DNA from: Clostridia bacterium
GTDB taxonomy: Bacteria > Bacillota > DSM-521 > Neomoorellales > JACIYF01
Length of the DNA: 64,000 nucleotides
Direction of reading: 5' to 3'
Assembly: GCA_014360065.1 (NCBI GenBank)
Contig: JACIYF010000003.1
Location: 1,567 to 65,566, forward strand
In this document: positions 1-64,000 of the stretch, one piece after another
How positions within the stretch are numbered: the first letter of the stretch is position 1
How the letters are laid out: the number at the start of each line of letters is the position of its first letter
Notes under the pieces: model-generated
Databases searched by the model: none
Told to the model about the DNA's origin: nothing
Seen by the model: the letters and a program-made list of their open reading frames with translations, nothing else
Position numbers and translations under genes: made by a program

Positions 1-1
1 T

Positions 2-745
2 CCTGCGCGGGCGGAACTGTGTATTGAAGGTTTTTCCTATCCCAATAAGGGAATGCCTGAAGGCCCATTTGGCGAGTTCACGGGGTATTATGGACGTCCT
101 GGTCATGCCAATACGCCCTACATCGAGATTAAAGCGATGTATTTCCGCAACAATCCAATTATGACTGCTGCATTAATGGCAGACAAGCCTGGTTCGAATG
201 AGTGTGGTCTTGTCGTAGGGCTTATACGCGGAGCGAAGGTGTGGCGCGATCTGGAAGCCTGCGGCATTCCTGGCGTCAAAGGGGTATGGTCGGAACCTGC
301 TGCGGCAGGCGGATTTGGCCTTACCGTAGTATCGTTGAAACAACAATATCCCGGCCACGCCCAGCAGGCTGCTGCCATTGCAGCTCAATGCGCTGGCGGC
401 GCTTACTATTCCAAGTTTATCTATGTAGTTGATGAAGATATCGACCCGTCTGATCTCCACCAAGTAATATGGGCAGCCTCAACCCGTTGCCGGGTATCAG
501 AAGATATCGATATACTTCGCAACACCTGGTCAACGTATCTGGATCCTAGCAAGAATCCCCCCGAAACTAGACCATTTGGTTCTAAAGCGCTCATTTATGC
601 CTGCAAAGATTTTGCAAACTACGAGGTTTTCGCAAGGAGGACAGGATTAACTAAGGAACAGTACAACAACGTCTGCGCCCGTTGGCAAGAACTTGGGCTC
701 CCCGGTAACCCACCTGCGCTAAGGTACTTTGACGACCTCAAGTAG
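2..745 (+). CDS. UbiD-family (prenyl-FMN-dependent) decarboxylase, C-terminal part; 5' end lies outside the window
   Basis: The frame of ORF 53..745 stays open back to nt 2 (PARAELCIEGFSYPNKG-MPEGPFGEFTGYYG). It matches the UbiD core AExxxEG..PEGPxGxxTGYY and later KQQYPGHAQQ and YVVDEDIDPSDLHQVIWA. Confidence 0.85.
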   Translation, partial: PARAELCIEGFSYPNKGMPEGPFGEFTGYYGRPGHANTPYIEIKAMYFRNNPIMTAALMADKPGSNECGLVVGLIRGAKVWRDLEACGIPGVKGVWSEPAAAGGFGLTVVSLKQQYPGHAQQAAAIAAQCAGGAYYSKFIYVVDEDIDPSDLHQVIWAASTRCRVSEDIDILRNTWSTYLDPSKNPPETRPFGSKALIYACKDFANYEVFARRTGLTKEQYNNVCARWQELGLPGNPPALRYFDDLK

Positions 746-760
746 TTGATGCAAATGCCT

Positions 761-809
761 GGGGCGGTTCTACAAGTTACCTGTGTCACTTAGCTTGCAG
801 AACCGCCCC
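761..809 (+). terminator. Stem-loop 16 nt after the UbiD-family stop (possible weak terminator)
   Basis: GGGGCGGTTCT (761-771) is perfectly complementary to AGAACCGCCCC (799-809). There is no clear U-tract, so this is only a candidate. Confidence 0.3.
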
Positions 810-1000
810 TCTGCAAAAGTTGGCAGAGACGGTTCTCATTCAAGCAGAGCGCTAGTTCGTCCACTCAAAATCTATAGCTTAAAGCCAGCCGTAACCTCCA
901 AGCCCTCCAAGCGCCTGATGCTTTTTGCCGGCAAGCAAGTCTTTTTCGGAAGTTTCAAAGACAAAAGTAGAATCAGTTTCAGAAAGAAGGGGGGACGCCG

Positions 1001-2424
1001 ATGACATGGCCTGCAAGGGTGGCGGAAGCCAAGGCAGCAACACTGGATAGAAAGGTGTTGTGGCTTGGCATCGCAGTTTTATTGGGACTGATACTGTGGT
1101 TTATGCCTACTCCTCCTGGTCTTACTGTTGCAGGAAAGCATGCACTGGCAGTAGTTATCTTCACCGTCTTTTTATGGGTTTCAGGGGCTGTTCCTACAGG
1201 CGTGGGATCGCTCTTAATGATTGGAATTGTAATATGTCTGATGCCGAAAGAGGTCGAACCGGCCAAGTTCTTATCATTCTGGTCGCAGGACACAATGTGG
1301 TTTGTATTGGTGTGCTTCATATTTGGCGCTGTCATGCAAAAAAGTGGTCTCGGTAACCGTCTGGCCACTATGTGTTTTCTCTTCGCAACCTGTTTTTGAT
1401 TGACATTGCTATCTTTGGCCTGAATGCTATCTTTTCAGTAGTGGGCATGGGCGCTTCTTTCCCTAAGATTGCCCTTCTTTTGCCCTTGGTCACCTCAGTT
1501 GCCGCTCTATCCGGTATGAGCAAGGAAGACCCCTATATTAAACACGTAGCGCTGATGATCAACGTTCTGGCCAACCAAACCGGTGTGCTGGTGTACTCCG
1601 GGTTCATATTGAATCCTGCGCTTGGACCGCTCGGCGGGTTTCAGGTCAATTACACCACTTGGTTCCAGTGGTTTTTTGTGCCCGGGCTGGTTTTAAATAT
1701 TGTTTCATTTTTTGTTCTCTACTTCTTGTTCGTGCCTCGCCAGGGCACAAAAGGATTTGACCAAGAAGTTATCCAGGAAAGACGAAATGAACTGGGACCT
1801 CTAAGGAAAGAGGAGATTAAAGCTATCACCTGGCTGGCTTTCGCGGTCATTCTGTGGGCAACTAGCGGTTGGACTGGCATTCAAACCGGCTATGCGGCTG
1901 TTCTGGTAGCTGCCTTACTGATGCTGCCTGGAATAGGAATGATTAGCCTCAAGGAATTTGTTCAGGTAACCGATTGGAACACGGTATTCATGCTGATGGG
2001 AGTGCTTTCCATAGGAGCCCTAGGCGCAACCGGGTTTGCCAAATGGCTCTGGAGCCACATACTTCTCAGCCAGATGCCTGACAACCCTATGATAGTTTTG
2101 ATAATAGTCTCGTTCCTGGTTGAAATACTTCACATCCCTCTGGGCAGCCTCGGAACCACGCAGGCTCTGGCCGTCCCGTCACTGGCAGCCTACGGGCCTA
2201 CGGTCGGGATGTCCAACATACTGCTAAGCATTGTCGCTTACATGTCGATTGTTGGCCAGTTTTTCTTCGTCTACCAGAACGCTGCCTTGGTAGCGGGGCA
2301 GGGATATAGGCTTTGGAAGCCCAAGGATATTCTCAAGTTCGGAGTAGCTATGTTCTTCGTTACTCCAATTACTCTCGGCGTTATTCTCTACCCGTGGTGG
2401 GCGCATATGGGGTGGATACATTAG
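1001..2424 (+). pseudogene. DASS/SLC13-type anion (di/tricarboxylate-like) permease split by a frameshift near 1372-1399
   Basis: ORF 1001..1399 (132 aa; GKHALAVVIFTVFLWVSGAVP, QKSGLGNRLAT) and ORF 1372..2424 (350 aa, polytopic) overlap in different frames. Together they make about 480 aa, the size of one DASS permease. RBS GAAGGGGGG lies before ATG 1001. This is either a true frameshift or a sequencing error. Confidence 0.6.
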
Positions 2425-2594
2425 AAACGGCCTCCTTTGTCCGCAGTTGGCATATAACATCCGTGAGAAGGGAGAGGGGAATCCAGTGTCGAATTAAAAC
2501 TGGTTAGATGAAAAGTTTGAGCATCTTGTGCTGCACGGGACTGAGCGTAAAGAATCGGCTTGTCAACTGCAGTCTTAACCTTGGGGGGAGCGGC

Positions 2595-3167
2595 ATGGCC
2601 AAGTTTAAATCGCTTGAGAGCCCCCGCTTCGATCAAGCTTTGGAAGGGCTCATGTCCAGCCTAAAAGCAGAGTACGTAATTCTTAAGAAAAAACGCTTCC
2701 ACGTTCTTTCGGTCGGCGAGAGTGGCTATATTTGGATAATCTTTTCAGGATGGATGCTGGCAGTTAGAAGTAGTCCGCAAGGCCGGGTGAAAGGCATGGG
2801 ATTGTTCGGCCCCGGAGACATCTTGGGTGTCAGCGGCCTTGGTGGTAATTCGAGGGATGTTCCTCTTTATGCCGTGACCGACACCTTGGTTAAGCGTGCA
2901 TTTACACAAGACCTTAGACGCGCAATGAAAGATGACGCCAGATTATGCCAGTACATGTTGAACTATATCTGCAGGCGTTATGCTGAGCTGCTTGATGAGT
3001 TGGAGGACAGTACCTTGTTACCGCTTGGGGATCGCGTGAGGTCCTTCCAGAATAAGATCTCAGAGAAAGTGCCGGGTACTGCTCACATCAGCTTGTCTGA
3101 ACAAGTGGTTGCCTGGGCAGTGGGGGCTCACCCGGTTAGCGTTTGCCGTGCCCTGAAGGGCGAGTAG
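2595..3167 (+). CDS. Crp/Fnr-family transcriptional regulator (cNMP-binding-like fold plus C-terminal HTH)
   Basis: Internal ATG 2595 follows GGGGGGAG. The C-terminus (SLSEQVVAWAVGAHPVSVCRALKGE) looks like a Crp-type HTH, and a beta-roll-like region (GPGDILGVSGL) lies upstream. Confidence 0.55.
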   Translation: MAKFKSLESPRFDQALEGLMSSLKAEYVILKKKRFHVLSVGESGYIWIIFSGWMLAVRSSPQGRVKGMGLFGPGDILGVSGLGGNSRDVPLYAVTDTLVKRAFTQDLRRAMKDDARLCQYMLNYICRRYAELLDELEDSTLLPLGDRVRSFQNKISEKVPGTAHISLSEQVVAWAVGAHPVSVCRALKGE

Positions 3168-3227
3168 GTTTGTCTTCCTCAATACTATACCAATGCAGTA
3201 GTTCGATACGACTGTCTAAGTAGCCCG

Positions 3228-3400
3228 GGTGTGCAGAAACATGGGGCTCAACAGGTTGGCGGTTTGTTGCACTGATGCTTACTTTTTACAACAACCCTAC
3301 AACTATTGATGACATGATCAACCACTTGATTGGGAAGATCATGAGGGTATTCAACCTCAACTTCGATGCTTTTGTTCCGTGGAAAGGGGTTATCGAATAG
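3228..3400 (+). pseudogene. Remnant of UbiX (flavin prenyltransferase): C-terminal ~41 aa intact, upstream part frameshifted or missing
   Basis: Unlisted short ORF 3275..3400 encodes MLTFYNNPTTIDDMINHLIGKIMRVFNLNFDAFVPWKGVIE. This aligns by eye to the E. coli UbiX C-terminus PAFYHRPQSLDDVINQTVNRVLDQF...FARWQGA. A ..CRNMGLNRLA.. fragment sits just upstream in another frame. Confidence 0.5.
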
Positions 3401-3456
3401 TTGGCGCGCAGCGGCACGACACCTCAAGCTACATCATACCATGTGGAGTGTCTAGA

Positions 3457-4518
3457 ATGAGCAGGCGGAAAGACCAGCAGAGCTTATTGCCCATTGAAAC
3501 TCGGAAGAACCAGCATGTGGAGATTGCCCTGAGCAGGGATGTGGAGCAGGAATTCTCCTGGGGCGGATTTCAGGATTATCAGTTAGAGCATTGCGCCTTG
3601 CCAGAACTATCACTGTCAGAGATCGATACTTCGACTGTTTTTCTGGGAAAACAGGTTTCTTTACCGCTTGTAATCTCACCGATTACCGGGGGCACACCAG
3701 AGACATTCACTATTCTACGGACGCTGGCCGAGGCTGCGGAAGAGAAGAAAGTGGCGTTGGGGGTGGGATCCCAGCGCATAGCAATGGAGAATCAGAGGTC
3801 AAGCGATTTCTTTCGAATACGGGATGTAGCGCCCAGCATTCCAATCTTGGCTAATCTTGGTGCAGTTCAGCTGAATTACGGCCTGACTGTTTGCCACTGC
3901 CAGAAGGCAGTTGATATGGTAGAAGCTGATGCGCTAGTATTGCACCTGAACCCTCTCCATGAGTCCCTGCAAAACGATGGTAACACTGATTTCCGAAACT
4001 TACTGCCAAAGATTGACTCTGTTATCAAGAGCATTTCTGTGCCGGTGATTATTAAGGAAGTCGGTTTTGGCATTTCATTACAGGTGGCGAGGAAACTTGC
4101 CAGCATTGGGGTCGCAGCAATAGACCTTGCCGGTGCAGGTGGTACCTCGTGGCCTTTGATCGAGTCATCCAGAGCCCTATCAAAAGAACAGCAACAGCTT
4201 GCGCTTTCATTCACATCATGGGGTCTTCCTACAGCTTGGCTTCTCGAACAATACAGAAAAGAGCTAAGGCCGCTTGGTGTGCAGATAATTGCGAGCGGCG
4301 GCATCCGAAGTGGCATTGATATTGCCAAAAGTATTGCCATGGGCGCTTCCATGGCCGGGATTGGTTTGCCTTTTTTAAGAGCCTCTGCCGATGGCACTGC
4401 ATCGGTAACCCGTCTGATTGATCGGCTGAGAACGGAACTCTTGCTCTCGATGTTTAATACTGGATCTCCAAATATTAAGGCCTTATCAAAGGCGAGGGTA
4501 ATTCCCCTGAGAACTTGA
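3457..4518 (+). CDS. fni: Type 2 isopentenyl-diphosphate delta-isomerase (FMN-dependent IDI-2)
   Basis: MSRRKDQ...TRKNQHVEIAL, ISPITGG, GVGSQR, IIKEVGFGIS, ASGGIRSGIDIAKSIAMGA are typical of IDI-2. GGAG lies 9 nt before ATG 3457. The ORF-track start at 3379 overlaps the ubiX remnant. Confidence 0.85.
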   Translation: MSRRKDQQSLLPIETRKNQHVEIALSRDVEQEFSWGGFQDYQLEHCALPELSLSEIDTSTVFLGKQVSLPLVISPITGGTPETFTILRTLAEAAEEKKVALGVGSQRIAMENQRSSDFFRIRDVAPSIPILANLGAVQLNYGLTVCHCQKAVDMVEADALVLHLNPLHESLQNDGNTDFRNLLPKIDSVIKSISVPVIIKEVGFGISLQVARKLASIGVAAIDLAGAGGTSWPLIESSRALSKEQQQLALSFTSWGLPTAWLLEQYRKELRPLGVQIIASGGIRSGIDIAKSIAMGASMAGIGLPFLRASADGTASVTRLIDRLRTELLLSMFNTGSPNIKALSKARVIPLRT

Positions 4519-4669
4519 TCTCTGTTCGTGGTAGCCTAAAAGGCCACTATGGTAACAGAAGGGGTGCTGTTCTCACCTGGCCCGGAACTGGGCGGCGGAT
4601 CAATTTTGTTTGCTTGTTGCTATCTGCTGGGCTTCCATGCAGGCGCGCCTTCGCGGGCTTACCACGTTT

Positions 4670-5047
4670 TCATCCTCCGGCCACAGGCGGGATCAAAGTG
4701 ACTTCATCACCGGGATTAAGCGGCGTAGCCATCCCTTGCAAGAACTGGATATTGCGACCATTCACCAGTACGGTGATGTCCGGGCGCAGAAAGCCATCTT
4801 TCAAAAACGCTTCTTGGCGAAACCGTTCCCCTAGCCGCTCTCCTAAGCGTTGAATGAGCTGTTCCACATTGGCGGCATCGCAGTCTACTTCTTTTTGCCC
4901 AGCCACCAATCCAAGAAAGTTGAGCAACCGCACCCGCATACCTGGTTCGCCCCCCTCAAGCAACTGCTCATCTTCTCCACTGCCGTCGTACAACCTCAGG
5001 CTGGCAAACGCAAGTAGCGTTAACTCTTGGAACTTGAGGTACTGCAT
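4670..5047 (-). CDS. MoaD/ThiS-family ubiquitin-like sulfur-carrier protein (C-terminal Gly-Gly) with an N-terminal insertion
   Basis: It ends ...NPGDEVTLIPPVAGG-stop, the classic MoaD/ThiS tail, and has FASLR near the N-terminus. At 125 aa it is longer than usual, and its RBS is weak. Confidence 0.6.
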   Translation of the reverse strand: MQYLKFQELTLLAFASLRLYDGSGEDEQLLEGGEPGMRVRLLNFLGLVAGQKEVDCDAANVEQLIQRLGERLGERFRQEAFLKDGFLRPDITVLVNGRNIQFLQGMATPLNPGDEVTLIPPVAGG

Positions 5048-5202
5048 CTTTCGACATCAGCCAACTTTTTCCTGCCTAAGAGAAACGATTCTCCTGCCCA
5101 TGCCTGTGCGGTAGCGCCCATACTCTGGATGCCAACAATTGCTTGTTGCCGGTGGGGACCTTCGCCTTTCTGCCCTTCTCTATCGGGATCTTTAACCTTC
5201 GG

Positions 5203-5370
5203 TTACAAGAATTCCTGAACTATAGAGTCGCGCTTCCCGGACAGCCTGAAAAAGTCCACCGAGGCGGTGTAGAATCCCTTTCTCTTCAGCCGCCTCAGCA
5301 CCTCGTGGGCGAGGGAAGTCTTGTCTTCCTCGGAGACCGGGCCACCGAGGGGAAATAGTTTTCCAGGCAA
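5203..5370 (-). CDS. Small hypothetical protein (55 aa, TTG start), below the ORF-track size cutoff
   Basis: GGAGGG lies 6 nt before TTG 5370. The translation is (M)PGKLFPLGGPVSEEDKTSLAHEVLRRLKRKGFYTASVDFFRLSGKRDSIVQEFL. It looks protein-like, but I recognise no family. Confidence 0.25.
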   Translation of the reverse strand: MPGKLFPLGGPVSEEDKTSLAHEVLRRLKRKGFYTASVDFFRLSGKRDSIVQEFL

Positions 5371-5662
5371 GGCCAACCCTCCAGTCCTGGGTTTCGTTTA
5401 TTACTAACTACGTAACAAAATATTACATGATGGATAATAAGAGTACAATGGCCCAGCCGCCCGGAGTGCCAGTCAGGTGGAGCCGAAGTTATATCGCCCC
5501 CTCCTGCCGACACGTTCTACGTAGTGAAGCTTGAGTTCACCATCGTCGGCAAATTCCCTCGGTTGGCCCCAAGGGCTGTAAGTCCGGGGGCAAGGAGGCC
5601 CGGTACCCGCCCTGAATTGTGCGGGACTGGCGCCCCTTGCGCTCCACGATTTCCTAAGCTTT

Positions 5663-7264
5663 TCAGTTCCCCTTGAGCTTCCCGGCTATGGCAATGGCTT
5701 TGTCAGCCACTTCTTGAGGATTTCTGCCCAGGACTAGGATTACCCGCTCCAAATTGACCCGGTCGGGAGTGTCGATGACATCCGGGAGATAACTTTGCCG
5801 GGCCAACAGCTTGCGCAGTTCGCCATCAAACTCCTCCTCCGGCTGGATGAAATTGGAGGGCCCAGGCACGGCTACCAACCGGAGACCTAGGTCCCGACAT
5901 GCCTGGCGGATAGCCGCCGTACTGGCAAAGTTGGCCACGCACCTGGCTTCGGGGAAAAATTCCCGCACTGTGAGGATGGTGCTGCCCATGCGGCGGGAGG
6001 CGCCCATTTCTGGCTTCCCCAAGGTGGCCACTTGCCCCCGGAAACGCAGCATGCGCCCGGGAATACCAGCTACATCATCTAAGCCTTTGGCATCGGCCGA
6101 GGCATAGGCAAAGTTGGCGCCAATTTCCGGAAGCAAATCGACAATATTGGCAGACTTCAGCCTTTCAATAGCCGCCTCTAGTTCAGCAATTAATTGCGAG
6201 TGGGGGGCTTCTTCAGTTGGCTCGTTGCCCTCAGTCATGGCTGCAAAAAATACTTCCCAGAAAGGATCTTCTGGGGGAGCTACCAATGGCTCCTCTCCGG
6301 TGGCGGTAACCCATGCTCGCCCCTCGTCCTTGGGTACTACCTTTCCAACTACTGAAGCTTCAATTCCGGCCTCTTGGAAAGCCCGCAGCATAGCTTCGGC
6401 TTTTTCGGGATCGCAAGTCATGACCATGGTGCCCTCGCTGATGGAAATGTAAGGGTCAAGTCCAAAGTAATCACAGGTCACCCGTACGTCCTCTGGAACT
6501 AAAACCTTGTCTCGTTCAATCCGCAAACCCACTCCCGAGGCTTCAGCCACTTCCCATAGCCCCCGGGCCACCCCGCCCTCGGTGGCGTCGTGCATGGCGT
6601 GCACTCCTCCCACCTGCATGGCAACGGCTGCGTCCTTCACCACCGACATTTGGAAGCGGCGTTGGGAGGCTTTCTCTATCAGCTCCAGCGCTACCCCATC
6701 TCGGCGCATCCTCTTGCCAAGCTCAGAAGCCAAGATCCCGCTAGCCTCAATGGCCGCTCCCTTGGTAACGATGACCGCATCGCCCACCTGAGCCCCGCTG
6801 GGCAGCACAAACTCACTTCCGGTTCCCCAAACAGTTATGCCGCCGATGGTGGGAGTCACTACCGAGGGATAAAAGCCAGTGTGCCCACCTACAATGGCAA
6901 TACCTAGCTCGCGTGCGGTATTGCTAATACTTTGAACTAGCCTCCGGATGTAGTCTTCTGAAGTACCTGGAGGTATGAGCAAGGAATAGGTCATAAACTG
7001 AGGCTTAATGCCCAAGACAGCTACGTCGCTAGCGCCAATGTGAACGGTAAACCAACCGAAATCCTCGGGAGTAGAGGCGGGCGAAGGAAAAATCGGGTCC
7101 TCGGCAATGGCCAAGTACTGCTCGCCCATTTTTAAGATGGCGGCGTCCACTCCCATGGTAGGCCCTACCACCACCTGGGAAGATTCGGCTCCGATGAAAG
7201 GTAGAATGGATTGGCGAAAGAAACTGTCGTTAACTTTTCCGATCATGGTTTTCATATTGTGCAT
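5663..7264 (-). CDS. Fusion of an AIR-synthase-related (PurM/ThiL/HypE superfamily) domain with a C-terminal ThiN-type thiamine-phosphate synthase domain
   Basis: The N-terminal half carries GPTMGVDAAIL, AEDPIF, VGGHTG and HAMHDATEGG (PurM-like fold). The C-terminal ~190 aa (LLPEIGANFAYA...VAGIPGRM...) resembles the ThiN domain of archaeal ThiDN. A TPP riboswitch lies directly upstream. Confidence 0.7.
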   Translation of the reverse strand: MHNMKTMIGKVNDSFFRQSILPFIGAESSQVVVGPTMGVDAAILKMGEQYLAIAEDPIFPSPASTPEDFGWFTVHIGASDVAVLGIKPQFMTYSLLIPPGTSEDYIRRLVQSISNTARELGIAIVGGHTGFYPSVVTPTIGGITVWGTGSEFVLPSGAQVGDAVIVTKGAAIEASGILASELGKRMRRDGVALELIEKASQRRFQMSVVKDAAVAMQVGGVHAMHDATEGGVARGLWEVAEASGVGLRIERDKVLVPEDVRVTCDYFGLDPYISISEGTMVMTCDPEKAEAMLRAFQEAGIEASVVGKVVPKDEGRAWVTATGEEPLVAPPEDPFWEVFFAAMTEGNEPTEEAPHSQLIAELEAAIERLKSANIVDLLPEIGANFAYASADAKGLDDVAGIPGRMLRFRGQVATLGKPEMGASRRMGSTILTVREFFPEARCVANFASTAAIRQACRDLGLRLVAVPGPSNFIQPEEEFDGELRKLLARQSYLPDVIDTPDRVNLERVILVLGRNPQEVADKAIAIAGKLKGN

Positions 7265-7334
7265 GGCAGGAAAGCTGCCCGTCTTCCTCCTTCTTTCAAA
7301 GTGGTTTTATCCCAGAAAGTCCTCGCCCCCGCCT

Positions 7335-7370
7335 AAAAAATTCGGCCCCTCACCTGGGTGGCGAGCGGCC
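7335..7370 (-). terminator. Intrinsic terminator forming the expression platform of the TPP riboswitch
   Basis: On the minus strand, GGCCGCTCGCC-ACCCA-GGTGAGGGGCC is followed by GAATTTTTT. It sits between the aptamer and the ATG at 7264. Confidence 0.7.
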
Positions 7371-7385
7371 GCTGTCATTTGCAAT

Positions 7386-7483
7386 CACGGTCTATCTCTC
7401 CCTCCGCAGGTATTACCCTGATCAGGTTCAGCGGGTCAGGTGCTCACAGCCCTTTCTCAGCCCCTAACAGGGGCTCCCCGTCG
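7386..7483 (-). promoter_or_regulatory. TPP (THI-box) riboswitch aptamer
   Basis: The minus strand reads GGGGAGC-CCCUGUUAGGGG-CUGAGA...ACCCGCUGAACCUGAUCAGGGUAAUACCUGCGGAGGGA. This matches the conserved THI-box elements GGGGUGC/CUGAGA/ACCC/AACCUGAUC/UAAUACC/GCG-AGGGA. Confidence 0.9.
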
Positions 7484-7522
7484 TTTCTAAGTATGCAATT
7501 GGTTAAACTTCCTTGTGCTTAC

Positions 7523-7551
7523 ATTATAGCACCTGAGCGCTTCGGTGCCAA
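7523..7551 (-). promoter_or_regulatory. Sigma-A-type promoter for the riboswitch-controlled thiamine operon
   Basis: On the minus strand, TTGGCA is followed by 17 nt and then TATAAT, with a TG at the extended -10 position (TGcTATAAT). It lies about 40 nt upstream of the aptamer. Confidence 0.6.
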
Positions 7552-7554
7552 CGC

Positions 7555-7872
7555 TTATTCTTCCACCTCTACCGCCGTACCGCTGGCAGTAATCATGAGC
7601 ATTCCTTCCCGGACTACTTCATAGTCCAAGTCTACTCCCACTACAGCATTGGCGCCGGCCCGCCGGGCTTGATCCAGCATCTCGCTCAAGGCAATTTGCC
7701 TGCCTTCGGATAGTTTAGATTCATAGGCTCCAGAGCGGCCGCCAACGATATCAGTAATGCTGGCCAGAAAATCCCTAACGATATTGGCTCCCATGATGGC
7801 CTCCCCGAAGACTACCCCCAGATAACGCTTGATCCGCCTACCCTCAATGGTATTGGTGGTGGTAACAATCAT
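7555..7872 (-). CDS. YbjQ/UPF0145-family protein (putative heavy-metal-binding)
   Basis: At 105 aa, [22 protein letters not shown]...GGRSGAYE...[15 protein letters not shown] is the typical UPF0145 pattern. Confidence 0.85.
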
Positions 7873-8038
7873 TATTCTTGCCCGCCTTTCGCCAAGGGTT
7901 TCTGAGCGCTTTCATGTTACCACACTGCCCCCGCTCCGCCAAGGCTCAAATCGATAGACTCATGGTTACAAGTATGTTAGGATCAACTTATCCGATGGTT
8001 CCATGGTTCGAAGCTGAGTTGAGAGAGAAGGGCTCGCG

Positions 8039-9178
8039 ATGCGCACCGGAATCGCCAACCTGCCCTTGCATGGGGGAAAATGTCCACCCTGGCTGTTCGA
8101 GCGGATGACCAAGCTGGCTGCCGCTTTGGTGGAAGTGATGGTGGCCGACGCCGGCCCGGATCGGGTACTGCAGCGCCTGGCCGACCCCTTCTGGTTTCAG
8201 GCCTTTGGTTGCGCTTTAGGCTTCGACTGGCATTCTTCTGGCCTTACTACCACTGTCTGCGGCGCCCTGAAGGAAGCCCTAAAGGGCAGGGAATGGGATA
8301 CCGGCATCTTCATCGCCGGGGGTAAGGGCAAGACCAGCTTGCGCACTCCAGAAGAACTGAGGGATTATGGGGAAAGGTTTCCCCTGGCAACCAATCCCGA
8401 TAAGTTGATTTATGCCAGCCGGATGGCCGCCAAGGTAGACAATACCGCCGTCCAAGACGGCTATCAGCTTTATCACCACACTTTCCTTTTCACCGCCTCC
8501 GGGTTATGGGCGGTAATTCAGCAGGGAATGAACGAGTCTCTACGTTGGGCCCGCCGCTATCACTGGCTTAGTACCAAGGTTAGCGATTTCACCTGCGAGC
8601 CGCACCTGGCCGTGTGCTGCGACCACACCGCCATCACCCTGAACTTGGTAGCGGAGGAGAGCGGGGCCGCCCGCCAGGTTATAACCGAAGTAGCAGGAGA
8701 AAAACCGGAAAAGACTTTAGCAGACTTAAAAAAGCTGGGCGAGGCCCTTCGCGCCGCCCGCCGACCCAAGCTACCGGCCGGCACTCCCGCTTCCCAAGCC
8801 TCGCTTACTTTGAGCCTTCCCGCTACCCATCCCATTACTTTTCGCGACCTGCACCCCTCTAGCCTCAACCGAGTATTACTCCGGACCTACTCCCGGCCGC
8901 CCAAAGACTTCAATCAGCTCCTAGCTACTGAGGGGTTGGGGCCCAAATCATTGCGCGCGCTGAGCCTCTTGGCCGAGCTAGCCTACGGCACTCCGCCCAG
9001 TTATCGCGACCCAGTTAAGTATAGCTTTGCCCACGGGGGCAAAGACGGCTACCCTTACCCGGTTGATCGTAAGACTTATGATCAATCGGTGGAATTCCTG
9101 CGCCAAGCCCTCAACTCAGCCAAGGTAGGGCGCACCGAGAAGATTCAAGCCTTCCGGCGCTTAGCCAAGTTTGGCTAG
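8039..9178 (+). CDS. DUF763-family protein
   Basis: The N-terminus MRTGIANLPLHGGKCPPWLFERM...DPFWFQAFGCALGFDWHSSGLTT matches my memory of DUF763. RBS GAGAGAGAAGGG lies upstream. Confidence 0.65.
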   Translation: MRTGIANLPLHGGKCPPWLFERMTKLAAALVEVMVADAGPDRVLQRLADPFWFQAFGCALGFDWHSSGLTTTVCGALKEALKGREWDTGIFIAGGKGKTSLRTPEELRDYGERFPLATNPDKLIYASRMAAKVDNTAVQDGYQLYHHTFLFTASGLWAVIQQGMNESLRWARRYHWLSTKVSDFTCEPHLAVCCDHTAITLNLVAEESGAARQVITEVAGEKPEKTLADLKKLGEALRAARRPKLPAGTPASQASLTLSLPATHPITFRDLHPSSLNRVLLRTYSRPPKDFNQLLATEGLGPKSLRALSLLAELAYGTPPSYRDPVKYSFAHGGKDGYPYPVDRKTYDQSVEFLRQALNSAKVGRTEKIQAFRRLAKFG

Positions 9179-9191
9179 GGAGCGTCCGGCC

Positions 9192-9755
9192 TCACCTTTG
9201 CCGCAGAGAAGTGATTCGATAGCTGAGTTGAGCTTGCATGGCCTGCTGGAGGAAATAGATGAGGCCAGCCAGCATCAGCAAATCGCCTAAGCTGCTCCTC
9301 TTGGGAACTGGAAAAGGCACGAGGATAACATCCGCCAGCCATTTTAGCTTGGTCTGGTCCGAAATCAACCCGTGGGCCACTACCTGCCCGCTGGTCAGCT
9401 CATGGACCAAATTTGCTCCCAGGCCAGTTGCGTCTACTGGCATAATCCCTCCATTGGCGGCAATTACAGCCAGGTTCATCAGCGCCCCCAGGGCCAACAA
9501 CCAAAAGCCTGGCAGGCGGTAGTTGGCAACCAGAAAGAGCACTAAGAGAGCGTACACGGCCCCATAGAGCCATAGCTGAGCTCCCCGGACCCAATCCCAC
9601 CCCCAGGCCGGACCCCAGTCCAGCACTACCCTTACTAGTAAAGCCAATAGCGCTATCCAGATGGCAGCGACATCAATTGAAGCTAAGCGCCTCAAGCTAC
9701 CCTTGCGTAACCAACCAATGATTAGTCCTAGCCCGATGGCTACTAAAATGATCAA
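9192..9755 (-). CDS. DUF5317-like integral membrane protein (partner of the HD-GYP protein)
   Basis: 187 aa with about 5 TM segments and N-terminus MIILVAIGLGLIIGWLRKGSL. It lies directly downstream of an HD-GYP gene, as is usual for this family. Confidence 0.55.
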   Translation of the reverse strand: MIILVAIGLGLIIGWLRKGSLRRLASIDVAAIWIALLALLVRVVLDWGPAWGWDWVRGAQLWLYGAVYALLVLFLVANYRLPGFWLLALGALMNLAVIAANGGIMPVDATGLGANLVHELTSGQVVAHGLISDQTKLKWLADVILVPFPVPKRSSLGDLLMLAGLIYFLQQAMQAQLSYRITSLRQR

Positions 9756-9924
9756 ATGGCCGTCTCCTCCGTAAAAACATTCATTTCCCTCGTTATACGC
9801 CTTTGCCGGCCGCTTCCCCTCTCCAGCCCAGGTGATACTACCTTAGCCGCTCCGTCCAGCACTCAATCCTTGGGTCGTGGGACTTGGCAGGGCATTGGTT
9901 ATCGAGTCGGGACCAGGCCTACTC

Positions 9925-11241
9925 CTAGGTGGCATGGGAAGGAGCAGGCGCAGAAATCCCACCCGTAGAGGAGCTAATCTTACCCGCCACCTGGTGGTCA
10001 AATCCCAGGCGGTCATAAGCACGAATGAAGGCTTGCACCAGCGTGGGGTCGAGCTGGGTTCCAGCGCTAGCTTTGAGCTCCTCTAGGGCGGCCAACGGGC
10101 TCATGGCAGCCCGGTAGGGGCGATTAGAAGTCATGGCATCGAAGGCATCGCAAACAGCAATGATGCGTGACCCTAAAGGAATGGCCTCGCCGCTCAAACC
10201 GTGGGGATAGCCACCTCCATTCCAGTGTTCATGGTGGTAAAGCACGATTCGATAGGCGTCCTTAAAGAAACGCAGTTTCTTGGTAATTTCTGCCCCGACC
10301 GTAGTGTGGAGCTGGACCTCATTCATTTCCTTCTTGTCCAGCCTGCCCGCCTTATTGAGCACCCCGTCGCGAACTGCAATCTTGCCGATATCGTGGAGCA
10401 AAGCCACGTACCGCAATTGCTCCAACTCCTGATCGGGAAGATTGATCTCCTGAGCCAAGGCCACCGCATACCGTGCCACCCGCTCCGAATGGCCGTAGGT
10501 GTACGGATCCTTAGCATCCATGGCGGCGCTAAGGGTTTCAATGGTGTCCAGGTAATTCTGGCGCATATCTCGGTAAAGTTGAAAGGCATGACGGGCTAGA
10601 AGCAGCGGTATAGACAAGAGCAAGACCCCCGCCGCCCCCATGCTTATATAAACAGTAGCCAGCAAAACCCCTAGCGGAGCCAAACCTATGTAGTTGGGCA
10701 CCGCCCAGCGAATGTTGGCGCTCAAGATCCGGTGGATGCGGTCACCGCTGGTCAGGGATATGATTACTATTACCGCCCCAGTGTTAATGACCAGACTTAC
10801 TAGCACCGCTCCTATCAATGGCATCCAAGGAAATGGGCTTAAAACCGAGGCCTGTCCTCCTAGGCTTTCAAAGGCCAGCCCGCCCAAGCCGGCCGCCAAA
10901 GAAAGTTGGCCTAGGTTAAACAAATACTTATACCAAGGGATCTTGATTCCGAAGTTCTTGATGCTTAAGGCATCCGAAGCAACCACAAGTAGGGTGGCGG
11001 GGGCTGCGCCCCAGAGAATTAGAGCGGCAACGTAGAGGCTAAAGCCAACGGTTACAACTCCGCCCTGCGGCAGTTCGACCGGCAACGAATCCGCTACTAC
11101 CAGCAAGATGAAGAACAGCAATAACTCCTTCCAGTCAAAACCCCCCAACCAGACTTCCCGGGCCAGATAGGTCAGAAGGGCTACCCCGGCTATGGTTATT
11201 GCTGCTATATAAATTCTAGCCTGCCGCGGTAGTTCGCCCAC
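9925..11241 (-). CDS. Membrane-anchored HD-GYP domain protein (putative c-di-GMP phosphodiesterase)
   Basis: The N-terminal half has about 6 TM segments. The C-terminus carries HSERVA, HDIGKIAV and HHEHWNGGGYP motifs. It uses a GTG start. Confidence 0.85.
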   Translation of the reverse strand: MGELPRQARIYIAAITIAGVALLTYLAREVWLGGFDWKELLLFFILLVVADSLPVELPQGGVVTVGFSLYVAALILWGAAPATLLVVASDALSIKNFGIKIPWYKYLFNLGQLSLAAGLGGLAFESLGGQASVLSPFPWMPLIGAVLVSLVINTGAVIVIISLTSGDRIHRILSANIRWAVPNYIGLAPLGVLLATVYISMGAAGVLLLSIPLLLARHAFQLYRDMRQNYLDTIETLSAAMDAKDPYTYGHSERVARYAVALAQEINLPDQELEQLRYVALLHDIGKIAVRDGVLNKAGRLDKKEMNEVQLHTTVGAEITKKLRFFKDAYRIVLYHHEHWNGGGYPHGLSGEAIPLGSRIIAVCDAFDAMTSNRPYRAAMSPLAALEELKASAGTQLDPTLVQAFIRAYDRLGFDHQVAGKISSSTGGISAPAPSHAT

Positions 11242-11361
11242 AAGTCATTTCTCCCCGGAGTTATCTGATCTCCAGCAGTAGCTGGCAACCCTAATTCCCA
11301 CTGACTGTGTTAGTATCGGAAGCAGGCGAATGCAAGGTGAGGCTACGCTTTTATCTTCGGC

Positions 11362-11445
11362 TTAGGGATACCACTTGAAGAAGGCGCCGCCAGCTAGTAC
11401 CAGCGTGACCAAAGCGGTGAGGATCTTCAGGATGCGCATCTTCAT
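11362..11445 (-). CDS. Candidate 27-aa single-TM micropeptide
   Basis: GAAGGAG lies 8 nt before the ATG. The product is MKMRILKILTALVTLVLAGGAFFKWYP. It is unlisted because of its size. Confidence 0.3.
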   Translation of the reverse strand: MKMRILKILTALVTLVLAGGAFFKWYP

Positions 11446-11603
11446 CCTGTTCACTCCTTCATCTTAAGCTCCGGCCTTTCGGCCGGGCATCGCTCCGCTT
11501 TGAGGTCCGCTCCGCTCTTTTCCGCTTCGCTAGGTAGCACTCCCGACCCCCGCATCCGCCCCCATCCGATACTTGCCGATCAAAACTCTTCAGCTAGAGG
11601 CAA

Positions 11604-12323
11604 CTAACCCCCCTTCTGCAAAAGCGCTAACCTGCGATTGAGAGCTGCCAGTGTGGCCCGACCAGCTGCCTCCCGGTCATCGCCGTGGCTAAAAGCAGCT
11701 CCAAGCAAGGTCTCCACATCCCGGCCGGACACCCTACCAATGCAGACCAGTATAACTTCTTGTTTGGCTAGTACCAACTTGGCAATATCTTCGATAACAA
11801 ATTGGCCGGGGTCCTCGAGATAGGCTTCCACCGCCTCCAAGGTAGCTACGGCTGCCAACCGCATCTGGTTGCGGGGCGTGCTAAGACCCGCAACCTGGCC
11901 CTGGTATACGTGTCCCCCCAGGGCTATTTCCACCCGAATCTCGGCCGAGGTGCCGCTCACGGTCAAGGTCATGCCCACCCAGCGCGGGCGAATGATAGGC
12001 AAGGGGTGGACCGCATCTGGCTCTTCCCCTTGAACCCTGGCCACGCTAATCTTACGATGGTCAACTTCCACCCCTAGGCGGGCCATAAGCGTCGATTCAA
12101 TATCTCGAGCTATTTGCTTGGGATTAACGCCCGATTCGGCCACCGCATGGATCTCGGCAATCTCGCCCCGGAGATCAGTTTTGACTCTAGCAGCAATAAT
12201 GCCCTTAATTTCTCGGATCACTTCCTCATACACCTGTGGTCCAGGTCCAAGGCGTTGCGGCTGCTTGACCTCATCCAAAAGCGCTTTTCCCTCCCGCACC
12301 AGTGTTGGCCTAGTATTCGACAT
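11604..12323 (-). CDS. Hypothetical protein (~239 aa), family not recognised
   Basis: The ORF is long with good codon usage. I prefer ATG 12323 (MSNTRPTLV, GAGGAAAAG upstream) over the AT-rich 12377 start. It sits upstream of hpf. Confidence 0.5.
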   Translation of the reverse strand: MSNTRPTLVREGKALLDEVKQPQRLGPGPQVYEEVIREIKGIIAARVKTDLRGEIAEIHAVAESGVNPKQIARDIESTLMARLGVEVDHRKISVARVQGEEPDAVHPLPIIRPRWVGMTLTVSGTSAEIRVEIALGGHVYQGQVAGLSTPRNQMRLAAVATLEAVEAYLEDPGQFVIEDIAKLVLAKQEVILVCIGRVSGRDVETLLGAAFSHGDDREAAGRATLAALNRRLALLQKGG

Positions 12324-12479
12324 AGATCCTAACTTTTCCTCTAAATCCAAAGCTAATCCAATAAAATTAACAAACAAATAAGCCGAGCCACTTATGCAAG
12401 CCGCTCGGTTGACTGCTTACATAAGTGGTCGGCTTATAATCGCAATCTGGTCGATCCGGCCTTTGAGGTCAGGCCTGGA

Positions 12480-13019
12480 CTATTCGGGCTCGATCAATCC
12501 GTAGTTGCCGTCCCTCCGGCGGTAAACCACGTTGATCTCATCAGTTTCGGCGTTGGCAAAAACAAAGAAGCTATGCCCAACCAGATTCATTTGCATGATT
12601 GCTTCTTCTACCGACATGGGTTTGAGGGGAAACTTCTTGGTACGGACAATTTTTCTCTGTTGCTCTTCCGCCTCCGCCTCGCCCAAAGCCAAGTTATTGG
12701 CGTTGACCAGATTTTTAAGGCCTTGCTCCCGCACCCGCTTGGCCAGTTTAGTCTTGTGTTTCTCTATCTGTTTCTCTAGCTTCTCCAATACCAGATCGAT
12801 CGAGGAGTACATATCCCCCGTCTCTTCTTCGCCTCGCAAGATCAAGCCGTTCAGAGGAATCGTCACTTCGGCCACGTGGCGATCGCCCTCAACTGAGAAG
12901 ACTACCTGCACCTGGTCTAGAGAGCCAAGGTAGCGCTCCAGTTTTCCCAGGCGCTTGGCCGCGTAATCCCGAAGCGCATCAGTGACGGGTACGTTCTTGC
13001 CACGTGTAATCAGCTCCAC
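12480..13019 (-). CDS. hpf: Ribosome hibernation-promoting factor, long form
   Basis: N-terminal MELITRGKNVPVTDALRDYAAKRLGKLERY and C-terminal dimerisation domain KPMSVEEAIMQMNLVGHSFFVF...VVYRRRDGNYGLIEP are both present. Confidence 0.9.
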   Translation of the reverse strand: MELITRGKNVPVTDALRDYAAKRLGKLERYLGSLDQVQVVFSVEGDRHVAEVTIPLNGLILRGEEETGDMYSSIDLVLEKLEKQIEKHKTKLAKRVREQGLKNLVNANNLALGEAEAEEQQRKIVRTKKFPLKPMSVEEAIMQMNLVGHSFFVFANAETDEINVVYRRRDGNYGLIEPE

Positions 13020-13144
13020 TATGTACCTTCTCCTTTCCCTTGTGTTACCCCACCGGAAGCTGCTGTTATTGCTTCCAAACTGGATATATTATTCCCTTTA
13101 TTTGGGTAGAATCCTTCAGTCCTTTCCCTTGGTTGCCATATACT

Positions 13145-13172
13145 AGAAGCCCCGGTGCCTAGCACCGGGGCG
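13145..13172 (-). terminator. Hairpin downstream of the cold-shock gene
   Basis: CCCCGGTGC-TAG-GCACCGGGG (13150-13170) lies 30 nt after the csp stop. The U-tract is poor (CUUCU). Confidence 0.45.
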
Positions 13173-13199
13173 ATTTGGCTAACTTCGGATCGGCTCGCG

Positions 13200-13397
13200 T
13201 TAAAGCCTTACTACGTTAGCAGCCTGTGGGCCTCGCGGACCTTCGACAATATCGAACTCCACTTCCTGGCCTTCGTCTAGGGTCTTAAACCCCTCACCTT
13301 GGATGGCAGAGAAGTGAACAAACACGTCACTACCGTCATCCTTGGTAATAAACCCATAACCCTTCTTTTCGTTGAACCATTTGACCTTGCCGTGCAT
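13200..13397 (-). CDS. CspA-family cold-shock protein
   Basis: [17 protein letters not shown]...DVFVHFSAI contains the RNP1 and RNP2 motifs. Length is 65 aa. Confidence 0.95.
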
Positions 13398-13458
13398 GTT
13401 GAAGCATTCCTCCTAAACTTAACTCCCTCGGCCTTTAATCTGGCCCGCGAGTGACTTC

Positions 13459-13487
13459 ATTATAACCCTAGCTACAGATACTGTCAA
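13459..13487 (-). promoter_or_regulatory. Consensus sigma-A promoter of the cold-shock gene
   Basis: On the minus strand, TTGACA is followed by 17 nt and then TATAAT (both perfect). It lies about 60 nt upstream of the ATG, leaving a 5' UTR. Confidence 0.7.
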
Positions 13488-13558
13488 ACTTTTAGAACCA
13501 CTTGTGTAAATTTCCAGCCGGGTCGCTGGTCCTCGCTGGAAATCCCATGCTGAGCCAC

Positions 13559-16066
13559 CTAAAGCTCCATCTCGGCCTGCGATGACTGGGAAAGCGGCAG
13601 GGCACAAAGCAAATATTTCCGGGCCAGCCCCTTCGCTCCCACCGACGCTAAAACATCGGCTATTCGCAGGTAATCTTGGCCCCGGCGAGGCGAGATCAGG
13701 AGCTCTAATTCATCAGCCACCGCCTGCTCGCCGCCAGTCGCTTTTACAACCCGAGCCAGAGAATAAAGCGGCGGCAGCCAAACCGGGTTGGACTTTAGCG
13801 CTTCCCGAAACGCCCGGGCAGCCTCCTCTTTGTGGCCCAAGCGCTCCCAGGCCAACCCCAGCCCGTGCCAGGCCCGAAAAGTGCCAACCCCATTGACCCC
13901 GCTATAGTGGGCGGAAGCGTCTCCCCATTGCAAACATGACTGATAGGCAAGGGCTGCTAGTTCCCATCTTCCTTGCTTAGCCAAAATCTCGGCCTTCAGG
14001 AACAACAGGTCGGTGAAGCCGGGAAACTGCTTCAAAGCGTTGTCGATCCAGGACAGGGCTGGTTCCAGCTGGCCCAGCTCCATCAAGCAGATGGCCCGCT
14101 TATAAGCTACGTCCGAGGCGTACCCAACCGCCTGCTCTAGCCGGAGATTGCTTAGCTGCTTTAAGGCCTCTTGGTATTTGCCCTCCTGGAAGTCTTCCAC
14201 TGCCAACGCATACTGCCAGTAAGGGTTGGCTGGGTCCTGCCTTCGGGCTCGCTCGAGCAGCCGGCGGTTGCGAGCACTCTTCTTTTTCGCCCCTACCCGC
14301 GGATCCAAATAGCCATAATGAAGGATAGTCACATTAGTAAAGCGAATGCTGTCAGGTCCAGCTTGCTCCCGGATGGAGTCAATTACCTGCTCGTGAATTA
14401 TGCCTCTAAACCTATACTCGGGCCGGCGCCGGAACAGCCGGCAGACATTGTCGGTCACAAAATCAGGTCCCACCGTTGATCCGTAGTAGTTGGCTATGCG
14501 TAGGCAATAAGCCTCCACGTCCTGGCGCCAAAGTAGCCGTCGCAGGACTGGGATATCCCTGGCTTGCAATTCCTCATCGGCATCCAATACCAAGACCCAG
14601 TCGCCTCGGGCCTGCTCCAAGGCATAATTGCGAGCACGAGCGAAGTCCTCGGGCCACGGCAAGGAAAAAACCCGGGCTCCCGCCTGTTTGGCCACCGCAA
14701 TAGTTCCATCCCTGGAACCAGTATCGACTACCACAATGTCGTCCACCGCCTGGACAGCGCTGGCCAGACACCGCCCCAGGCTTTCCTCTTCATCGCGGAC
14801 GATCAGGCACAGGCTGAGGGTAGGACGAGGAGAGGTCAATGTCTCCACCGCCTGGCGTAGCACTTTAAGCTCAGGCCACCGGCGGGCTAAACCACGGCTT
14901 TCCTCAACCCACCGGTCAAGCCGGTAGCGTATCAGTCTGATCCAACCCTCCTCAACCCATGGCGTCGCCTTAAGCTGCGGCAGTATTTTCGGCAAGGCAC
15001 AAAAGGCTTCGTCCTCCCCTCCTTCCCCCAATTGCAGTACCCGAAGAAGAGCTTGAGCTGCCGCTTCCAGTTCCCCCAATTGGCAACAGACTCTGGCTAA
15101 AGCAATCAAGGCTCTCCAGCTACCTACCCCCTTTTCGCTGGTAAACCAAGGCGGAGCATCCCCCATGGCCAGGCAGCGCTCCAAAGCCTCCTTTGCTGCG
15201 TCCAGCTGCCCCAGAGCGCCTAGGATTAACCCCTCCTGAAAGGGTAGGTCAGTATAGGCAGGAAACTTGGCCTCGGCCTCCCGGCAAGCCGAGAGTGCCT
15301 CTTCTAAACGGCCCAAAGCCATCAAGCAATCAATGCGCCTCTTCTCCAGCAACGAGGCAAAGCTCCAGGCCGGATCCAGGTTTTGGCGTGCCTTTTCATA
15401 GCTGGCCAGGGCTTCTGTCAGCTCACCAGCCCGCTGCCGTTCCACTCCCAGGTTGAAGAGGACAAAGGGATCATGCGGCCGCTCAGCTAATTCCAACTGT
15501 AATAGGCGGAGATTGCGGCGAATCTTGTCTCCGCTAGCCACTTGGGCGGCCAGGTAGCCAAAATGTTTCACTCGCACCCCAGCTATTTCGATGCACCCTT
15601 GGTTAGCAGCCACAATGCTGGGCAGGATCTGCTCGTGAACCCGGCCCTGCCAGCGGTACTGGGGTCGCCTCCGAAAAAGGCGCAAAGCTGGGCTTACCAC
15701 TTGCCGGCCCCGGTCATCGATCAGGCTATGGATTACAAGAAAGTAGGCCTCTACTCCCGGCCGGGATAGCAACTCCTTAAGGAGAGGAGCATCCTCAGGA
15801 AAGAGAGTCTCATCGGTATCAAGAAATAGGACCCATTGTCCACCCGCCTTGGAGAGAGCAAAGTTGCGAGCAGCGGCAAAGTCGTCCCGCCATTGGTAGC
15901 GATAAACGCGCGCCCCCAACCGCTTGGCCACCTCTTCGGTAGCATCGTTAGAACCGGTATCCACTACCACTATCTCATCCGCCACTGCTTTCGCACCAGC
16001 CAGACAAGCCTCAAGGCTTGGGGCCGCATCCTTGGCAATAACGCAAAAACTTAAGCTGGGCGGCAT
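13559..16066 (-). CDS. Tandem double module glycosyltransferase: (GT2 domain + TPR repeats) x2, 835 aa
   Basis: There are two GT-A/GT2 cores (SFCVIAKDAA..VVDTGSNDAT..DTDE and SLCLIVRDEE..VVDTGSRDGT..DADE), each followed by TPR-like helical repeats. Its start overlaps the upstream stop as TAATG. Confidence 0.8.
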   Translation of the reverse strand: MPPSLSFCVIAKDAAPSLEACLAGAKAVADEIVVVDTGSNDATEEVAKRLGARVYRYQWRDDFAAARNFALSKAGGQWVLFLDTDETLFPEDAPLLKELLSRPGVEAYFLVIHSLIDDRGRQVVSPALRLFRRRPQYRWQGRVHEQILPSIVAANQGCIEIAGVRVKHFGYLAAQVASGDKIRRNLRLLQLELAERPHDPFVLFNLGVERQRAGELTEALASYEKARQNLDPAWSFASLLEKRRIDCLMALGRLEEALSACREAEAKFPAYTDLPFQEGLILGALGQLDAAKEALERCLAMGDAPPWFTSEKGVGSWRALIALARVCCQLGELEAAAQALLRVLQLGEGGEDEAFCALPKILPQLKATPWVEEGWIRLIRYRLDRWVEESRGLARRWPELKVLRQAVETLTSPRPTLSLCLIVRDEEESLGRCLASAVQAVDDIVVVDTGSRDGTIAVAKQAGARVFSLPWPEDFARARNYALEQARGDWVLVLDADEELQARDIPVLRRLLWRQDVEAYCLRIANYYGSTVGPDFVTDNVCRLFRRRPEYRFRGIIHEQVIDSIREQAGPDSIRFTNVTILHYGYLDPRVGAKKKSARNRRLLERARRQDPANPYWQYALAVEDFQEGKYQEALKQLSNLRLEQAVGYASDVAYKRAICLMELGQLEPALSWIDNALKQFPGFTDLLFLKAEILAKQGRWELAALAYQSCLQWGDASAHYSGVNGVGTFRAWHGLGLAWERLGHKEEAARAFREALKSNPVWLPPLYSLARVVKATGGEQAVADELELLISPRRGQDYLRIADVLASVGAKGLARKYLLCALPLSQSSQAEMEL

Positions 16067-18081
16067 TAGGAATCACCTCGAGATAGGCGCTCCAGGCTCA
16101 CATCAATTGCCTCTTTCAGCGCCGCCAGCCGCAAGCTTTCGGGGAACTGGCGTTCCCCGTCTGCTAACCAAGCCGCGGCCTCCCGTAACCGGGCTTCTAC
16201 CAAGAGAAGGCTATTCCTGGGGGTGGGATTGAGCTCCGCTGCTTGTTGGTAGAAGATGGCTGCCTCTCGGTGGAGTCCTTTAGCTGTGCAGATTCTACCC
16301 ATGGCCAAGCACATCATTTCATCAGCTACTTTGGCTTCCAGCGCCTTGAGGTAAAAGTCGGCCGCCTCCGCTACCCACCCATGGCGGTAATAAAGGTGGC
16401 CCAAGCGAAGATAGTCCGCCCCACCCTCTAAAGCCGTGACTATCCGCAGGGCCAAATCCACGTGGCGACGGGAATGAGTCTCCAAGAGCCGCCCCAGAAG
16501 ATTCCAGGCTTCCCCTCTCTGTTCAACATCCCCGGGCTTGAGCTGGGGCGGAACGGAATCCGCCTCACCCCCCAAACAATAGGAGTAGGCTTGCCAGACA
16601 TCAGCAACCGCCTCCGTGGCCAGGGATGCTAAGCGCCGCAACAATGAATTCATGAGGCGCCAGCGCTCGCCAAGCGAGGCTGCCAGGATAGCTAGTTTTA
16701 GGGCTTCAGAATGGGAAGGACTGGGGAGCCATGCCTTTAGCGCCATGCGCAAAGCTTCTTTCCAATGCCCAATTTGCATCAGGCCCCGAGACTTCAACAG
16801 ATGCCAATCCTGGACCCCGCCTTCTTCCCAAGCTGGATCTTCGGGAGCAGGAAGGAACATTAACGCCGCTTGGCCTTCTCCGGCATCCAATAGCGCCTGA
16901 ACCAGGCTCTTTTGTCCGCTATGAACGCCAGGAGATGTCAGCTGCCGAACCGCTTCCGCCAGCTTCGCTCCCCCCAACCCCCGGCCGCGTAGCTCGCTTA
17001 TAAGGCCACTCCACGCTCCCCCGTGCTCGGGCATCAATTCCAAGGCCTTTAGAAAGCATTGGGCTGCCTTTCGTCCCTGACCCAGCTCCCCATAAATCTG
17101 CCCAAGCATCGCTAGAGCAAGGGGACCGTTTACCCCCACCGTGCTCACATAGCGACGAGGAGGATCGGCCATTTGGCAACAATGCTCCAGGATCTGAATT
17201 GCCTCCCGGTAGCGGCGCAGGCACCTTAGGGCCAAGGCCCGCAGGTAAAAAAGCTCCGGATAGTCGGGAAAGCGTTGGCACTCTTTCTCGAGAACGCTCA
17301 GGGCTTGCTGTGCGTCACCAGCATCCAAGAGGGCGATGGCCAGGTGACGCACCAAGGTGGGATAAAAATTGGTCTCACGGGGTAGCCGGTGGTAGAGCGG
17401 CCAAAACAGCTCCAGGGCCCCCTTGACATCCCGCTCTTGATAGCGAGTGATCCCCAAGTGATAACGCAAGAAGACGTCATTGGGGGTACAAGCCAGCGCT
17501 GCCTCCAGAATGACTCGGTTCCGAGCTGCTTTAGCCGCATTCTGTGCTTGTAGATACCCGTGGTGGCGGACGACTACCTCAGCTTCCAGGATGCGGGCTT
17601 GAGGGCGCGCCGACAGAATTGACGGCAGTATTTGTTCGTGGATAGCCCCAACAAAGGCATATTCAGGCCGGCGCCGGAAGAGACGCAGGTTGAGGTGGCG
17701 TAACACCTGAGCCCCTGGCAGATCAGTAGTAGGGCTTTCCACCTGAAAAAGGTAACCCTCCACCTGGTCCTCAGCTTCCAGCAAGCTGGGTATCAGCTCT
17801 TTTCCACCGGCCAATTCCTCATCGGCATCCAAGATCAGCGCCCAGTCGCCGGTAGCTCGGGATAGGGAGACATTGCGGGCCCGGCTAAAATTTTCCTGCC
17901 ACGGGTCGTGGTAGACCAAGGCTCCCAACTGCTGGGCCAACTCCGGGGTACCGTCATGGGAGCCCGTATCAACTACGATGACCTCATCCACCAGACCTCG
18001 GGTGCTTTCCAAGCAACGCTTCAAGCGGGGAGCTTCGTTCTTTACGATCATACAAAGACTTAGGGTTGGCCGTCCTGGCAT
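16066..18081 (-). CDS. GT2 glycosyltransferase with long C-terminal TPR-repeat region, 671 aa
   Basis: SLCMIVKNEAPRL..VVDTGSHDGT..FSRARN..ILDADEEL forms the GT2 core. The remainder is a TPR-like region. Confidence 0.8.
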   Translation of the reverse strand: MPGRPTLSLCMIVKNEAPRLKRCLESTRGLVDEVIVVDTGSHDGTPELAQQLGALVYHDPWQENFSRARNVSLSRATGDWALILDADEELAGGKELIPSLLEAEDQVEGYLFQVESPTTDLPGAQVLRHLNLRLFRRRPEYAFVGAIHEQILPSILSARPQARILEAEVVVRHHGYLQAQNAAKAARNRVILEAALACTPNDVFLRYHLGITRYQERDVKGALELFWPLYHRLPRETNFYPTLVRHLAIALLDAGDAQQALSVLEKECQRFPDYPELFYLRALALRCLRRYREAIQILEHCCQMADPPRRYVSTVGVNGPLALAMLGQIYGELGQGRKAAQCFLKALELMPEHGGAWSGLISELRGRGLGGAKLAEAVRQLTSPGVHSGQKSLVQALLDAGEGQAALMFLPAPEDPAWEEGGVQDWHLLKSRGLMQIGHWKEALRMALKAWLPSPSHSEALKLAILAASLGERWRLMNSLLRRLASLATEAVADVWQAYSYCLGGEADSVPPQLKPGDVEQRGEAWNLLGRLLETHSRRHVDLALRIVTALEGGADYLRLGHLYYRHGWVAEAADFYLKALEAKVADEMMCLAMGRICTAKGLHREAAIFYQQAAELNPTPRNSLLLVEARLREAAAWLADGERQFPESLRLAALKEAIDVSLERLSRGDS

Positions 18082-18119
18082 ACCCTACCACCTTCTTCTT
18101 AAAGCTAAACCCCTCGCGC

Positions 18120-18818
18120 CTAGACTTGCGCGTTGTAGAAGATGTCCAGCGTAGTGGCGGCCGGAGCAGCATAGGCAATCCGGGTATACTTCATGAACAC
18201 CCGGGCCACATAGGCTTCGATGGTGCCAGCCGCCAGGGTCTGAGCTGCGGTATCGATATACCAAATATTGGCATCCGGACTGGCTTCAATGCGGATGGTA
18301 GCATCCTGGGTGCCGCTGTTATAAACGGCAAAGGTGTATTTGCTCATTTGCGACGTGTCTTGAGCTGGCACAAATGAGTAGTCAGTGCTGGTGGCAACGT
18401 TGAGCCAACTCAACTCGGTAAAGGCCCGAGCCTGCAGATTGGTCTGCAGGTTGTTGTTGGCATCCTGGGCCAGCGGCGAATCGGCCGAACCATATACCCG
18501 TACGTGGTCAGAAAGAGTCAGGTCCCGGATGTCTAGATTGCTAGCGGTTACGCTTACGACATCAGAAATGCTGGCCACCTGGAGCAGGCCGTCGCTGGTC
18601 TGCGCCAAGGCCGCGCCTTGATTGCCATAAACCATTACATGATCAGTAAGGGTCAGGGCCCGGATGTCTAGGCTGGTAGCAACGACGGTAACCGCTTCCG
18701 AAATGCTGGCAATTTGCAGAAGCCCGTCGGTAGTCTGGGCTAAGGCAGCTCCTTGGTTGCCAAAGATTTGGGTGCGTAGCTTTTCCGGCTCGATGTTGAA
18801 CACAACATTGTTAGGCAT
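18120..18818 (-). CDS. Repeat-containing protein, paralog of the upstream gene (shared C-terminal ~110-aa domain; possibly the family annotated DUF6385)
   Basis: GGAGGG lies before ATG 18818 (MPNNVVF). There are two 45-aa tandem repeats (GNQGAALAQT.DGLLQ.ASIS..V.V.A..LDIR.LTL.DHV.VY). The C-terminus YTFAVYNSGTQDATIRIEASPDANIWY...FMKYTRIAY parallels the neighbour. Confidence 0.6.
   Translation of the reverse strand: MPNNVVFNIEPEKLRTQIFGNQGAALAQTTDGLLQIASISEAVTVVATSLDIRALTLTDHVMVYGNQGAALAQTSDGLLQVASISDVVSVTASNLDIRDLTLSDHVRVYGSADSPLAQDANNNLQTNLQARAFTELSWLNVATSTDYSFVPAQDTSQMSKYTFAVYNSGTQDATIRIEASPDANIWYIDTAAQTLAAGTIEAYVARVFMKYTRIAYAAPAATTLDIFYNAQV
18492..18761 (-). repeat. 135-bp tandem coding repeat (2 copies) inside the 232-aa protein
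   Basis: Residues 20-64 and 65-109 are about 80% identical by eye. The DNA repeat is visible as recurring ...gccaaggc.gc.ccttg.ttgcc... blocks. Confidence 0.7.
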
Positions 18819-18918
18819 TTTGCTTCTCCCTCCTTTCTGGTTGGCCTTTCCTTGTATCCCGTTCTCTATCCAGGTTATGAAAGAAATAGAAGCGAGGTGC
18901 TTATCCAACTGCAAAGAT

Positions 18919-19986
18919 TTAGGCCTGGGACTGAAACCATATTACTAGGGAAGTGGTGGTTATGGCCTGGTAAGCCAGGCGGGCATAGCGAAGAAAGAAG
19001 CGAGGAGCAAGAACCAGAAGCTTTCCTGCCAGTATTGGTTGTTCCGGCGTATCATCCACCCAGTTAAGACCATCGGGGCTAATCTGCATCCTAACCGAAG
19101 CAGTGGCAGCGCCGGTATTCAGGACGGCATAGGAGTAGACCCGAAGGGTAGAAACATCGCGATCAGCAGTAAAGGCCCATGTTGGTGTGGCTGTGACTTC
19201 TTCCCTAAATTCAGCATAAGCCCGCTGGGCCACTTGGACCTGAGCTAAGCCTTCTGTAGTAGTAGCCAGCGGTGAAGGGCTGCTGCCATACACCCGCACC
19301 CCATCGCGAAGGGGGCTAAGGTCGCGAATGTCCGCAGCAACCGTGGCCTGAACGGTTATGGGCAGGGGCCCGGCCAACCGCACCGGCTTTAAGATCTCCC
19401 CCACCGTGTCCACATGGCGGACGAAGACTCGACCCTTCTCATCCAAGCGCAGCGCCCGGACGGGGTAAAGGCGATAGGCCTTGATTGCTTGAATACTGAT
19501 CCGGCCCGGCCCAACTATCCCTACCTCTAGCCAGAAAGAGGCGGTACCGCTGGCGGTAGTAAAAACCCGAGTAAAGGTCTCCGGCTCAAGACCTGGTCTT
19601 AGCAGGAATTCGATCTGCGTGGTCAGATAGCCAGCCGCCGTACCCATGTATACCCGCAAATAGCATTCGCTGCCCGGCGGGTCAGCCTGGAGTTGGACCT
19701 GAACTTTCCAACGCTGGATTTGGCCAGCCGGTACCGCTACCTCTCGCTCCTGCAGCACTCCTGCCGGCGGACCCGACGGGTGGACGATGACCACGGAACG
19801 CGGCCCAGATGGGGTGCCAACCCACTCCCAAGTGGTAGCGGCATCGCCTCCGACCCGGAGCCAGCCATCGGGAAAATTGGGTTCCGCCTCCTGGGCCCAT
19901 TGGAAATCACCATTATAGACTTGGTCGATTAGCTCTCTGCCTCTATGCACCTGTGTCCCCCAACCCTTCCCAGGCTTCACTGCCAT
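18919..19986 (-). CDS. 355-aa protein: N-terminal CBM/jelly-roll-like domain plus the same C-terminal domain as the downstream paralog
   Basis: The N-terminus NGDFQWAQ...FPDGW resembles the start of a carbohydrate-binding-module. The C-terminus DIRDLSPLRDGVRVYGSSPSPLA...YSYAVLNTGAATASVRMQISPDGLNWV...FLRYARLAY aligns with ORF 18120..18818. No obvious RBS. Confidence 0.6.
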   Translation of the reverse strand: MAVKPGKGWGTQVHRGRELIDQVYNGDFQWAQEAEPNFPDGWLRVGGDAATTWEWVGTPSGPRSVVIVHPSGPPAGVLQEREVAVPAGQIQRWKVQVQLQADPPGSECYLRVYMGTAAGYLTTQIEFLLRPGLEPETFTRVFTTASGTASFWLEVGIVGPGRISIQAIKAYRLYPVRALRLDEKGRVFVRHVDTVGEILKPVRLAGPLPITVQATVAADIRDLSPLRDGVRVYGSSPSPLATTTEGLAQVQVAQRAYAEFREEVTATPTWAFTADRDVSTLRVYSYAVLNTGAATASVRMQISPDGLNWVDDTPEQPILAGKLLVLAPRFFLRYARLAYQAITTTSLVIWFQSQA

Positions 19987-20089
19987 TGTATGCCAGACCT
20001 AGGTAAAGGGTTAGCGAATCGCCCAAACCCCTGTGGCAACAGCCGCAGTTTTGGGGTTGTGGGCAAGTTACACTCAACTCTAATTGGGC

Positions 20090-21043
20090 TTAGCGGGGAA
20101 CAAAGTGCTGGGAGTAGAATAGGTCGAACCAACCGGTTAACTTCACTTGCCTCAAGCCGTGGTTGATCTTGGCCCTTAGGAATTCGTCGTCTTTCCCTAT
20201 GGCTATGGCCAGCGGTATCTCTGAGCTCTCCTTGGCGGAGTCCGCCGTCGAGTCGGCTCGCAATCCGCTTTTTGTCAGCTCCAAGCCAGCCAGCACCAAT
20301 CCCGCCTGAGGATGGCGATCCAGGATGTATACCAGCGATGGCCGGTCTCCGAGCAGTGCTTGGATTTTACCCGATAGCAGATCTTCCCAGGCTTTATCCA
20401 GGCTGGGATAGGGTTGGAGCTGAGCGTTATTAGGCAAGCCCTTCAGTTGCTTCTCCTTTGCCAACTGAGCAGTCGGCCCTACCACTCCCACCTTTTTTCC
20501 TGCCAAATCCCCTAAGGCTTTGATGGTGGCGCCTCGGGGCGCACAAAGGGCCAGCCTAACTGTCAGATAGGCATCTGAAAAGTCAACCTCTTTGGTAAGC
20601 CCCTCGGTAGGAGAAAGGGCGCCAATGGCTGCATCGATGGTTCCAGCTTTGAGGGCTGCCCATAAGCCTTCTTGATCCAAAACTTTGACTTTAACTTCCA
20701 TGCCTTCCGCTTGAGCTATAGCCCGGATCAGTTGTAGGTCGAAACCAGTGAGCTCGCCGGTTTTCGCATCCCGATAAGTGAATGGTGGATGGGTGGCAGT
20801 GGTACCTACCCACAGAATGGACTTAAGCCCGGCCTCTGGCTGGCGAGCGGCTGGCTGGCTACCACACCCCTGTAGGCTGAAGACCGAAAGACTAGCCACC
20901 GCCAACCATAGCAAGGCTGCGATTATGTATTTCCCCTTGTTACCCTCATCCAATCCCAACCAGCCCCTTTTTCCCAAAAGTTTCCTCGCCCTCCGCTCCG
21001 TCCAGCCCTCAACCGTTCGCGCAGCCCCCGTTTGGTTTTTCAT
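20090..21043 (-). CDS. Amino-acid ABC transporter substrate-binding lipoprotein (family-3 SBP), with no cognate permease or ATPase nearby
   Basis: GTTATHPPFTYRD..TGELTGFDLQLIRAIA..GTIDAAIGALS is the SBP_bac_3 pattern, and SLSVFSLQGCG is lipobox-like. The start is ambiguous: ATG 21043, or TTG 20953 preceded by AAAGGGG. Confidence 0.75.
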   Translation of the reverse strand: MKNQTGAARTVEGWTERRARKLLGKRGWLGLDEGNKGKYIIAALLWLAVASLSVFSLQGCGSQPAARQPEAGLKSILWVGTTATHPPFTYRDAKTGELTGFDLQLIRAIAQAEGMEVKVKVLDQEGLWAALKAGTIDAAIGALSPTEGLTKEVDFSDAYLTVRLALCAPRGATIKALGDLAGKKVGVVGPTAQLAKEKQLKGLPNNAQLQPYPSLDKAWEDLLSGKIQALLGDRPSLVYILDRHPQAGLVLAGLELTKSGLRADSTADSAKESSEIPLAIAIGKDDEFLRAKINHGLRQVKLTGWFDLFYSQHFVPR

Positions 21044-21190
21044 TGCTCGGTTACGGCGCCTGGCCGCATGGAACAGCACGGAGAGAATGAGATGACCCTC
21101 CTCTAGCATTCCATGAGGAGGGCCGGTGCTATTCGCCGTCGAAAGACCCTAGCGCAATTCGACAAAGTGGATTAACGGGGCTTGGGATTC

Positions 21191-21242
21191 TGTGGATAAC
21201 CTTGTTCATAAGTGCCCTTTTCGGGCCTCTGGCTGTGGATAA
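21191..21242. promoter_or_regulatory. Two perfect DnaA boxes (TGTGGATAA = complement of TTATCCACA) in direct orientation
   Basis: Exact 9-mers sit at 21191-21199 and 21234-21242, with a 2-mismatch copy (AGTGGATTA) at about 21165. All are in the intergenic region upstream of the SBP gene. Confidence 0.45.
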
Positions 21243-21303
21243 GTTTGCGGATATGCGAATGTCGGCGGAAATGGAAATTTCTGTAGCGATCGCTGTCGAA
21301 ATT

Positions 21304-22386
21304 TTATTCCCATTTCCAAAACCGAACCGCTACCACTAAGGTGGCCACCGCCCAGGCCACCAGAACCAAAAGGTCGGTGGGCAAAGAGTACAGAGGCGTA
21401 GCTTCCACCATGACCTGGCGCAGGGCATCGCCCAGGTAGGTGAGGGGCATGGCCTTTAGCACTGGCTTTAGGAACGCCGGCATGAATTCTACTGGGAAAA
21501 AGATGCCGGAGAGAAACATCATGGGGAACTGCACCACGTTGGCCAGCCCCACCGCGCTTTCCTCAGTCTTGCACAGCGACACCAACAGATATCCCAGGCT
21601 TACAAAGGTAGCCGCGCCCAGCACTACGATCCCGAGGACCTTGAGCCAACTGCCAATGACGGTAACATGGAAGACCAGATAACCAATAACCACTATGGTT
21701 AGAGTCTGCACTAAAGCCATGAGGAACCGTACACTGATCTCCGCACCTAGGAGCGTCCACCGAGGCAGCGGGGTTGCTCCCAGGCTCTTTAAGATTTTCT
21801 GTTCCCGCAAGCTGACTAGGTGTAAGGCCCCAAAAATACCTAGCTGCATAAGAGCCATAGCCAGGATGCCCGGGAGGAGGTAATCAATGGTCCTTAGTTC
21901 CTTGGGTTGGACTGCTTGGGACTGAACCCTAAAGATCTGGGGGCGATGGGTGATGCCTCTCTCGATGCCATCCAAAACTTGCGCGATTACTGGCACGAGT
22001 ACTTGCCCCGAAGCCTGCTGGCTGGCATCGTAATATACGGGTATCTGCACCGGCTGGCCGGAGGTCACCGCCGGCCCCACTTCCTCGGGTATAACGATTA
22101 CCGCCCGCCGGTCCCCCTTGGTCAAAGCATTGAGCTCCTGGTCCCTGGTTCCTTGGTGAATCTTAAACGAAGCAATTGACCCCAGGGCGCGGGATATCTG
22201 CTCAGCAACCGGGTCTTGGGACTCAGCCACCAACCCAACGTCAAAGCTGCTGGATCCCTCGTTGGCAAAAACCGCTCCGAAGATGAGAATGAATATAACC
22301 GGGAACACCAGGAACCAAAAGATAGCCATCCGGTCCCGGACCAATTCTTTGACATTAGCCACAAACAGCTCGGCGAAAGTCTTCAT
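21304..22386 (-). CDS. ABC-2-type exporter permease
   Basis: 360 aa with an N-terminal TM segment, a large extracytoplasmic loop and 5 C-terminal TM segments. It overlaps the upstream ATPase gene by 4 nt. Confidence 0.8.
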   Translation of the reverse strand: MKTFAELFVANVKELVRDRMAIFWFLVFPVIFILIFGAVFANEGSSSFDVGLVAESQDPVAEQISRALGSIASFKIHQGTRDQELNALTKGDRRAVIVIPEEVGPAVTSGQPVQIPVYYDASQQASGQVLVPVIAQVLDGIERGITHRPQIFRVQSQAVQPKELRTIDYLLPGILAMALMQLGIFGALHLVSLREQKILKSLGATPLPRWTLLGAEISVRFLMALVQTLTIVVIGYLVFHVTVIGSWLKVLGIVVLGAATFVSLGYLLVSLCKTEESAVGLANVVQFPMMFLSGIFFPVEFMPAFLKPVLKAMPLTYLGDALRQVMVEATPLYSLPTDLLVLVAWAVATLVVAVRFWKWE

Positions 22387-23312
22387 TCCCGGATCCTCCT
22401 GCCTGTAAGCTTTAAAAATACGTCCTCCAGGGTAGCCCGCCTGACCACCACATGATCGATGGGGCTTTGACCGGTGGCTTCTTTTTTCCTAGTTGCATAG
22501 GCCATCAGGGCGGCGATGGTACCAGCCACATCAGTACTGTACAGGGTAACCTGGTCGCCCTCCACCTGTACCCGATTTACCCCTGGCAAGTGCTGGAACT
22601 CATCTCCATCAGTAGCCGGAGAATTGGTAAACTCGATGGCTTGCTCTCGAAAATTCTCATCAATCAGCTCGGACGGCGATCCACAGGCCAATACCCGGCC
22701 ATGGTCAATGACCAGCACCCGGTCGCATAGATGCTCCGCCTCATCCATGAAATGGGTGGTGAGAAAGACGGTCTTGCCTTGGCGCTTAAGATCCAGGATG
22801 GCGTCCCAAAGGGTGTGGCGCGCTTGCGGGTCCAGACCAGTGGTGGGTTCATCTAAGAACAAGATATCACCGCCGCTGACCATCGCCAGCCCCACTGCCA
22901 GGCGTTGCAGCTGCCCACCGGACAGGGCTTTAGTTTGGACGCGAGCTTTATCCGCCAATCCTACCCGTTCAAGTATTTCTGGTAGCGAGATTTTCCGAGG
23001 ATAAAAGCTGGAAAAGAGCTTTAAAGTCTCGAGGACAGTAAGGCGGGGGTACATCCCTCGCACTTGCAACTGCACGCCAATGCGCGACTTTACCGCTTGT
23101 GGCTCGCGGCCAGGATCTTTCCCCAATACCAGGACCTCGCCGGCGTCCCGCTCCCTTAAACCTACTAGGATCTCCACAGTGGTGGTCTTGCCGGCGCCGT
23201 TTGGTCCCAGCATGCCGAAAATTTCCCCGCTTTCCACCGCAAAGTCTACCCCGTCTACGGCCCGGACTGGGCCATAGCTCTTACGCAGTCCGGAAACGGT
23301 GATGCTTTCCAC
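22383..23312 (-). CDS. ABC transporter ATP-binding protein (DrrA/CcmA-like)
   Basis: Walker A GPNGAGKTT, signature LSGGQLQR, Walker B ILFLDEPTTGLD and an H-loop are present. Confidence 0.9.
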   Translation of the reverse strand: MESITVSGLRKSYGPVRAVDGVDFAVESGEIFGMLGPNGAGKTTTVEILVGLRERDAGEVLVLGKDPGREPQAVKSRIGVQLQVRGMYPRLTVLETLKLFSSFYPRKISLPEILERVGLADKARVQTKALSGGQLQRLAVGLAMVSGGDILFLDEPTTGLDPQARHTLWDAILDLKRQGKTVFLTTHFMDEAEHLCDRVLVIDHGRVLACGSPSELIDENFREQAIEFTNSPATDGDEFQHLPGVNRVQVEGDQVTLYSTDVAGTIAALMAYATRKKEATGQSPIDHVVVRRATLEDVFLKLTGRRIRE

Positions 23313-23477
23313 CTGACATAATCCCTCCCCACTAAGGCGTTTCCCCAGTAATCATTACACCATTAAGCCCAAAATAGTTTCCCAAAGCCCGGTTAAGGTT
23401 AACGCGCCAAGGCGATACTAACGCTGGTAAGTTAAGAAAACGAGAAACTTGGGTAAGAAAAGGGGTGAGCCCACTAA

Positions 23478-23852
23478 ATGTTGCTGCCGCTTACGGCCAA
23501 AAATGTGGTTTTGAAGCTGCTCGGGTTCGGATCAGTTTTGGCACTGGGAAAGAGTTTGCGCCCCACCCTCTACCCGTCGGCCCCACCCATCCTGGCTACT
23601 GCCACAGTCCTGACCTTGGTAGGAGCGGTAGCTGACCTAGTGATCGTGCCTAAATTGGGCAACCTGCCTTCACTCAACCTTGGCTTTCCCGGCATGACCA
23701 GCATAATCTGGGGAACGGCCAAGCTGTGGCCCAGAACCAACGTTTCCTTGGCCCAGGCAGCTACCTTAGCCCTTATGGCAGCCCCGATTGAGTACATCTT
23801 ACATAGGATGGTTTTACAAAATATAGGCCGGCAAAGCGCCGGCCACCGCTAG
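23478..23852 (+). CDS. Small membrane protein (YndM/DUF2512-like)
   Basis: 124 aa with about 4 TM segments. AAAGGGGTGAG lies 8 nt before the ATG. The family call is from memory only. Confidence 0.4.
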   Translation: MLLPLTAKNVVLKLLGFGSVLALGKSLRPTLYPSAPPILATATVLTLVGAVADLVIVPKLGNLPSLNLGFPGMTSIIWGTAKLWPRTNVSLAQAATLALMAAPIEYILHRMVLQNIGRQSAGHR

Positions 23853-24259
23853 CTGGATCTACCTTCTCTTAGAAAGGCAGCCAGAGCTTTATCCGCCCCC
23901 ATGATATGCTGGGTTAACCAGTCCACCACCTTACGGTTGATAACCACCACCAACCTTAGGGTAGCCCCTTCACTCTCAAACTGCTGCTTGAGATTGCCGA
24001 TGTCCTGGATAAACTGATCGTGTAACTGCTTGTGGGTTGGGTACTCAGGGTAATGATGGTCTTGTTGAAGTTTCTCCTCAGCGCGGAAATGGGTTTTTAC
24101 ATAGTCTTCCAGGAAGTTGAGCATTTCTTCCACTACTTCTTTGCCTTTACCTTGGTTACATGCCTCAAGCAGCTGGTTGATCCGCTTGATCAATTCCTGG
24201 TGCTGCTGGTCAATTAGGTCTACACCGGTGGCAAGGCTGGCGCTCCATTGCATGGCCAA
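23849..24259 (-). CDS. Bacteriohemerythrin
   Basis: W..SLATGV.LIDQQHQELI, H.....FL..Y...HF..EE and H...H are the hemerythrin His/Glu/Asp iron ligand pattern. Length is 136 aa. Confidence 0.85.
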   Translation of the reverse strand: MAMQWSASLATGVDLIDQQHQELIKRINQLLEACNQGKGKEVVEEMLNFLEDYVKTHFRAEEKLQQDHHYPEYPTHKQLHDQFIQDIGNLKQQFESEGATLRLVVVINRKVVDWLTQHIMGADKALAAFLREGRSS

Positions 24260-24276
24260 GACGTCCCCCCATCAAG

Positions 24277-25653
24277 TTAGTTGCCATAGAGATTCGGCGT
24301 TGGCTCTAGTTTTCCTTCACTTTGCTTTAGGAGCTCGATGGGGTGGACGGCAGATATGCCGGTGTGGCCCCAAAGCTGAACTTGGCACATCCCGCACTCG
24401 GTGGCTACCAGACGGGCATTGCTGGCAGCCAAGGATTCAACCAAGGAGCGGGCGATGCGCCGGCTAGCCGGATAGCGTTCTTGCTTCAGGGCATAGGTCC
24501 CCGCCGCCCCACAGCAGCTATCCGCTAGCGGTACAATATTGAGGCCGACCACCCGGCGCAGTAGCTCAAGTCCAGGAGCTCCAATGCCCTGGGCGGCCAG
24601 GTGGCAAGGCAGGTGATAGGCCACCGGCAACCCCGGCGGCCGGGGCGACCGCTGACCGCCGGTTACGGAATTCTCCAAGACAAACTGGCAGGCGTCGACC
24701 ACCGACCGGCTTAGGCTAAAAGCAGCAGGTCCCGGAACCAGGCTAGGATAAACCTCCTTTAGCACTAGGGCACAGCTGGGGCATAAAGCCAAGACCGGCA
24801 GGTCCGGATGCAATGCCCTGCCCAGAGATGGAGACGGTAGCAGAGTCAGCAGCTGCTCAAAGTGGCGCAGGTTACTTCCGGCCCACCGGGTCGCTTGCCG
24901 GCTGTCTCCGTTGGCCAGAGCCGGGAGGCCACAGCAGGCTGAATCCAACAGATAAAGCTGGCATCCCCATCCACTAAGAAGTCTTTTTAAGGCCTGGAAG
25001 GCTTGAGGTCGGCAGTAGCGATAGAAGCAACCCAGAAAGACCGCCACTACTTGCGGTAATGTTGGGGTGAAGCTACTTAGCTGGCCGGGCCGGTCAAGGT
25101 GGCCAGGTTCAGGTCCGGCCGAAGCCGGTTGAGCGGCAGCTACCCTAACCCACCCAAAGGTAGTTTCCGGGCGGGAGCTAAACCGGGGTAAAGGCTGGTC
25201 GGGGCTTATTCCTAGCCCCCAAGCCAAGGCCTTCCGGACCAGGTGGCGCCGCCCTAGCCAGTTAACGACCCTGGCCAGCAGCGCCGCCCATCGCCCCCAC
25301 GATGACCCCCGAGCCAAAAACCACTTGCGCAAAGATAGCATAAGACTAGGGAGCTTAGCTTTAGGCCTCCAGGACTGGATCAGATCCGCTACTGGTACTC
25401 CAGCCGGGCAAGCGATTTGGCAGCGCCGGCAACCGTTGCAACCCGCCAACGCCGAGTAGGGCGGCACCTGATAGGAAGGATGTCGTCGCCACCAGGCCAC
25501 CAGCGACTTGGGACCAGGAAAGGTGGGGTCTATACCATAAACCGGGCAAGCATCTAGGCAGATGGCGCAGCGCAGGCATGCCTCAAGAGACCAAGAAGCC
25601 CGAGCTAGCCCATGTTCTTCGCCCCAGCTTGGAACTTGCTGGCCTGTTGCCAT
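24277..25653 (-). CDS. glpC: Anaerobic glycerol-3-phosphate dehydrogenase subunit C (Fe-S/CCG-domain protein)
   Basis: There are two ferredoxin-type motifs (CLRCAICLDACP, CNGCRRCQIACP) and two CCG-type Cys motifs (CCGLPA, CCGAAG). ATG 25653 follows GGTAGGTGGG. Confidence 0.75.
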   Translation of the reverse strand: MATGQQVPSWGEEHGLARASWSLEACLRCAICLDACPVYGIDPTFPGPKSLVAWWRRHPSYQVPPYSALAGCNGCRRCQIACPAGVPVADLIQSWRPKAKLPSLMLSLRKWFLARGSSWGRWAALLARVVNWLGRRHLVRKALAWGLGISPDQPLPRFSSRPETTFGWVRVAAAQPASAGPEPGHLDRPGQLSSFTPTLPQVVAVFLGCFYRYCRPQAFQALKRLLSGWGCQLYLLDSACCGLPALANGDSRQATRWAGSNLRHFEQLLTLLPSPSLGRALHPDLPVLALCPSCALVLKEVYPSLVPGPAAFSLSRSVVDACQFVLENSVTGGQRSPRPPGLPVAYHLPCHLAAQGIGAPGLELLRRVVGLNIVPLADSCCGAAGTYALKQERYPASRRIARSLVESLAASNARLVATECGMCQVQLWGHTGISAVHPIELLKQSEGKLEPTPNLYGN

Positions 25654-25660
25654 GACGCCC

Positions 25661-25694
25661 ACCTACCTACCTACTTACTTACTTACCTAGTAAG
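25661..25694. repeat. Tetranucleotide microsatellite (CTAC)3(TTAC)3 in the glpAB-glpC spacer
   Basis: The sequence is acCTACCTACCTACTTACTTACTTACctagtaag. On the coding (minus) strand it reads GTAA x3 / GTAG x3 and runs into the glpC SD-like GGTAGGTGG. Confidence 0.8.
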
Positions 25695-25706
25695 CTTTGG
25701 CCCCTT

Positions 25707-28565
25707 TTATCTTTTCCCAGCGGCGGCTTGCAGGCCGGCCCAGTAGCCAGTTATGACCGCCACCGCATTTCCCCACCACCGCTGGGTGAGATCGATTCCC
25801 GTACCCACGGCCGCCCTGCCCGCCGGCCAGAAATTAAAGTTTATCCAACTTGGGTTCTCTTGAGCTAAAACTGTATCCCGAAGGCCGCCGGCCCGGTTAA
25901 CCTCCGCACCTCCGCCTACCAGCCCGCCAGTTGCCAGGATTAAGCTCCGGCCTTCGGCCCCATATGGGGCACCAATGCCAGTGACTGCCGCTTGCCACCT
26001 GTTCCCTACCCTTTGAGCTACCACCGGAAAGCCAAGCACCAGGGTTATTCCCAGTTCCCGGGCACGTTGCCGCAAGGCCTGAGCCACCCGCAAACCCGAC
26101 ACCGACGGCGGCAGCGTAGGTATTTCCACCACTCGGCAGCCCAGCAACGCTTCCAGCTGCCCTATGATCGAGCTACTCTTTCCCAAACCCAGGACCGCCG
26201 GGAAACCGAGGGCGTCTCCTCGACGGGCGACTGACCCCTTGCTCATGAGGGCCTGGCGGATCTGGCGGCCTAACCTTAACAAGCAGGAAGGGTTCTCGGA
26301 AAACTCATTCTCGAAATACCGGGCCAGTTGGACGGTCGACCAACCCTGGACCCCAACGCCTAAGTCTTTTAGTTTTAAGCGCACCAGGTCCAATCGGCCA
26401 TCCCAGTCCGGCTGAGCCATCAACGCTGGGTAAAAGCCTTGCAACTCTTCCCAAGTGATGATCGGAAACCGGGTAGGATTGCCTAGCTCCGGTGGCACCA
26501 ATAAGCTCTCCGGAGCCCCCCATACCGGTACCCTATTGCCCCAGGCGTCAATCATCCCATGGGGAGTTCCTTCCTGGCCGACCCAATAAGGCAAGCCTGC
26601 CGCCAAAAGCTCTTCCCGCAAAAACGCCAAGGCTTCCAGGACTTGCTCCGGTGTTAATCTCAGCAGGTGAGCTAGCTCTTCCAGATTGGGGCGGCTGCCC
26701 GGCGGCCCAGCCGTAATGGCACCCGAGGAAAGTTCCAGCAAACCCCACCCTTGGGCCAAAACGGCCACCCGTACGCCCCGCCGGGCAGCCGCCAGGGCTG
26801 CCACCAGCCCGGCCAACCCGGCCCCTATTACCAAGACATCAAATCGCTTCCAGTAGTTGGGCTTGAAGGTTTCCCTTGCAGCGGCCGGCTCCGCCGGCTT
26901 CGCTGGGCCAGGAAGCGCAGACTCCCAAGCCGACCTGGTCTCCAGCAGGCCTTTGGCCCCCAACCTCAACAGCTCCGCCTGGAGCAACTGAGTCCCCCGC
27001 GCGACCGGCTGCATGCCCCGAAGCCGCTCTTCCCAGAACTCCCTCAGCTGCAGCCGCCCCTCCAGGGGCGAAAGCAGTCCCGCTGCCACCAGCTCTCCTG
27101 CCGCCCGGTACCCGCACCAAAAGCCCTGACAACTGCCCATGCCTAGGCGGGTCAAGTGCCGGATTTTCACTAGACTAACAGCTTTGCCCTGCCCGCTTCC
27201 CTGGGATGGATGGCCAGCAGCGCTAAGGAGCATTTCTTTGGAAACCCCTTCGCATTCGCATATCAGGCCTAGCTCCCGGGCTGGCTCCAGCTTTGCCCCT
27301 GTCAGCTTAGCCTCAAGCCCATAAGACTTTCCCATTATAACCTTTCTTGCTTCCTTCGCGCCGGAGCCGAACATTATTAAGTCAGCAGCCTTCTCCGCCA
27401 TTAGCCGGGCAGTTATCAGCTTCCCACCTACTACCGAATAGAATCCCCATAGCCCTTCTTGTTGCCCGTGATCGATGATATGAAAATCCCGGCTTATGGC
27501 CCGCCCCGATTTAGCGTTGCCTTTACAGCTGCTATTACCGCTGCCGCCAGCCCCGCCGCCAACCGGCTGCCCAGCACCTGCCTCCGCTGCCGGAGCACAT
27601 AGGGGCCTAACCCCCGAAAAGGCTCTGATCAGGCGTTCCCGATCGAGCGCTGGTATCAGCTCCCGTCCCAGCTGAAGCAGCTGCTCAATCTCGGTGGACG
27701 TAGCCTCAAAAGCACTGGGCTGCTCCACCGCTAAAGCGGTGGTGCCGAGAATCGATGCCGTACGGTGGGGCAACAATATATCTCCGTCCCCTGGGGGTCG
27801 CAGTCGATTGAGAGCCCGCTGCACTAATCGGCGGCCAAATACCAAAAGGGTGCCTTTGGAAAGAGCCAGGGGTACCTTACAATTAGCTAGCTGGGCTACC
27901 TGGGCCGCCCAAGCGCCGGCCGCATTGATTATGGCCCAACCGGGCAAATACTGTTTTTCCCCGGTCCTGGTGTTGGTTGCCCATACCCCCGCCGCTCGAC
28001 CCTCAACCACCTCTATGGCTTCCACTCGGGTGTGGGGATAGTACTCAGCCCCCCGGGCCAGGGCTTCGGCTACCACCTCCCGCACCCACAAAAAGGGATC
28101 GATGGCCCCGTCCGGCACCTGATAAACAGCCGTCACTTCTGGACTTAAGAGCGGTTCCTGTTCCCGAGCTTCAGCTAAAGCGATGGAGCGGACTGGAATA
28201 CCAAGGTGGCGACAGCCTTCCAGCCACTCCTGGACATAATCAGGGTCATCTTGGGCCAGCGACACAAACCAGCCCCCAGTGGGATCAACGGCAAAGCTGG
28301 CCAGGCGGCGCAAAATTTGATTCTCCCGCCAGCATTCCTGAGCAGCAGCCGGATCGGTGACAGCATAGCGGGCTCCGCTGTGGAGAAGCCCATGGCATCG
28401 GCCGGTGGCCCCAAAGGCCAATTCTTCCTGCTCCAAAAGGCTAGCGGCAACCCCTCGCCGGGACAATTCCCAGAGCAAAAGCGATCCGGTGGCCCCACCC
28501 CCGATGATTATTACTCGTCGGTCCTGGCTTTCAATCACTACCTGCTCACCCTTTGATGCTCCCAT
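25707..28565 (-). CDS. glpA: Fused anaerobic glycerol-3-phosphate dehydrogenase subunits A and B (GlpA-GlpB), 952 aa
   Basis: The N-terminus has FAD motif VIIIGGGATGS..., HSGARY and a BFD-like CECEGVS. A second FAD motif FDVLVIGAGLAGLVAALAAARRG near aa 575 starts a GlpB-like half. The start could instead be GTG 28538 (AAGGGTGAG upstream). Confidence 0.8.
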   Translation of the reverse strand: MGASKGEQVVIESQDRRVIIIGGGATGSLLLWELSRRGVAASLLEQEELAFGATGRCHGLLHSGARYAVTDPAAAQECWRENQILRRLASFAVDPTGGWFVSLAQDDPDYVQEWLEGCRHLGIPVRSIALAEAREQEPLLSPEVTAVYQVPDGAIDPFLWVREVVAEALARGAEYYPHTRVEAIEVVEGRAAGVWATNTRTGEKQYLPGWAIINAAGAWAAQVAQLANCKVPLALSKGTLLVFGRRLVQRALNRLRPPGDGDILLPHRTASILGTTALAVEQPSAFEATSTEIEQLLQLGRELIPALDRERLIRAFSGVRPLCAPAAEAGAGQPVGGGAGGSGNSSCKGNAKSGRAISRDFHIIDHGQQEGLWGFYSVVGGKLITARLMAEKAADLIMFGSGAKEARKVIMGKSYGLEAKLTGAKLEPARELGLICECEGVSKEMLLSAAGHPSQGSGQGKAVSLVKIRHLTRLGMGSCQGFWCGYRAAGELVAAGLLSPLEGRLQLREFWEERLRGMQPVARGTQLLQAELLRLGAKGLLETRSAWESALPGPAKPAEPAAARETFKPNYWKRFDVLVIGAGLAGLVAALAAARRGVRVAVLAQGWGLLELSSGAITAGPPGSRPNLEELAHLLRLTPEQVLEALAFLREELLAAGLPYWVGQEGTPHGMIDAWGNRVPVWGAPESLLVPPELGNPTRFPIITWEELQGFYPALMAQPDWDGRLDLVRLKLKDLGVGVQGWSTVQLARYFENEFSENPSCLLRLGRQIRQALMSKGSVARRGDALGFPAVLGLGKSSSIIGQLEALLGCRVVEIPTLPPSVSGLRVAQALRQRARELGITLVLGFPVVAQRVGNRWQAAVTGIGAPYGAEGRSLILATGGLVGGGAEVNRAGGLRDTVLAQENPSWINFNFWPAGRAAVGTGIDLTQRWWGNAVAVITGYWAGLQAAAGKR

Positions 28566-28583
28566 TCACCTTTAGTGCCTGCC

Positions 28584-28636
28584 AAAAAGAAAAGCCCTAC
28601 TGGCCTGCGCCCCTACAGCGCCGGCTCGTAGGACTT
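28584..28636 (-). terminator. Strong intrinsic terminator in the glpP-glpA spacer (candidate GlpP antitermination target)
   Basis: The minus-strand RNA is AAGUCCUAC-GA-GCCGGCGC-UGUAGGG-GCGCAGGC-CA-GUAGGGCUU followed by UUCUUUUU. It ends 18 nt before the glpA ATG. Confidence 0.6.
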
Positions 28637-28666
28637 CTCGCCTTCTCCAGCCCTAACTATCAACTT

Positions 28667-28691
28667 TATAGATACAAGATATAGATACAAG
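28667..28691. repeat. Perfect 12-bp direct repeat TATAGATACAAG x2 (1-nt spacer) in an AT-rich island of the glpP-glpA spacer
   Basis: The copies at 28667-28678 and 28680-28691 are identical. Function is unknown (operator or promoter element?). Confidence 0.7.
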
Positions 28692-28741
28692 AATAGACAT
28701 ACGCCACCCGGGCCGAGAATCCTGCCTGCAACCCCACCCCA

Positions 28742-29353
28742 TTAGTCGCCAGTATAATTCCAAACTGCCCGGTAGCTAGTACTGACCGCCAAAGCTCCAG
28801 CTGCCAGCGCATCCCTGGCTTCTTGAGGCTTTCGGATCAGTCCTCCGGTAATGATGGGAAGCTTAAGCGACTGGCATATTTGGGCAATAATCCGGGGCGG
28901 GAGCACCCCCGGCAATATCTCCACCGCGTCCGGGTGGCAGGACCGGGCCATGCGCACCCCAGTCCGAATAGCATCAGTATCTACCAGGAATAGTCGGATT
29001 ATGCTGAGCAGGTTTTCCGACTTTCCTGCCTCGACTAAATTAGCCCGGGTGGTAATGAGGCCGTCAGCACCCAAGCGGGCTAAGTACCTGACTCCTGCCG
29101 CATCCTTACCCAGGCCCTCAATTAGATCCAAGTGCACCAGGATGAACTTACGCCGCCGGTGGACGCTCTCAATGGCTGCCGGTAGCGACATTAAGTCGCC
29201 GCTAAGTAGGAAGATGGTGCGCAGGCGAGGATGGCTTACCACCTCCGGTAGGTCTTCTAGCCGCCGCACCGCAGCGATGAGTGGAAAGGGACCTACCAAT
29301 TCTTCTAGGCTTGGTTTCTGGGTTGACCTTGACGGCCAGCTCTCCGTGGTCAT
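28742..29353 (-). CDS. glpP: Glycerol uptake operon antiterminator GlpP
   Basis: IAAVR..EDL, IFLL.GDL, VHLDLIEGLGKD..G..YL, GLITTR and PIITGGLIR match the GlpP (G3P_antiterm) family. I prefer ATG 29353 (GGGGG upstream) over 29431. Confidence 0.8.
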   Translation of the reverse strand: MTTESWPSRSTQKPSLEELVGPFPLIAAVRRLEDLPEVVSHPRLRTIFLLSGDLMSLPAAIESVHRRRKFILVHLDLIEGLGKDAAGVRYLARLGADGLITTRANLVEAGKSENLLSIIRLFLVDTDAIRTGVRMARSCHPDAVEILPGVLPPRIIAQICQSLKLPIITGGLIRKPQEARDALAAGALAVSTSYRAVWNYTGD

Positions 29354-29408
29354 GTTTGCCCCCTGCCTACCCGCCCTAACCAGGCTAGCATTCCAGGCTA
29401 GCATCAGC

Positions 29409-29437
29409 TTGTCAAGCCCGGCCAGGACCATTATATC
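29409..29437 (+). promoter_or_regulatory. Candidate sigma-A promoter driving a long plus-strand leader toward the glycyl-radical enzyme gene
   Basis: TTGTCA (29409-14) is followed by 17 nt and then TATATC (29432-37). A second -10-like TATAAT lies at 29664-69 without a good -35. Both are speculative. Confidence 0.3.
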
Positions 29438-29948
29438 CTGAATATTGCCGGCCCGCCACTACCCTTCCACCCTCGCTGCCAAACGGCCAGGCTACCTTGG
29501 TGACAGCAAGGGTGGAGGCGGGCCAGCGGAGACTCCCAGCCAACGAGGGTGCCAGGAAGCATAGTTCGCCAGCGCCCAAACTTCGTACTTGAGATGCTAG
29601 GCGAAAGAACCGATAAAAAACTTTTCTTATTTTCTAGCAGGAATGCGGGCACATTTGTTTAATTATAATAGCGTGGAGTTTTCCGACCTTTAGCATCGAT
29701 AACTTGACCAAGGCCGGGCTGGGAGAAGGCTGAGACAGCCCTTACTAAGCGCCAACCCAAAACCTAGGGCGCTCTGGTAAGGGCTTACTTAATTCCTGGG
29801 TTGCTATTCTAAGGCAGTGCCTTATGGGAGTAGCTGCACAAGCAGGCATGAAAAGGCACGTAGGGGATGCTGGGGCGCTGGTCCGGAAGCGACATTAAGC
29901 CGAGCGGCTAAGCCACCTTAGCGACGGCGAGGGTGGAGGCAGGTCAGA

Positions 29949-30044
29949 CCCAGCACTCAACTCACGAATCCAGGCATGAGGTCCGCCTTGGGCAGGCAGC
30001 AGGTTAATTAGAGTGCTGTGGTCTGCCGGCAGTTGAGTGCTGGG
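29949..30044 (+). promoter_or_regulatory. Leader element A: 14-bp perfect long-range stem CCCAGCACTCAACT / AGTTGAGTGCTGGG enclosing 68 nt, upstream of the GRE gene
   Basis: The arms are at 29949-29962 and 30031-30044. An inner hairpin is GGCAGGCAGCA...TGCTGTGGTCTGCC. A partial second 3' copy (AGAGTGCTGTGG) lies at 30010-30021. The 5' arm and flank are near-identical to element B. Confidence 0.6.
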
Positions 30045-30188
30045 GGAGCCGGCCACGGACATGGAAGTCCGATTGGCCGGGTAGCCTGCCGGAACCTGAG
30101 CTGGAGCTTTAGGTGGCTCCGCGCAGGATTACGGAGCGGAGGAACAGCGGGCCAGCTGGAAATATGCTTTTGGGAGGAGGCAAAGAAA

Positions 30189-32576
30189 ATGGAGGAAGGC
30201 TGTAAAGTAAAGCTTTGGTCGCCATCGGAAAATCTTTCTCCCCGGGTCAAGAAGCTGCGCGATGAATACTTTAGCTACCCCCACCGAGAATTTAAGAATA
30301 CGGTTCTAGCTTACACTACTGGAGCTCCTTGGGACCGGGTATATCGCAACTACGAAGACTATGTAGTTCCAGAGATGGTCCCCTTCATGAGCGGGATAGC
30401 GGACTCCCTCTTGGCTCTAGCCCAACCGGTAGATCTGCCGGCCAATTTCTTCAAAGAGCCCCTGATCGTGCGCCGGGCTTTATTTACCCAGGCGGTGCTT
30501 CGCCAGATCCCGGTGGATATTTTGGAGGGAGAGCTAATTGTCGGCGGCCGCTTCAATACCGCCATGTCCACCTGCCTCAACCAGGAAGAAACCCAAGCCT
30601 TTGAAGCCGTCTACCAAGAATACTGCGCCAAGACCGAACGCCTGATCAACCTCGGCATCTCCAACTGCGGAGCAGTGGGCTGCCACATCATCCAGGACTT
30701 CAAGCGGCTTTTGTCCATTGGCTTTAAGGGAGTTGAAGCCGAAGCTAGACGCTTATTGCAGGAGACCAGGGACCCTGAGAAAAAAGCTTTCTATCAAGCC
30801 ATCATCATCTCCTGTGAAGCAGTCAAGGAATTTACTGCCCGCTATGCCGCCGAGGCCCGCCGGCAGGCAGAGGCCATCGGCAAAGCCGATCCAGTCCGTC
30901 AAAAGGAGCTTCAGACCATTGCCGCCATCTGCGACCGGGTGCCCTATGAGCCACCCCAGACTTTTTATGAGGCGGTTCAGGCCTGTTGGTTCATCCACAT
31001 GATTGACATGATTGCCGAGGGTTACCACGGAGCTGGCTTGTCGTATGGCCGCTTTGACCAATACCTTTACCCGTTTTATGCGCGGGACCTAGCCGAGGGT
31101 CGAATTACCCGCGACCAAGCTAAAGAAATCCTACAATGCTTCTTCATCAAGCACAACTATGCCTATGATCGCCAGCCCGCCCACGGCAAGCAGGGCATCA
31201 ACTCTGGCTATGGCCAGCTAATAACCTTAGGCGGTATGGGACCCGGCGGGGTAGACCTCACCAACGACCTCACCTACTTGATGCTGGAAGTAATCATGGA
31301 AATGAACTTACTAGAGCCCAAGTGCACCTTCCGAATACACCAGGGAACTCCTGATCTCTTGTTTAAGCGCATCCTCAAGGCCATCCACCAAGCCCAGGGA
31401 TCACCCTTCCTGCTCAACTTTGATGAGCCCAGCATCCTGGGCTTGGAGAAGGAAGGGATTTCGCCCGAAGAAGCGGTTGACTATGGGGTAGTAGGCTGCA
31501 TCGAGAACACGTCTGCTGGCAACGACCTCTCCGGCACCGTTGATGTCAACATTAACATTGCCAAAGCGGTAGAGCTGGTTCTCAACAATGGCCGCTGCCT
31601 GCTCACCGGCGAACAGATCGGCCCCGCCACTGGGGATCCTGCTAGCTTCGCTAGCTTTGATCAGTTTTTCGCCGCGTACAAGGCTCAGCTTCAGGCCATC
31701 ATCCAGCAAACCTTAGAGGTAGCCTCCACCTGGGACGGCTTACGAGCTACTTACGTTCCCGTCCCCTATCTTTCCGCCACCATTGGCGGTTGTCTAGAAA
31801 AAGGCCGCGACGTCCGGGCCGGAGGAGCCAAATACAACTTCATTACCGTGGAAGGCGTAGGCATCGCTACCGCAGCCGACTCGGTAGCGGCAGTGAAGAA
31901 ACTGGTATATGACGAAAAACGGCTGACTATGGAGGAGCTAGTAGAAGCGCTCAAGGCTAACTTCGAAGGCAAAGAAGCGCTACGGCAGCTGCTTTTGAAT
32001 CGCGCTCCCAAGATGGGCAATGATGACCCCTATGTTGATGATATCGCTCGGGAAATATCTCGTTTCTGGGGACATGAGGTACAAAAGCATGTCTCCCCCA
32101 TTACCGGCCGTCGCTACATGGGCGGTTACCTCTCCTGGAATTATTTTGTGGGCATGGGAGCAACCACCGCTGCCACCCCCGATGGCCGTAAAAACGGTGA
32201 GCCCCTGTCCAACGCTGTAGCCCCCGCCCAGGGCCGGGACGTAAACGGACCCACCGCCGCCATCAAGTCGGTTACCCACTTGGGATTTGATGCTCAACCG
32301 CGCGGAGTCTCCTATACCATTACTTTCAACCCAGCCATGCTACAAACCGAAGAGCAGTTGGCCAAGTTGGGAGCGCTGCTGAAAGCCTACGGTCAGCTGG
32401 GCGGAACCTCCATCCAGCTCAATCTGATCGACCGGGAAACCCTGATTGACGCCCAGCAGAATCCCGAAAACTACCAAAACCTCTTGGTTCGGGTCACCGG
32501 TTACAATGCTTATTTCGTTACCCTGGGGCGAGCCATGCAGGATGAGATTATTGCCCGCACCGCCCATGCGGTTTAG
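30189..32576 (+). CDS. Glycyl-radical enzyme of the PFL-like/1,2-eliminase type, substrate unknown (795 aa)
   Basis: GGGAGGAGG lies 8 nt before ATG 30189. Motifs include the Gly-radical motif LLVRVTGYNAYFVTL, the Cys loop VVGCIENTSAGN, GRFDQYLYPFY, and TPDGRKNGEPLSNAVAPAQGRDVNGPTA. Confidence 0.9.
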   Translation: MEEGCKVKLWSPSENLSPRVKKLRDEYFSYPHREFKNTVLAYTTGAPWDRVYRNYEDYVVPEMVPFMSGIADSLLALAQPVDLPANFFKEPLIVRRALFTQAVLRQIPVDILEGELIVGGRFNTAMSTCLNQEETQAFEAVYQEYCAKTERLINLGISNCGAVGCHIIQDFKRLLSIGFKGVEAEARRLLQETRDPEKKAFYQAIIISCEAVKEFTARYAAEARRQAEAIGKADPVRQKELQTIAAICDRVPYEPPQTFYEAVQACWFIHMIDMIAEGYHGAGLSYGRFDQYLYPFYARDLAEGRITRDQAKEILQCFFIKHNYAYDRQPAHGKQGINSGYGQLITLGGMGPGGVDLTNDLTYLMLEVIMEMNLLEPKCTFRIHQGTPDLLFKRILKAIHQAQGSPFLLNFDEPSILGLEKEGISPEEAVDYGVVGCIENTSAGNDLSGTVDVNINIAKAVELVLNNGRCLLTGEQIGPATGDPASFASFDQFFAAYKAQLQAIIQQTLEVASTWDGLRATYVPVPYLSATIGGCLEKGRDVRAGGAKYNFITVEGVGIATAADSVAAVKKLVYDEKRLTMEELVEALKANFEGKEALRQLLLNRAPKMGNDDPYVDDIAREISRFWGHEVQKHVSPITGRRYMGGYLSWNYFVGMGATTAATPDGRKNGEPLSNAVAPAQGRDVNGPTAAIKSVTHLGFDAQPRGVSYTITFNPAMLQTEEQLAKLGALLKAYGQLGGTSIQLNLIDRETLIDAQQNPENYQNLLVRVTGYNAYFVTLGRAMQDEIIARTAHAV

Positions 32577-32678
32577 GTGCCTACGAAAGAAGTATCAAAA
32601 TGCGGAGATGCTGGCGTAAGGCGACTTTGGGCGAGTCGCGCGAGCCGTTGGCGGGGCCGGGCCCGGAGGTGGGGCCGA

Positions 32679-32806
32679 CCCAGCACTCAACTTACGAACC
32701 TGGTAATGGGGTTACCCTGCCTAGAAAGCAAGTGTCTATGGGCCATGGTATCTTTTTGTAGCTGAGTGCTGGGGAGGCCGGTCGGGTTAGTCAGTTGAGT
32801 GCTGGG
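32679..32806 (+). promoter_or_regulatory. Leader element B between GRE and activase: same 5' arm with two alternative 3' partners
   Basis: CCCAGCACTCAACT (32679-92) can pair with AGCTGAGTGCTGGGG (32760-74, 1 mismatch, 67-nt loop) or with AGTTGAGTGCTGGG (32793-806, perfect). The 16-nt GACCCAGCACTCAACT is identical to element A. Confidence 0.6.
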
Positions 32807-32923
32807 CGCCGAAGGGTGAGGAGAAGCCATACGGATCGCTGGCGAAGCATCTTGCGCCGGCGCCAGCGCCCCGGCATGGGGAACGTTTCGGAAGAACTGC
32901 AGTTTAAGCGGGAGGGGAAAAGG

Positions 32924-33931
32924 TTGGCAGACATAGAAACCACCGCCCAGCTGGTGGCAGATCCGGGAACAGCAGAAACAGATATGGATAGAGACGAATT
33001 GGCGGTTTCGGGGCTGGTGACCAATATACAGAAGTATTCCACCGAAGATGGTCCCGGCATCCGCACCACCGTCTTTCTCAAGGGCTGCCCCCTGCGCTGC
33101 CTTTGGTGCCACAATCCCGAAGGCCAGGAAACTAGGCCGGAATTAATCTATTACCAGGTCCGCTGTATTGGCTGCGGGGCTTGCGCTGAAGTTTGCCCCC
33201 AAAAGGCTATTACCCCCGACCCGGCCACCGGCTTTAGCCCTGACCGCCGCCGCTGCACCGGCTGTGGGACCTGTGCCGACGCTTGCCCGGCCAAGGCGAG
33301 AAAGCTAATGGGCAGCCGCCTCACCGTAGCCGCATTGTTGGCCGAGGTGGAAAAGGACGTTATCTTCTATGTCCAGTCGGGCGGTGGGATCACCCTTTCC
33401 GGCGGAGAACCCACCATGCAACCTGACTTCTGCCAAGCTTTGCTCTTTTCGGCCCGAAAGCGGGGCATCCCTACCGCTTTAGATACTTGTGGCTGGGTTA
33501 GTTGGAGCACCCTCAAAGAGATGCTCCCTGCGGTTGACCTAGTCCTGTTTGATCTCAAGCAGATAGATCCCGAACTGCACCGCAAACAGGTAGGAGCGAG
33601 CTTGGAACCCATTCTAGCCAATCTTCAGCGCCTGGACGCCGCCGGCAAAGCCATCTACATTCGTACCCCAGTGGTACCCGGCTATACCGACCAAGCGGAA
33701 AACATTGCCGCCATCGCCCGGTTTTTGAGGCCGCTTGAGCAAGTGCAGGTTTGGGATCTGCTTCCCTTTCATCAGCTAGGGGAAGCCAAATACCGACAGC
33801 TGGGAAAGAAATACGCCCTGGCCAACCTTAAGCCGCCAACCACCGAAACCATGGAGAGGCTGGCCGCCATCGCCCGGTCAGAGCTAGGCCAGTCGGCCGG
33901 GCGCATCCAAGTCAATGTCGGAGTCAGCTGA
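32924..33931 (+). CDS. Glycyl-radical enzyme activating enzyme (radical SAM, with two auxiliary 4Fe-4S motifs)
   Basis: IQKYSTEDGPGIRTTVFLKGCPLRCLWCHNPE is the CX3CX2C motif. Ferredoxin-like motifs are CIGCGACAEVCP and CTGCGTCADACP. I prefer TTG 32924 (GGGAGGGG 6 nt upstream); the ATG alternatives at 32876 and 32984 lack an RBS. Confidence 0.85.
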   Translation: MADIETTAQLVADPGTAETDMDRDELAVSGLVTNIQKYSTEDGPGIRTTVFLKGCPLRCLWCHNPEGQETRPELIYYQVRCIGCGACAEVCPQKAITPDPATGFSPDRRRCTGCGTCADACPAKARKLMGSRLTVAALLAEVEKDVIFYVQSGGGITLSGGEPTMQPDFCQALLFSARKRGIPTALDTCGWVSWSTLKEMLPAVDLVLFDLKQIDPELHRKQVGASLEPILANLQRLDAAGKAIYIRTPVVPGYTDQAENIAAIARFLRPLEQVQVWDLLPFHQLGEAKYRQLGKKYALANLKPPTTETMERLAAIARSELGQSAGRIQVNVGVS

Positions 33932-33986
33932 CTAGAAGAAACAGCGCCTCAGCTAGAAATATATGTTTTGCGGAGGAGGGTTTATC

Positions 33987-34394
33987 ATGGCTAAGATGCC
34001 AGACGTAGTAATGCAAAAGTTTCAGGATCTGAAGAATCCCAAATTCATGGCTACCGTGGATGCCGAGGGCAACCCCAACGTGGTTCCGGTACTTTCGGTC
34101 ACCGCCATTGACAACCAGTACCTTATCTTTGCTGACATCATGATCAATAAGACCAAGAAGAACCTCCTTGATAACGGTAAGGTGGCTGTAGCTGTCATTA
34201 CCGATAAGGGCGAAGCCTACCAGGTGAAAGGTAAGTTTTTAGGGTTCCAAACCTCGGGGATGTTGTTTGACGCCGTAGCTTCGGCGCCGGAGCTGAAGTA
34301 CAATGCCTACTTTGGCCCCAATGGCGTCGGCGTCATCGAGGTGACCGAGGTTTACACCGCTACCCTGCCCCTGCCTGGAGAAAGAATAGCCTAA
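33987..34394 (+). CDS. Pyridoxamine-5'-phosphate-oxidase-like FMN-binding split-barrel protein
   Basis: GGAGGAGGG lies 6 nt before ATG 33987. ...MATVDAEGNPNVVPV... and GKVAVAV...YQVKG follow the typical PNPOx-like pattern. Length is 135 aa. Confidence 0.6.
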   Translation: MAKMPDVVMQKFQDLKNPKFMATVDAEGNPNVVPVLSVTAIDNQYLIFADIMINKTKKNLLDNGKVAVAVITDKGEAYQVKGKFLGFQTSGMLFDAVASAPELKYNAYFGPNGVGVIEVTEVYTATLPLPGERIA

Positions 34395-34408
34395 GGAGGT
34401 AGGATAGC

Positions 34409-35914
34409 TTGCCTGAGTTCATCTTGGCCCTGGACCAGGGCACTACTAGTTCCCGGGCCATAATTTTTGACGCCTTTGGCCAACCCATTGCCCAAGCCCA
34501 GCAGGAGTTCCCCCAGCATTTTCCTCAGCCGGGTTGGGTAGAGCAGGACCCCAATGATATTTGGGAGAGCCAGCTGGCCTGCGCCCGAGCCGCCCTCGAA
34601 AAGGCGAGGCTGACAGCCAAAGATATTGCCGCCATCGGCATAACCAACCAGCGGGAGACTACCATTCTTTGGGACCGCAAGACCGGACAACCAGTGCACA
34701 ATGCCATCGTCTGGCAGTGCCGCCGAACCGCTCCTCTGTGCCATGAGCTCAAGTCCCGGGGCCTAGAGCCAATAGTGCAAGAGCGCACCGGGCTGGTCAT
34801 CGATGCTTACTTCTCCGGTACCAAAATCCAGTGGCTGCTCCAGACCTACCCGGAGATAAGAAAGCGGGCCGAGAAGGGTGAAATCGCCTTTGGCACGGTT
34901 GACTCTTGGTTAGTATATAAGCTGACCGGCGGACGCTTGCACCTTACCGACTATACCAATGCTTCCCGCACCCTCCTGTTCAACATCCATGACTTGAAAT
35001 GGGATGAGCTGCTCTTGGAAGAACTAGGCGTCCCCGCTGAAATCTTGCCGGAGGTTCGGCTCTCTTCCCAGCTATACGGGGAAACTGACCCCCATTGGCT
35101 GGGAGGACCCATTCCTATCGGCGGAATTGCCGGCGACCAACAAGCAGCCTTATTTGGACAGGGTTGCTTTAATTCCGGACAAGCCAAGAACACCTACGGC
35201 ACCGGATGTTTCCTTTTAATGAATACCGGAAGCCAGGCAGTCAACTCCCGGCACGGGCTGATTACCACCGTTGCCTGGGGTATCCCCAACGGCCAGGCTC
35301 GTCCCCGCATCGTTTACGCCCTGGAAGGCAGCATATTTGTAGCTGGAGCCGCCATCCAATGGCTCCGGGATAGCCTGGGCCTGTTGGAAACCGCTGCTGC
35401 TAGCGAGACCTTGGCAGCCTCGGTGCCGGATAACGGCGGCGTCTATTTGGTGCCGGCCTTCACCGGCTTGGGTGCCCCTTACTGGGACATGGAGGCCCGA
35501 GGCACTATCGTGGGCCTGACCCGGGGAAGCACTCGGGCCCACCTGGCTCGGGCCGCTTTGGAAGCCATTGCTTATCAAACCCGGGATGTTCTCGAAGCCA
35601 TGGTTGCCGACGCCGGCACTCCTTTAAACATTCTTAAGGCCGATGGTGGGGCTACTGCCAACAACTTTCTCATGCAATTTCAGGCCGATATCCTGGGAGT
35701 GCCGGTACAAAGAGCCGCCATCGGTGAGACTACAGCTTTGGGCGCAGCTTACTTGGCCGGCCTAGCTTCAGGCTTGTGGACCCTCTCTACCTTGCCGGGA
35801 ACCCGAGCCGGAAGCGAAGGTTACTTTGTCCCGGCAATGGATGCCATTAGCCGCGAGGCGCTTTACCAGCGCTGGAAACAAGCGGTAGCCCGCTCCCGCC
35901 AATGGGCTAGCTGA
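34409..35914 (+). CDS. glpK: Glycerol kinase
   Basis: [27 protein letters not shown] and [10 protein letters not shown] are present. It uses a TTG start after GGAGGT. Confidence 0.95.
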
Positions 35915-36049
35915 CAGGCCTTGGCGAGATTTACCAAGAGGGATAACCACCTCTGCCTAGAACTGTTTATAGCACATTAATATTCCAGCCATTCCGGACC
36001 CGACCTCAAGTTGTAAGCGCTTCCGGAAAGGCAAAGGGGAGAGGTGGTT

Positions 36050-37384
36050 ATGCCTAAACCAAAAGCTTGGCTGGCTGGGACTCTGTCGGTAGTGTTAGCA
36101 ACCGGATTGTGGGTCGGATGGGACGGCAGCGCCGCAGCCGCCACCCAGACCGGCGCGGCTAGCGCTACTGCCGCCAGCGCCACGGTGGCCTACAGGCCGG
36201 CAACCATTGCTTATCGGGTTGCCCCCGGCGATACGCTGTGGCTGTTGTCCCAGCGCTACGAAACCTCAGTGGCCGCCATTATCAACACCAATCGCCTGAG
36301 AAGCAATTACCTGCAAGTAGGCCAACCCCTGTTCTTACCTATCCTCTACCAGCCAACCCAAAACCAAGGTTATTACCTCTACCGGGTCCAAAAAGGAGAT
36401 ACCCTTTGGCTCCTGGCCCAGCGTATTGGTACCATAACCGTGAGCGATATTCAGCGAGCCAATGGAATAACATCCGATTATTTATGGGTGGGACAAGCCT
36501 TAAAGATACCTGTAGCCAAAAGCGGGTATCAAGCCTACCAAGTTCAACCAGGCGACAGCTTATACTTGATAGCTCGGAAGCTAGGAACCACCGTGGATGA
36601 CTTGGTAAGGGTCAACCGGTTAAGCGGCTACGACCTCCTGGTCGGCCAAGTGCTGATGCTTCCAGGTCAACGTAGTAAGCCGGCACCGCCGCCCACGCCC
36701 GCTCCCCAGCCCGGCCCGACCCCGGCTCCGGTCCCTCAGCCAGGACCACAACCAGAGCCCCAGCCCGCTCCGGCCCCCCAGCCACCAGCGGCAGAGCTAT
36801 CGGTTTACCGGGTAGTAGCTGGCGATACCCTCTGGGGCATAGCTCAGAAATTTGGTACCACCCAGAATGCCATTTATCAGACCAACCGCCTCCATTCTGA
36901 TATCCTCATGCCCGGCCAGCCCCTCTACATACCCCCAGGGGCCGAGCCGGTACAAGTTGAAGGTCCACGAGGAACCCAGAAGCCCGGTTATGGCGAGCTT
37001 CTGGAGTGGGATTGGGCGCGATGGATTTATAACCCCGGCTGTACAGCTACGGTCATCGACTTCTATACCGGCAGGAGCTTTCGGGTTCGCCACCTGGGCG
37101 GCTCCAACCACGCTGACTCTGAGCCCCTCACCGCCGCTGACACCGCGGTGATGAAGAGCGTTTTTGGCGGGCAATGGTCTTGGGCCAAGCGACCTATCCT
37201 CCTGCGAGTGGGTGACCGGCTTTTGGCCGCCTCCATGGCGGGAATGCCCCATAGCGTTGAGACTATCTATGACAACAACTTCCCCGGTCATTTTGACCTC
37301 TATTTCTATAACAGCCGTAGCCACAACACCAACGCTCTCGACCCGGTCCACCAGGCCAACGTCCTCACCGCCGCTGGCCAATAA
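36050..37384 (+). CDS. Secreted protein with 4 LysM repeats, a Pro-rich linker and an uncharacterised C-terminal domain
   Basis: There is a signal-like N-terminus and four Y(R/Q)V..GD(T/S)LW.(I/L)A repeats. A PAPPPTPAPQPGPTPAP linker follows, then a ~140-aa C-terminal domain (DFYTGRSFRVRHLGGSNHAD...) that I do not recognise. Confidence 0.85.
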   Translation: MPKPKAWLAGTLSVVLATGLWVGWDGSAAAATQTGAASATAASATVAYRPATIAYRVAPGDTLWLLSQRYETSVAAIINTNRLRSNYLQVGQPLFLPILYQPTQNQGYYLYRVQKGDTLWLLAQRIGTITVSDIQRANGITSDYLWVGQALKIPVAKSGYQAYQVQPGDSLYLIARKLGTTVDDLVRVNRLSGYDLLVGQVLMLPGQRSKPAPPPTPAPQPGPTPAPVPQPGPQPEPQPAPAPQPPAAELSVYRVVAGDTLWGIAQKFGTTQNAIYQTNRLHSDILMPGQPLYIPPGAEPVQVEGPRGTQKPGYGELLEWDWARWIYNPGCTATVIDFYTGRSFRVRHLGGSNHADSEPLTAADTAVMKSVFGGQWSWAKRPILLRVGDRLLAASMAGMPHSVETIYDNNFPGHFDLYFYNSRSHNTNALDPVHQANVLTAAGQ

Positions 37385-37412
37385 AGCGCAAACTAGCTAC
37401 TTGCCATAATCC

Positions 37413-37444
37413 GGCCCTGCTCTGGCCAACAACCGGGCAGGGCC
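37413..37444 (+). terminator. Hairpin after the LysM gene
   Basis: GGCCCTGC (37413-20) pairs with GCAGGGCC (37437-44) and is followed by TTGATTAT. It lies 29 nt after the stop. Confidence 0.45.
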
Positions 37445-37746
37445 TTGATTATGCCGGCGGCTCAGAACTGGAGACGGCCTCGCATCGAGACCAACGGCTA
37501 TCTCTTGCCCAGCTCTCCCAAGACGACCAATGCCGCCATTATAGCTAAGGCCGTGCCTTCACATGGTCTGATTTGAGGATCTCAAAAGCGTGATGCTAAA
37601 GTACGAGCTGGTAAAGAAATGCCTGAAGAAAGCAAATGGTAATACTAAGGCCAGGCAGGAATAAATTAGCAACATAGAGAACTGATAGAGACAGGCTACG
37701 CGAATTGTCTCCAACCTCACAATGGGTCGCATATGGAGTGAAGTAG

Positions 37747-38445
37747 TTGAACCTCTGGGACACCTTGAGTCAATCCATCAATTACTTTCTCCCCTGGGGC
37801 GGGTGGGGATTATTTGTTTTGGCTTTCATGGAGGCATCCTTCTTCCCCGTCCCCCCCGATGCCCTACTTATCCCCCTAGCTATCCTCCGACCCGGCCGGG
37901 CCATATGGTATGCCGCCATCACCACGGTAGGTTCAGTTATGGGAGGATATTTTGGCTATGTCCTGGGAGTCAAATTTGGCCGGCCCTTGCTCCGGCGATT
38001 GATTTCCGAGGTCCGGATGCAGCAGGTGGATGACCTGTTCCAGCGGTGGGGCGGGTGGGCAGTGCTTGCCGCAGCCCTTACTCCCATCCCCTACAAGGTC
38101 TTTACCATTGCTGCCGGCATCGCCCGGATCAACTTGATAACCTTCGGCATTGCCTCATTGGCAGGCCGGGCCCTGCGCTTTTTTGCTGAAGGGGTGGTTA
38201 TCTTCATCCTGGGACCAATGGCCCAAACTTACCTGGCCGAGTACCTGGATGTTGGGACCGTGGTGCTCCTGGCCGTACTGGTAGCTGGCTACCTATTGGT
38301 AAGAATGGTGCAGGCCAGACGACCAGTAGTCATTCGCCGCCAGGATTTTCAGAAAGCCCGGGCCCGCAGTCAAGGTGCTCTGGCAAGCCGGAATTCCCGA
38401 GCCGGATATGAGGGCTATCCCAGGGGAGAGAAGAAATACAGGTAA
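37747..38445 (+). CDS. DedA/YqaA-family (VTT/SNARE-associated domain) membrane protein
   Basis: WGGWGLFVLAFMEASFFPVPPDALLIPL... and GRALRFF are typical of YqaA-type DedA proteins. It uses a TTG start. Confidence 0.7.
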   Translation: MNLWDTLSQSINYFLPWGGWGLFVLAFMEASFFPVPPDALLIPLAILRPGRAIWYAAITTVGSVMGGYFGYVLGVKFGRPLLRRLISEVRMQQVDDLFQRWGGWAVLAAALTPIPYKVFTIAAGIARINLITFGIASLAGRALRFFAEGVVIFILGPMAQTYLAEYLDVGTVVLLAVLVAGYLLVRMVQARRPVVIRRQDFQKARARSQGALASRNSRAGYEGYPRGEKKYR

Positions 38446-38554
38446 TGAAAAACCAGCTATTTGGCCCCTGCCCGGCTATCCCTGGGGAGGTTCCGAAGGG
38501 TAGGTGCAAGGGCTGGTCGCTGGAAGTAAATGGTTTTTGGGAGGAGGGTCGTCG

Positions 38555-39745
38555 ATGGAATTGATGCGTCACATTTGGGCTCTTTCCCAGGAGATTGGCC
38601 CGCGCGGTTCTACCACCCCAGCCGAGGCCCGCGCCGCCGACTACATAGACCAAGAGATGAGTCGCTGGGCCAGTGAAGTGCGCCGGCAAGAGTTCATGTC
38701 TCCAACCAGCTTTTCCTGGATTTACGGCGCCCTTTACCTTTTAGGAGGGCTAGCCGGGTTGTTGTACTGGGTTAATCATTGGCTGGCTACAGCCATTAGC
38801 CTCTTGGCCCTTATCCTTTTTGTTATGGAGAATAGCTCCCGGGGAAGCTTCTGGAAACTCTTTCCCAAAAAGCCCAGCCAAAATGTCATCGGCATAGTTC
38901 GGCCTAAAGGCGAGGCTACCAGTAGCACTTCTTCCTCGCCCATCTCCATACCCAGACCCATTCCCAAGCGGGTGGTACTGGTAGCTCACCACGATTCCTC
39001 CCGCTCGGCATCCATGTTTAGTCCCGAGCAAGTTCCCTATTTCCGCCTGACCTTTCTCCTGGGCACCGCCTGCTTAGCTGTGGTTCCCTTACTCAACCTG
39101 CTTAGCTTGGTCTTCCCTCGCTGGCTTTGGATACCCTATGCTCAAACCCCGTTTTACTTGTACCTTCTGGCTGCTTTCCTGCTGATGGTGCACCGGGAGC
39201 TAAGCGGCGAGTATACCCCTGGAGCTAACGACAACGCCTCGGGAGAAGCAGCTATGCTAGCCGTAGGGGAAAGATTGGCTCAGGAAGGGCTCAATCACAT
39301 CGAGCTTTGGTGCGTCTCCACCGGATGCGAAGAAGTAGGAACCATCGGCATGATCTACTTCCTAGATGAGTATGGCCCCCAACTTCGGGATGCCTATTTC
39401 ATCAACCTCGACAACTTGGGTACCGGTACCGTCAAGTATACCACCGGTGAAGGGATGCTAGCAGTCTACCCCTGCGATGAATATTTAGTCGGGGTGGCCC
39501 GGCGCGTTAGCGCGGGCCACCCCGAGTGGGGAATCCAAGAGGCTGTAAACCAGATCATGATGACCGATGCCAATCCCGCCCTAGCTCGGGGATTTCGCAT
39601 TCTCAGCATCCGGGCCGAAGATGAAAATGGTTTGCTGCCTAACTGGCACTGGTATACCGATACTTATGACAATATTGACCCCAAGACCATGGGAGTGGTC
39701 GCCAACTTCCTTTACGCTTTGGTCCGGGCCATTGAAGCCGATTAG
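38555..39745 (+). CDS. Membrane-bound M28-family metallopeptidase
   Basis: GGGAGGAGGG lies 6 nt before ATG 38555. GPRGSTTPAEARAADYI, VLVAHHDS and GANDNASGEAAML are present, with TM segments inserted in the middle. Confidence 0.7.
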   Translation: MELMRHIWALSQEIGPRGSTTPAEARAADYIDQEMSRWASEVRRQEFMSPTSFSWIYGALYLLGGLAGLLYWVNHWLATAISLLALILFVMENSSRGSFWKLFPKKPSQNVIGIVRPKGEATSSTSSSPISIPRPIPKRVVLVAHHDSSRSASMFSPEQVPYFRLTFLLGTACLAVVPLLNLLSLVFPRWLWIPYAQTPFYLYLLAAFLLMVHRELSGEYTPGANDNASGEAAMLAVGERLAQEGLNHIELWCVSTGCEEVGTIGMIYFLDEYGPQLRDAYFINLDNLGTGTVKYTTGEGMLAVYPCDEYLVGVARRVSAGHPEWGIQEAVNQIMMTDANPALARGFRILSIRAEDENGLLPNWHWYTDTYDNIDPKTMGVVANFLYALVRAIEAD

Positions 39746-41178
39746 GCTTCTTCTTGGGCGGCACCCGCACCACCCATGCCTGCCGCCCGCAGTTCGGCGC
39801 CGGCCGAGCCAGTGGGTTCGGCTGGTGCTCTCACCCCCGACACCCTTACCTCGGGCGCCCCTGCCGGCGCGATGCTTGGGTTTATCGCTACCCTCGCCAT
39901 TCCCGGCTCTGCCGCTACCGGCCGCAACACCGCTTCCTTCCTGGCGACTTTCTTGGCTAACTTCTCCTTCCGCTTTTCCTCCCGCCGGGCTCGGCTAGCC
40001 TCCAGGAACCGCTCGTAGGCGGTTATAGTGTTGTTAACCATTAGGTTCCAATTGTAGTTCTGGTGCACTGACCGTAAACCGTTTTCAACTAAACGGCCGG
40101 CCAGCTGAGAGTCGGAAAGGATCTGGATGATCCGGTCAGCCAGCTCCCGGTGATCGCTCCGGCCTACCACGAAGCCGTTGTAGCCATCCTTCACCACCTC
40201 AGGCATACCGCCCGAATAAGTAACCACCAACGGCTTTCCTGAAGCCATCGCCTCCAGCATCACCAGCCCGAACGGTTCCTGATTGATGGAGGGATAGATA
40301 CAGACGTCGCAAATCTTGTAGAACTGGGGCATCTCGTCCCAGGAGAAAAGCTTGATAAACACGTGGTCTCGGAGATTAAGCTCGTTGATTAGGTCAGTGA
40401 TCTCCTTGATTTCCTTGGGCTGATGGCGGCACCAATCGACAATGTTGCCGCTGCCGGCCATGGCCAAAACTGCGGTAGGGAATTGCCGGCGCACCAGGTC
40501 TAAGGCTCGGACGCTAACATGGCAGCCTTTGGCTTTACCCATGCGCGCCGGGTGGAAAATAATCTTTTTGCCTTCCAGCTCTGGATACTGGTTGCGAATA
40601 GCTTTTTTCTCTTCCGGGGTAGCCGGGGCAAAGCGCTCGGTATCGATGCCGTGGTAGACTACCCGCAAGCGATCTTTGGGGTATCCCGCCTTCTCCATCT
40701 CGCGCCGGATGTAATCGCTGACGCAGATGATGCCGTCCCAGGCCGAAGCAAACTGGAGCATCTCCTCAGCAGTCTCATCCTCCCACACGTTGTGGGCAGT
40801 AAGGATAAGGGGAATGCCCAACCGCTCCTTAATCTCCACCAAAATTTTGGTGTGCAAAGGGCTAAAGTAGTGCATGTTGTGGGCATGGATGATCTGGGGT
40901 CTGGTCTCTTCTACAAAGTTATGGATCTCGCGCCGGATGGCATCTTCCTTGGCTCGGATGCTCTCGGGCGTCAGGTGGTTTAAATCCATGAGCGGGGTGC
41001 GCCGGATGCGCATGCCTTCCCAATGGTAATCCTCGATCATGTCCGCGTCGCTGGCCGTACCAGTAAGGAGGCTAACTTCCAACCCCTTGCGAACTAGACC
41101 CTTACCTAGTAAAACCAGGTGAGTTTCCACCCCTCCGATAGTGGGCGGAAAGGCCCAGTGCAGTTGCAGAACTCGCAT
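39742..41178 (-). CDS. GT4 (GT-B, group 1) glycosyltransferase with a ~90-aa charged and Ala/Gly-rich C-terminal tail
   Basis: GGAAGGAGTGGG lies before ATG 41178 (MRVLQLHWAFPPTIGGVETH). An E..FG....EAMA.G.P motif (EPFGLVMLEAMASGKP) is present. Its tail overlaps the convergent M28 gene by 4 nt. Confidence 0.8.
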   Translation of the reverse strand: MRVLQLHWAFPPTIGGVETHLVLLGKGLVRKGLEVSLLTGTASDADMIEDYHWEGMRIRRTPLMDLNHLTPESIRAKEDAIRREIHNFVEETRPQIIHAHNMHYFSPLHTKILVEIKERLGIPLILTAHNVWEDETAEEMLQFASAWDGIICVSDYIRREMEKAGYPKDRLRVVYHGIDTERFAPATPEEKKAIRNQYPELEGKKIIFHPARMGKAKGCHVSVRALDLVRRQFPTAVLAMAGSGNIVDWCRHQPKEIKEITDLINELNLRDHVFIKLFSWDEMPQFYKICDVCIYPSINQEPFGLVMLEAMASGKPLVVTYSGGMPEVVKDGYNGFVVGRSDHRELADRIIQILSDSQLAGRLVENGLRSVHQNYNWNLMVNNTITAYERFLEASRARREEKRKEKLAKKVARKEAVLRPVAAEPGMARVAINPSIAPAGAPEVRVSGVRAPAEPTGSAGAELRAAGMGGAGAAQEEA

Positions 41179-41315
41179 GCCACCCACTCCTTCCAAAATA
41201 CGTGCATTATGCCAATATCTACCACTTAGAATGTATAGCAATAACAATTTTCCATGGACAACCTTGGTAAGCGGCGCTGGCAAGAAAAACCTCGATCAAA
41301 TGCACCCAAGAAATT

Positions 41316-41338
41316 AGCACTCAACATAAATGAGTGCT
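41316..41338. promoter_or_regulatory. Perfect 8-7-8 inverted repeat AGCACTCA-ACATAAA-TGAGTGCT sharing its half-site with the GRE leader arms
   Basis: It is intergenic, between the amidase stop and the GT4 start. It could be an operator, or on the minus strand a terminator hairpin followed by AAUUUCUU. Confidence 0.4.
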
Positions 41339-41487
41339 GAAGGACCTGCTATCCAAACTTTTAGTTTACCGCTTTCTTGAGCCAATGCCAATAAGCTCCT
41401 GTTCCCTTGGAATTCAATTACCAAGCGCCTCGGTTAGTTTGAAGCAAATGGCTCCAATATATGCAAGCAGACAAGCTGATACATAGG

Positions 41488-43029
41488 CTAGAACCGGCCA
41501 TAGATTAGCTGGTAGAGGATCTTGGTCAGCTCAGCCCGGGTTATATACCGTTCAGGACCAAAGGTCCCGTCCCCATAGCCGCTGACGATGCCAGCCTGAT
41601 AAGCGCGATCGATTTCCGCTCGGGCCCAGCTGTATCGGGTGTCAGAGAACGGGGCCCGGGGCACAACCGTCCCAGTCTCCGGCAGCAAACGGCTAATCAT
41701 AACCGCCAGCTGGGCCCGGGTCAAGGGCTCGTTGGGATGGAAACTGGTTTCGGAGTAACCCATTACCACTCCGGCCTCGGCAGCAGCGCCAACATACGGG
41801 CGAGCCCAAGCCATATCCTGACCCTGCAAGTCAGCGAACTTACTGGCGGCTTGGGCGTTAGGAGTCAGGAAGATCCTAAGCTCTTGCCCCTCTTCTCTTG
41901 CGGCCTCGGTTGCCCTTACTATCATTTTGGCGGCCTGAGCCCGGGTAACCAGCTGGCCAGGCTGAAATTGGCCATTGGCATAGCCATGGATGACCCCGAT
42001 ATAGCCGAGCACCGAGATGAAATGTTCGGCCCAATAACCGTCGATGTCGGTAAAGCGCCTAGCAGAGCCCTGGATTGAGGTCACAGGAAGTTTTAACCCT
42101 TGCTCGAGGGCCTGCCGAAGGGCGCTGGCCGTAGCCGGGCCATAACATCCATCTACATCGAGCCCCATGGCCTTCTGCAACCTAGCTACGGCAATCTCGG
42201 TAGGAGCATCATAGGTCCCATTCACCTCTAGATCCACACCCAGGGCCCGTAGGCATTCCTGCAACCTGTTGACTTCCTCACCCCGGGCTCCCCAAGGTAA
42301 TCTGACCGTGGGCACCACTAGACCGCCGGGGCCCTGCTCGTGAGCGCTGTAATAGGCTCGCAAGCCATTGAAAATGCCCTGGGCCAAGCGCTGTTGAAAA
42401 TACACGTCCTTGAGCAGGCTTTCCTCCTCCGGGTTACTTATAAACACCCCTTCAATTAGCACGGCCGGCATCGGGCTTTGGCGCAGTACATAGAAATTGG
42501 CGGAATGAACTCCCCGGTCAAAGCGAGAGATGGAGCTAACCACTGCTTTCTGCACATAACTAGCGATGGCCTGGCTGGTAGCCACATAGGGAGAGCCAGG
42601 AGCACCACCCACCTTATTGTTATAGTAGTAGGTCTCAGTGCCGTTGGGCCTCGGGTCGCCAAAAGCGTTGTTATGTATGGAGATAAAAAGCTTGGCCCCT
42701 GCTCCTCGAGCTTTGGTAACCCGGTCAGATAAAGACACGTCGTAGTCACCATCCCTAGTCATGACTACCTTGACGCCCTCGGCCTCGAGGAGTTGGCGCA
42801 GGTGCAGGGCAATAGCCAAGTTAGGAATCTTCTCTTTAAGTCCAGTCGGTCCTATTGCCCCGGGATCCGATCCTCCGTGCCCGGGATCTACAGCAATTAT
42901 AGGTGGTAGTGCCGCCCAGGCCCAGGCATTAAAAGGCAGGAGCACTGCCATTATTAAGGCCACTGCTCCTGTCCCGATCCGCGCTAATTTGCTAACCCTG
43001 AGATTAGATCCTTCCCGCCTCATGGTCAA
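41488..43029 (-). CDS. N-acetylmuramoyl-L-alanine amidase (Amidase_3) with a PG_binding_1 domain and three C-terminal SLH domains
   Basis: DPGHGGSDPGA...FISIHNNA is the amidase_3 pattern. A PG-binding repeat (LQECLRALG...DGCYGPAT) follows, then three SLH-like repeats (FTDIDGYWA.., FADLQG.., FSDTRYSWA..). Confidence 0.85.
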   Translation of the reverse strand: MTMRREGSNLRVSKLARIGTGAVALIMAVLLPFNAWAWAALPPIIAVDPGHGGSDPGAIGPTGLKEKIPNLAIALHLRQLLEAEGVKVVMTRDGDYDVSLSDRVTKARGAGAKLFISIHNNAFGDPRPNGTETYYYNNKVGGAPGSPYVATSQAIASYVQKAVVSSISRFDRGVHSANFYVLRQSPMPAVLIEGVFISNPEEESLLKDVYFQQRLAQGIFNGLRAYYSAHEQGPGGLVVPTVRLPWGARGEEVNRLQECLRALGVDLEVNGTYDAPTEIAVARLQKAMGLDVDGCYGPATASALRQALEQGLKLPVTSIQGSARRFTDIDGYWAEHFISVLGYIGVIHGYANGQFQPGQLVTRAQAAKMIVRATEAAREEGQELRIFLTPNAQAASKFADLQGQDMAWARPYVGAAAEAGVVMGYSETSFHPNEPLTRAQLAVMISRLLPETGTVVPRAPFSDTRYSWARAEIDRAYQAGIVSGYGDGTFGPERYITRAELTKILYQLIYGRF

Positions 43030-43181
43030 AGCCCCCGTGCTTTCTCTTTATGGCCTCCTGCCGGCGAACCGGTCTTCGGCCGTCATTCTGGTATTCAATT
43101 CCCAGACCCGTAATCCTGCCTTACATTTGCTATTTCGACAGAATTTGGTGTAGGCTTGACCAGACCTAACGGTTATTATCA

Positions 43182-46067
43182 TTATCCTAGCGGTACGGAC
43201 GTACCGGTTTGGGAAGCACGAAGACCAGTAAATGCCTTGACCACTTCCACTACCACTATGGACATGAAACTTAAGCCCACTACTATCAGCCAATCGCTGG
43301 CAGTCAACAGGGCGGTGTCAAATATCTCTCTAAGCGGTGGCACCAAGATTACCGCCAGCTGCAAAGCAGCTGATAAACCGAAGGCACCGACCAGATAGCG
43401 ATTGGACAGTAGCCCCATCTTTACCAGCGACATTGGCCCTCGTACATTGAAAGCGTGGAAGAGCTGGGAAAGGCTCATGGTTAAAAAGGCCATGGTGTGG
43501 GCCTCCACCAGGGATCGCCCTCCTGCTATAGCCAGAGCATAAGCCGTAAAGGAAAGTCCGCCGATGAGTATGCCTTGCCAACCGATCTGTATACCTAAGC
43601 CGCCGGCAAAGATGCCCTCCTTGGCTCCCCGCGGTGGCCTCTGCATAACCCCCTTTTCAGCCCCTTCCAAGCCCAAAGCTAGGGCGGGAAATCCATCGGT
43701 GACCAAGTTCAGCCAAAGGATCTGGATAGGAGTTAAGGGGCTTCCCATACCGATGACGATGGCCAAGAAAATGGCAACGATCTCACCGATATTACAGGAA
43801 AGGAGGTAATGGATGGTCTTGCGAATATTGGCATAAATAGTTCGCCCTTCTTCGATGGCGTTAACGATAGTAGCAAAGTTATCGTCCATGAGTACCATAT
43901 CCGAGGCTTCCTTAGCTACTTCCGTTCCGGTGATTCCCATGGCCACACCGATGTCGGCCTGGCGGAGCGCAGGAGCATCATTTACTCCGTCGCCGGTCAT
44001 GGCTACCACCTGCTGATGGGCCCGGAGAGCCTTGACAATTCGAAGCTTGTGGTGAGGCGAAACTCGGGCATAGACTGAGGTCTTTAAGACCGCTGCCTCC
44101 AATTCTTCATCACTTGCTCTTTCTAGGTCCAGCCCAGTTAGGACCTGGTCTCCCGGACGGTAAATGCCGATCTCCTTGGCTATAGCCACTGCCGTAGTCT
44201 GATGGTCGCCGGTGATCATAACCGGACGGATACCCGCCTGGCGGCTAACCTCTACCGCCCGGGCTACTTCTGGCCGGGCCGGGTCTTGCATGGCAAAAAG
44301 CCCGACAAAGGTCATATCGGACTCCACCGCCTCGGAACTCATCTCCTCCGGCACTTGCAGCCAAGACCGGGTGGCCAGCGCCAAGACCCGCATGCCCTGT
44401 GAGGCCAGCTTAGAGTTGGCCTCTAGAAGCTTCTGTTTGTCCGCATCATTCAGGGGAGCAACCTCGCCATCGGGACCGTACCAAGACTGGCACCGTTCCA
44501 GCACAATATCAGGAGCTCCCTTGGTAAAGCTTACCACAGGCGCACCAAATCGGTCCGGCGGTACCTGGTGAAAAGTGGTCATCATCTTCCGGTCCGAGTC
44601 AAAGGGTACCTCGCCCACCCGGGGGTAATCCCGGTTGAGGCCCTCTCGGGTGAAACCAGCCTTGGCAGCGGCTACTACTAGCGCCCCTTCGGTAGGATCA
44701 CCAACGATTCGGTAATGGCCGTGATTATCCTGAGTTAGCCAGGCGTCACTTGCCAAGGCTCCGCCTATAAGCATCCGCTCCAGAGCCGGAGCAAAGCTGC
44801 CTTGGATCCCGGTTGCATCCAAGGCTTGCGCAGCTTTCTCCCCGGTCTGGTCAACGGCTTCCTCAGAACCCTCTGTCACCGGCTTAGACTCCGGTCCAGA
44901 GTGGACGACGGCAATAAATTCGCCTCGAGGGGCGTAGCCAACTCCCGTCACTTTCCAAACCCCTTCCGAGGTATAGATCTGGGCCACAGTCATTTCATTC
45001 TTGGTCAGGGTGCCGGTCTTGTCCGAGCAGATGGTCGTGGCTGTACCTAAAGTCTCTACGGCTGCCAGCTTGCGGATGATGGCCTGGCGCCGGCTCATCC
45101 GTTGCACCCCCAGGGCCAAGACGATGGTGACCACTGCCGGTAGGCCTTCCGGCACCGCCGCTACCGCCAAGCTTACCGAGGTCATGAACATCTCCAGCAG
45201 CTCTTCGCCCCGCAGTAGCCCGGCTATAAACACCACCGCTACCACAGCCAGGGCAATGACTCCCAAGTATTTACCGAGTTCGGCCAAGCGGCGTTGCAAG
45301 GGGGTGGGTTCCTGCTCCACCTGCTGAAGCATGCTGGCGATGCGCCCAATTTGGGTGCGCATGCCGGTATCCACTACTATGGCCTGGCCTCGTCCGGCGG
45401 TGATCACTGTGCCCATGAAGACCATGTTCTTTTGGTCGCCTAGCGTCACCTCCTGGCCTGATAAGACCTCCGCCGTCTTTTCCACCGGCACCGATTCCCC
45501 GGTTAGGGCCGATTCGTCCGCTGCCAAGCTAGCCACCTCAATCAGGCGGGCATCGGCCGGGACATAGTCTCCGGCTTCCAGCAATACTACATCCCCAGGC
45601 ACCAAATCCGCCGCCGGCACCTGATCCGGCCTGCCGTCGCGCAAAACTTTGGCCATCGGCTGGGTGAGCTTTTTCAGGGCTCGCAAAGCTTGCTCGGCCC
45701 GGCTCTCCTGAAACGCCCCTAAGGCAGCATTGAGAACCACGATGACCAGGATTACCCCGGAATCTTCGATCTCTCCTAAAGCTGCCGATATGATGGCGGC
45801 AGCAATGAGAATTAGCACCAAAACTTCTTTAATCTGGGAATAGATCATTTGGATAAGGCTGCGCGGTGGTGGCTCTTGCAACTGGTTGGGCCCGTACTCC
45901 CCCCGCCGTTTGGTGGCTTCATTGGCCTCGAGTCCTTGTTTCAAGTTAGAATTGAGAGCCATAGCTACCTCTTGAGCTGATCTTTGGTACCATTTCTTTT
46001 CAGCTTGGACGTTGGCAACTTCTGGTAGGATGGCGGCACTAGCTTCGGACGCTGGTGTCGACAACAA
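43182..46067 (-). CDS. P-type (type IIA-like, Ca2+/Mn2+) cation-transporting ATPase
   Basis: TGES, ICSDKTGTLT, MITGDH and TGDGVNDAPAL are present with 10 TM segments. The start is probably TTG 46067 (GGAGAGG 5 nt upstream), because the ORF-track start 46136 lies inside the riboswitch terminator. Confidence 0.85.
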   Translation of the reverse strand: MLSTPASEASAAILPEVANVQAEKKWYQRSAQEVAMALNSNLKQGLEANEATKRRGEYGPNQLQEPPPRSLIQMIYSQIKEVLVLILIAAAIISAALGEIEDSGVILVIVVLNAALGAFQESRAEQALRALKKLTQPMAKVLRDGRPDQVPAADLVPGDVVLLEAGDYVPADARLIEVASLAADESALTGESVPVEKTAEVLSGQEVTLGDQKNMVFMGTVITAGRGQAIVVDTGMRTQIGRIASMLQQVEQEPTPLQRRLAELGKYLGVIALAVVAVVFIAGLLRGEELLEMFMTSVSLAVAAVPEGLPAVVTIVLALGVQRMSRRQAIIRKLAAVETLGTATTICSDKTGTLTKNEMTVAQIYTSEGVWKVTGVGYAPRGEFIAVVHSGPESKPVTEGSEEAVDQTGEKAAQALDATGIQGSFAPALERMLIGGALASDAWLTQDNHGHYRIVGDPTEGALVVAAAKAGFTREGLNRDYPRVGEVPFDSDRKMMTTFHQVPPDRFGAPVVSFTKGAPDIVLERCQSWYGPDGEVAPLNDADKQKLLEANSKLASQGMRVLALATRSWLQVPEEMSSEAVESDMTFVGLFAMQDPARPEVARAVEVSRQAGIRPVMITGDHQTTAVAIAKEIGIYRPGDQVLTGLDLERASDEELEAAVLKTSVYARVSPHHKLRIVKALRAHQQVVAMTGDGVNDAPALRQADIGVAMGITGTEVAKEASDMVLMDDNFATIVNAIEEGRTIYANIRKTIHYLLSCNIGEIVAIFLAIVIGMGSPLTPIQILWLNLVTDGFPALALGLEGAEKGVMQRPPRGAKEGIFAGGLGIQIGWQGILIGGLSFTAYALAIAGGRSLVEAHTMAFLTMSLSQLFHAFNVRGPMSLVKMGLLSNRYLVGAFGLSAALQLAVILVPPLREIFDTALLTASDWLIVVGLSFMSIVVVEVVKAFTGLRASQTGTSVPLG

Positions 46068-46134
46068 CTTATCCTCTCCCCTCCCAAGTTTAGCCGTAGA
46101 CTTAAGTTGTCTTGCCTGCAAAAGGGGACAGATC

Positions 46135-46173
46135 AAAAAAGACCTTTGTGCATCCTCAGATGCCCAAAGGTCT
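46135..46173 (-). terminator. Intrinsic terminator of the Mn-riboswitch expression platform
   Basis: On the minus strand, AGACCUUUG-GGCAUCUGAGGAUGCA-CAAAGGUCU is followed by UUUUUU. The 5' arm is shared with the 3' strand of the aptamer P1, which implies an ON switch. Confidence 0.7.
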
Positions 46174-46295
46174 CGCTTCCGGATACCCCAACTGGGGAAC
46201 CCGCCAACCTAGCGGGAGGTAGCCTCCGATTGTGCCTTGGAGGTCTAGCTCCGTACTGGCGCTAGGCCGGTAAGTCGCTACTCCCCTTTTGCAAT
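46164..46295 (-). promoter_or_regulatory. yybP-ykoY (manganese) riboswitch aptamer
   Basis: The minus strand begins CAAAAGGGGAGUAGCG and ends GGAAGCGAGACCUUUG. These match the two conserved ends of yybP-ykoY (compare L. lactis AAAGGGGAGUAGCG...AGCAAGACCUUU, from memory). Confidence 0.8.
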
Positions 46296-46483
46296 ACTAA
46301 GGATAACATGGCCTTGTCCAAACCGTCAACCATTTCTTCTCGCAAGAGTCACAACATGCAAACAAATTCTGCTGCACCTAAACTAAAGCTTTCAGCCCGA
46401 GCAGAAATTAAATATACTAGTAGCTAGAAGTGCTGCGCCTGCCAGGCAGGTTCCGCCCATGTATGCTTCAGAGGTGCCGAGAT

Positions 46484-47005
46484 ATGAATCCGAGCCTGGA
46501 AAGGCTTTTAAATGCATTTGATCAGTACCGGCACGCCCGGCTGCAGTTTATGAAAATCTTGGGCTGTCCCGCTTCCAACCGGGATCCTTTGGCGGAGTTC
46601 AGTGAACGTCTGGTGGCAACGCTGGTGGGAGGGCAGCTGGCTGCGAGCAGGGTTCAGAAAGGCTATGATGTGGTTGGATCTCAGGGGGAGCGGATTCAGG
46701 TCAAGTACTTAGCTAATCCTCCTGGGCGCTGGGTCAATGAACACCATTTACGCTTTACCGCCGACATGGACCAGTATGCTCTGGTGTTGTTTGAAAACCT
46801 GGACGCCAAGGCGGTAGTCATCTTTCCCCAGGCTACTTTATCCCAAGTTGGCCAAGCTCTGGGCAAGCACCACCCCCATCAGGACCACACCCTGCAGCTC
46901 ACCCGGCATAACTGGCAGCAAATCCTTGCTAGCCCCGAGGCCTTTGCCCGCTTAGGGGTAAAGATTTATTGCCCTATACCGCCTGGCGGAGTACCATCCG
47001 AGTAA
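46484..47005 (+). CDS. Hypothetical protein with a possible PD-(D/E)xK nuclease-like core
   Basis: AGAGGTG lies before ATG 46484. SNRDPLAEFSERLV...GYDV...GERIQVKY resembles a D...(E/Q)xK nuclease motif. The family is not firmly recognised. Confidence 0.4.
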   Translation: MNPSLERLLNAFDQYRHARLQFMKILGCPASNRDPLAEFSERLVATLVGGQLAASRVQKGYDVVGSQGERIQVKYLANPPGRWVNEHHLRFTADMDQYALVLFENLDAKAVVIFPQATLSQVGQALGKHHPHQDHTLQLTRHNWQQILASPEAFARLGVKIYCPIPPGGVPSE

Positions 47006-47043
47006 GAGCCGTGCACCCCAGGCCTGCCCTTTATCGCCCTTTC

Positions 47044-47202
47044 TCAGGGTATGCCCACGTCCCTTTCCTGGTCTTCTGCTTTGCTCAGGTATTCTACGAT
47101 GGCTTCATTTACGATTTCTGAGTACCCTCGCATCCCTCTTTTGGCAGCCAAGGCCATCAGTTTGGCCCGGGTCTCATTGCTGATCTCAATGGTGGTGCGC
47201 AT
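47044..47202 (-). CDS. Ribbon-helix-helix (CopG/antitoxin-like) protein, 52 aa, unlisted
   Basis: GGTGAGGTG lies 6 nt before ATG 47202. MRTTIEISNETRAKLMALAAKRGMRGYSEIVNEAIVEYL is the classic RHH beta-alpha-alpha pattern. No toxin gene follows. Confidence 0.6.
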   Translation of the reverse strand: MRTTIEISNETRAKLMALAAKRGMRGYSEIVNEAIVEYLSKAEDQERDVGIP

Positions 47203-47406
47203 ATCGTTCACCTCACCTAAGCATTCTAATACTCACATGCTTGCATGTTTTAATTATACCAACCGCCACGTGTTGCCCCTTGAGAAATTTGAGGGTATTC
47301 CGACAAATTGGCTTCGCTTCGGAGACTGCTTCTATCCAGCTCGAGTGTGATTACTGAGGTTTAGAGGGACATTAAAGCCTAGGAACACGTTAGGCAGCAG
47401 ATAAGC

Positions 47407-48900
47407 TTAGGTGGACTTACCAGCCCTAGATTCTTTACGTTGTGACCGAACCCCGGGGATCGATAGCAAAGCGCTAAGGGTAGTGAAGAGGGCGCCAGCC
47501 AGATAGGCGTCCCGGAGGGCAGGGACGAAGGCATGATAATGGGCCTCCCTAGAAGCAAATATTGCCCCAGCCAAAGCTACCCCTAAGACCATGCCCACAT
47601 TGCGGATTACTGATAGCACTCCGGAGGCAATCCCAGTCCGCTCCCGAGGGACGCTCCCCATCACCGCGCTGTTGTTGGGAGATTGAAAGATGCCGGTGCC
47701 AAGTCCAAACAAAGCCAGGCCGGCCACTACCAGCCGTAAGGGCTCAGCGGCCTGAGAACCGACCCTGGCGGTTATACCCCCAGCCGCTGCTCCCCCGCCG
47801 CTTCCGCCCAAAGCCAGCCAGCCCAAAGCCACCGCGCACAGGCTAGCCCCCAAAATCGAAAGGCCACGAGTACCGATCCGGTCCGATAGGGCCCCAGACC
47901 AGGGAGCAGTGAAAAGAACTACTGCTGGGAAAGCAGTCATGAGCAGCCCTACTTGTCCGGGGAGCAAGCCCAAGTAATCCCGAAGATAAAAGGGGGTCAA
48001 AAAAACCAGAGTATACTGGCTCATGAAGTTAAACAGCGCTGCCAAGTTGGCGCAGCTGAATAGCCGGTTCTTAAAGAGGCTGAGATCCAGCATGGGCTGG
48101 GGCACCCGCCGCTCCCACAGGACGAACAACGCGGCGCCTACCAAGGCCAAAAGCCCAACTGCCAGGCTGGTAGAGGACCATAGACCCCAGCTGGGGAGGC
48201 GGTTGACCCAGAGCAAAAAGCTAAACAGGGTCACAAAGGCTAGAACCGCTCCTAGGCCGTCAAAGTGTTCAGTTGGCCGAGGCCGATCAGGTGGTAGGAG
48301 CCGCCGCGACCAAAAGAAGCCGATGATGCCAATGGGAACGTTAATGTAGAATACCCACCGCCAACCCCACCAGCCAGTAATCGCTCCGCCCAGGGATGGC
48401 CCCAAGGCTAGCCCAAATGCCACTGACATGCCGTTTAGGCCCAAGGCCCGGCCCCGCTCGCTAGCCGGAAAGGTAGTGGTAATGATGGCCGGGATGACTG
48501 CCATGAACATGCCGGCTCCAACCGCCTGGAGAGCACGAGCGCCGATCAAAAACCCCATGGAGGGAGAAAGGCCGCACAAAGCCGATGAAATCACAAACAG
48601 GATGATGCCCCCTAAGAACAAGCGCCGGTACCCCCACATATCCCCCAGCCGACCATAGCTCAACAGCAAGCTGCTGAGCACTAAGAGATAGGCCATGGGT
48701 ACCCATCCAGCTAGAGACATAGGCGCATGAAAAAACCCGGCTATGGTAGGGAGATTGACGTTAATAATGCTGGCATCTAAAGGGCCCATGACGCCCGCCG
48801 CCAACACCGCTGCCAGCACCCGCCAACGCCTAGGGTCGGCTGACTCCGTCATCAGCGCCTGCCCCGTCCTCTTCCCCACTGAGGTCATCCCCTTTCCCAA
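47407..48900 (-). CDS. MFS transporter, DHA2 (EmrB/QacA, 14-TM) type
   Basis: 497 aa with about 14 TM segments. Motif-A-like GRLGDMWGYRR and LDASIINVNLPTI are present. Confidence 0.85.
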   Translation of the reverse strand: MGKGMTSVGKRTGQALMTESADPRRWRVLAAVLAAGVMGPLDASIINVNLPTIAGFFHAPMSLAGWVPMAYLLVLSSLLLSYGRLGDMWGYRRLFLGGIILFVISSALCGLSPSMGFLIGARALQAVGAGMFMAVIPAIITTTFPASERGRALGLNGMSVAFGLALGPSLGGAITGWWGWRWVFYINVPIGIIGFFWSRRLLPPDRPRPTEHFDGLGAVLAFVTLFSFLLWVNRLPSWGLWSSTSLAVGLLALVGAALFVLWERRVPQPMLDLSLFKNRLFSCANLAALFNFMSQYTLVFLTPFYLRDYLGLLPGQVGLLMTAFPAVVLFTAPWSGALSDRIGTRGLSILGASLCAVALGWLALGGSGGGAAAGGITARVGSQAAEPLRLVVAGLALFGLGTGIFQSPNNSAVMGSVPRERTGIASGVLSVIRNVGMVLGVALAGAIFASREAHYHAFVPALRDAYLAGALFTTLSALLSIPGVRSQRKESRAGKST

Positions 48901-49185
48901 TAGCTATTCACCCGACCGTCGATCCCCTGCAATTTCAGTTGGACTTCACGGCCATGCCCCCCAAGCTGAATACTAGGTTAAGGACCGGCGAAAACCCCGT
49001 CGCGGTCTTTCGTAGCTAGCATTCAACGTACCCAGGTTGGTTGTACGGCTTAGCGTGAACCAGTAGGCTAGCTACGACTTATGTTAATTCGTTTCCTTAC
49101 TAACTATTTCCTGCTTGTCAAACTCTCCTAGGACATGCTAAAAAGAGAAGGGTCCACCCATTCATCCCCTGGAAGGGAGATATCT

Positions 49186-50268
49186 ATGTCCATCCTACTC
49201 GCCTTTAATGCTGTCCCCGCCTCGGCCCGAACTGGAGCCTTCAGCGAGTGCCTAGCTCCCCAAGTGGTTTCCGCCATTAGCGCACCCTTGGCGGAAGCTG
49301 GACTAGACATAATCCTTTGCAACTTGTACTCACCCCGGGATTTGGTAGAAACGCTGTCCGCTCACCCAAACATCAAGCTAGCCCTGGTACTGGCAGAAGG
49401 TTACCTCAAGTTTCCCTTTACCTTGCACAACGGCACCGGTCCCGCTCACATCCGAAGATTGCTTAGAGCCTTAGGAAAACCCTTTTCCCATTCCGGGCCC
49501 GAAGCCATGACGGTGTTAAGGCATAAAGACATTACCTACCAGGTGTTGTCTGAGGTAGGAATAAGGGTTCCTTTCTACTTTAAGGTTGAGGCCAGCCTGG
49601 CTGTAACCAACAGGATAGAACAGCTCCCGCCGCCTCATGTGCTGCCCTTTCCGCTGTTCGTCAAGCCAGCAGGAGGAGGTGCCAGCCTGGGCATAGACAG
49701 CCAATCCATAGTCTACACCCCTGAAGAACTGGAGCGGCAAGTAAGGAAAGTGGCTCAAAGTTTTAAGGCCGATGTCATCGTGGAAGAATACTTGCCTGGA
49801 CGTGAATACACCATTGGGGTTATCGGTAATGAACGGCCTACAGTGCTGCCAATCCTAGCTTTTCCGCCCCACTACCCCATTCGCACTACCCAGGTCAAGC
49901 GTAGCGAGCACGAGCAAAGGGATCTGTTTGAGCTTTTTACCTCTTCCCATCCCCTTTACGCTCCCCTGGCGAGCTTGGCTGAGACCATATTTCGGACCGT
50001 AGGGGCCCAGGATTGTATCCGTATCGACCTCAAAGAAGACCAAGAGGGCCGGCCGGTGGTAATTGATGTCAATGGTACCCCGGCCTTGGCCCCTACCTCG
50101 TCCCTGGCCTTTGTGGCCAGCGCCGCTGGTCTATCATACTCTGAACTCATCAACCTGGTGTGCGGCGAGGCCATGCTGCGAAACCAGATTGACCCGCCCC
50201 CGGATATGGCCGCCATCCTTAGCGCCGCCTACGTCAAGCTGGAAACCTACCGCCAGCAGGTAGCTTAG
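49186..50268 (+). CDS. ATP-grasp enzyme, D-alanine--D-alanine-ligase-like
   Basis: GGAAGGGAG lies before ATG 49186. FPLFVKPAGGGASLGI, VIVEEYLPGREYTIGV and IRIDLKED..GRPVVIDVN are present. Confidence 0.7.
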   Translation: MSILLAFNAVPASARTGAFSECLAPQVVSAISAPLAEAGLDIILCNLYSPRDLVETLSAHPNIKLALVLAEGYLKFPFTLHNGTGPAHIRRLLRALGKPFSHSGPEAMTVLRHKDITYQVLSEVGIRVPFYFKVEASLAVTNRIEQLPPPHVLPFPLFVKPAGGGASLGIDSQSIVYTPEELERQVRKVAQSFKADVIVEEYLPGREYTIGVIGNERPTVLPILAFPPHYPIRTTQVKRSEHEQRDLFELFTSSHPLYAPLASLAETIFRTVGAQDCIRIDLKEDQEGRPVVIDVNGTPALAPTSSLAFVASAAGLSYSELINLVCGEAMLRNQIDPPPDMAAILSAAYVKLETYRQQVA

Positions 50269-50538
50269 CTGTGGGCCCTACTGCTCCGGGTTAGGGAGCG
50301 GGCCATGCGCTCCAGCCTGAAGACGGTCATAAATTCCACATTCTTGTTGATCCAGGGCTGCCGGTATGTCGGTATCTTCTAAGGCTCTGGCCTCATATCA
50401 CTTCTGTCCCTGATTCTAGGTTGCTTCCAGGCCGAACAGCGCCCGGCCAAGCTGCTGCCAGCCAAAAAAGATATTCATCGCCACAAATGCTAACCGCCTT
50501 TAAGTGTCACAGTTGAGATAACCAGGCAATAAGGCCGG

Positions 50539-51801
50539 TTACTCGTATACTTTTTCCTCAACGGCATCAGCTTCAGCCGCATCGGCTTCTACGTCCCGGC
50601 CTAGCACACCGGCCCGGTCAAATTCTTGGTAGAATTCATGTTGTATAATTAAATCCATGACTTCGTTGGTACCGGTCCAAATCATAATTAGGCGGGCATC
50701 GCGAAGCAACCTCTCCACCGGGTAGATGCTCGTGTAGCCGATTCCACCCATGACTTGCATGGCATGATTAATGACTTCCCAGGCCGACTCGGTAGCAAAC
50801 TTTTTGGCCTCGGATACCATGCGCCGCTGCAAAGAGGAAGGCATACCTTCATCGATGGAGCGAGCGGCAGCATAGACCAAGGATCGCGCCGCATCCAGCT
50901 TAGTGATGGAGTCGGCGATTTTAAAACTTACCGCTTGAAACTCTTTAATGTGGCGGCCGAAAGCTTTGCGCTTGGTGCTATAACGGGTAGCCACCTCCAG
51001 CGCCGCCCGAGCCATGCCAATGGCTCCGGCGGCGCTGGTCATGCGCTCAGGAATCATCATTTGATAGAAAATCGGTGCGGCTCCGTGGAGTTCGCCCAAT
51101 AGGTTTTCTTCAGGAACGAAGGCATCCCGAAACAACAGCCGGCCCGCGCCCCCACCTCGGGTACCCATGAGCCCATAGACGTGCTTGACTTCCACCCCCG
51201 GCCCCCGGTCAACTATGAAGGCGCTGATGGCCTGATGGGGAGCTACCGCCGGATCTAGGTTGGTGCGAGCATAGACCATAAAGTAATCCGCTCCTTCGGC
51301 GCCGACCACAAACCGCTTCTGGCCATTTAGGATAAAGCCCCCTTCTACCTTCTCCGCCTTGGTGGTAGCGCCAAAGAAGTCAGAGCCGCCTCGGGGCTCA
51401 GTTAAAGCCTCGGCAGTGCAAAGCTCGCCAGCCAAGGTGGGTCGAAGGTACTTCTCCTTTAGCTTGGCGCTTCCAAAACGGTTAATAGCCTCACCCACAA
51501 TGGTGGGTAGAGAATAGAGGCAAGCCAGGGAAGTACCAAGGACCCCCACTTCTTCAAGAGCTACGATTTCTGAACTCCAGCCTAAACCTCGGCCGCCGTA
51601 TTGGCTCGGAAAGCGAAGGCCCAACAAGTTCTGTTGCCCTAAGGCCCGAACATAACCCCGAGGGTAAACTATCTTCTCAGCGTCCATATCCAAAATCAGT
51701 TGGCGGTCCACACGGGCAACAAACTGTCTAACTTCATCGCGAAGCTTCCTTTGATCCTCATTTAACAAGAAATCAAACAAGTCTGACAACCCCTTTCCCA
51801 A
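50539..51801 (-). CDS. Acyl-CoA dehydrogenase
   Basis: TEP.GGSD, the catalytic-region pattern [22 protein letters not shown], and [11 protein letters not shown] are present. Length is 420 aa. Confidence 0.9.
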
Positions 51802-52291
51802 GCGTTCTTAAGCCGTGCCCTACCAAGCCGCTTTCAGGTTACCCGGCTCAAGTCCCCTTCGCGGGCATCCCCGCCCCTACGGAAGGCCTCAGGAATTCTC
51901 CGGCCTCTCCCAGTGCTCCCCAGACCCTCGGCAATTCTTGTCTGCTACAACAAGTCCTGGCACTTTCTCCCCGGTCACTCCGGCCAGCAGAGCTGACAAA
52001 GCAGGACTTTCCAACTTGCCGTCCCTTGCCTACACCTCCCCTAGTTCCCTCGCCTTTTTTAACCCCACTCTTCTCCTCAAGGAGCTTGGCAAACTGCTCT
52101 CGAAACTCCAGCATTTCCGCTTTCAGCTGCTGGAACTCGTGAATCATCTCGTCAATCTCCCTGATTTTGGTCACCATATTCGATGGTACGGACCAGCTGC
52201 ATCTTCTGGGTAGGATCGACTTTCCGCCCCCGAGCTTCAATACGTGGTGGCGCCCATGCCGCAACCGGGAAAGGGCTTTTGAACCCGAAGC

Positions 52292-53881
52292 TCACACTGC
52301 TGCATCCCTTGGCTGGTGTCGGCGGCGGAACTCAGTAGGGGCCATCCCATGGGCTTTGCGAAATACCCGGGCAAAGTAATTGGCATCGTCATAGCCCACC
52401 TGACGAGCAATTTCATAGATGGGAGCATCAGTATTAAGGAGGAGATCAATGGCTTTTTTCAAGCGTACCCGTTCAAGATACGCCTTAAAACTGGTTCCAG
52501 TTTGCTTGCGGAAAAGGGTACTGAAGTACGACGGGCTCAGACAAACAGTGCGGGCTACTTCCTTTAGCGTAATGCTGCGGCCCAGATGCTTTTGTACGTA
52601 TGCCTCAGCTTCAGCAACCATTTGCTCCGCGTGACTCATTCCCGTTTGGCTTGCCAGGACAAGAAGAGCAGTGATGGTTTGTCGCATCCATTCCCTCAGG
52701 CTTGTTTCTCCTACAACTTTCGCTAACCAGCGCAGCTGCCGACAGCTCAAATGGAGCACCTCCCTGGGGTCGACCATACGGCTCAAGGTAGCCCGCGAGG
52801 CTATGGCCAGGATCTCCGCTGCCCTTGCCTGCCTTTCGCCAACGTAGGGGGAGTTGTGGATAACCTCATCTAGAAGCTGCAGGGCCAGATGGATTGCCTG
52901 GTCAGGCCTGCCCAGCCGGATGGCAACGGCAAGCTCTTCCTCCTTTTCCCACGGGTAAACCCAGTTGGAGGGGCCAGCTGCCTTGATGCTACTGAAGCTC
53001 AGCCACGGCTCCCGGAGGCGATTCCGGGTAGCCTTGAGGAACTCCAGGGCCTGGAGGGCCTCAGCATACGAGACGGTTAAAGAAGAAGGATCCGGTACGG
53101 GCCTGCCGATGCCGATCAAGGTGGTGGTACCGCACCTTTCCAGGAGGCCTGAATACATCCGTTCCCCAAGCTCTGCCACCCTTTCAGGCGACGGCTCCTC
53201 AGCAGAAGAAGAAAGGAGCAGTACCAGCCTGCCATCCACGGCAGCTCCAAAGGCGCCCCACGGCCAGGCTAGATCCTTGGCGGTATCGATCCACTCCCGC
53301 CAGTCTGCTCTGCCGTCTTGGGACTCTATAACTAGGCAGACGTGATGCAATTGGCAAGACTGGGAATTGCTTCTATGGGACGGTTTAGCTGAGGGATCGG
53401 CCTGACTTCCGGTCCCCTGGGGAATCAGTGCATGGACTAGGTACTGCTCAAGCAGTTGGCAGGTAGACTTAAGGTTGGCAGCAGCACTTCTTTGTGCTTC
53501 GCTAGCGGCAAGGGAATCGATGCAACGTTGGAGGGCCTGGTGGAGCTGTTCGTCTTCTACCGGCTTGACCAGGTAATCAAAGGCTCCATGCCGCAGCGCT
53601 TCTTGGGCATAGTCGAAACGGTCATAAGCAGTCAAGATTACCAGCCGAGCTTCTGGAGAGACTTCTTGCAGTTGCTCCATAATCTCTAGGCCGCTCGGGC
53701 CCGGCATACGAATATCCAAGAAAACGAGATTATGCCTGTGTTTAGCGGCTGCAGCCAGTGCCTCCCTCGCGTTGGCCGCTTCATCTATGCGTTCCCAATT
53801 CACTCCTGACTCGCTCAGCATGAGAGCAAGGCCCTGGCGCACCACTGGCTCGTCATCAACGATCAGTGCTCTAAGCTGCAT
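52292..53881 (-). CDS. Response regulator with REC domain, long linker domain and AraC-type HTH (YesN-like)
   Basis: LIVDDEP...FLDIRMPG..G..., the AraC signature YFSTLFRKQTG.SFKAYL...R..KA..LL and IA..VGYDD..YF.R.F are present. It overlaps the kinase gene by 19 nt. Confidence 0.85.
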   Translation of the reverse strand: MQLRALIVDDEPVVRQGLALMLSESGVNWERIDEAANAREALAAAAKHRHNLVFLDIRMPGPSGLEIMEQLQEVSPEARLVILTAYDRFDYAQEALRHGAFDYLVKPVEDEQLHQALQRCIDSLAASEAQRSAAANLKSTCQLLEQYLVHALIPQGTGSQADPSAKPSHRSNSQSCQLHHVCLVIESQDGRADWREWIDTAKDLAWPWGAFGAAVDGRLVLLLSSSAEEPSPERVAELGERMYSGLLERCGTTTLIGIGRPVPDPSSLTVSYAEALQALEFLKATRNRLREPWLSFSSIKAAGPSNWVYPWEKEEELAVAIRLGRPDQAIHLALQLLDEVIHNSPYVGERQARAAEILAIASRATLSRMVDPREVLHLSCRQLRWLAKVVGETSLREWMRQTITALLVLASQTGMSHAEQMVAEAEAYVQKHLGRSITLKEVARTVCLSPSYFSTLFRKQTGTSFKAYLERVRLKKAIDLLLNTDAPIYEIARQVGYDDANYFARVFRKAHGMAPTEFRRRHQPRDAAV

Positions 53882-55089
53882 CCCTTCACTTCCCCCATGC
53901 TGTCAATATAGGGCAGAAAAAGACGGACTTCAGTGCCGTTGCCGGGGGAGCTCTGCAAGGTAAGGTCGCCCTGTTGGTCAAACATCAGCCGGTACCGGTG
54001 GTACACGTTGAGGAGGCCAGAGCTGGTACCATTAAGCGACCGCTTCATGGCACGCCGGATGGCCAGCACCTTCTCCCGGCCCATGCCTACCCCATTGTCT
54101 CGTACGCTGAGGCACACTCTCCCGCTCTTATCCAGGCAGCCACTGATCCATATGGTTCCGCCCGACTCCAGCGGCTCGATGCCATGGACCAGGGCGTTTT
54201 CCACTAGAGGCTGTAGTGACAGCGGCAAGATGAGTACCCGCAATAGGTGCTCGGGCACCTCCTTGGCTATGTGGAGGCGGTCACCGAAGCGCACCTTCTG
54301 GATGGAGAGGTAGCTGTCCACCAGCTCCAGCTCTTGGGCCAGCGGGATCAGGGGATCCTTGGGCCGGAATGTCAGCTTCAGAAGCCGTGCCAGCATCTGG
54401 GTCACCTGTCGGGTCTGGGGAGCGTTCTCGATCAGGGCCAGCATGGCGACTGTGTTGAGGGCATTGAATAGGAAGTGGGGGTTGATCCGGGCTTGCAGGG
54501 CTTTCAGTTCAGCCTCCCGGCGGAACTTTTCCGCCTCGGCCCGCTCTCTGGCAGAGACCGTAATAGCTACTTTGACAAAACAATTGCTAAGAGCGTCGAG
54601 TATTTCGCCAGTGACTCGGAGCCGCTCGTGATTCCAGACGGGTAGCTCGCAGAAGGCTCTTAATAGTTCATTGCTATCGACGCCTATCTCTCTGGCAAGA
54701 CAGGAGATGGTCTCCAGCTGCTTCTCTGTTGGCTTCTCGGCTACGATCTCGCCGCACACCAGGGCTCCGATGCATTTGCCTTCGACGGCTATGGGCACTG
54801 TGATCCGCCTCGCCTGAGCATGGCAGTGGCTATAACGGGCGCTCATGTCGGCGGAGCACTCGACAATTGCCTGCCTGGCCGATGCCTTGCAGCGCTCTCG
54901 TCCCGCCGGAGTGCTGCGAACCAGTTGGCAGAACCGGCATGGCTGCTTAGTATCGGGAGTGAGGATGTATTCCCCGTCGAGATCGACAAACTTTAACCAT
55001 AGGTCGAAGAACTCTCCTATGGCGTCCACCAGGGGCTGGAGGATTCTGATTGGCACTGCCAAGGGGTTAGACTGCGCCTTCTTGGCCAT
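53863..55089 (-). CDS. Soluble sensor histidine kinase: N-terminal PocR-type sensory domain plus LytS/YesM-type His_kinase and HATPase
   Basis: No TM segment is apparent. The Cys-rich PocR-like core is CRFCQLVRS...RC...SHCHAQ...VPI..EGKCIGALVCGE. INPHFLFNALN (His_kinase) and LVENALVHG...DNGVGM (HATPase) follow. Confidence 0.8.
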   Translation of the reverse strand: MAKKAQSNPLAVPIRILQPLVDAIGEFFDLWLKFVDLDGEYILTPDTKQPCRFCQLVRSTPAGRERCKASARQAIVECSADMSARYSHCHAQARRITVPIAVEGKCIGALVCGEIVAEKPTEKQLETISCLAREIGVDSNELLRAFCELPVWNHERLRVTGEILDALSNCFVKVAITVSARERAEAEKFRREAELKALQARINPHFLFNALNTVAMLALIENAPQTRQVTQMLARLLKLTFRPKDPLIPLAQELELVDSYLSIQKVRFGDRLHIAKEVPEHLLRVLILPLSLQPLVENALVHGIEPLESGGTIWISGCLDKSGRVCLSVRDNGVGMGREKVLAIRRAMKRSLNGTSSGLLNVYHRYRLMFDQQGDLTLQSSPGNGTEVRLFLPYIDSMGEVKGCSLEH

Positions 55090-55522
55090 ATTGGCTGCCT
55101 CCGTGCTCCATCCTATCTATCAAAATCCGTTTTCTAGATATTCGCTCTTTTGTTGGTTTATCCTGCCGGCTGCGCTTCTAACTGGGCCCGTTAAGCCAGA
55201 AACTTAAGCCTTCGGAAACGTAGCCTTGTGCCTACACTGGGTTCGGGGTTCAGCTGGAAACTTTTTTGATTAATGAAGACAAATTTTCGGTGCTAGTTAT
55301 CTTGTGCTATTGCTTATAAGTAATAATTACTATTTTTTTTAGGAAATCACAAACGAATCAAGGTTAGCAATATGAAAATTCAGAGGTTAGAGGCCGACGG
55401 GGAGAGAATAAGCTCCGAGGATCCGTTGGGAGGGCCTAGGGCCGCTCGCCAGTTTGGATAAGCTATCACCTGGCAGGCCAAGCCCACTTTTACGAACCAC
55501 AATTAAGAAAGGGGGTATAAAG

Positions 55523-56005
55523 GTGGCCAAGTTAACGGAAGAAATGAAAACTGTTCTCAAGGTGGTAGGCAAGGGTGGAGCGGTGGTACATCTTACCACG
55601 TGCAGCGCTGACGGGGAGCCGAACATAGTCGGCGAGCGATTTGTTACTCACTACAAGGATGAATATATCCTCATCGCCGAGATGTACGCTCAGAAGACCA
55701 AGGTGAACCTGAACGAAAACCCGGTGGGATGCATCTCTATTGCCAACCCGGTGCGCGGCCACACGTGGGTATTCCGGGGTCCCTGCACCATCATCCGCCA
55801 CGATGCGCCCGACAACTACCAGTGGTACGGAATCAAGGCTGGCGAGGTGCTCGAAGAGTGGGGCAACTGGGCGGAGAAAGAACCGCCCGACGAGGTGCCG
55901 CCGGATATCAGGCCTCCCAAGCTGGTGCAGCGGGGCCTGATTGCGCTCAAGGTGGACGAGGTGTACAGCTGGGCGCCCGAAGAGGCGGGACGCAAGATCC
56001 TTTAG
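55523..56005 (+). CDS. PNPOx-like split-barrel flavoprotein with a Pro/Glu-rich C-terminal extension
   Basis: AAAGGGGGT lies 6 nt before GTG 55523. ...HLTTCSADGEPNIVGERF...YILIAEMYAQKTKVNL..NP and a C-terminal EKEPPDEVPPDIRPPK are present. Confidence 0.55.
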   Translation: MAKLTEEMKTVLKVVGKGGAVVHLTTCSADGEPNIVGERFVTHYKDEYILIAEMYAQKTKVNLNENPVGCISIANPVRGHTWVFRGPCTIIRHDAPDNYQWYGIKAGEVLEEWGNWAEKEPPDEVPPDIRPPKLVQRGLIALKVDEVYSWAPEEAGRKIL

Positions 56006-56020
56006 GCAGGAGGGGTGAGA

Positions 56021-56434
56021 ATGGCTGTGCCATTGACGCCGCGGATGAAGGATTGGCTAGAAACGTTGGGAGCACACATTGCCACTGCGACTAGGTCAGG
56101 CTTTCCCACGGTAACGGTAGTTGACCGGGCAATTGTGGACGGGGGGAAGGTTACATTTATCCTTTCCAGCGCTCAGGCGGAGCAGATCAGGGGTAACCTG
56201 GAAGAGAACCCTCGGGTCGCCATCGGTCCTGGCGGTCTAGGCGTGGTTCGTGCTCCGTACCAGTTTAAAGGCAATGGGCACCTGGAGGGCGACCGGCTGG
56301 TGGTCGAGGTTGACAAGATCTACTGCACCCGTCCTGGCCCGGAGGCAGGGCTACGGCTGGATGTACTGGGATACGAGAAGATGCGAGAGTTTGATGAGAG
56401 CCGCTGGACCGATATGGCTCCGAAGCCAAATTGA
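56021..56434 (+). CDS. PNPOx-like split-barrel flavoprotein
   Basis: GGAGGGGTGAG lies before ATG 56021. ...HIATATRSGFPTVTVVD...AEQIRGNLEENPRVAI is present. It begins 15 nt after the preceding gene. Confidence 0.55.
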   Translation: MAVPLTPRMKDWLETLGAHIATATRSGFPTVTVVDRAIVDGGKVTFILSSAQAEQIRGNLEENPRVAIGPGGLGVVRAPYQFKGNGHLEGDRLVVEVDKIYCTRPGPEAGLRLDVLGYEKMREFDESRWTDMAPKPN

Positions 56435-56510
56435 GAATGGAAGCTACCGAGACGAGAATAGAGCCCATGAGGCCACCTACCCCGATCGGTCGTAGAAAGG
56501 AAGGCTTAGA

Positions 56511-58283
56511 ATGGAACGTGAGATATTAGCTGCTTTACATGCAGCGACTGCCCAGCCCGACTACCTGACCACGGAGAAATTTGATGCCATTCTTGGAGGG
56601 TTTGGGGTCTTCAACCTCGGGATCTGGGCAGCAGCCAACGTTATCGCTAAGGAGAAGCAGAAAGGGAAAAAGATCAACGTAACCGTCAGCAATGAAAAGA
56701 CTACAGATATCGATGAAGTAGCCCGTAAGGCAGTCAAGGTGCTCATGGATTGCGGGGCTGACGCTTCCAACGCGTCGCTGGCGGCGGCAACCCTTCTCTA
56801 CTGGGCGGGAAGCAGCACCACTGCTGGCATACCTGCGCCCAACCGGAAATTGGGGGCGGTATGCCGCATGGCAGCTGGGGCGCCGGCAGGTAGGGTGGCC
56901 AACATTCCCACCGAGAAGCTCAATAACAAGATCTCAGGTTTTGCTGCCGTCCAGGCTATGTACCAGGCCATGCAGGGTCAAATCCTTGCTCCTTGGAGCG
57001 GGGACCTAACGCCGCTGGGAGTTGCAGGCAGTCCGGTCACCGGTCATACCCGGGTGGGGGAGGACCTGCTGTTTCCGGAGTTGGCCCAAAAGCTGGTACC
57101 GATTGGCGTGGAGGCAATGCTTCAGGCTTACCGGTCGGTAGGCATCAAACCGTGTCGCTGGATGGCCAGCCTATTGGCCTCCGCGGCTGCCTTGGAAATC
57201 CTGCACCCCGATGCTTACGTGGGCGAAGAATGGGGTCCCTTCCTGCAGACTCGTACTCCTTACGTTTGTGGTTTGGCAGCGGTGAAGGCAGCCAAGATGC
57301 CTGAGAAGATCCATATCCGCGGCACCGGGGAAGAGCTAGAGACTGCCAAAGTAGTTGGCGACCTAGCCATGATCCTCAAGGATTGCGGAGCTCCCACGGT
57401 GGTGGGCATGATCATGTTCAATGAGATCAACGCCCTGATCGCCGAAGGTGCCATCCTAGGTGTGGGCAGAAGCGGCGGACCCTTGCTCTTGCCGCTGACC
57501 CACTGGTGTACGTCGGCGTCGCTGTCGCTCTATCTACTTAGTAAGGGAATGGCGGAAGAGGAGGTGGCGGATGTCATTTCCCGAACCATGGATGCCTACT
57601 TCCAGCCTGAGCACGCGGCAGTAGCCACCAACCTACTAGCTCGGCGGGCAAACTTCATCGAGAGGGGCCCGGTAACCAGAGCGGTGATAATGGCCACGGA
57701 GCCTTCCCTAATCCAGTCGGTTCTTAAGCGGGCGCGGTATGCGTACGAGGGGCTGAGGGCGGGTAAGACCCTGACCGAAGTCACCCAGGAATTGGAACTC
57801 CAACGCATTGAAGATATCGGCTCCGGTACGGCCAGGATTTTCTCCCAAGTCCTGGGGCGCAACATAGAGTATGTTCGCTTCCTCAATGTCCGGCCCGGGT
57901 CAGGCAGGCGTACTCATAAGTTTGCCAAGAGGTACTTCGCCTTTGACGGTTATGTGGATGTGGAGCTGAAAGTGGACGGAAAGGTCTACCGCTTCGAGAA
58001 TATTTATGCAGAGACCATTCCCAACGCTCTTTTAAACCAAGATGCAGAAACCCTGGATCTGGTCCAGTGTTTCGCTGCTGGCGCTGTTGACCTTCTCAAC
58101 GCTGGTGCTGTAGCCATGGATGTGGTGGTGCCGGCTTGCGTAGCGGCAGCTATGGGCATGAACCCGGAGGAAGCTGTACAGCAGGCATCCGAAGGTGCTA
58201 CCATCAGCATGAGTATTCCGGTTCCAACCATTACCGAGTCGGCGACCCTGGCAAGCCGGATAGCCCGAGGGTTGCAGGACTAG
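56511..58283 (+). CDS. 590-aa Ala/Gly-rich soluble protein, no family recognised (core of the PocR-TCS-associated operon)
   Basis: The ORF is long and clean, with GAAAGGAAGG upstream of ATG 56511. There are 8 scattered Cys but no CxxC cluster. I recognise no Rossmann, P-loop or radical-SAM motif. Confidence 0.7.
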   Translation: MEREILAALHAATAQPDYLTTEKFDAILGGFGVFNLGIWAAANVIAKEKQKGKKINVTVSNEKTTDIDEVARKAVKVLMDCGADASNASLAAATLLYWAGSSTTAGIPAPNRKLGAVCRMAAGAPAGRVANIPTEKLNNKISGFAAVQAMYQAMQGQILAPWSGDLTPLGVAGSPVTGHTRVGEDLLFPELAQKLVPIGVEAMLQAYRSVGIKPCRWMASLLASAAALEILHPDAYVGEEWGPFLQTRTPYVCGLAAVKAAKMPEKIHIRGTGEELETAKVVGDLAMILKDCGAPTVVGMIMFNEINALIAEGAILGVGRSGGPLLLPLTHWCTSASLSLYLLSKGMAEEEVADVISRTMDAYFQPEHAAVATNLLARRANFIERGPVTRAVIMATEPSLIQSVLKRARYAYEGLRAGKTLTEVTQELELQRIEDIGSGTARIFSQVLGRNIEYVRFLNVRPGSGRRTHKFAKRYFAFDGYVDVELKVDGKVYRFENIYAETIPNALLNQDAETLDLVQCFAAGAVDLLNAGAVAMDVVVPACVAAAMGMNPEEAVQQASEGATISMSIPVPTITESATLASRIARGLQD

Positions 58284-58326
58284 GCCGGAACTCCGATTTA
58301 ACACGCCGAAGGGGCGGGATGGTCAG

Positions 58327-58623
58327 GTGGCAAACACCGGTAATGGTAGCGGCGGGCGAAAGCTGCCTAAAAAGATGCCCTGGGTCATACCTTCACAGTG
58401 TGAGGGGTGTGGCGACTGCGTCAACCGCTGCCAGCGCAAGGGTCTGGTGATGTTGGAAACTAATGTTGCTGGGGTATACGTGCCGTGGCTTCTGGAGCCG
58501 GACCTGTGCTCCGGCTGCGGTCGGTGTGCCAGCGGCTGCGTCGTGGGCGGCATTGTCATGACCGAGTACGTAGAGCAGGCTAGGCGGCGCTTTCTGGAGA
58601 CACGACCGCGGATTGCTGTTTAG
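58327..58623 (+). CDS. Small 2x[4Fe-4S] ferredoxin-like protein
   Basis: CEGCGDCVNRC and CSGCGRCASGC motifs are separated by about 30 aa. The start is uncertain (GTG 58327 or ATG 58375). Confidence 0.65.
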   Translation: MANTGNGSGGRKLPKKMPWVIPSQCEGCGDCVNRCQRKGLVMLETNVAGVYVPWLLEPDLCSGCGRCASGCVVGGIVMTEYVEQARRRFLETRPRIAV

Positions 58624-58684
58624 GGCTGGGCCTTAAGTTACAGATAACGGCGGAGGGAAACGAAAAGAAGGAGTAGATCTAGGT

Positions 58685-59140
58685 GTGCGTGAGGTAAGCC
58701 TGCGGGAGCTGGTAAACTATGTCAGGGTAGCTGGAGGCTATGCCGGTTACACCGACGCTGAGCGGGCAGTTAGATCCGTGCTGGGAGGAGTTTTGAGGGT
58801 TACGGAGCCTAGCGAGCGGACGGCGCTTGTGACTATCCTTCCTGCCGATTTAAGGGAGTTGTGGCAGGGGCCTGGTAACCCCGCCACCGACCGGACCAAA
58901 GAGTCTGCAAACGGTGAGGCTCGGGATAGCGAAGCTCTGCTACAAGCTGTCTGCCACCAGGCCAGGTATAGCGAGGGGTCCGAGGCACGACGGGCAATTC
59001 TGGCTGTATTCGGAGCACTGAAGGAGAAGCTCCAGGAGCGTACTGCCGCCTGGGCCGACAAGCTGCCGCAGGCGGCCCGCCCCTTTTGGGAGCGGGCCCA
59101 TACCATCGATGAACGGCAGGACGCCTACCAGTGCCTCTGA
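58685..59140 (+). CDS. DUF2267-family protein (two repeats)
   Basis: The pattern (Y..V...GG......AERA.R.VL..L...........LP..LR..W) appears twice. It uses a GTG start after GAAGGAG. Confidence 0.5.
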   Translation: MREVSLRELVNYVRVAGGYAGYTDAERAVRSVLGGVLRVTEPSERTALVTILPADLRELWQGPGNPATDRTKESANGEARDSEALLQAVCHQARYSEGSEARRAILAVFGALKEKLQERTAAWADKLPQAARPFWERAHTIDERQDAYQCL

Positions 59141-59181
59141 CGCTGAGGCAGAGGTACCTGGCAGGTACCGGGGGTGGGGAG

Positions 59182-59769
59182 ATGACAGAGTCTTGTCTGC
59201 TTCTGGCCCAGGTAGATGATGTGACCGGCGAGGTGTTGGGCCGGGCAGGAGATGACTTGATGGCGCTTGGCGCTCGCAACGTACAGCTTTTGTCGGGGCT
59301 GAGCAAGAAAGGGCGCCCAGCGTATGTTCTGCTTGTGGATACAACTCAGGAGAAGGTTGTTTCCGTTGGTAGCTACCTGGCTTTGGAACTGGGTGTGTGG
59401 GGCTACCACGTCATACCGACAGAGCACCGGCATATGAGCGTTGCTTTCAGGGAAGTCACGGTGCATCTGCTCGGGAAAAAGGACGAACGCAGACTGTTGT
59501 GCCGAGTAAAAGAGGTCCGGGACGGTGAAAAGCTTGTGGGCCTAAAGGTGGAGCACGACTTTATCTGTCACCTGCAGGAGCGTCTACGGCAGGAAGGAGT
59601 CGAGTGCTCCCTGCGCGCCCTACGGGTGGCGTTGGAGAGCAGGCTATGGGAGGAGGCATCTGCCATAAGGCTAAGCGTCTCCGGCGGCAGACTGATTGTT
59701 AGTTCTGACCGGGACTGCTCTTCTATGCGGGAAGGTCCTGCTGGCCTCGTTGTTGAAGGTTCATATTAG
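59182..59769 (+). CDS. Stand-alone LarC-C-terminal-like (DUF111/LarC2-like) domain protein
   Basis: AQVDDVTGEVLGRAGDDLMALGARNVQLLSGLSKKGRPAYVLLV...LELGVWGYHV...R...VKV...EHDF parallels, from memory, LarC2 (E.NLDD.TGE.LGY....LL.AGA.DV...PI.MKK.RP...L.VL...ETTT.GVR...PEY.DC). Confidence 0.5.
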   Translation: MTESCLLLAQVDDVTGEVLGRAGDDLMALGARNVQLLSGLSKKGRPAYVLLVDTTQEKVVSVGSYLALELGVWGYHVIPTEHRHMSVAFREVTVHLLGKKDERRLLCRVKEVRDGEKLVGLKVEHDFICHLQERLRQEGVECSLRALRVALESRLWEEASAIRLSVSGGRLIVSSDRDCSSMREGPAGLVVEGSY

Positions 59770-59823
59770 GAGCCGACAGGACTACCAGTCCCACCTTAAG
59801 TTGCCGGGCATTTGCCGCATAAG

Positions 59824-60240
59824 CTAGAGCCGAGCAAGGAACTCCGCGGGCGGACAATTGCTATTCTCTGGTATTCCTTAATATCCAGTAGGTGCTCGGC
59901 GCCGCTGACGATGCAGTCCGCGCCCGCCTCCAGCGCAGCAGCAACAAACTTATCGTCATCCGGGTCCGCACTTGCTCCTTTAACCTCAATCTTGCCTGAA
60001 ACTATGGTTGCCAGCCCCGGAGCCCCGCAAGATATTTCCCGGCCAAGGCTTCATCTATGCGCCCGTAGTAGCGCCGCAGTTTCTCCCTTTGGAGCACTTC
60101 AGCCACTTCATCCAGGATAGCTGGGGAGAGAATGAGTTCGAATTGCTTTTGTCGCCAAGCCCTAATTAGCAGGGCAGGCGCTCCCTGGGGACTGATTAAG
60201 CCGAAACCAAAACGTTGGTGTCAAGTACAACTTGCTGAAT
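59824..60240 (-). pseudogene. Decayed PIN-domain (PIN_3-type TA toxin) gene: no start codon, at least 3 frameshifts
   Basis: Fragments lie in three frames: VLDTNVLVSA | LISPQGAPALLIRAWRQKQFELILSPAILDEVAEVLQREKLRRYYG | GKIEVKGASADPDDDKFVAAALEAGADCIVSGAEHLLDIKEYQRIAIVRP | AEFLARL-stop. The N-terminus overlaps the nagA stop codon. Confidence 0.6.
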
Positions 60241-61804
60241 ACTTGTCTCGTATATATCTTACCAGTCCATTGATCATGGTTAGCCGAACCTCAAAATTCG
60301 GCTCCACTATTACTACATCAGCATCCTTGCCTGGTTCCAATGATCCCTTGGCGCCATCGATGCCAAGCCGACGGGCTGGGTTAAGGGATGCCAAATTAAT
60401 AGCTTGGGTTAAAGACATGCCTGTCCACTCCATCATGTTTCTTATAGCCTGGTTTAGTGTAAGTATACTTCCCGCCAAAGGAGCAGTTGGAGAAACTAAC
60501 CTTACGATGCCATCCTTAACTACTACTTGTTGCCCACCCAAGTCATAGTCGCCCTCAGGTAAACCACAGGCGCTCATGGCATCGGTAATTAAGACCAAGC
60601 GATCCAGCCCGGTTCCGCCCTGATTTGCATGTAGAGCAGATCGCCGCTCTCCTAACAAAGCTCCTACCAGCAAGCGAATAACTGCTGGGTGTACATGATG
60701 TCCATCAGCAATTAGCTCCAAAGTGACTTCGGGACAATCGATAGCAGCGCCTGCCGTTCCAGGCTCCCGGTGATGAAAGCCCCGCATGGCGTTAAAAAGG
60801 TGAGTGACATGAGCAACTCCCTTGGCCACAGCAACCTTAAACTGCTCATAAGTGGCTCCTGTATGGCCGGTACTAGCAATGACGTCATAGTCGCGGAGAA
60901 CCTTGAGCAAACTGCTGGCACCCGCAATCTCCGGAGCCAGGGTGACCATCCTGACCAAATTGGAACCACACGCTGTGGGGAAGGGCTTCTGGCTTATTAG
61001 CCTAGCCCCCGCTTTCAAAAGGTCCTCTAATTCACGGGCGTTAGCAGGACGGATCTGGCCTAGCGGCTGCCCACCAGCGTAATCCGGGTTGAGGTACGGC
61101 CCCTCTAAGTGCACCCCCAAGGGATAGGCGCCCGGAGGCAATGTGTCTGACGCTAGTGTGTTCCCGTAGCTCCCCCCGGCAGATTGCCAATTGTGGAACA
61201 CGCTTTGAAGCTTAGCAGCTGTATCAAGGGCGGTTTCCAGGGTCTTCGGGTCAGAAGCTAGGGTAGTAGCTAGGAAAGCAGTAGTCCCAAAGCGCGCCAG
61301 CATCCGGGCTGCCTTCATCCATCCTTCCAACGGGTCAGTAGTAAAGTCGCCGCCTCCGGCCCCATGAACATGCAGGTCGATGAACCCGGGGGCTACCAGG
61401 TGACCCCGGGCATCTAAAACCTCAAGGGTATACGATGTGCTAGTATCGCCACCGGCACTTTTACCGGCGCCCGTGATGGGGCTAGACCCTAGGCCCAACA
61501 CCTGGGCTGGCCCGGACAGGATCAAGCGTTTTTCCAGGTAGGCTAGATCCATCCTGGTTCCTTGTTGGCCCAAGCAGAGCGCTACCAGTTGACCCGGCCT
61601 CTGCAGGGCGTTTTTGGCCAGGAAATGGGCTGCCGTACCCCGGGGGCCAACAGCCTGAATCTTGCCCTTCTGGATGATCAATTCCCCATCGTTAATAATC
61701 CGACCCGGGGCTATCAAGTCGCCACCCAAAATCACGGTTACAACCGAAGACGGTTCCAACCGCCCCACTTCTTGGCTCACTCTTACCCCACCCTGACCTG
61801 GCAT
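60221..61804 (-). CDS. nagA: N-acetylglucosamine-6-phosphate deacetylase with unusually large insertions (527 aa)
   Basis: PGFIDLHVHGAGGGDF, GVHLEGPYLN, VTLAPE, GHTGATY, HLFNAM and LITDAM are present. About 70 extra residues lie between the first beta-strands and the HxH motif. Confidence 0.8.
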   Translation of the reverse strand: MPGQGGVRVSQEVGRLEPSSVVTVILGGDLIAPGRIINDGELIIQKGKIQAVGPRGTAAHFLAKNALQRPGQLVALCLGQQGTRMDLAYLEKRLILSGPAQVLGLGSSPITGAGKSAGGDTSTSYTLEVLDARGHLVAPGFIDLHVHGAGGGDFTTDPLEGWMKAARMLARFGTTAFLATTLASDPKTLETALDTAAKLQSVFHNWQSAGGSYGNTLASDTLPPGAYPLGVHLEGPYLNPDYAGGQPLGQIRPANARELEDLLKAGARLISQKPFPTACGSNLVRMVTLAPEIAGASSLLKVLRDYDVIASTGHTGATYEQFKVAVAKGVAHVTHLFNAMRGFHHREPGTAGAAIDCPEVTLELIADGHHVHPAVIRLLVGALLGERRSALHANQGGTGLDRLVLITDAMSACGLPEGDYDLGGQQVVVKDGIVRLVSPTAPLAGSILTLNQAIRNMMEWTGMSLTQAINLASLNPARRLGIDGAKGSLEPGKDADVVIVEPNFEVRLTMINGLVRYIRDKYSASCT

Positions 61805-62541
61805 AAGCTTGAATTCAGGTGCGAGGCAGCCTCCCGGTCGGCAACCACCGTCACTGCCGGGTGGAGCTGCAATACCGACGCTGGAACCTCCGGCGTAACC
61901 GGCCCCTCCAGGGCCCGCGCTAAGGCCAGAGCTTTTTCTGCACCAGAAGCCAGCAAAAGAATCTCTTTCGCCCTCATGATGGTCTTAATCCCCATGGTAA
62001 TGGACTGACGCGGAACCCTCAAAGGCAAAAAGGGTTGAGAATTGATTTCCACCGTCTCCCGATCCAGATCGACCACCCGGGTACGGGATTCCAACGGGGC
62101 CCCGGGCTCGTTGAAACCAATATGCCCGTTGCGCCCAAGGCCCAGGATCTGGAGGTCAATTCCCCCGGCTTTCTCAATCTCCTTCTCATAGTCAGCGGCA
62201 ACCTGTTCCGCATCTTGGGGATTTAGCTGGCTGGGCAGCAGGTGGATACGCCTGGGGTCAATGTTGGTTTTGCCAAACAAGTGTTCCTGCATGAAATAAC
62301 GGAAGCTGCGCGGGTCTTGGGGATTCAAGCCAACATACTCATCCAGGTTAAAGGTAGTGACTTCAGCCATGTCCAAAAGCCCTCTACGGTACAGCTCTAC
62401 CACCTCGCGGTAAAGGCCCACCATGGTGGTTCCGGTTGCTAGTCCCAGCACCAAGTCGGGCTTACGGCGTATGCGATCGGCAACAATGCTTGCCCCCTGA
62501 CGACTCATATCATCGTAATCCCAGGTTACTATTACCCTCAT
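61783..62541 (-). CDS. nagB: Glucosamine-6-phosphate deaminase
   Basis: GGGAAGGGG lies before ATG 62541 (MRVIVT...). LGLATGTTMVGLY, FNLDEYVGL and LGLGRNGHIGFNEPG are present. Length is 252 aa. Confidence 0.9.
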   Translation of the reverse strand: MRVIVTWDYDDMSRQGASIVADRIRRKPDLVLGLATGTTMVGLYREVVELYRRGLLDMAEVTTFNLDEYVGLNPQDPRSFRYFMQEHLFGKTNIDPRRIHLLPSQLNPQDAEQVAADYEKEIEKAGGIDLQILGLGRNGHIGFNEPGAPLESRTRVVDLDRETVEINSQPFLPLRVPRQSITMGIKTIMRAKEILLLASGAEKALALARALEGPVTPEVPASVLQLHPAVTVVADREAASHLNSSLCQVRVG

Positions 62542-62620
62542 GACGACCCCTTCCCGATCAAGATTCACCAAAGCTAGCCCTGCCAACAGCTCGCCCACCA
62601 TCAGCGCCTTTATCATCGAT

Positions 62621-63421
62621 TCAGAAGAAAAATGCAGGTGAAGGGCTGAAAATGTCTGCCAGCCGCCGGCAAGCCATGAAAGCCTGCGCCGCCCGGCACC
62701 CGGCCTCAAGACCTCGCACCCTAACCATAGCCTCATAATAGCTTTGATAGGGAATGCCCTGGTGCGGGCGAGGTCCACCACCTACCGCATCAAGGCGGAA
62801 AAGTTCGTATTTCTTTAGAGCAGCCAGCCATATATCCACATACCCGGAGACATCAATGTAGACCCCAGGGTTAAAGCCGTTCAGGTCCTCGCAATTCTCG
62901 CCGAATAGCACCTCGCCCACCCGCCAGGGCCGGCTACCGCCTGGGTCATATGCGGGATCCGCAGCCAGCTTTACCCCCTTGAGCACCGATTGGTGAGTGG
63001 CAACGTGGCGGGGATGCCAGCTGCCCAGCCAGTGAGTGACTATGCCGTCAGGCCTTTCTGTCCGGATGAGATCAGCTATGGTTTTCCCGAGAGTATCGCT
63101 CCCCGGCAAAGCTCCCGCCGCAAATCCCAGCCAAATGCAGCCGGCCCCCAGCTCTTGGGCCGCCAACTTCATTTCTTCCTCCAGCTGGGCCGCAAATACT
63201 TCCGGAGGTTTAGAAGGATGTCCTCTCTCCCCCCGGGTAAGGTGGACCATGGTGACCCGGTGGCCCTGAGAAGCGTACCTGGCCGCCACTGCTCCTGCCA
63301 TGCACTCGGCATCCATGGCGTGAGCGCCAATAACCATCAAGTGCCTTTTGTCCGTCGCTACCGCCCCCTCCAAAAACCAGTTGTTTTCTAACCGGACCGC
63401 CGGTTCCTCGCTCACCCACAA
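62621..63421 (-). CDS. PIG-L/LmbE-family N-acetylglucosaminyl deacetylase
   Basis: LMVIGAHAMDAECMAGAVAA...GHRVTMVHLTRGERG and HP.H.. motifs are present. Confidence 0.8.
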   Translation of the reverse strand: MWVSEEPAVRLENNWFLEGAVATDKRHLMVIGAHAMDAECMAGAVAARYASQGHRVTMVHLTRGERGHPSKPPEVFAAQLEEEMKLAAQELGAGCIWLGFAAGALPGSDTLGKTIADLIRTERPDGIVTHWLGSWHPRHVATHQSVLKGVKLAADPAYDPGGSRPWRVGEVLFGENCEDLNGFNPGVYIDVSGYVDIWLAALKKYELFRLDAVGGGPRPHQGIPYQSYYEAMVRVRGLEAGCRAAQAFMACRRLADIFSPSPAFFF

Positions 63422-63484
63422 GCCCTAGGCTCACCACAACTCGGCAACGTTTTTGTTACAGGAGCTTCCTGCTTCAAGCACACC

Positions 63485-64000
63485 TTATTCCTTACGTGTG
63501 CCCGTAGGAACGCCATTAGAGGTACTGCCGCGCCAGGGAAAGGTGATCCTGCCCAGCAGCGCTGGGTGTCTAGCGCCACTAGTGCGAGGCACATTGGCCG
63601 GAAGACCCTGGATGGTCTCATCAGCAAGGATGGTCCAAGTCATAGCCTCCCTGGCTTCGTTGGGTATGCCGAAGTCCTCATGGGTTTTGACCGCAGCCGG
63701 AGCCAGACACTTTCGCACAAAGGCAAGGAGAGTCTTATTCTTGGTACCCCCGCCACCCAGGATTACTTCATCCACCTGCCCCCGCGGGTACAGGAACCGC
63801 CTGTAGTGATAAGCCATGCATTCCGCTGTATAGGCAGTTACGGTAGCAACGATGTCAGCCGAATTAAGGCCAAGCTCTTGACTCTTGACCATAACTTGGT
63901 CAACGAACTCTTCCCCAAAGTCTTCCCGACCGGTAGTCTTGGGCAGGGGGCGCTCAAGGTAAGGATGCCTGAGCAATTGCTCCAGCAGTTCTCGGTTGAC
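63485..64000 (-). CDS. anmK: Anhydro-N-acetylmuramic acid kinase, C-terminal part (gene continues beyond the window)
   Basis: LPKTTGREDFG, VILGGGGTKN, THEDFGIPNEAREAMTWTILA and the frame open to nt 64000 (..VNRELLEQLLRHPYL) support the call. Confidence 0.8.
   Translation of the reverse strand, partial: VNRELLEQLLRHPYLERPLPKTTGREDFGEEFVDQVMVKSQELGLNSADIVATVTAYTAECMAYHYRRFLYPRGQVDEVILGGGGTKNKTLLAFVRKCLAPAAVKTHEDFGIPNEAREAMTWTILADETIQGLPANVPRTSGARHPALLGRITFPWRGSTSNGVPTGTRKE

Follow-up and report, generated by a model that had tools for sequence, protein, structure and literature searches.

A protein of no recognised family and its LarC2-like partner: a candidate nickel-pincer-dependent system in a Clostridia bacterium

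The window, the whole 64-kb stretch of Clostridia bacterium DNA that was analysed, contains a two-component regulatory pair that is divergent from an operon of six genes. On the minus strand, a 529-aa response regulator (positions 52292-53881) is composed of a REC domain (Response_reg, 98.7 bits), a GGDEF_2-like middle domain (45.8 bits) and an AraC-type helix-turn-helix (HTH_18/HTH_AraC; HTH_18 at 92 bits), and is YesN-like. On the same strand, a cytoplasmic histidine kinase of 408 aa (53863-55089) consists of a Cys-rich PocR domain (107 bits), a His_kinase core (PF06580, 91 bits) and a HATPase_c domain, and no hydrophobic or transmembrane-like N-terminus is visible in its translation. The two genes are adjacent and overlap by 19 nt, and PocR, PF06580, HATPase_c, REC and AraC HTH all score above the Pfam threshold. 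The divergent control region (55090-55522) is 433 bp long and has a low GC content (0.474 in the interval 55000-55499, compared with 0.55-0.61 in the flanks). It contains an AT-rich palindrome at 55308-55325 and a 16-nt direct repeat (55190-55205 and 55248-55263, 81% identical), a two-copy family that may be due to chance. No Rfam match or riboswitch was found in this region, and no strong sigma-70 consensus was seen.

The first gene on the plus strand encodes the PNPOx-like split-barrel protein A (55523-56005, 160 aa). Its open reading frame opens at 55454, and the likely start is the GTG at 55523, behind the ribosome-binding site AGGGGG at 55510; an orthologue in another locus (L001) is also 160 aa long. 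Protein A clears the PNPOx_N (PF01243) cutoff of 28.1 bits with a score of 39.3. Protein B (56015-56434, 139 aa) covers part of the same model with E = 3e-5 and 24.8 bits, and since this score is below the cutoff, B is only probably PNPOx-like. No relative of either protein was found among the PDB sequences. In the type I loci, orthologues of A that are 45-87% identical are located upstream of the next gene of the operon and are always directly followed by B, which is probably the heterodimer partner of A. This next gene encodes a protein of 590 aa, here called X (56511-58283), and is followed by a small ferredoxin (58327-58623, 98 aa) with two CxxCxxCxxxC(P)-type [4Fe-4S] motifs that matches Fer4_7 and related models, a DUF2267 protein (58685-59140, 151 aa, Pfam 65.5 bits) and a free-standing LarC2-like protein (59182-59769, 195 aa, true start ATG 59182). 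The sole PDB relative of the DUF2267 protein is the uncharacterised TTHA1432 (E = 0.13). Between A and B the gap is 9 nt or 15 nt, according to which start of B is used; the further gaps in the operon are 76, 43, 61 and 41 nt, and no terminator-like sites were seen on the plus strand inside the operon. This layout agrees with the initial annotation, which had described a PocR kinase without transmembrane segments that overlaps a REC-AraC regulator by 19 nt, an AT-rich divergent region of about 430 bp and a tightly packed operon. Its ferredoxin, DUF2267 and free-standing LarC C-terminal-like assignments also hold in Pfam and NCBIfam, and of the two PNPOx-like flavoproteins that it named, A is confirmed and B is probable.

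The LarC2-like protein matches Ni_insertion (PF01969) with E = 1.8e-14, only at model positions 239-362 of 375, and marginally passes the NCBIfam LarC2 model NF052512 (50.2 bits, cutoff 50). An alignment that includes 6BWO from L. plantarum, 12BI from M. thermoacetica and six full LarCs shows that the protein retains the D..GE, GA.(D/N)V (here GA.NV) and KK.RPG motifs of the LarC C-terminal domains. In the same alignment, ETTTLG.R...R....R has become EL...GYH....H and PEY.DC has become EH, and three conserved His residues are specific to the family. As judged from the alignment, the protein represents a subfamily of its own within the CTP-binding C-terminal domains of the cyclometallase LarC. 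With several motifs of true LarC2 lost, it may bind neither CTP nor the pincer precursor.

Protein X could not be placed in the initial annotation, and this still stands. In profile-HMM searches, in which the domain assignments of the other proteins hold, X has zero family matches in Pfam and NCBIfam, and nothing better than E = 0.22 was found among the PDB sequences. The structure of X is predicted with confidence (pLDDT 89.6, pTM 0.91) as a soluble, mostly alpha-helical protein, and the comparison of this model with PDB folds using Foldseek gave no significant match (best E 0.2, TM-score at most 0.15). Similarity to the LarA superfamily was not found in Pfam, NCBIfam, PDB sequences or by Foldseek of the PDB, which we take to contain LarA structures, and no paper describing the X family was found in the literature. 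The superfamily as a whole has only 152 matches in 1.84 billion representative proteins. The 257 homologues of X are from at least six phyla, and the 120 listed show 52-100% identity, nearly all of them with a length of 588-608 aa. The invariant polar residues are R112, K113, R119, K136, K140, H179, E184, D185, E229, H232, D234, H268, R270, K290, D291, E312, R320, R466 and D479, and the motifs are kept even in paralogs at 31-39% identity. Conserved lysines (113, 136, 290) and histidines (179, 232, 268) are present; attachment of a pincer cofactor could, for example, combine a lysine thioamide with a histidine-nickel bond. The pLDDT falls below 50 in only two segments of the model, 27-29 and 321-324, and because both are in glycine-rich stretches with invariant glycines, this suggests that they are ligand-binding lids. 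By its pattern of conservation, X is a real, strongly constrained and enzyme-like protein.

The gene arrangement is not due to chance, since the same genes are found in synteny in several phyla. In 31 of 33 core-family loci and 41 of 44 paralog loci, X has a LarC-type gene within 1.5 kb, and the conserved core of the system is X and the LarC2-like protein only. The PNPOx pair, the ferredoxin and the DUF2267 protein form a clade-specific shell. Ferredoxin orthologues are found in loci of Bacillota, Thermoleophilia, Chloroflexi and Actinobacteria, and a DUF2267 gene is also located between X and the LarC2-like gene in a Nitrospirae locus (L020). In Nitrospinota, Desulfobacterota and Sulfobium, an MtaA-like methyltransferase takes the place of this shell, resulting in the type II loci (MtaA-like, X, LarC2-like). 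The best match of this methyltransferase is the MtaA/CmuA family (177.8 bits, below the cutoff of 235); an assignment as the uroporphyrinogen decarboxylase HemE was rejected (67 bits with the hemE model, cutoff 303). The PocR kinase/AraC regulator pair is present beside the X cluster in six Bacillota loci (the window, L006, L007, L008, L009 and L035), in four different positions and orientations. This supports its link to the operon, because the pair travels with the cluster in varied arrangements. The co-occurrence of the whole gene set, raised in the initial annotation, is seen for the core and, in these six loci, for the PocR pair, and the PNPOx pair is restricted to its clade. The initial annotation had also named a known family for X and a loss of synteny as outcomes that would count against it; X matches none of the characterised families, and synteny is preserved in related genomes.

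LarB, LarE and LarC are known to synthesise the pincer nucleotide. No homologs of LarB, LarE, LarC1 or URO-D were found by tblastn across the window, in line with the absence of larB and larE in the initial annotation. The link to lar, which had been left open there, can be drawn from relatives, in which LarB, LarE and LarC or LarC1 directly adjoin the genes of the cluster. LarB or LarE is located within 10 kb of X in 12 of 24 core loci, and this adjacency is observed in Bacillota, Actinomycetota, Chloroflexota and Nitrospirota and in paralog loci. In Desulfofundulus thermobenzoicus, a second LarB and a LarC1 are even present inside the X cluster itself. [quoted passage not shown] In addition, some paralogs of X are part of LarB-LarC-LarE-X operons, an arrangement seen in at least seven metagenomic loci, with no further gene family common to most of them, and therefore X occupies the place that LarA has in the lar operon of Lactiplantibacillus plantarum. 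None of 20 scanned cluster neighbours (L006, L010, L020) is of LarA type, and the precomputed Pfam labels of L001-L005 contain no such protein either. The constant neighbour of the LarC2-like protein across loci is X. In the window the LarC2-like protein is neither fused nor partnered with LarC1, and some relatives have LarC1 or full LarC close by. Full-length LarC and an extra LarC2-like gene occur together in five loci (L006, L009, L010, L030, L035), and the LarC2-like protein is therefore X-specific and not half of a split LarC. It is a dedicated accessory and not noise, in agreement with the initial annotation, which had considered an accessory subunit possible.

The best reading, tentative and with somewhat less than an even chance, is an inducible NPN-dependent system in which X is a candidate new scaffold that would hold NPN or a close variant and carry out the chemistry. 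LarB, LarE and LarC, encoded outside the window, would make the pincer nucleotide. The LarC2-like protein, which is predicted to bind NTP as an oligomer in the manner of LarC2, would be the dedicated loading partner of X, a role suggested by its near-obligate adjacency. It would either use CMP to activate the cofactor or a precursor of it, or pass the cofactor straight on to X. X could then run hydride-type chemistry with the cofactor on some small substrate. Proteins A and B, probably a flavin heterodimer, would split the two-electron hydride transfer into one-electron steps and exchange electrons, to or from, with the 2x[4Fe-4S] ferredoxin. This relay is proposed from domain names and domain logic only, and the earlier idea of X as a catalytic subunit fed by flavin and Fe-S proteins is tentative. 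The PocR kinase would sense the substrate or a related metabolite, and the REC-AraC regulator would turn on the divergent operon, as their conserved association suggests. The earlier observation itself is confirmed, and its interpretation is partly supported. Against the preferred reading, the window lacks LarB, LarE and LarC1, and the obligate LarC pairing fits an X that processes the cofactor just as well; to our knowledge, the known pincer enzymes (LarA, NphT, ornithine cyclodeaminase) do not require a LarC2 copy of their own.

The main rival, in which X and the LarC2-like protein are a module for processing or delivery of the cofactor and not its end user, is possible and rather less likely. 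The LarC2-like protein would activate the pyridinium precursor with a nucleotide, and X would modify it, insert the metal or install the cofactor in clients, which would be the variable neighbours: PNPOx-like here, MtaA-like or MtdB-like elsewhere. This is consistent with the superfamily-wide pairing of X with a LarC-type protein, like that of LarC1 with LarC2, and with a pair that is constant while its neighbours vary by clade, as for a service module; also, folds that bind NAD(P) or FMN could plausibly be repurposed to bind the pincer, as was the case for the AKR NphT. X could fill the LarC1 role in eight Thermodesulfovibrio-type loci, which have LarE and/or LarB and a LarC2-like gene and no LarC1 within 10 kb, and three loci have the order LarB, a LarC-type gene of LarC1 size (271-288 aa), X, LarC2-like. 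However, full LarC or LarC1 already adjoins X in many loci (L006, L007, L008, L009, L010, L030, L035, L049; groups A and B), and X is therefore not a general LarC1 replacement. No homology between X and LarC, including the LarC1 domain, was detected with hhalign (probability 0.3%), and a conserved client is absent from the LarB-LarC-LarE-X operons. X is also better conserved than the lar proteins of the same loci (52-89% tblastn identity to the window protein, compared with about 41-74% for LarB, LarE and LarC to their own references, a rough comparison as the references differ), which is unusual for an accessory factor and still possible.

Improbable is a recruitment of the LarC2-like protein to non-pincer chemistry, with X as a cofactor-independent or flavin/Fe-S-linked C1 or small-molecule enzyme and the lar proximity as secondary. 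Genes of lar biosynthesis are absent from the window and, within 10 kb, from most type II loci, with the exception of L004/L049, in which LarE, LarB and a LarC1-type gene are present. In addition, the LarC2-like protein is divergent, with altered motifs and a score right at the NCBIfam threshold, and some paralogs are located inside tetrahydromethanopterin C1-pathway clusters or, in archaea, directly after mcrBDGA, which could mean a pincer-independent pathway role. However, lar genes are single-copy or absent in most genomes, and the LarB/LarE adjacency in four phyla and in paralog loci is far above expectation; the LarB-LarC-LarE-X operons and the D. thermobenzoicus cluster also argue against it. 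That X supplies nickel to LarC, whether as transporter, as metal-storage protein or as metallochaperone, is very improbable: transport genes occur in known lar operons and the top Foldseek matches, all non-significant, are helical membrane proteins, but these TM-scores do not exceed 0.15, X is not a membrane protein as judged from its hydropathy (GRAVY 0.14, two marginal hydrophobic windows only, one containing Asp), and it is low in His (1.2%) and Cys (1.4%), with no tract rich in either residue and no Cys that is invariant.

Compared with known systems, the regulatory pair resembles YesM/YesN-type systems in its PF06580 core and REC and AraC HTH regulator, and PocR-domain sensors in its ligand domain, but here PocR is the sole sensor domain of a soluble kinase. 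Salmonella PocR is a 1,2-propanediol regulator, whereas the window operon has no diol-utilisation genes. As in the L. plantarum lactate racemase system (larA with larB, larC1/C2 and larE), X in relatives clusters with LarB, LarE and LarC, sits exactly at the larA position in some operons and is encoded alongside a LarC2-type protein; LarR controls lar, and the window operon is likewise probably under a metabolite-sensing regulator. However, X resembles LarA in neither sequence nor fold, as judged from Pfam and the PDB, and it keeps a private LarC2-like copy even beside full LarC, in a window without larB, larC1 and larE. Its split-barrel, ferredoxin and DUF2267 partners suggest net redox chemistry and not racemisation. 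In the LarC cyclometallase, the work is divided between LarC2, which activates P2TMN with CMP, and LarC1, which inserts nickel, and LarC has been likened to the molybdenum insertase Cnx1 (Sci Adv 2026, PMC13510736). The LarC2-like protein aligns to the LarC2 domain with three conserved motifs kept, and its pairing with X mirrors LarC2 with LarC1, but it is free-standing and lacks ETTTLG.R, R....R and PEY.DC. NphT and NPAD ornithine cyclodeaminase are validated non-LarA pincer users that were nominated by larBCE adjacency without larA, and their example shows that the cofactor, also in the form of a dinucleotide variant, can be taken up by unrelated scaffolds (PMC13524815). X has the same genomic signature in relatives, with larB, larC and larE as neighbours and no larA. 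These two enzymes are repurposed, easily recognised NAD(P)-binding folds without a dedicated LarC2-like partner, unlike X, whose fold and family are unrecognisable. Cofactor binding is proven for them, whereas X is a candidate binder from its gene context, and on this basis a strong candidate, open to testing, for a nickel-pincer-dependent enzyme of a new kind.

The X operon consists of six tightly packed plus-strand genes, named here after its orphan 590-aa protein (X), and lies across a divergent spacer from a minus-strand histidine kinase and response regulator pair. The ORF list and the Pfam and NCBIfam profile searches reproduced the gene layout and domains given in the initial annotation, including the 19-nt overlap between the kinase and regulator genes. 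The kinase (408 aa, 53863-55089) contains PocR (107 bits), His_kinase (PF06580) and HATPase_c domains, and the regulator (529 aa, 52292-53881) contains REC, GGDEF_2 and AraC-HTH domains. The spacer spans 433 bp, and the GC content is 0.474 in the 55000-55499 interval against 0.55-0.61 in the flanks. The first operon gene, PNPOx-like A, likely starts at the GTG at 55523, which is preceded by an AGGGGG ribosome-binding site. It is followed by PNPOx-like B (56015-56434; E = 3e-5, under the Pfam threshold), X (56511-58283), a 2x[4Fe-4S] ferredoxin (58327-58623), a DUF2267 protein (58685-59140) and a free-standing LarC2-like protein (59182-59769). The latter matches only positions 239-362 of the PF01969 model and scores 50.2 bits against the NCBIfam LarC2 model, which has a cutoff of 50. 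The operon interior is devoid of terminator-like sites on its own strand, and no riboswitch was found in the divergent region upstream. Homologs of LarB, LarE, LarC1 and URO-D are absent from the whole 64-kb window in tblastn searches, in agreement with the earlier statement that larB and larE are missing.

In the divergent promoter region, a 16-nt direct repeat, GTT(A/C)AGC(C/T)(A/G)GAAACTT, is present at 55190-55205 and 55248-55263, with the copies 58 bp apart, together with the AT-rich palindrome TATTGCTTATAAGTAATA at 55308-55325. These elements could be candidate sites for the AraC-type regulator, and the two-copy repeat may be due to chance. The upstream neighbors, at 49135-51801, encode an ATP-grasp protein resembling D-Ala-D-Ala ligase and an acyl-CoA dehydrogenase, and a 138-aa ORF without a Pfam match is located just downstream of the regulator gene (51848-52264); none of these three recurs near X in other genomes. 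On the other side, an amino-sugar recycling set on the minus strand (60221-63976), consisting of a NagA-type amidohydrolase, glucosamine-6-phosphate isomerase, a PIG-L/LmbE-type deacetylase and an AnmK fragment, is convergent with the operon. In a Moorellales locus (L006) that is 89% identical, LarB and LarC occupy the region just past the LarC2-like gene, whereas the window holds the amino-sugar genes there, and the lar genes of the window lineage are thus not directly downstream of the cluster.

X belongs to a small orphan superfamily, as only 152 hits were obtained when its profile was searched against 1.84 billion cluster representatives; among these hits, the core family forms one 50%-identity cluster, about 15 clusters contain full-length paralogs and the remainder are mostly fragments. 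In a collection of 5.8 billion proteins, 257 homologs of X were found. The 120 of these that were listed are 52-100% identical, are almost all 588-608 aa long and, where named, are called hypothetical, save for one JGI label; a protein identical to X was found in a Clostridia MAG. Across 48 sequences from several phyla, the mean column identity of X is 70%, with many invariant polar residues and no invariant cysteine. Multiple motifs, including PNRKLG..R, K..NNK, GH...GED, LEI.HPD, H.RG and LKD.G.PTVVGM, are kept in paralogs that are only 31-39% identical. The initial annotation was unable to place X, and this stands: Pfam and NCBIfam searches on all eight proteins of the two gene groups left X unmatched, and neither a PDB sequence search nor a Foldseek comparison of the confident predicted model with the PDB gave a match. 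X falls outside the LarA, aldo-keto-reductase and ornithine cyclodeaminase families. The possibility that X is a diverged LarC1 was ruled out by hhalign (probability 0.3%).

In LarC, the hexameric core is made up of LarC2, which converts the pincer precursor P2TMN to P2TCD by activation with CMP, after which LarC1 inserts nickel and CMP is released (PMC13510736). The LarC2-like protein was aligned with the LarC2 of L. plantarum and M. thermoacetica and with six full LarCs. Its family retains D..GE, GA.NV and KK.RPG, and has EL...GYH....H in place of ETTTLG.R...R....R and EH in place of PEY.DC. This pattern of kept and replaced motifs indicates a separate subfamily that is itself well conserved, as opposed to a degenerate copy.

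The core family was studied by scanning one genome per species, resulting in 46 loci that were annotated by tblastn. The grouping of the window genes into one system, as made in the initial annotation, holds in relatives, where the gene set is syntenic. Two cluster layouts were observed. Type I clusters, found in Bacillota, Thermoleophilia, Actinobacteria, Chloroflexi and Thermodesulfovibrio-type Nitrospirota, have the order PNPOx-A (sometimes duplicated), PNPOx-B, X, ferredoxin and/or DUF2267, and LarC2-like, and are usually directly adjoined by LarB, LarE and often LarC or LarC1. Type II clusters, found in Nitrospinota, Desulfobacterota and Sulfobium, consist of a URO-D-family gene, X and LarC2-like, with genes that often overlap or nearly abut. 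Of the 33 core loci with enough flank, 31 have a LarC-type gene no more than 1.5 kb from X, and LarB or LarE is found within 10 kb in 12 of 24. Five loci (L006, L009, L010, L030 and L035) hold both a full-length LarC and an extra LarC2-like gene, which ties the latter to X and shows that it is more than one half of a divided LarC. The six genes also occur in Desulfofundulus thermobenzoicus, where LarB and a LarC1-type gene come after them, and then a convergent PocR-kinase/regulator pair and LarE-LarB-LarC. The PocR pair accompanies the X cluster in four different positions in Bacillota, is replaced by a GntR/UTRA regulator in Nitrospirae, and one Bacillota locus has a PucR-type regulator. No LarA-type protein was present among the 20 neighbors scanned in L006, L010 and L020. 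A tetrapyrrole link, raised by the URO-D neighbor and a cobalamin cluster in one locus (L005), was weakened because the type II URO-D-family protein is MtaA/CmuA-methyltransferase-like and not HemE.

Several other genes were observed around the core clusters. Beyond the X cluster of the Nitrospirae locus L020, the 14365-18747 region encodes a homolog of the Ni-CODH catalytic subunit, whose score of 419 bits is under the equivalog cutoff (478), as well as a NuoF-like FMN/Fe-S protein and one resembling DsrE. L014, L015, L017, L032 and L039 may share this arrangement, as hinted by tblastn hits to ferredoxin domains at a similar spacing, about 4 kb past LarB; it may reflect lineage synteny or a second nickel theme. 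L020 also has a 233-aa ORF without a Pfam or NCBIfam match between PNPOx-B and X (9268-9969), and a gap of about 0.8 kb at the same place suggests that it is conserved in other Thermodesulfovibrio-type loci; it is absent from the window, where PNPOx-B and X are just 76 nt apart. Another recurrent neighbor of X clusters is a metallo-beta-lactamase-fold protein (L010 14753-15766, between LarE and LarB; L020 5446-6444), and its cluster, c15, is also found in L090, L098, L117, L124, L126 and L128. In one Thermodesulfovibrionales MAG, the URO-D-like, X and LarC2-like trio is present on two contigs (L044 and L049) with the compared proteins identical, and this duplication may be real or an assembly artefact. 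One copy is preceded by a flavodoxin, LarE, LarB and a 588-aa paralog that is 40% identical to X (L004 6913-8679), and is followed by LarC1. Split tblastn hits for the X gene in two Nitrospirota loci (L042 10001-11774; L051 10001-11762) suggest a frameshift, pseudogene or sequencing error.

For the more distant paralogs, look-ups and a metagenome scan yielded 337 relatives, and 80 loci were retained; their ORFs were clustered and the cluster representatives annotated. In 41 of the 44 testable loci, the paralog has a LarC-type gene at most 1.5 kb away. In group A, which is archaeal, mcrB-D-G-A (McrA model score 950 bits) is followed by the X paralog and a full LarC, with a convergent MCR glutamine C-methyltransferase gene. 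In the archaeal metagenome contigs L056-L058 (around 5600-13100), a 615-aa paralog and a full-length LarC come directly after mcrBDGA, and mcrA is also found ahead of the paralog in L058, L059, L062 and L063. Group B, with LarB, LarC, LarE and the X paralog in at least seven loci and no other gene family common to most, is a lar operon with X in the place of LarA. In group C (at least about 15 loci), the paralog and LarC2-like lie amid genes of the tetrahydromethanopterin C1 pathway and its biosynthesis: MtdB-like, FwdD/B/A, Ftr, a GTP cyclohydrolase-HPPK fusion, DHPS-like and GHMP-kinase-like genes, as well as a flavoprotein with an Fe-S domain, CitG-like and DUF447. In three of these loci, LarB and a LarC-type gene of LarC1 size (271-288 aa) are encoded directly upstream. 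Such tetrahydromethanopterin-cluster loci include L055 and L108-L137 (e.g., L111, L113, L118, L129 and L136). In group D, the paralog is surrounded by archaeal housekeeping genes.

The pairing of X with a LarC-type protein is thus conserved in both bacteria and archaea as a two-gene module, which lies in or beside nickel-pincer biosynthesis genes far above chance, and a link between the X system and the pincer cofactor pathway is very probable. The best reading, which we infer tentatively, is that X may be the cofactor-bearing catalytic protein, since in LarB-LarC-LarE-X operons, where no other candidate is conserved, it stands in the place of LarA, and since it is a large protein under strong conservation, with many invariant Lys, His, Arg and acidic residues. 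Genome-context reasoning of the same kind also yielded the validated non-LarA users NphT and the ornithine cyclodeaminase that uses NPAD, the adenine dinucleotide form of the cofactor. In the window, the PNPOx-like pair and ferredoxin would link two-electron hydride chemistry to one-electron carriers, and induction of the operon would be the task of the PocR system. The main alternative, which is rather unlikely, is that X and LarC2-like would together process or deliver the cofactor, by analogy with LarC1/LarC2, with the variable neighbors as clients. It accounts for the obligate X/LarC2-like pairing better than a catalytic X does and fits the Nitrospirota clusters without a local LarC1, but many loci hold LarC1 or full LarC beside X, and no homology links X to LarC. 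That the X system is unrelated to the cofactor, as the absence of lar genes from the window and most type II loci could indicate, is quite improbable. A role of X as a membrane transporter or nickel store is essentially excluded by hydropathy and composition.

Within the catalytic reading, a bolder joint claim, which is improbable as a whole, is that the X superfamily would comprise new-fold nickel-pincer enzymes of C1 metabolism, with the private LarC2-like partner supplying a CMP-retaining cofactor. X would then transfer hydride or methyl groups tied to tetrahydromethanopterin or methyl-coenzyme M chemistry, and the cofactor would be a variant with a cytidine dinucleotide, comparable to the NPAD that ornithine cyclodeaminase uses. 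Such a scheme would explain the paralogs embedded in MtdB/Fwd/Ftr clusters, the archaeal paralog after mcrBDGA and the MtaA-like methyltransferase gene packed against X, overlapping or nearly abutting, in Nitrospinota and Desulfobacterota. As X paralogs reach methanogen-type C1 metabolism and adjoin methyl-coenzyme M reductase, the family could join organometallic nickel chemistry to global carbon-cycling pathways. The catalytic reading can be tested now, since the cultured isolate D. thermobenzoicus DSM 14055 has the full cluster with lar genes.

Hundreds of prokaryotes that lack LarA produce the nickel-pincer cofactor, and besides LarA just two scaffolds that use it have been identified, each a repurposed NAD(P)-binding fold (PMC13524815). 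X bears on the question of which proteins use the cofactor in LarA-less organisms. If it is indeed a user, X would bring the number of non-LarA scaffolds to three and would be the only one whose fold is unlike every solved structure. A LarC2-type partner of its own would be another first among pincer users, hinting at a new mode of cofactor loading or modification. Neither the X family nor the free-standing LarC2-like partner is described in the literature covered, which lies mostly outside subscription journals. The system is of a known kind, a pincer-cofactor biosynthesis cluster with a user or accessory protein, and its novelty lies in the scaffold, in the LarC2-like partner private to X and in the surrounding shell of split-barrel pair, ferredoxin, DUF2267 and PocR two-component system.

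Follow-up and report, generated by a model that had tools for sequence, protein, structure and literature searches.

To our knowledge, very few nickel enzymes are known. The described systems closest to the locus analysed here are those of the nickel-pincer cofactors NPN and NPMN, namely LarA, the maturation protein LarC, and NphT, an AKR-fold NPMN-dependent hydride transferase of about 290 aa with a TIM barrel (Nat Chem 2026; PMC13524815). Hundreds of prokaryotes carry NPMN biosynthesis genes but no LarA; other users of the pincer cofactor must therefore exist, and adjacency to LarBCE is a validated route to their discovery (PMC13524815). Enzymes of the pincer class bind the cofactor either non-covalently or as a covalent Lys thioamide, with His as a ligand of Ni; covalent NPMN adds 450 Da to LarA and NphT. 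In the maturation pathway, LarC2 CMPylates P2TMN and then hands the P2TMN product to LarC1 (PMC13510736).

Within the window (the whole analysed stretch of 64,000 nucleotides), a protein of 590 aa, labelled the anchor below, is encoded in a row of same-strand genes with intergenic gaps of 9, 76, 43, 61 and -10 nt (Table 1). The ATG start is preceded by GAAAGGAAGG, a good ribosome-binding site, and the N-terminus is kept in homologues. The preliminary description regarded this frame as the longest of the operon, with clean coding character, rich in Ala and Gly, with eight Cys and no recognisable motif, and placed it between flavoproteins and a ferredoxin. These statements agree with our results. 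The ORF coordinates of the gene row confirm its rank in length, and 257 homologues at E ≤ 1e-3 place it far beyond a chance ORF. Ala makes up 14.9% and Gly 8.3% of the residues (GRAVY 0.14), with Cys at positions 81, 118, 215, 253, 292, 333, 520 and 543 and seven unclustered His; the segment quoted in that description corresponds to residues 293-324. Searches of Pfam, NCBIfam and PDB gave no match for the anchor, and Pfam assignments of the flanking genes place the flavoproteins upstream and the ferredoxin downstream.

Table 1. Features of the anchor operon and the adjacent regulatory genes, with coordinates in the window.
Feature	Coordinates	Strand	Evidence
Response regulator with AraC-type HTH, partner of the PocR kinase	52292..53881	-	Response_reg 2.8e-28, HTH_18, HTH_AraC
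PocR-domain sensor histidine kinase	53863..55089	-	Pfam PocR 1.1e-30, plus His_kinase, HATPase_c
PNPOx-like split-barrel flavoprotein	55523..56005	+	Pfam PF01243 E 9.6e-10
Second, divergent PNPOx-like protein	56015..56434	+	Pfam PF01243 E 3.1e-5, 24.8 bits (below the gathering cut-off of 28.1 bits)
Anchor (590-aa protein, unannotated highly conserved family)	56511..58283	+	ORF and RBS confirmed
2x[4Fe-4S] ferredoxin	58327..58623	+	Pfam Fer4_7 E 4.9e-8
DUF2267 protein	58685..59140	+	Pfam PF10025 E 7e-18
Stand-alone LarC2-like protein	59131..59769	+	Pfam PF01969 E 1.8e-14, C-terminal part only

For the first PNPOx-like gene, the mechanical ORF start lies at 55454, but we favour the GTG at 55523, where homology to the protein of locus L052 begins and which follows the ribosome-binding site AAAGGGGG. 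Of the 28 well-flanked loci, 16 have this gene together with the anchor and 13 have the DUF2267 gene, a neighbour conserved among loci of the window type; the second PNPOx-like gene likewise belongs to the conserved neighbourhood (cluster 3 of the neighbour census). In Nitrospirota loci, the homologue of the ferredoxin is found as the C-terminal part of a longer NuoF-like flavo-FeS protein (about 730 aa), whose gene adjoins one for a CODH/Prismane-family protein. Transcribed divergently from the operon is the PocR kinase gene, and the same kinase/regulator pair flanks the operon in loci L001, L006/L052, L008, L009 and L035; the kinase is the probable sensor for the anchor operon. Expression is probably under the control of this PocR-type two-component system, which would respond to a small organic molecule. 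An Rfam scan of the operon found no riboswitch or other element, and a promoter and terminator scan was uninformative.

The anchor belongs to a family of invariant length, about 590 aa. Among the homologues listed, query coverage is approximately 100% and identity to the anchor ranges from 52 to 100%, and identities above 50% extend across Bacillota, Nitrospirota, Desulfobacterota, Nitrospinota, Chloroflexi and Actinobacteria. Rhizobia and Flexivirga have more distant relatives, with identities of about 40%, and no archaeal homologue was recovered in the homology searches run here. The term orphan, applied to the anchor earlier, therefore holds in the sense that the protein is unannotated and belongs to no characterised family, but not in the sense of isolation, since its close homologues number in the hundreds and come from at least six phyla. 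We found no description of the family in the literature searched. Two source names, "tRNA splicing endonuclease" and "methylthioribose-1-phosphate isomerase", are attached to one metagenome entry each and were dismissed as unsupported annotation noise. The carriers include genetically tractable organisms, such as Rhizobium tropici CIAT 899 (on pSym) and Mesorhizobium.

Residue conservation departs from the initial emphasis on the eight cysteines. The 33 homologues compared share no invariant Cys column, and each Cys is replaced in some members. With none of the eight conserved, the anchor is unlikely to act through an Fe-S cluster or a thiol, and we rejected its assignment as an Fe-S or thiol-dependent protein for want of conserved Cys ligands. 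In contrast, homologues do conserve a number of His, Lys, Arg, Asp and Glu residues (the preliminary description had proposed charged residues as a second point to check); the superfamily-wide set comprises N111, R112, K113, R119, K136, H179, E184, D185, E229, H232, D234, H268, K290, D291, E312, R466 and D479. The size of the anchor and its very high conservation are compatible with either an enzyme or a maturase.

We found no counterpart of the anchor among characterised proteins. No Pfam or NCBIfam family was matched at E ≤ 0.1, nor any Pfam family at E ≤ 1; 23 diverse family members were likewise without a Pfam match, a PADLOC scan of the anchor gave none, and phmmer and profile searches against PDB returned only noise. 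The AlphaFold (AF2) model, mostly helical, is well defined (pLDDT 88.6, pTM 0.91), and Foldseek found no match for it in PDB (best E 0.11, TM 0.10). The preliminary description had allowed that a confident match to a characterised family would reduce its failure to recognise the protein to a limit of by-eye analysis; Pfam, NCBIfam, PADLOC, PDB and Foldseek all yielded none, and the failure was therefore not merely such a limit. Comparison of the family by hhalign with alignments of LarC1, LarC2, LarB, LarE, URO-D and PNPOx proteins from the fetched loci detected no homology, and an internal duplication, another point raised earlier, was not found by hhalign of six segments and two halves. We also rejected a membrane protein or transporter: the family-averaged Kyte-Doolittle hydropathy (19-residue window) exceeds 1.6 only at 528-546, a region containing Asp and Asn, and transporter matches of the model in Foldseek were non-significant. 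The anchor is thus real, conserved, unannotated and structurally unmatched.

The absence of a recognisable catalytic motif and the largely helical fold would suit a protein that serves the operon in a structural, chaperone or regulatory role and catalyses nothing itself. We consider this very improbable, since many His, Asp, Glu, Arg, Lys and Asn residues are invariant within conserved motifs and the family keeps its length and more than 50% identity across phyla. In addition, the model has conserved Gly-rich loops of low confidence at 27-30 and 321-324, and such loops are typical of ligand-binding loops.

The most constant genomic companion of the anchor is the stand-alone LarC2-like gene, which follows it in 35 of 36 informative loci (those genome loci with enough flank). 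It lies two genes downstream of the anchor in the window and immediately downstream in most relatives. Its true start is probably M18 at 59182. Besides the PF01969 match, the product scores 50.2 bits against the NCBIfam LarC2 model NF052512, which is borderline against the cut-off of 50, and its AF2 model (pLDDT 92.3) retrieves MK0293 (3C19, E 7e-10) as the best Foldseek match, followed by LarC2 itself (6BWQ, E 6e-8; 6BWO, E 2.5e-7; TM normalised to target 0.63-0.66). Model and fold thus both place it with LarC2. Five loci (L006, L009, L010, L030 and L035) contain, in addition to the stand-alone gene, a full-length LarC of 400-427 aa; because of this coexistence, we regard the stand-alone protein as an extra paralogue dedicated to the anchor, and not just as the product of a split larC. 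The clade is distinct. It keeps KKxRPG and the N-terminal acidic motif and has EHxF where the C-terminal domains of six full-length LarC proteins from these loci have PEYEDC. Lacking PEYEDC and standing at the NCBIfam borderline, the partner may, as judged from its sequence, not be a binder of CTP or of a Lar intermediate. The earlier view of the anchor as a substrate-handling component is plausible insofar as it would be the central catalytic subunit, but it overlooked this LarC2-like gene, the neighbour that tells most about the anchor, and the connection of relatives to nickel-pincer cofactor synthesis.

The constant pairing mirrors the LarC1 + LarC2 composition of LarC and raises the question of whether the two proteins make or modify a cofactor, either as an alternative cyclometallase with the anchor in place of LarC1 or as the maker of a variant pincer cofactor, e.g. 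a dinucleotide form. Variant pincer cofactors do exist, as with the NPAD form in ornithine cyclodeaminase reported in work cited in PMC13524815. Some anchor loci also contain MoxR-type AAA+ and vWA genes. Genes of these two types are typical of metal-centre assembly. However, canonical full-length LarC is present in many loci, so that a second cyclometallase is not obviously needed, the anchor and LarC1 are unrelated by hhalign, and the compact operons of aerobes described below offer no other consistent candidate for the user enzyme. Altogether, we judge a cofactor-making role to be unlikely.

The link to nickel comes from the gene neighbourhoods of relatives. In 14 of the 16 PNPOx-type loci, that is, loci of the window type, a gene for LarB, LarE or LarC lies within 10 kb of the anchor homologue. 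An operon of anchor homologue, LarC2-like gene, larC, larE and larB is found in Mesorhizobium (M. shonense), Flexivirga, Albidovulum and Rhizobium tropici CIAT 899 (four of the four aerobe-type operons), where the anchor homologue takes the position that larA has in lar operons. In the M. shonense, Flexivirga and Albidovulum operons, the anchor homologues show 41% and 38% identity (E 1e-127 and 8e-116), and the Lar proteins of the aerobe operons exceed the cut-offs of the respective NCBIfam equivalogs (LarE 228.6 against 150, LarB 241 against 175, LarC1 170 against 90). On pSym of CIAT 899, the five-gene operon ends with a HoxN/HupN/NixA nickel/cobalt transporter. The rhizobial PatB, RidA and ABC-transporter neighbours resemble midABCD, but we rejected a link to mimosine catabolism, as CIAT 899 is reported to be a non-degrader that lacks a mimosine transporter (PMC11524260). 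No known NPN user (LarA, AKR or ornithine cyclodeaminase domain) was present in the Pfam-annotated loci. The anchor family is thus genomically locked to the LarC2-like gene, and larB, larE and larC very often accompany it as well.

The distribution of lar genes is not uniform, and the remaining loci bear on a reading without any pincer cofactor, in which the anchor would be the core of a ferredoxin-, flavin- or corrinoid-linked enzyme, the LarC2-like protein a repurposed ferredoxin-fold scaffold, and the lar genes nearby for another reason. Eight of the nine URO-D-type loci have no LarB, LarE or LarC gene within 10 kb; in these eight an MtaA/CmuA-like methyltransferase with an HxC...C zinc motif is encoded immediately upstream, often together with a corrinoid protein, RACo activase, DUF1638 and DUF2284. 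Likewise, larB, larE and larC1 are absent from the 64-kb window, and the part of the LarC2-like clade that corresponds to the CTP pocket of LarC2 (PMC13510736) appears, from the alignment, to be divergent. On the other hand, both the recurrence of the five-gene operon in four unrelated aerobes, with a nickel transporter in one, and the lar genes at most PNPOx-type loci are difficult to account for unless the genes are functionally linked, and the URO-D-type locus of the STL-NIT1 genome is itself embedded in larE, larB ... larC1 (L004/L049). We therefore assign a low probability to a non-pincer enzyme.

The explanation that we consider moderately likely is that the anchor is the central catalytic, cofactor-binding subunit of an undescribed system that depends on NPN, NPMN or a close derivative and works with the LarC2-like partner. 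The residue that binds the cofactor may be one of the conserved lysines (K113, K136 and K290) or histidines (H179, H232 and H268), and Lys and His conserved across the superfamily are of the type with which LarA and NphT tether and ligate NPN (PMC13524815). Since LarA and NphT need no extra LarC2, a simple "new NPN enzyme" model leaves the constant partner unexplained. The partner may deliver or activate the pyridinium-bisthiocarboxylate cofactor; alternatively, it may serve as an oligomeric core on which the anchor is docked, as LarC1 is on LarC2 in LarC. In the window operon, the system would be coupled to the 2x[4Fe-4S] ferredoxin and the two PNPOx-like split-barrel flavoproteins, a coupling that suggests a net redox reaction. 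Electrons might pass singly from the ferredoxin to the flavin, acting as a one-to-two electron converter, and from there as hydride to the pincer cofactor or the substrate. Such chemistry would combine hydride transfer with net redox change, in contrast to the redox-neutral racemisation by LarA.

A bolder form of this proposal, which we put forward only tentatively, is that the family represents a third or fourth, unprecedented nickel-pincer scaffold with its own LarC2-like partner, carrying out net reduction driven by ferredoxin and flavin in the window type and methyl-group chemistry fed by the MtaA-like protein in the URO-D/corrinoid type. Either reaction would be of a class new to an organometallic nickel cofactor, in a family that extends from thermophilic anaerobes to rhizobial symbiotic plasmids. 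As a prospective nickel enzyme of a new kind, the anchor family is a good candidate. If this is true, nickel biochemistry would gain another scaffold, probably with new chemistry, and stand-alone "DUF111/LarC2" genes would acquire a function.

Among the known systems, LarC is resembled in architecture: the anchor and the LarC2-type module recall LarC1 + LarC2, and the predicted fold of the partner matches LarC2. However, the His-rich nickel patch of LarC is absent from the anchor with its seven His, PEYEDC is absent from the partner, and a canonical LarC is usually present besides the pair. We rejected the identity of the anchor with LarC1, as its hhalign probability against the LarC/LarC1 alignment is 0.1% and the NCBIfam model TIGR00299 is not matched. 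The structural-genomics protein MK0293 of Methanopyrus kandleri, about 177 aa in length, is stand-alone like the LarC2-like partner in the window.

The anchor family has no detectable relation to LarA or to the AKR-type NphT, and no Pfam domain of any kind. NphT has its origin in a known NAD(P)H-dependent superfamily, whereas the anchor has no AKR domain and falls into no known superfamily; an AKR-type NPMN enzyme was rejected because PF00248 is absent from the anchor and 22 family members and Foldseek gave no TIM-barrel match. Membership in the LarA superfamily was also rejected, since the anchor has neither the N- and C-terminal domains of LarA (Pfam LarA/DUF2088 type) nor its alpha/beta fold, and Pfam, PDB (at E ≤ 10) and Foldseek agree in showing no relation of sequence or fold. 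The likeness to LarA lies elsewhere. LarA and the anchor relatives share an operon position beside larB, larC and larE, conserved Lys and His of the NPN-tethering or ligating kind occur in both, and hydride transfer at the pyridinium C4 is the chemistry expected for the anchor as well. LarA nevertheless works without a LarC2-like protein, with which the anchor is constantly paired, and it catalyses racemisation, whereas the operon analysed here couples the anchor with a ferredoxin and flavoproteins, which points to net redox chemistry.

The 590-aa protein is the product of a real gene, with an ATG start and a ribosome-binding site (GAAAGGAAGG) before it, and as stated in the preliminary description it is the longest of a tight same-strand row (see table). 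What is said there of the composition was also accurate (measured at 14.9% Ala and 8.3% Gly, with 8 Cys), and the segment quoted lies at residues 293-324. Just upstream, and transcribed away from the row, are a histidine kinase gene with a PocR domain and the gene of a response regulator of AraC type.

Genes of the same-strand row in the window
Feature	Coordinates	Strand	Remark
PNPOx-like flavoprotein	55454/55523-56005	+	
Second, divergent PNPOx-like protein	56015-56434	+	
590-aa protein	56511-58283	+	
2x[4Fe-4S] ferredoxin	58327-58623	+	
DUF2267 protein	58685-59140	+	
Short LarC2-like protein	59131-59769	+	matches C-terminal part only of PF01969 ('nickel insertion' family)

The mechanically called starts at 55454 and 59131 are probably too far 5': for the PNPOx-like gene, homology and a ribosome-binding site (AAAGGGGG) back the GTG at 55523, and homologue lengths of 164-200 aa make M18 (59182) the most likely start of the LarC2-like gene. 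No larB, larE or larC1, genes for biosynthesis of the nickel-pincer cofactor, were found anywhere in the 64-kb window, and the cofactor genes of this organism are either elsewhere in its genome or lost. In the closest relative, an 89%-identical member of Moorellales (L052), larB and a full-length larC directly follow the LarC2-like gene (13243-15253). Nucleotide similarity between the two stops at 59561, within the LarC2-like gene, and what comes next in the window (59770-60220 was the part compared) is unrelated minus-strand amino-sugar genes (amidohydrolase, glucosamine-6-P isomerase family, PIG-L). The kinase and response regulator pair (52292-55089 in the window, 6028-8842 in L052) is inverted relative to the operon, pointing away from it in the window and sharing its direction in the relative.

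The family is unannotated. Searches of Pfam and NCBIfam with the protein gave nothing better than E 0.19, PADLOC gave no match, and the PDB returned only noise to both single-sequence and profile queries. None of 23 diverse family members matched any Pfam model at E<=0.01, and no description of the family was found in a literature search. The protein is therefore an 'orphan', as first described, with respect to characterised families (Pfam, NCBIfam, PADLOC, PDB, Foldseek); it is not an ORFan, having 257 homologues at E<=1e-3. Nearly all of the best 120 of these 257 are 588-608 aa long (two are shorter), with 52-100% identity, and the names of the listed homologues are 'hypothetical' throughout, save for a lone 'tRNA splicing endonuclease'. 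When 1.84 billion cluster representatives were scanned exhaustively with HMMER, only 120 clusters matched, about 16 of which are full-length subfamilies with 33-41% identity, again all 'hypothetical'. Scanning one genome per species for sequence patterns located 46 loci; as these patterns were tailored to the core clade, the number is a minimum. The hosts include Bacillota (Moorellales, Desulfofundulus, Desulfovirgula and others), Nitrospirota/Thermodesulfovibrionia, Nitrospinota, Desulfobacter, Chloroflexi, Thermoleophilia and Actinobacteria. Several loci hold two divergent paralogues (~40% identity) in one cluster (L004/L049 4859-9767; L034 9980-14169; L010, L023, L030, L051), sometimes flanking a URO-D or LarC2-like gene, which suggests a heteromer or functional diversification.

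Modelling with AlphaFold2 (33 homologues) produced a confident, mostly helical structure (mean pLDDT 88.6, pTM 0.91) in which residues 452-495 hold a small beta element, and Foldseek found no PDB match for it (best E 0.11, TM ~0.1). The internal duplication and conserved Cys proposed for checking were not borne out: no internal repeat was detected, and none of the 8 Cys is invariant, each being substituted in some members, so that an Fe-S or thiol function is unlikely. Superfamily-wide conservation instead falls on the motifs P-x-x-N-R-K-L-G...R (residues 108-119), P-T-x-K-x-x-N-K (133-140), G-H-x-x-x-G-E-D (178-185), L-E-I-x-H-P-D (228-234), H-I-R-G (268-271) and L-K-D-x-G-x-P-T-V-V-G-M (289-300), and on E312, R466 and D479. 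Model confidence is low only in two conserved Gly-rich loops (27-30 and 321-324), a pattern of the kind that flexible ligand-binding loops usually give. An integral membrane protein was rejected for too little hydrophobicity (GRAVY 0.14).

The observation is real and of more interest than could be seen at first; this is not merely an unrecognised protein. We called and clustered ORFs in all fetched loci and redid the census by tblastn, since some genes of the GC-rich loci had been hidden by long antisense ORFs. Antisense ORFs lying over the genes for the 590-aa or LarC2-like proteins (for example, L003 7722-9788 (-) and L026 7331-7903 (-)) beat the true genes in naive longest-ORF calling, and the LarC2-like gene was consequently under-counted before tblastn. 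The family is locked to a stand-alone LarC2-like gene, present directly downstream in 35 of the 36 genome loci with sufficient flank, with at most the ferredoxin and DUF2267 genes between, and very often it is accompanied by LarB, LarE or LarC genes. Two types of context were seen. Loci of the window type combine DUF2267 with two or three PNPOx-like genes; a ferredoxin and a regulator (GntR or PocR) are often present, and those of Nitrospirota add a small membrane protein. LarB, LarE or LarC lies within 10 kb in 14 of these 16 loci.

The LarC2-like protein of the window scores marginally on the NCBIfam LarC2 model (50.2 bits, cut-off 50). Its AlphaFold model (59182-59769; pLDDT 92.3) best matches MK0293 of Methanopyrus kandleri (3C19, E 7e-10) and also LarC2 of L. 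plantarum (6BWQ, E 6e-8; 6BWO, E 2.5e-7). MK0293 is a stand-alone structural-genomics protein without known function, and stand-alone LarC2-type proteins therefore occur in archaea too. Within LarC, LarC2 forms a hexameric core with CTP bound at the interfaces between subunits, and it CMPylates the pyridinium-bisthiocarboxylate intermediate, which then passes to LarC1 (PMC13510736). Since several loci carry both the stand-alone gene and a complete LarC (400-427 aa), the former is an additional paralogue tied to the 590-aa family. The stand-alone clade shares KKxRPG and the N-terminal acidic motifs with the C-terminal domains of full-length LarC from the same loci, whereas PEYEDC is changed to EHxF and TLG-V-R to G-Y-H. 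A machine that makes or modifies the cofactor, with the 590-aa protein in the place of LarC1, seems improbable, as canonical LarC is usually present as well and hhalign detects no relation of the protein to LarC1.

A search with the LarC2-like protein of the window brought up aerobes (Mesorhizobium, Albidovulum and Flexivirga) with an operon encoding a 593-595-aa protein without any Pfam domain, a LarC2-like protein, and full-length LarC, LarE and LarB, the last three above NCBIfam equivalog cut-offs. The two large proteins compared directly with that of the window are clearly homologous to it, with 41% (Mesorhizobium, E 1e-127) and 38% identity (Flexivirga, E 8e-116). In these operons the family takes up the position of the cofactor user. 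Rhizobium tropici CIAT 899 also has the five-gene operon, on its symbiotic plasmid pRtrCIAT899b (NC_020061.1 123638-129808; L058), and so do four further plasmids or chromids (three Rhizobium, one Ciceribacter). The last gene of the CIAT 899 operon encodes a HoxN/HupN/NixA nickel/cobalt transporter, the one case that links the family to nickel import. In its larE region the annotation shows a pair of short hypothetical proteins, so that larE may carry a frameshift in this strain; immediately upstream of the operon are an IS element and fragments of DsbA/thioredoxin.

In the URO-D type, the family gene is preceded by that of an MtaA/CmuA-like methyltransferase (157-160 bits on MtaA/CmuA-type models versus 65 bits for HemE), whose HxC...C motif we take, from MtaA, to be a zinc site. 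Genes for a corrinoid protein, RACo activase, DUF1638, DUF2284 and CbbQ/vWA-like proteins often accompany it. Lar genes are nearby in only one of nine such loci (L004/L049), which is embedded in larE, larB ... larC1. A ferredoxin- or corrinoid-linked enzyme that dispenses with nickel and has repurposed a LarC2-fold scaffold would suit these loci and the lack of larB, larE and larC1 in the window, but the five-gene operons of aerobes argue against it and we consider it unlikely. In marine Desulfobacter and Nitrospina-type MAGs (L054, a TARA marine contig, 1-12323; L019, L022, L033), the pair of 590-aa and LarC2-like genes stands at the end of a complete corrinoid methyltransferase kit: CbbQ-like AAA+, a vWA-like protein of ~890 aa, DUF2284, MtaA-like URO-D, B12-binding protein, RACo activase, DUF1638 and a second MtaA-like URO-D. 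In a Nitrospinota MAG (L028/L005 1-10288), the URO-D, 590-aa and LarC2-like trio lies right behind a cobalamin biosynthesis operon on the same strand (cbiQ, cbiO, cbiD, several precorrin methylases, cbiG, cbiJ). Clusters in Thermodesulfovibrionia (L053 10450-17430; likewise L014, L015, L017, L020, L032) run on into a Prismane/CO-dehydrogenase-family protein and a ~730-aa NuoF-like protein, the C-terminal domain of which is homologous to the window's small ferredoxin, and then into a DsrE-like protein and a MoxR AAA+/vWA pair.

On balance we favour, by a modest degree of confidence, a user of the nickel-pincer cofactor with the LarC2-like protein as dedicated partner and, in the window, a redox reaction; a non-catalytic protein is very improbable. 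The cofactor or a derivative would be received and used by the 590-aa protein, possibly via some of the Lys and His residues conserved in it, while delivery, activation or a scaffold role would fall to the LarC2-like protein. The ferredoxin and two split-barrel flavoproteins of the window operon suggest a net redox reaction, a reading backed by the fusion of this ferredoxin to a NuoF-like NAD(P)H/flavin/FeS module in Nitrospirota loci, where the fusion adjoins the CODH/Prismane-family protein. Electrons might pass from ferredoxin to flavin, and hydride from flavin to cofactor or substrate. The PocR sensor points to a small organic compound as the inducer.

The known users of pincer cofactors are the LarA family and the AKR-type NphT (PMC13524815) and, according to work cited in that paper, an NPAD-dependent ornithine cyclodeaminase. 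The 590-aa protein has no detectable relationship to LarA or to the AKR scaffold by sequence or Foldseek; the ornithine cyclodeaminase domain was absent from every Pfam scan, and no LarA, AKR or ornithine cyclodeaminase domain occurred in any Pfam-annotated locus. Hundreds of prokaryotes have the biosynthetic genes and yet lack LarA, and adjacency to LarBCE has served as the criterion for discovering users (PMC13524815). Such adjacency is found among relatives of the protein, not in the window, and this gene context makes the protein a strong candidate for a previously undescribed enzyme linked to the nickel-pincer cofactor, one that has the LarC2-like protein as its obligatory partner.
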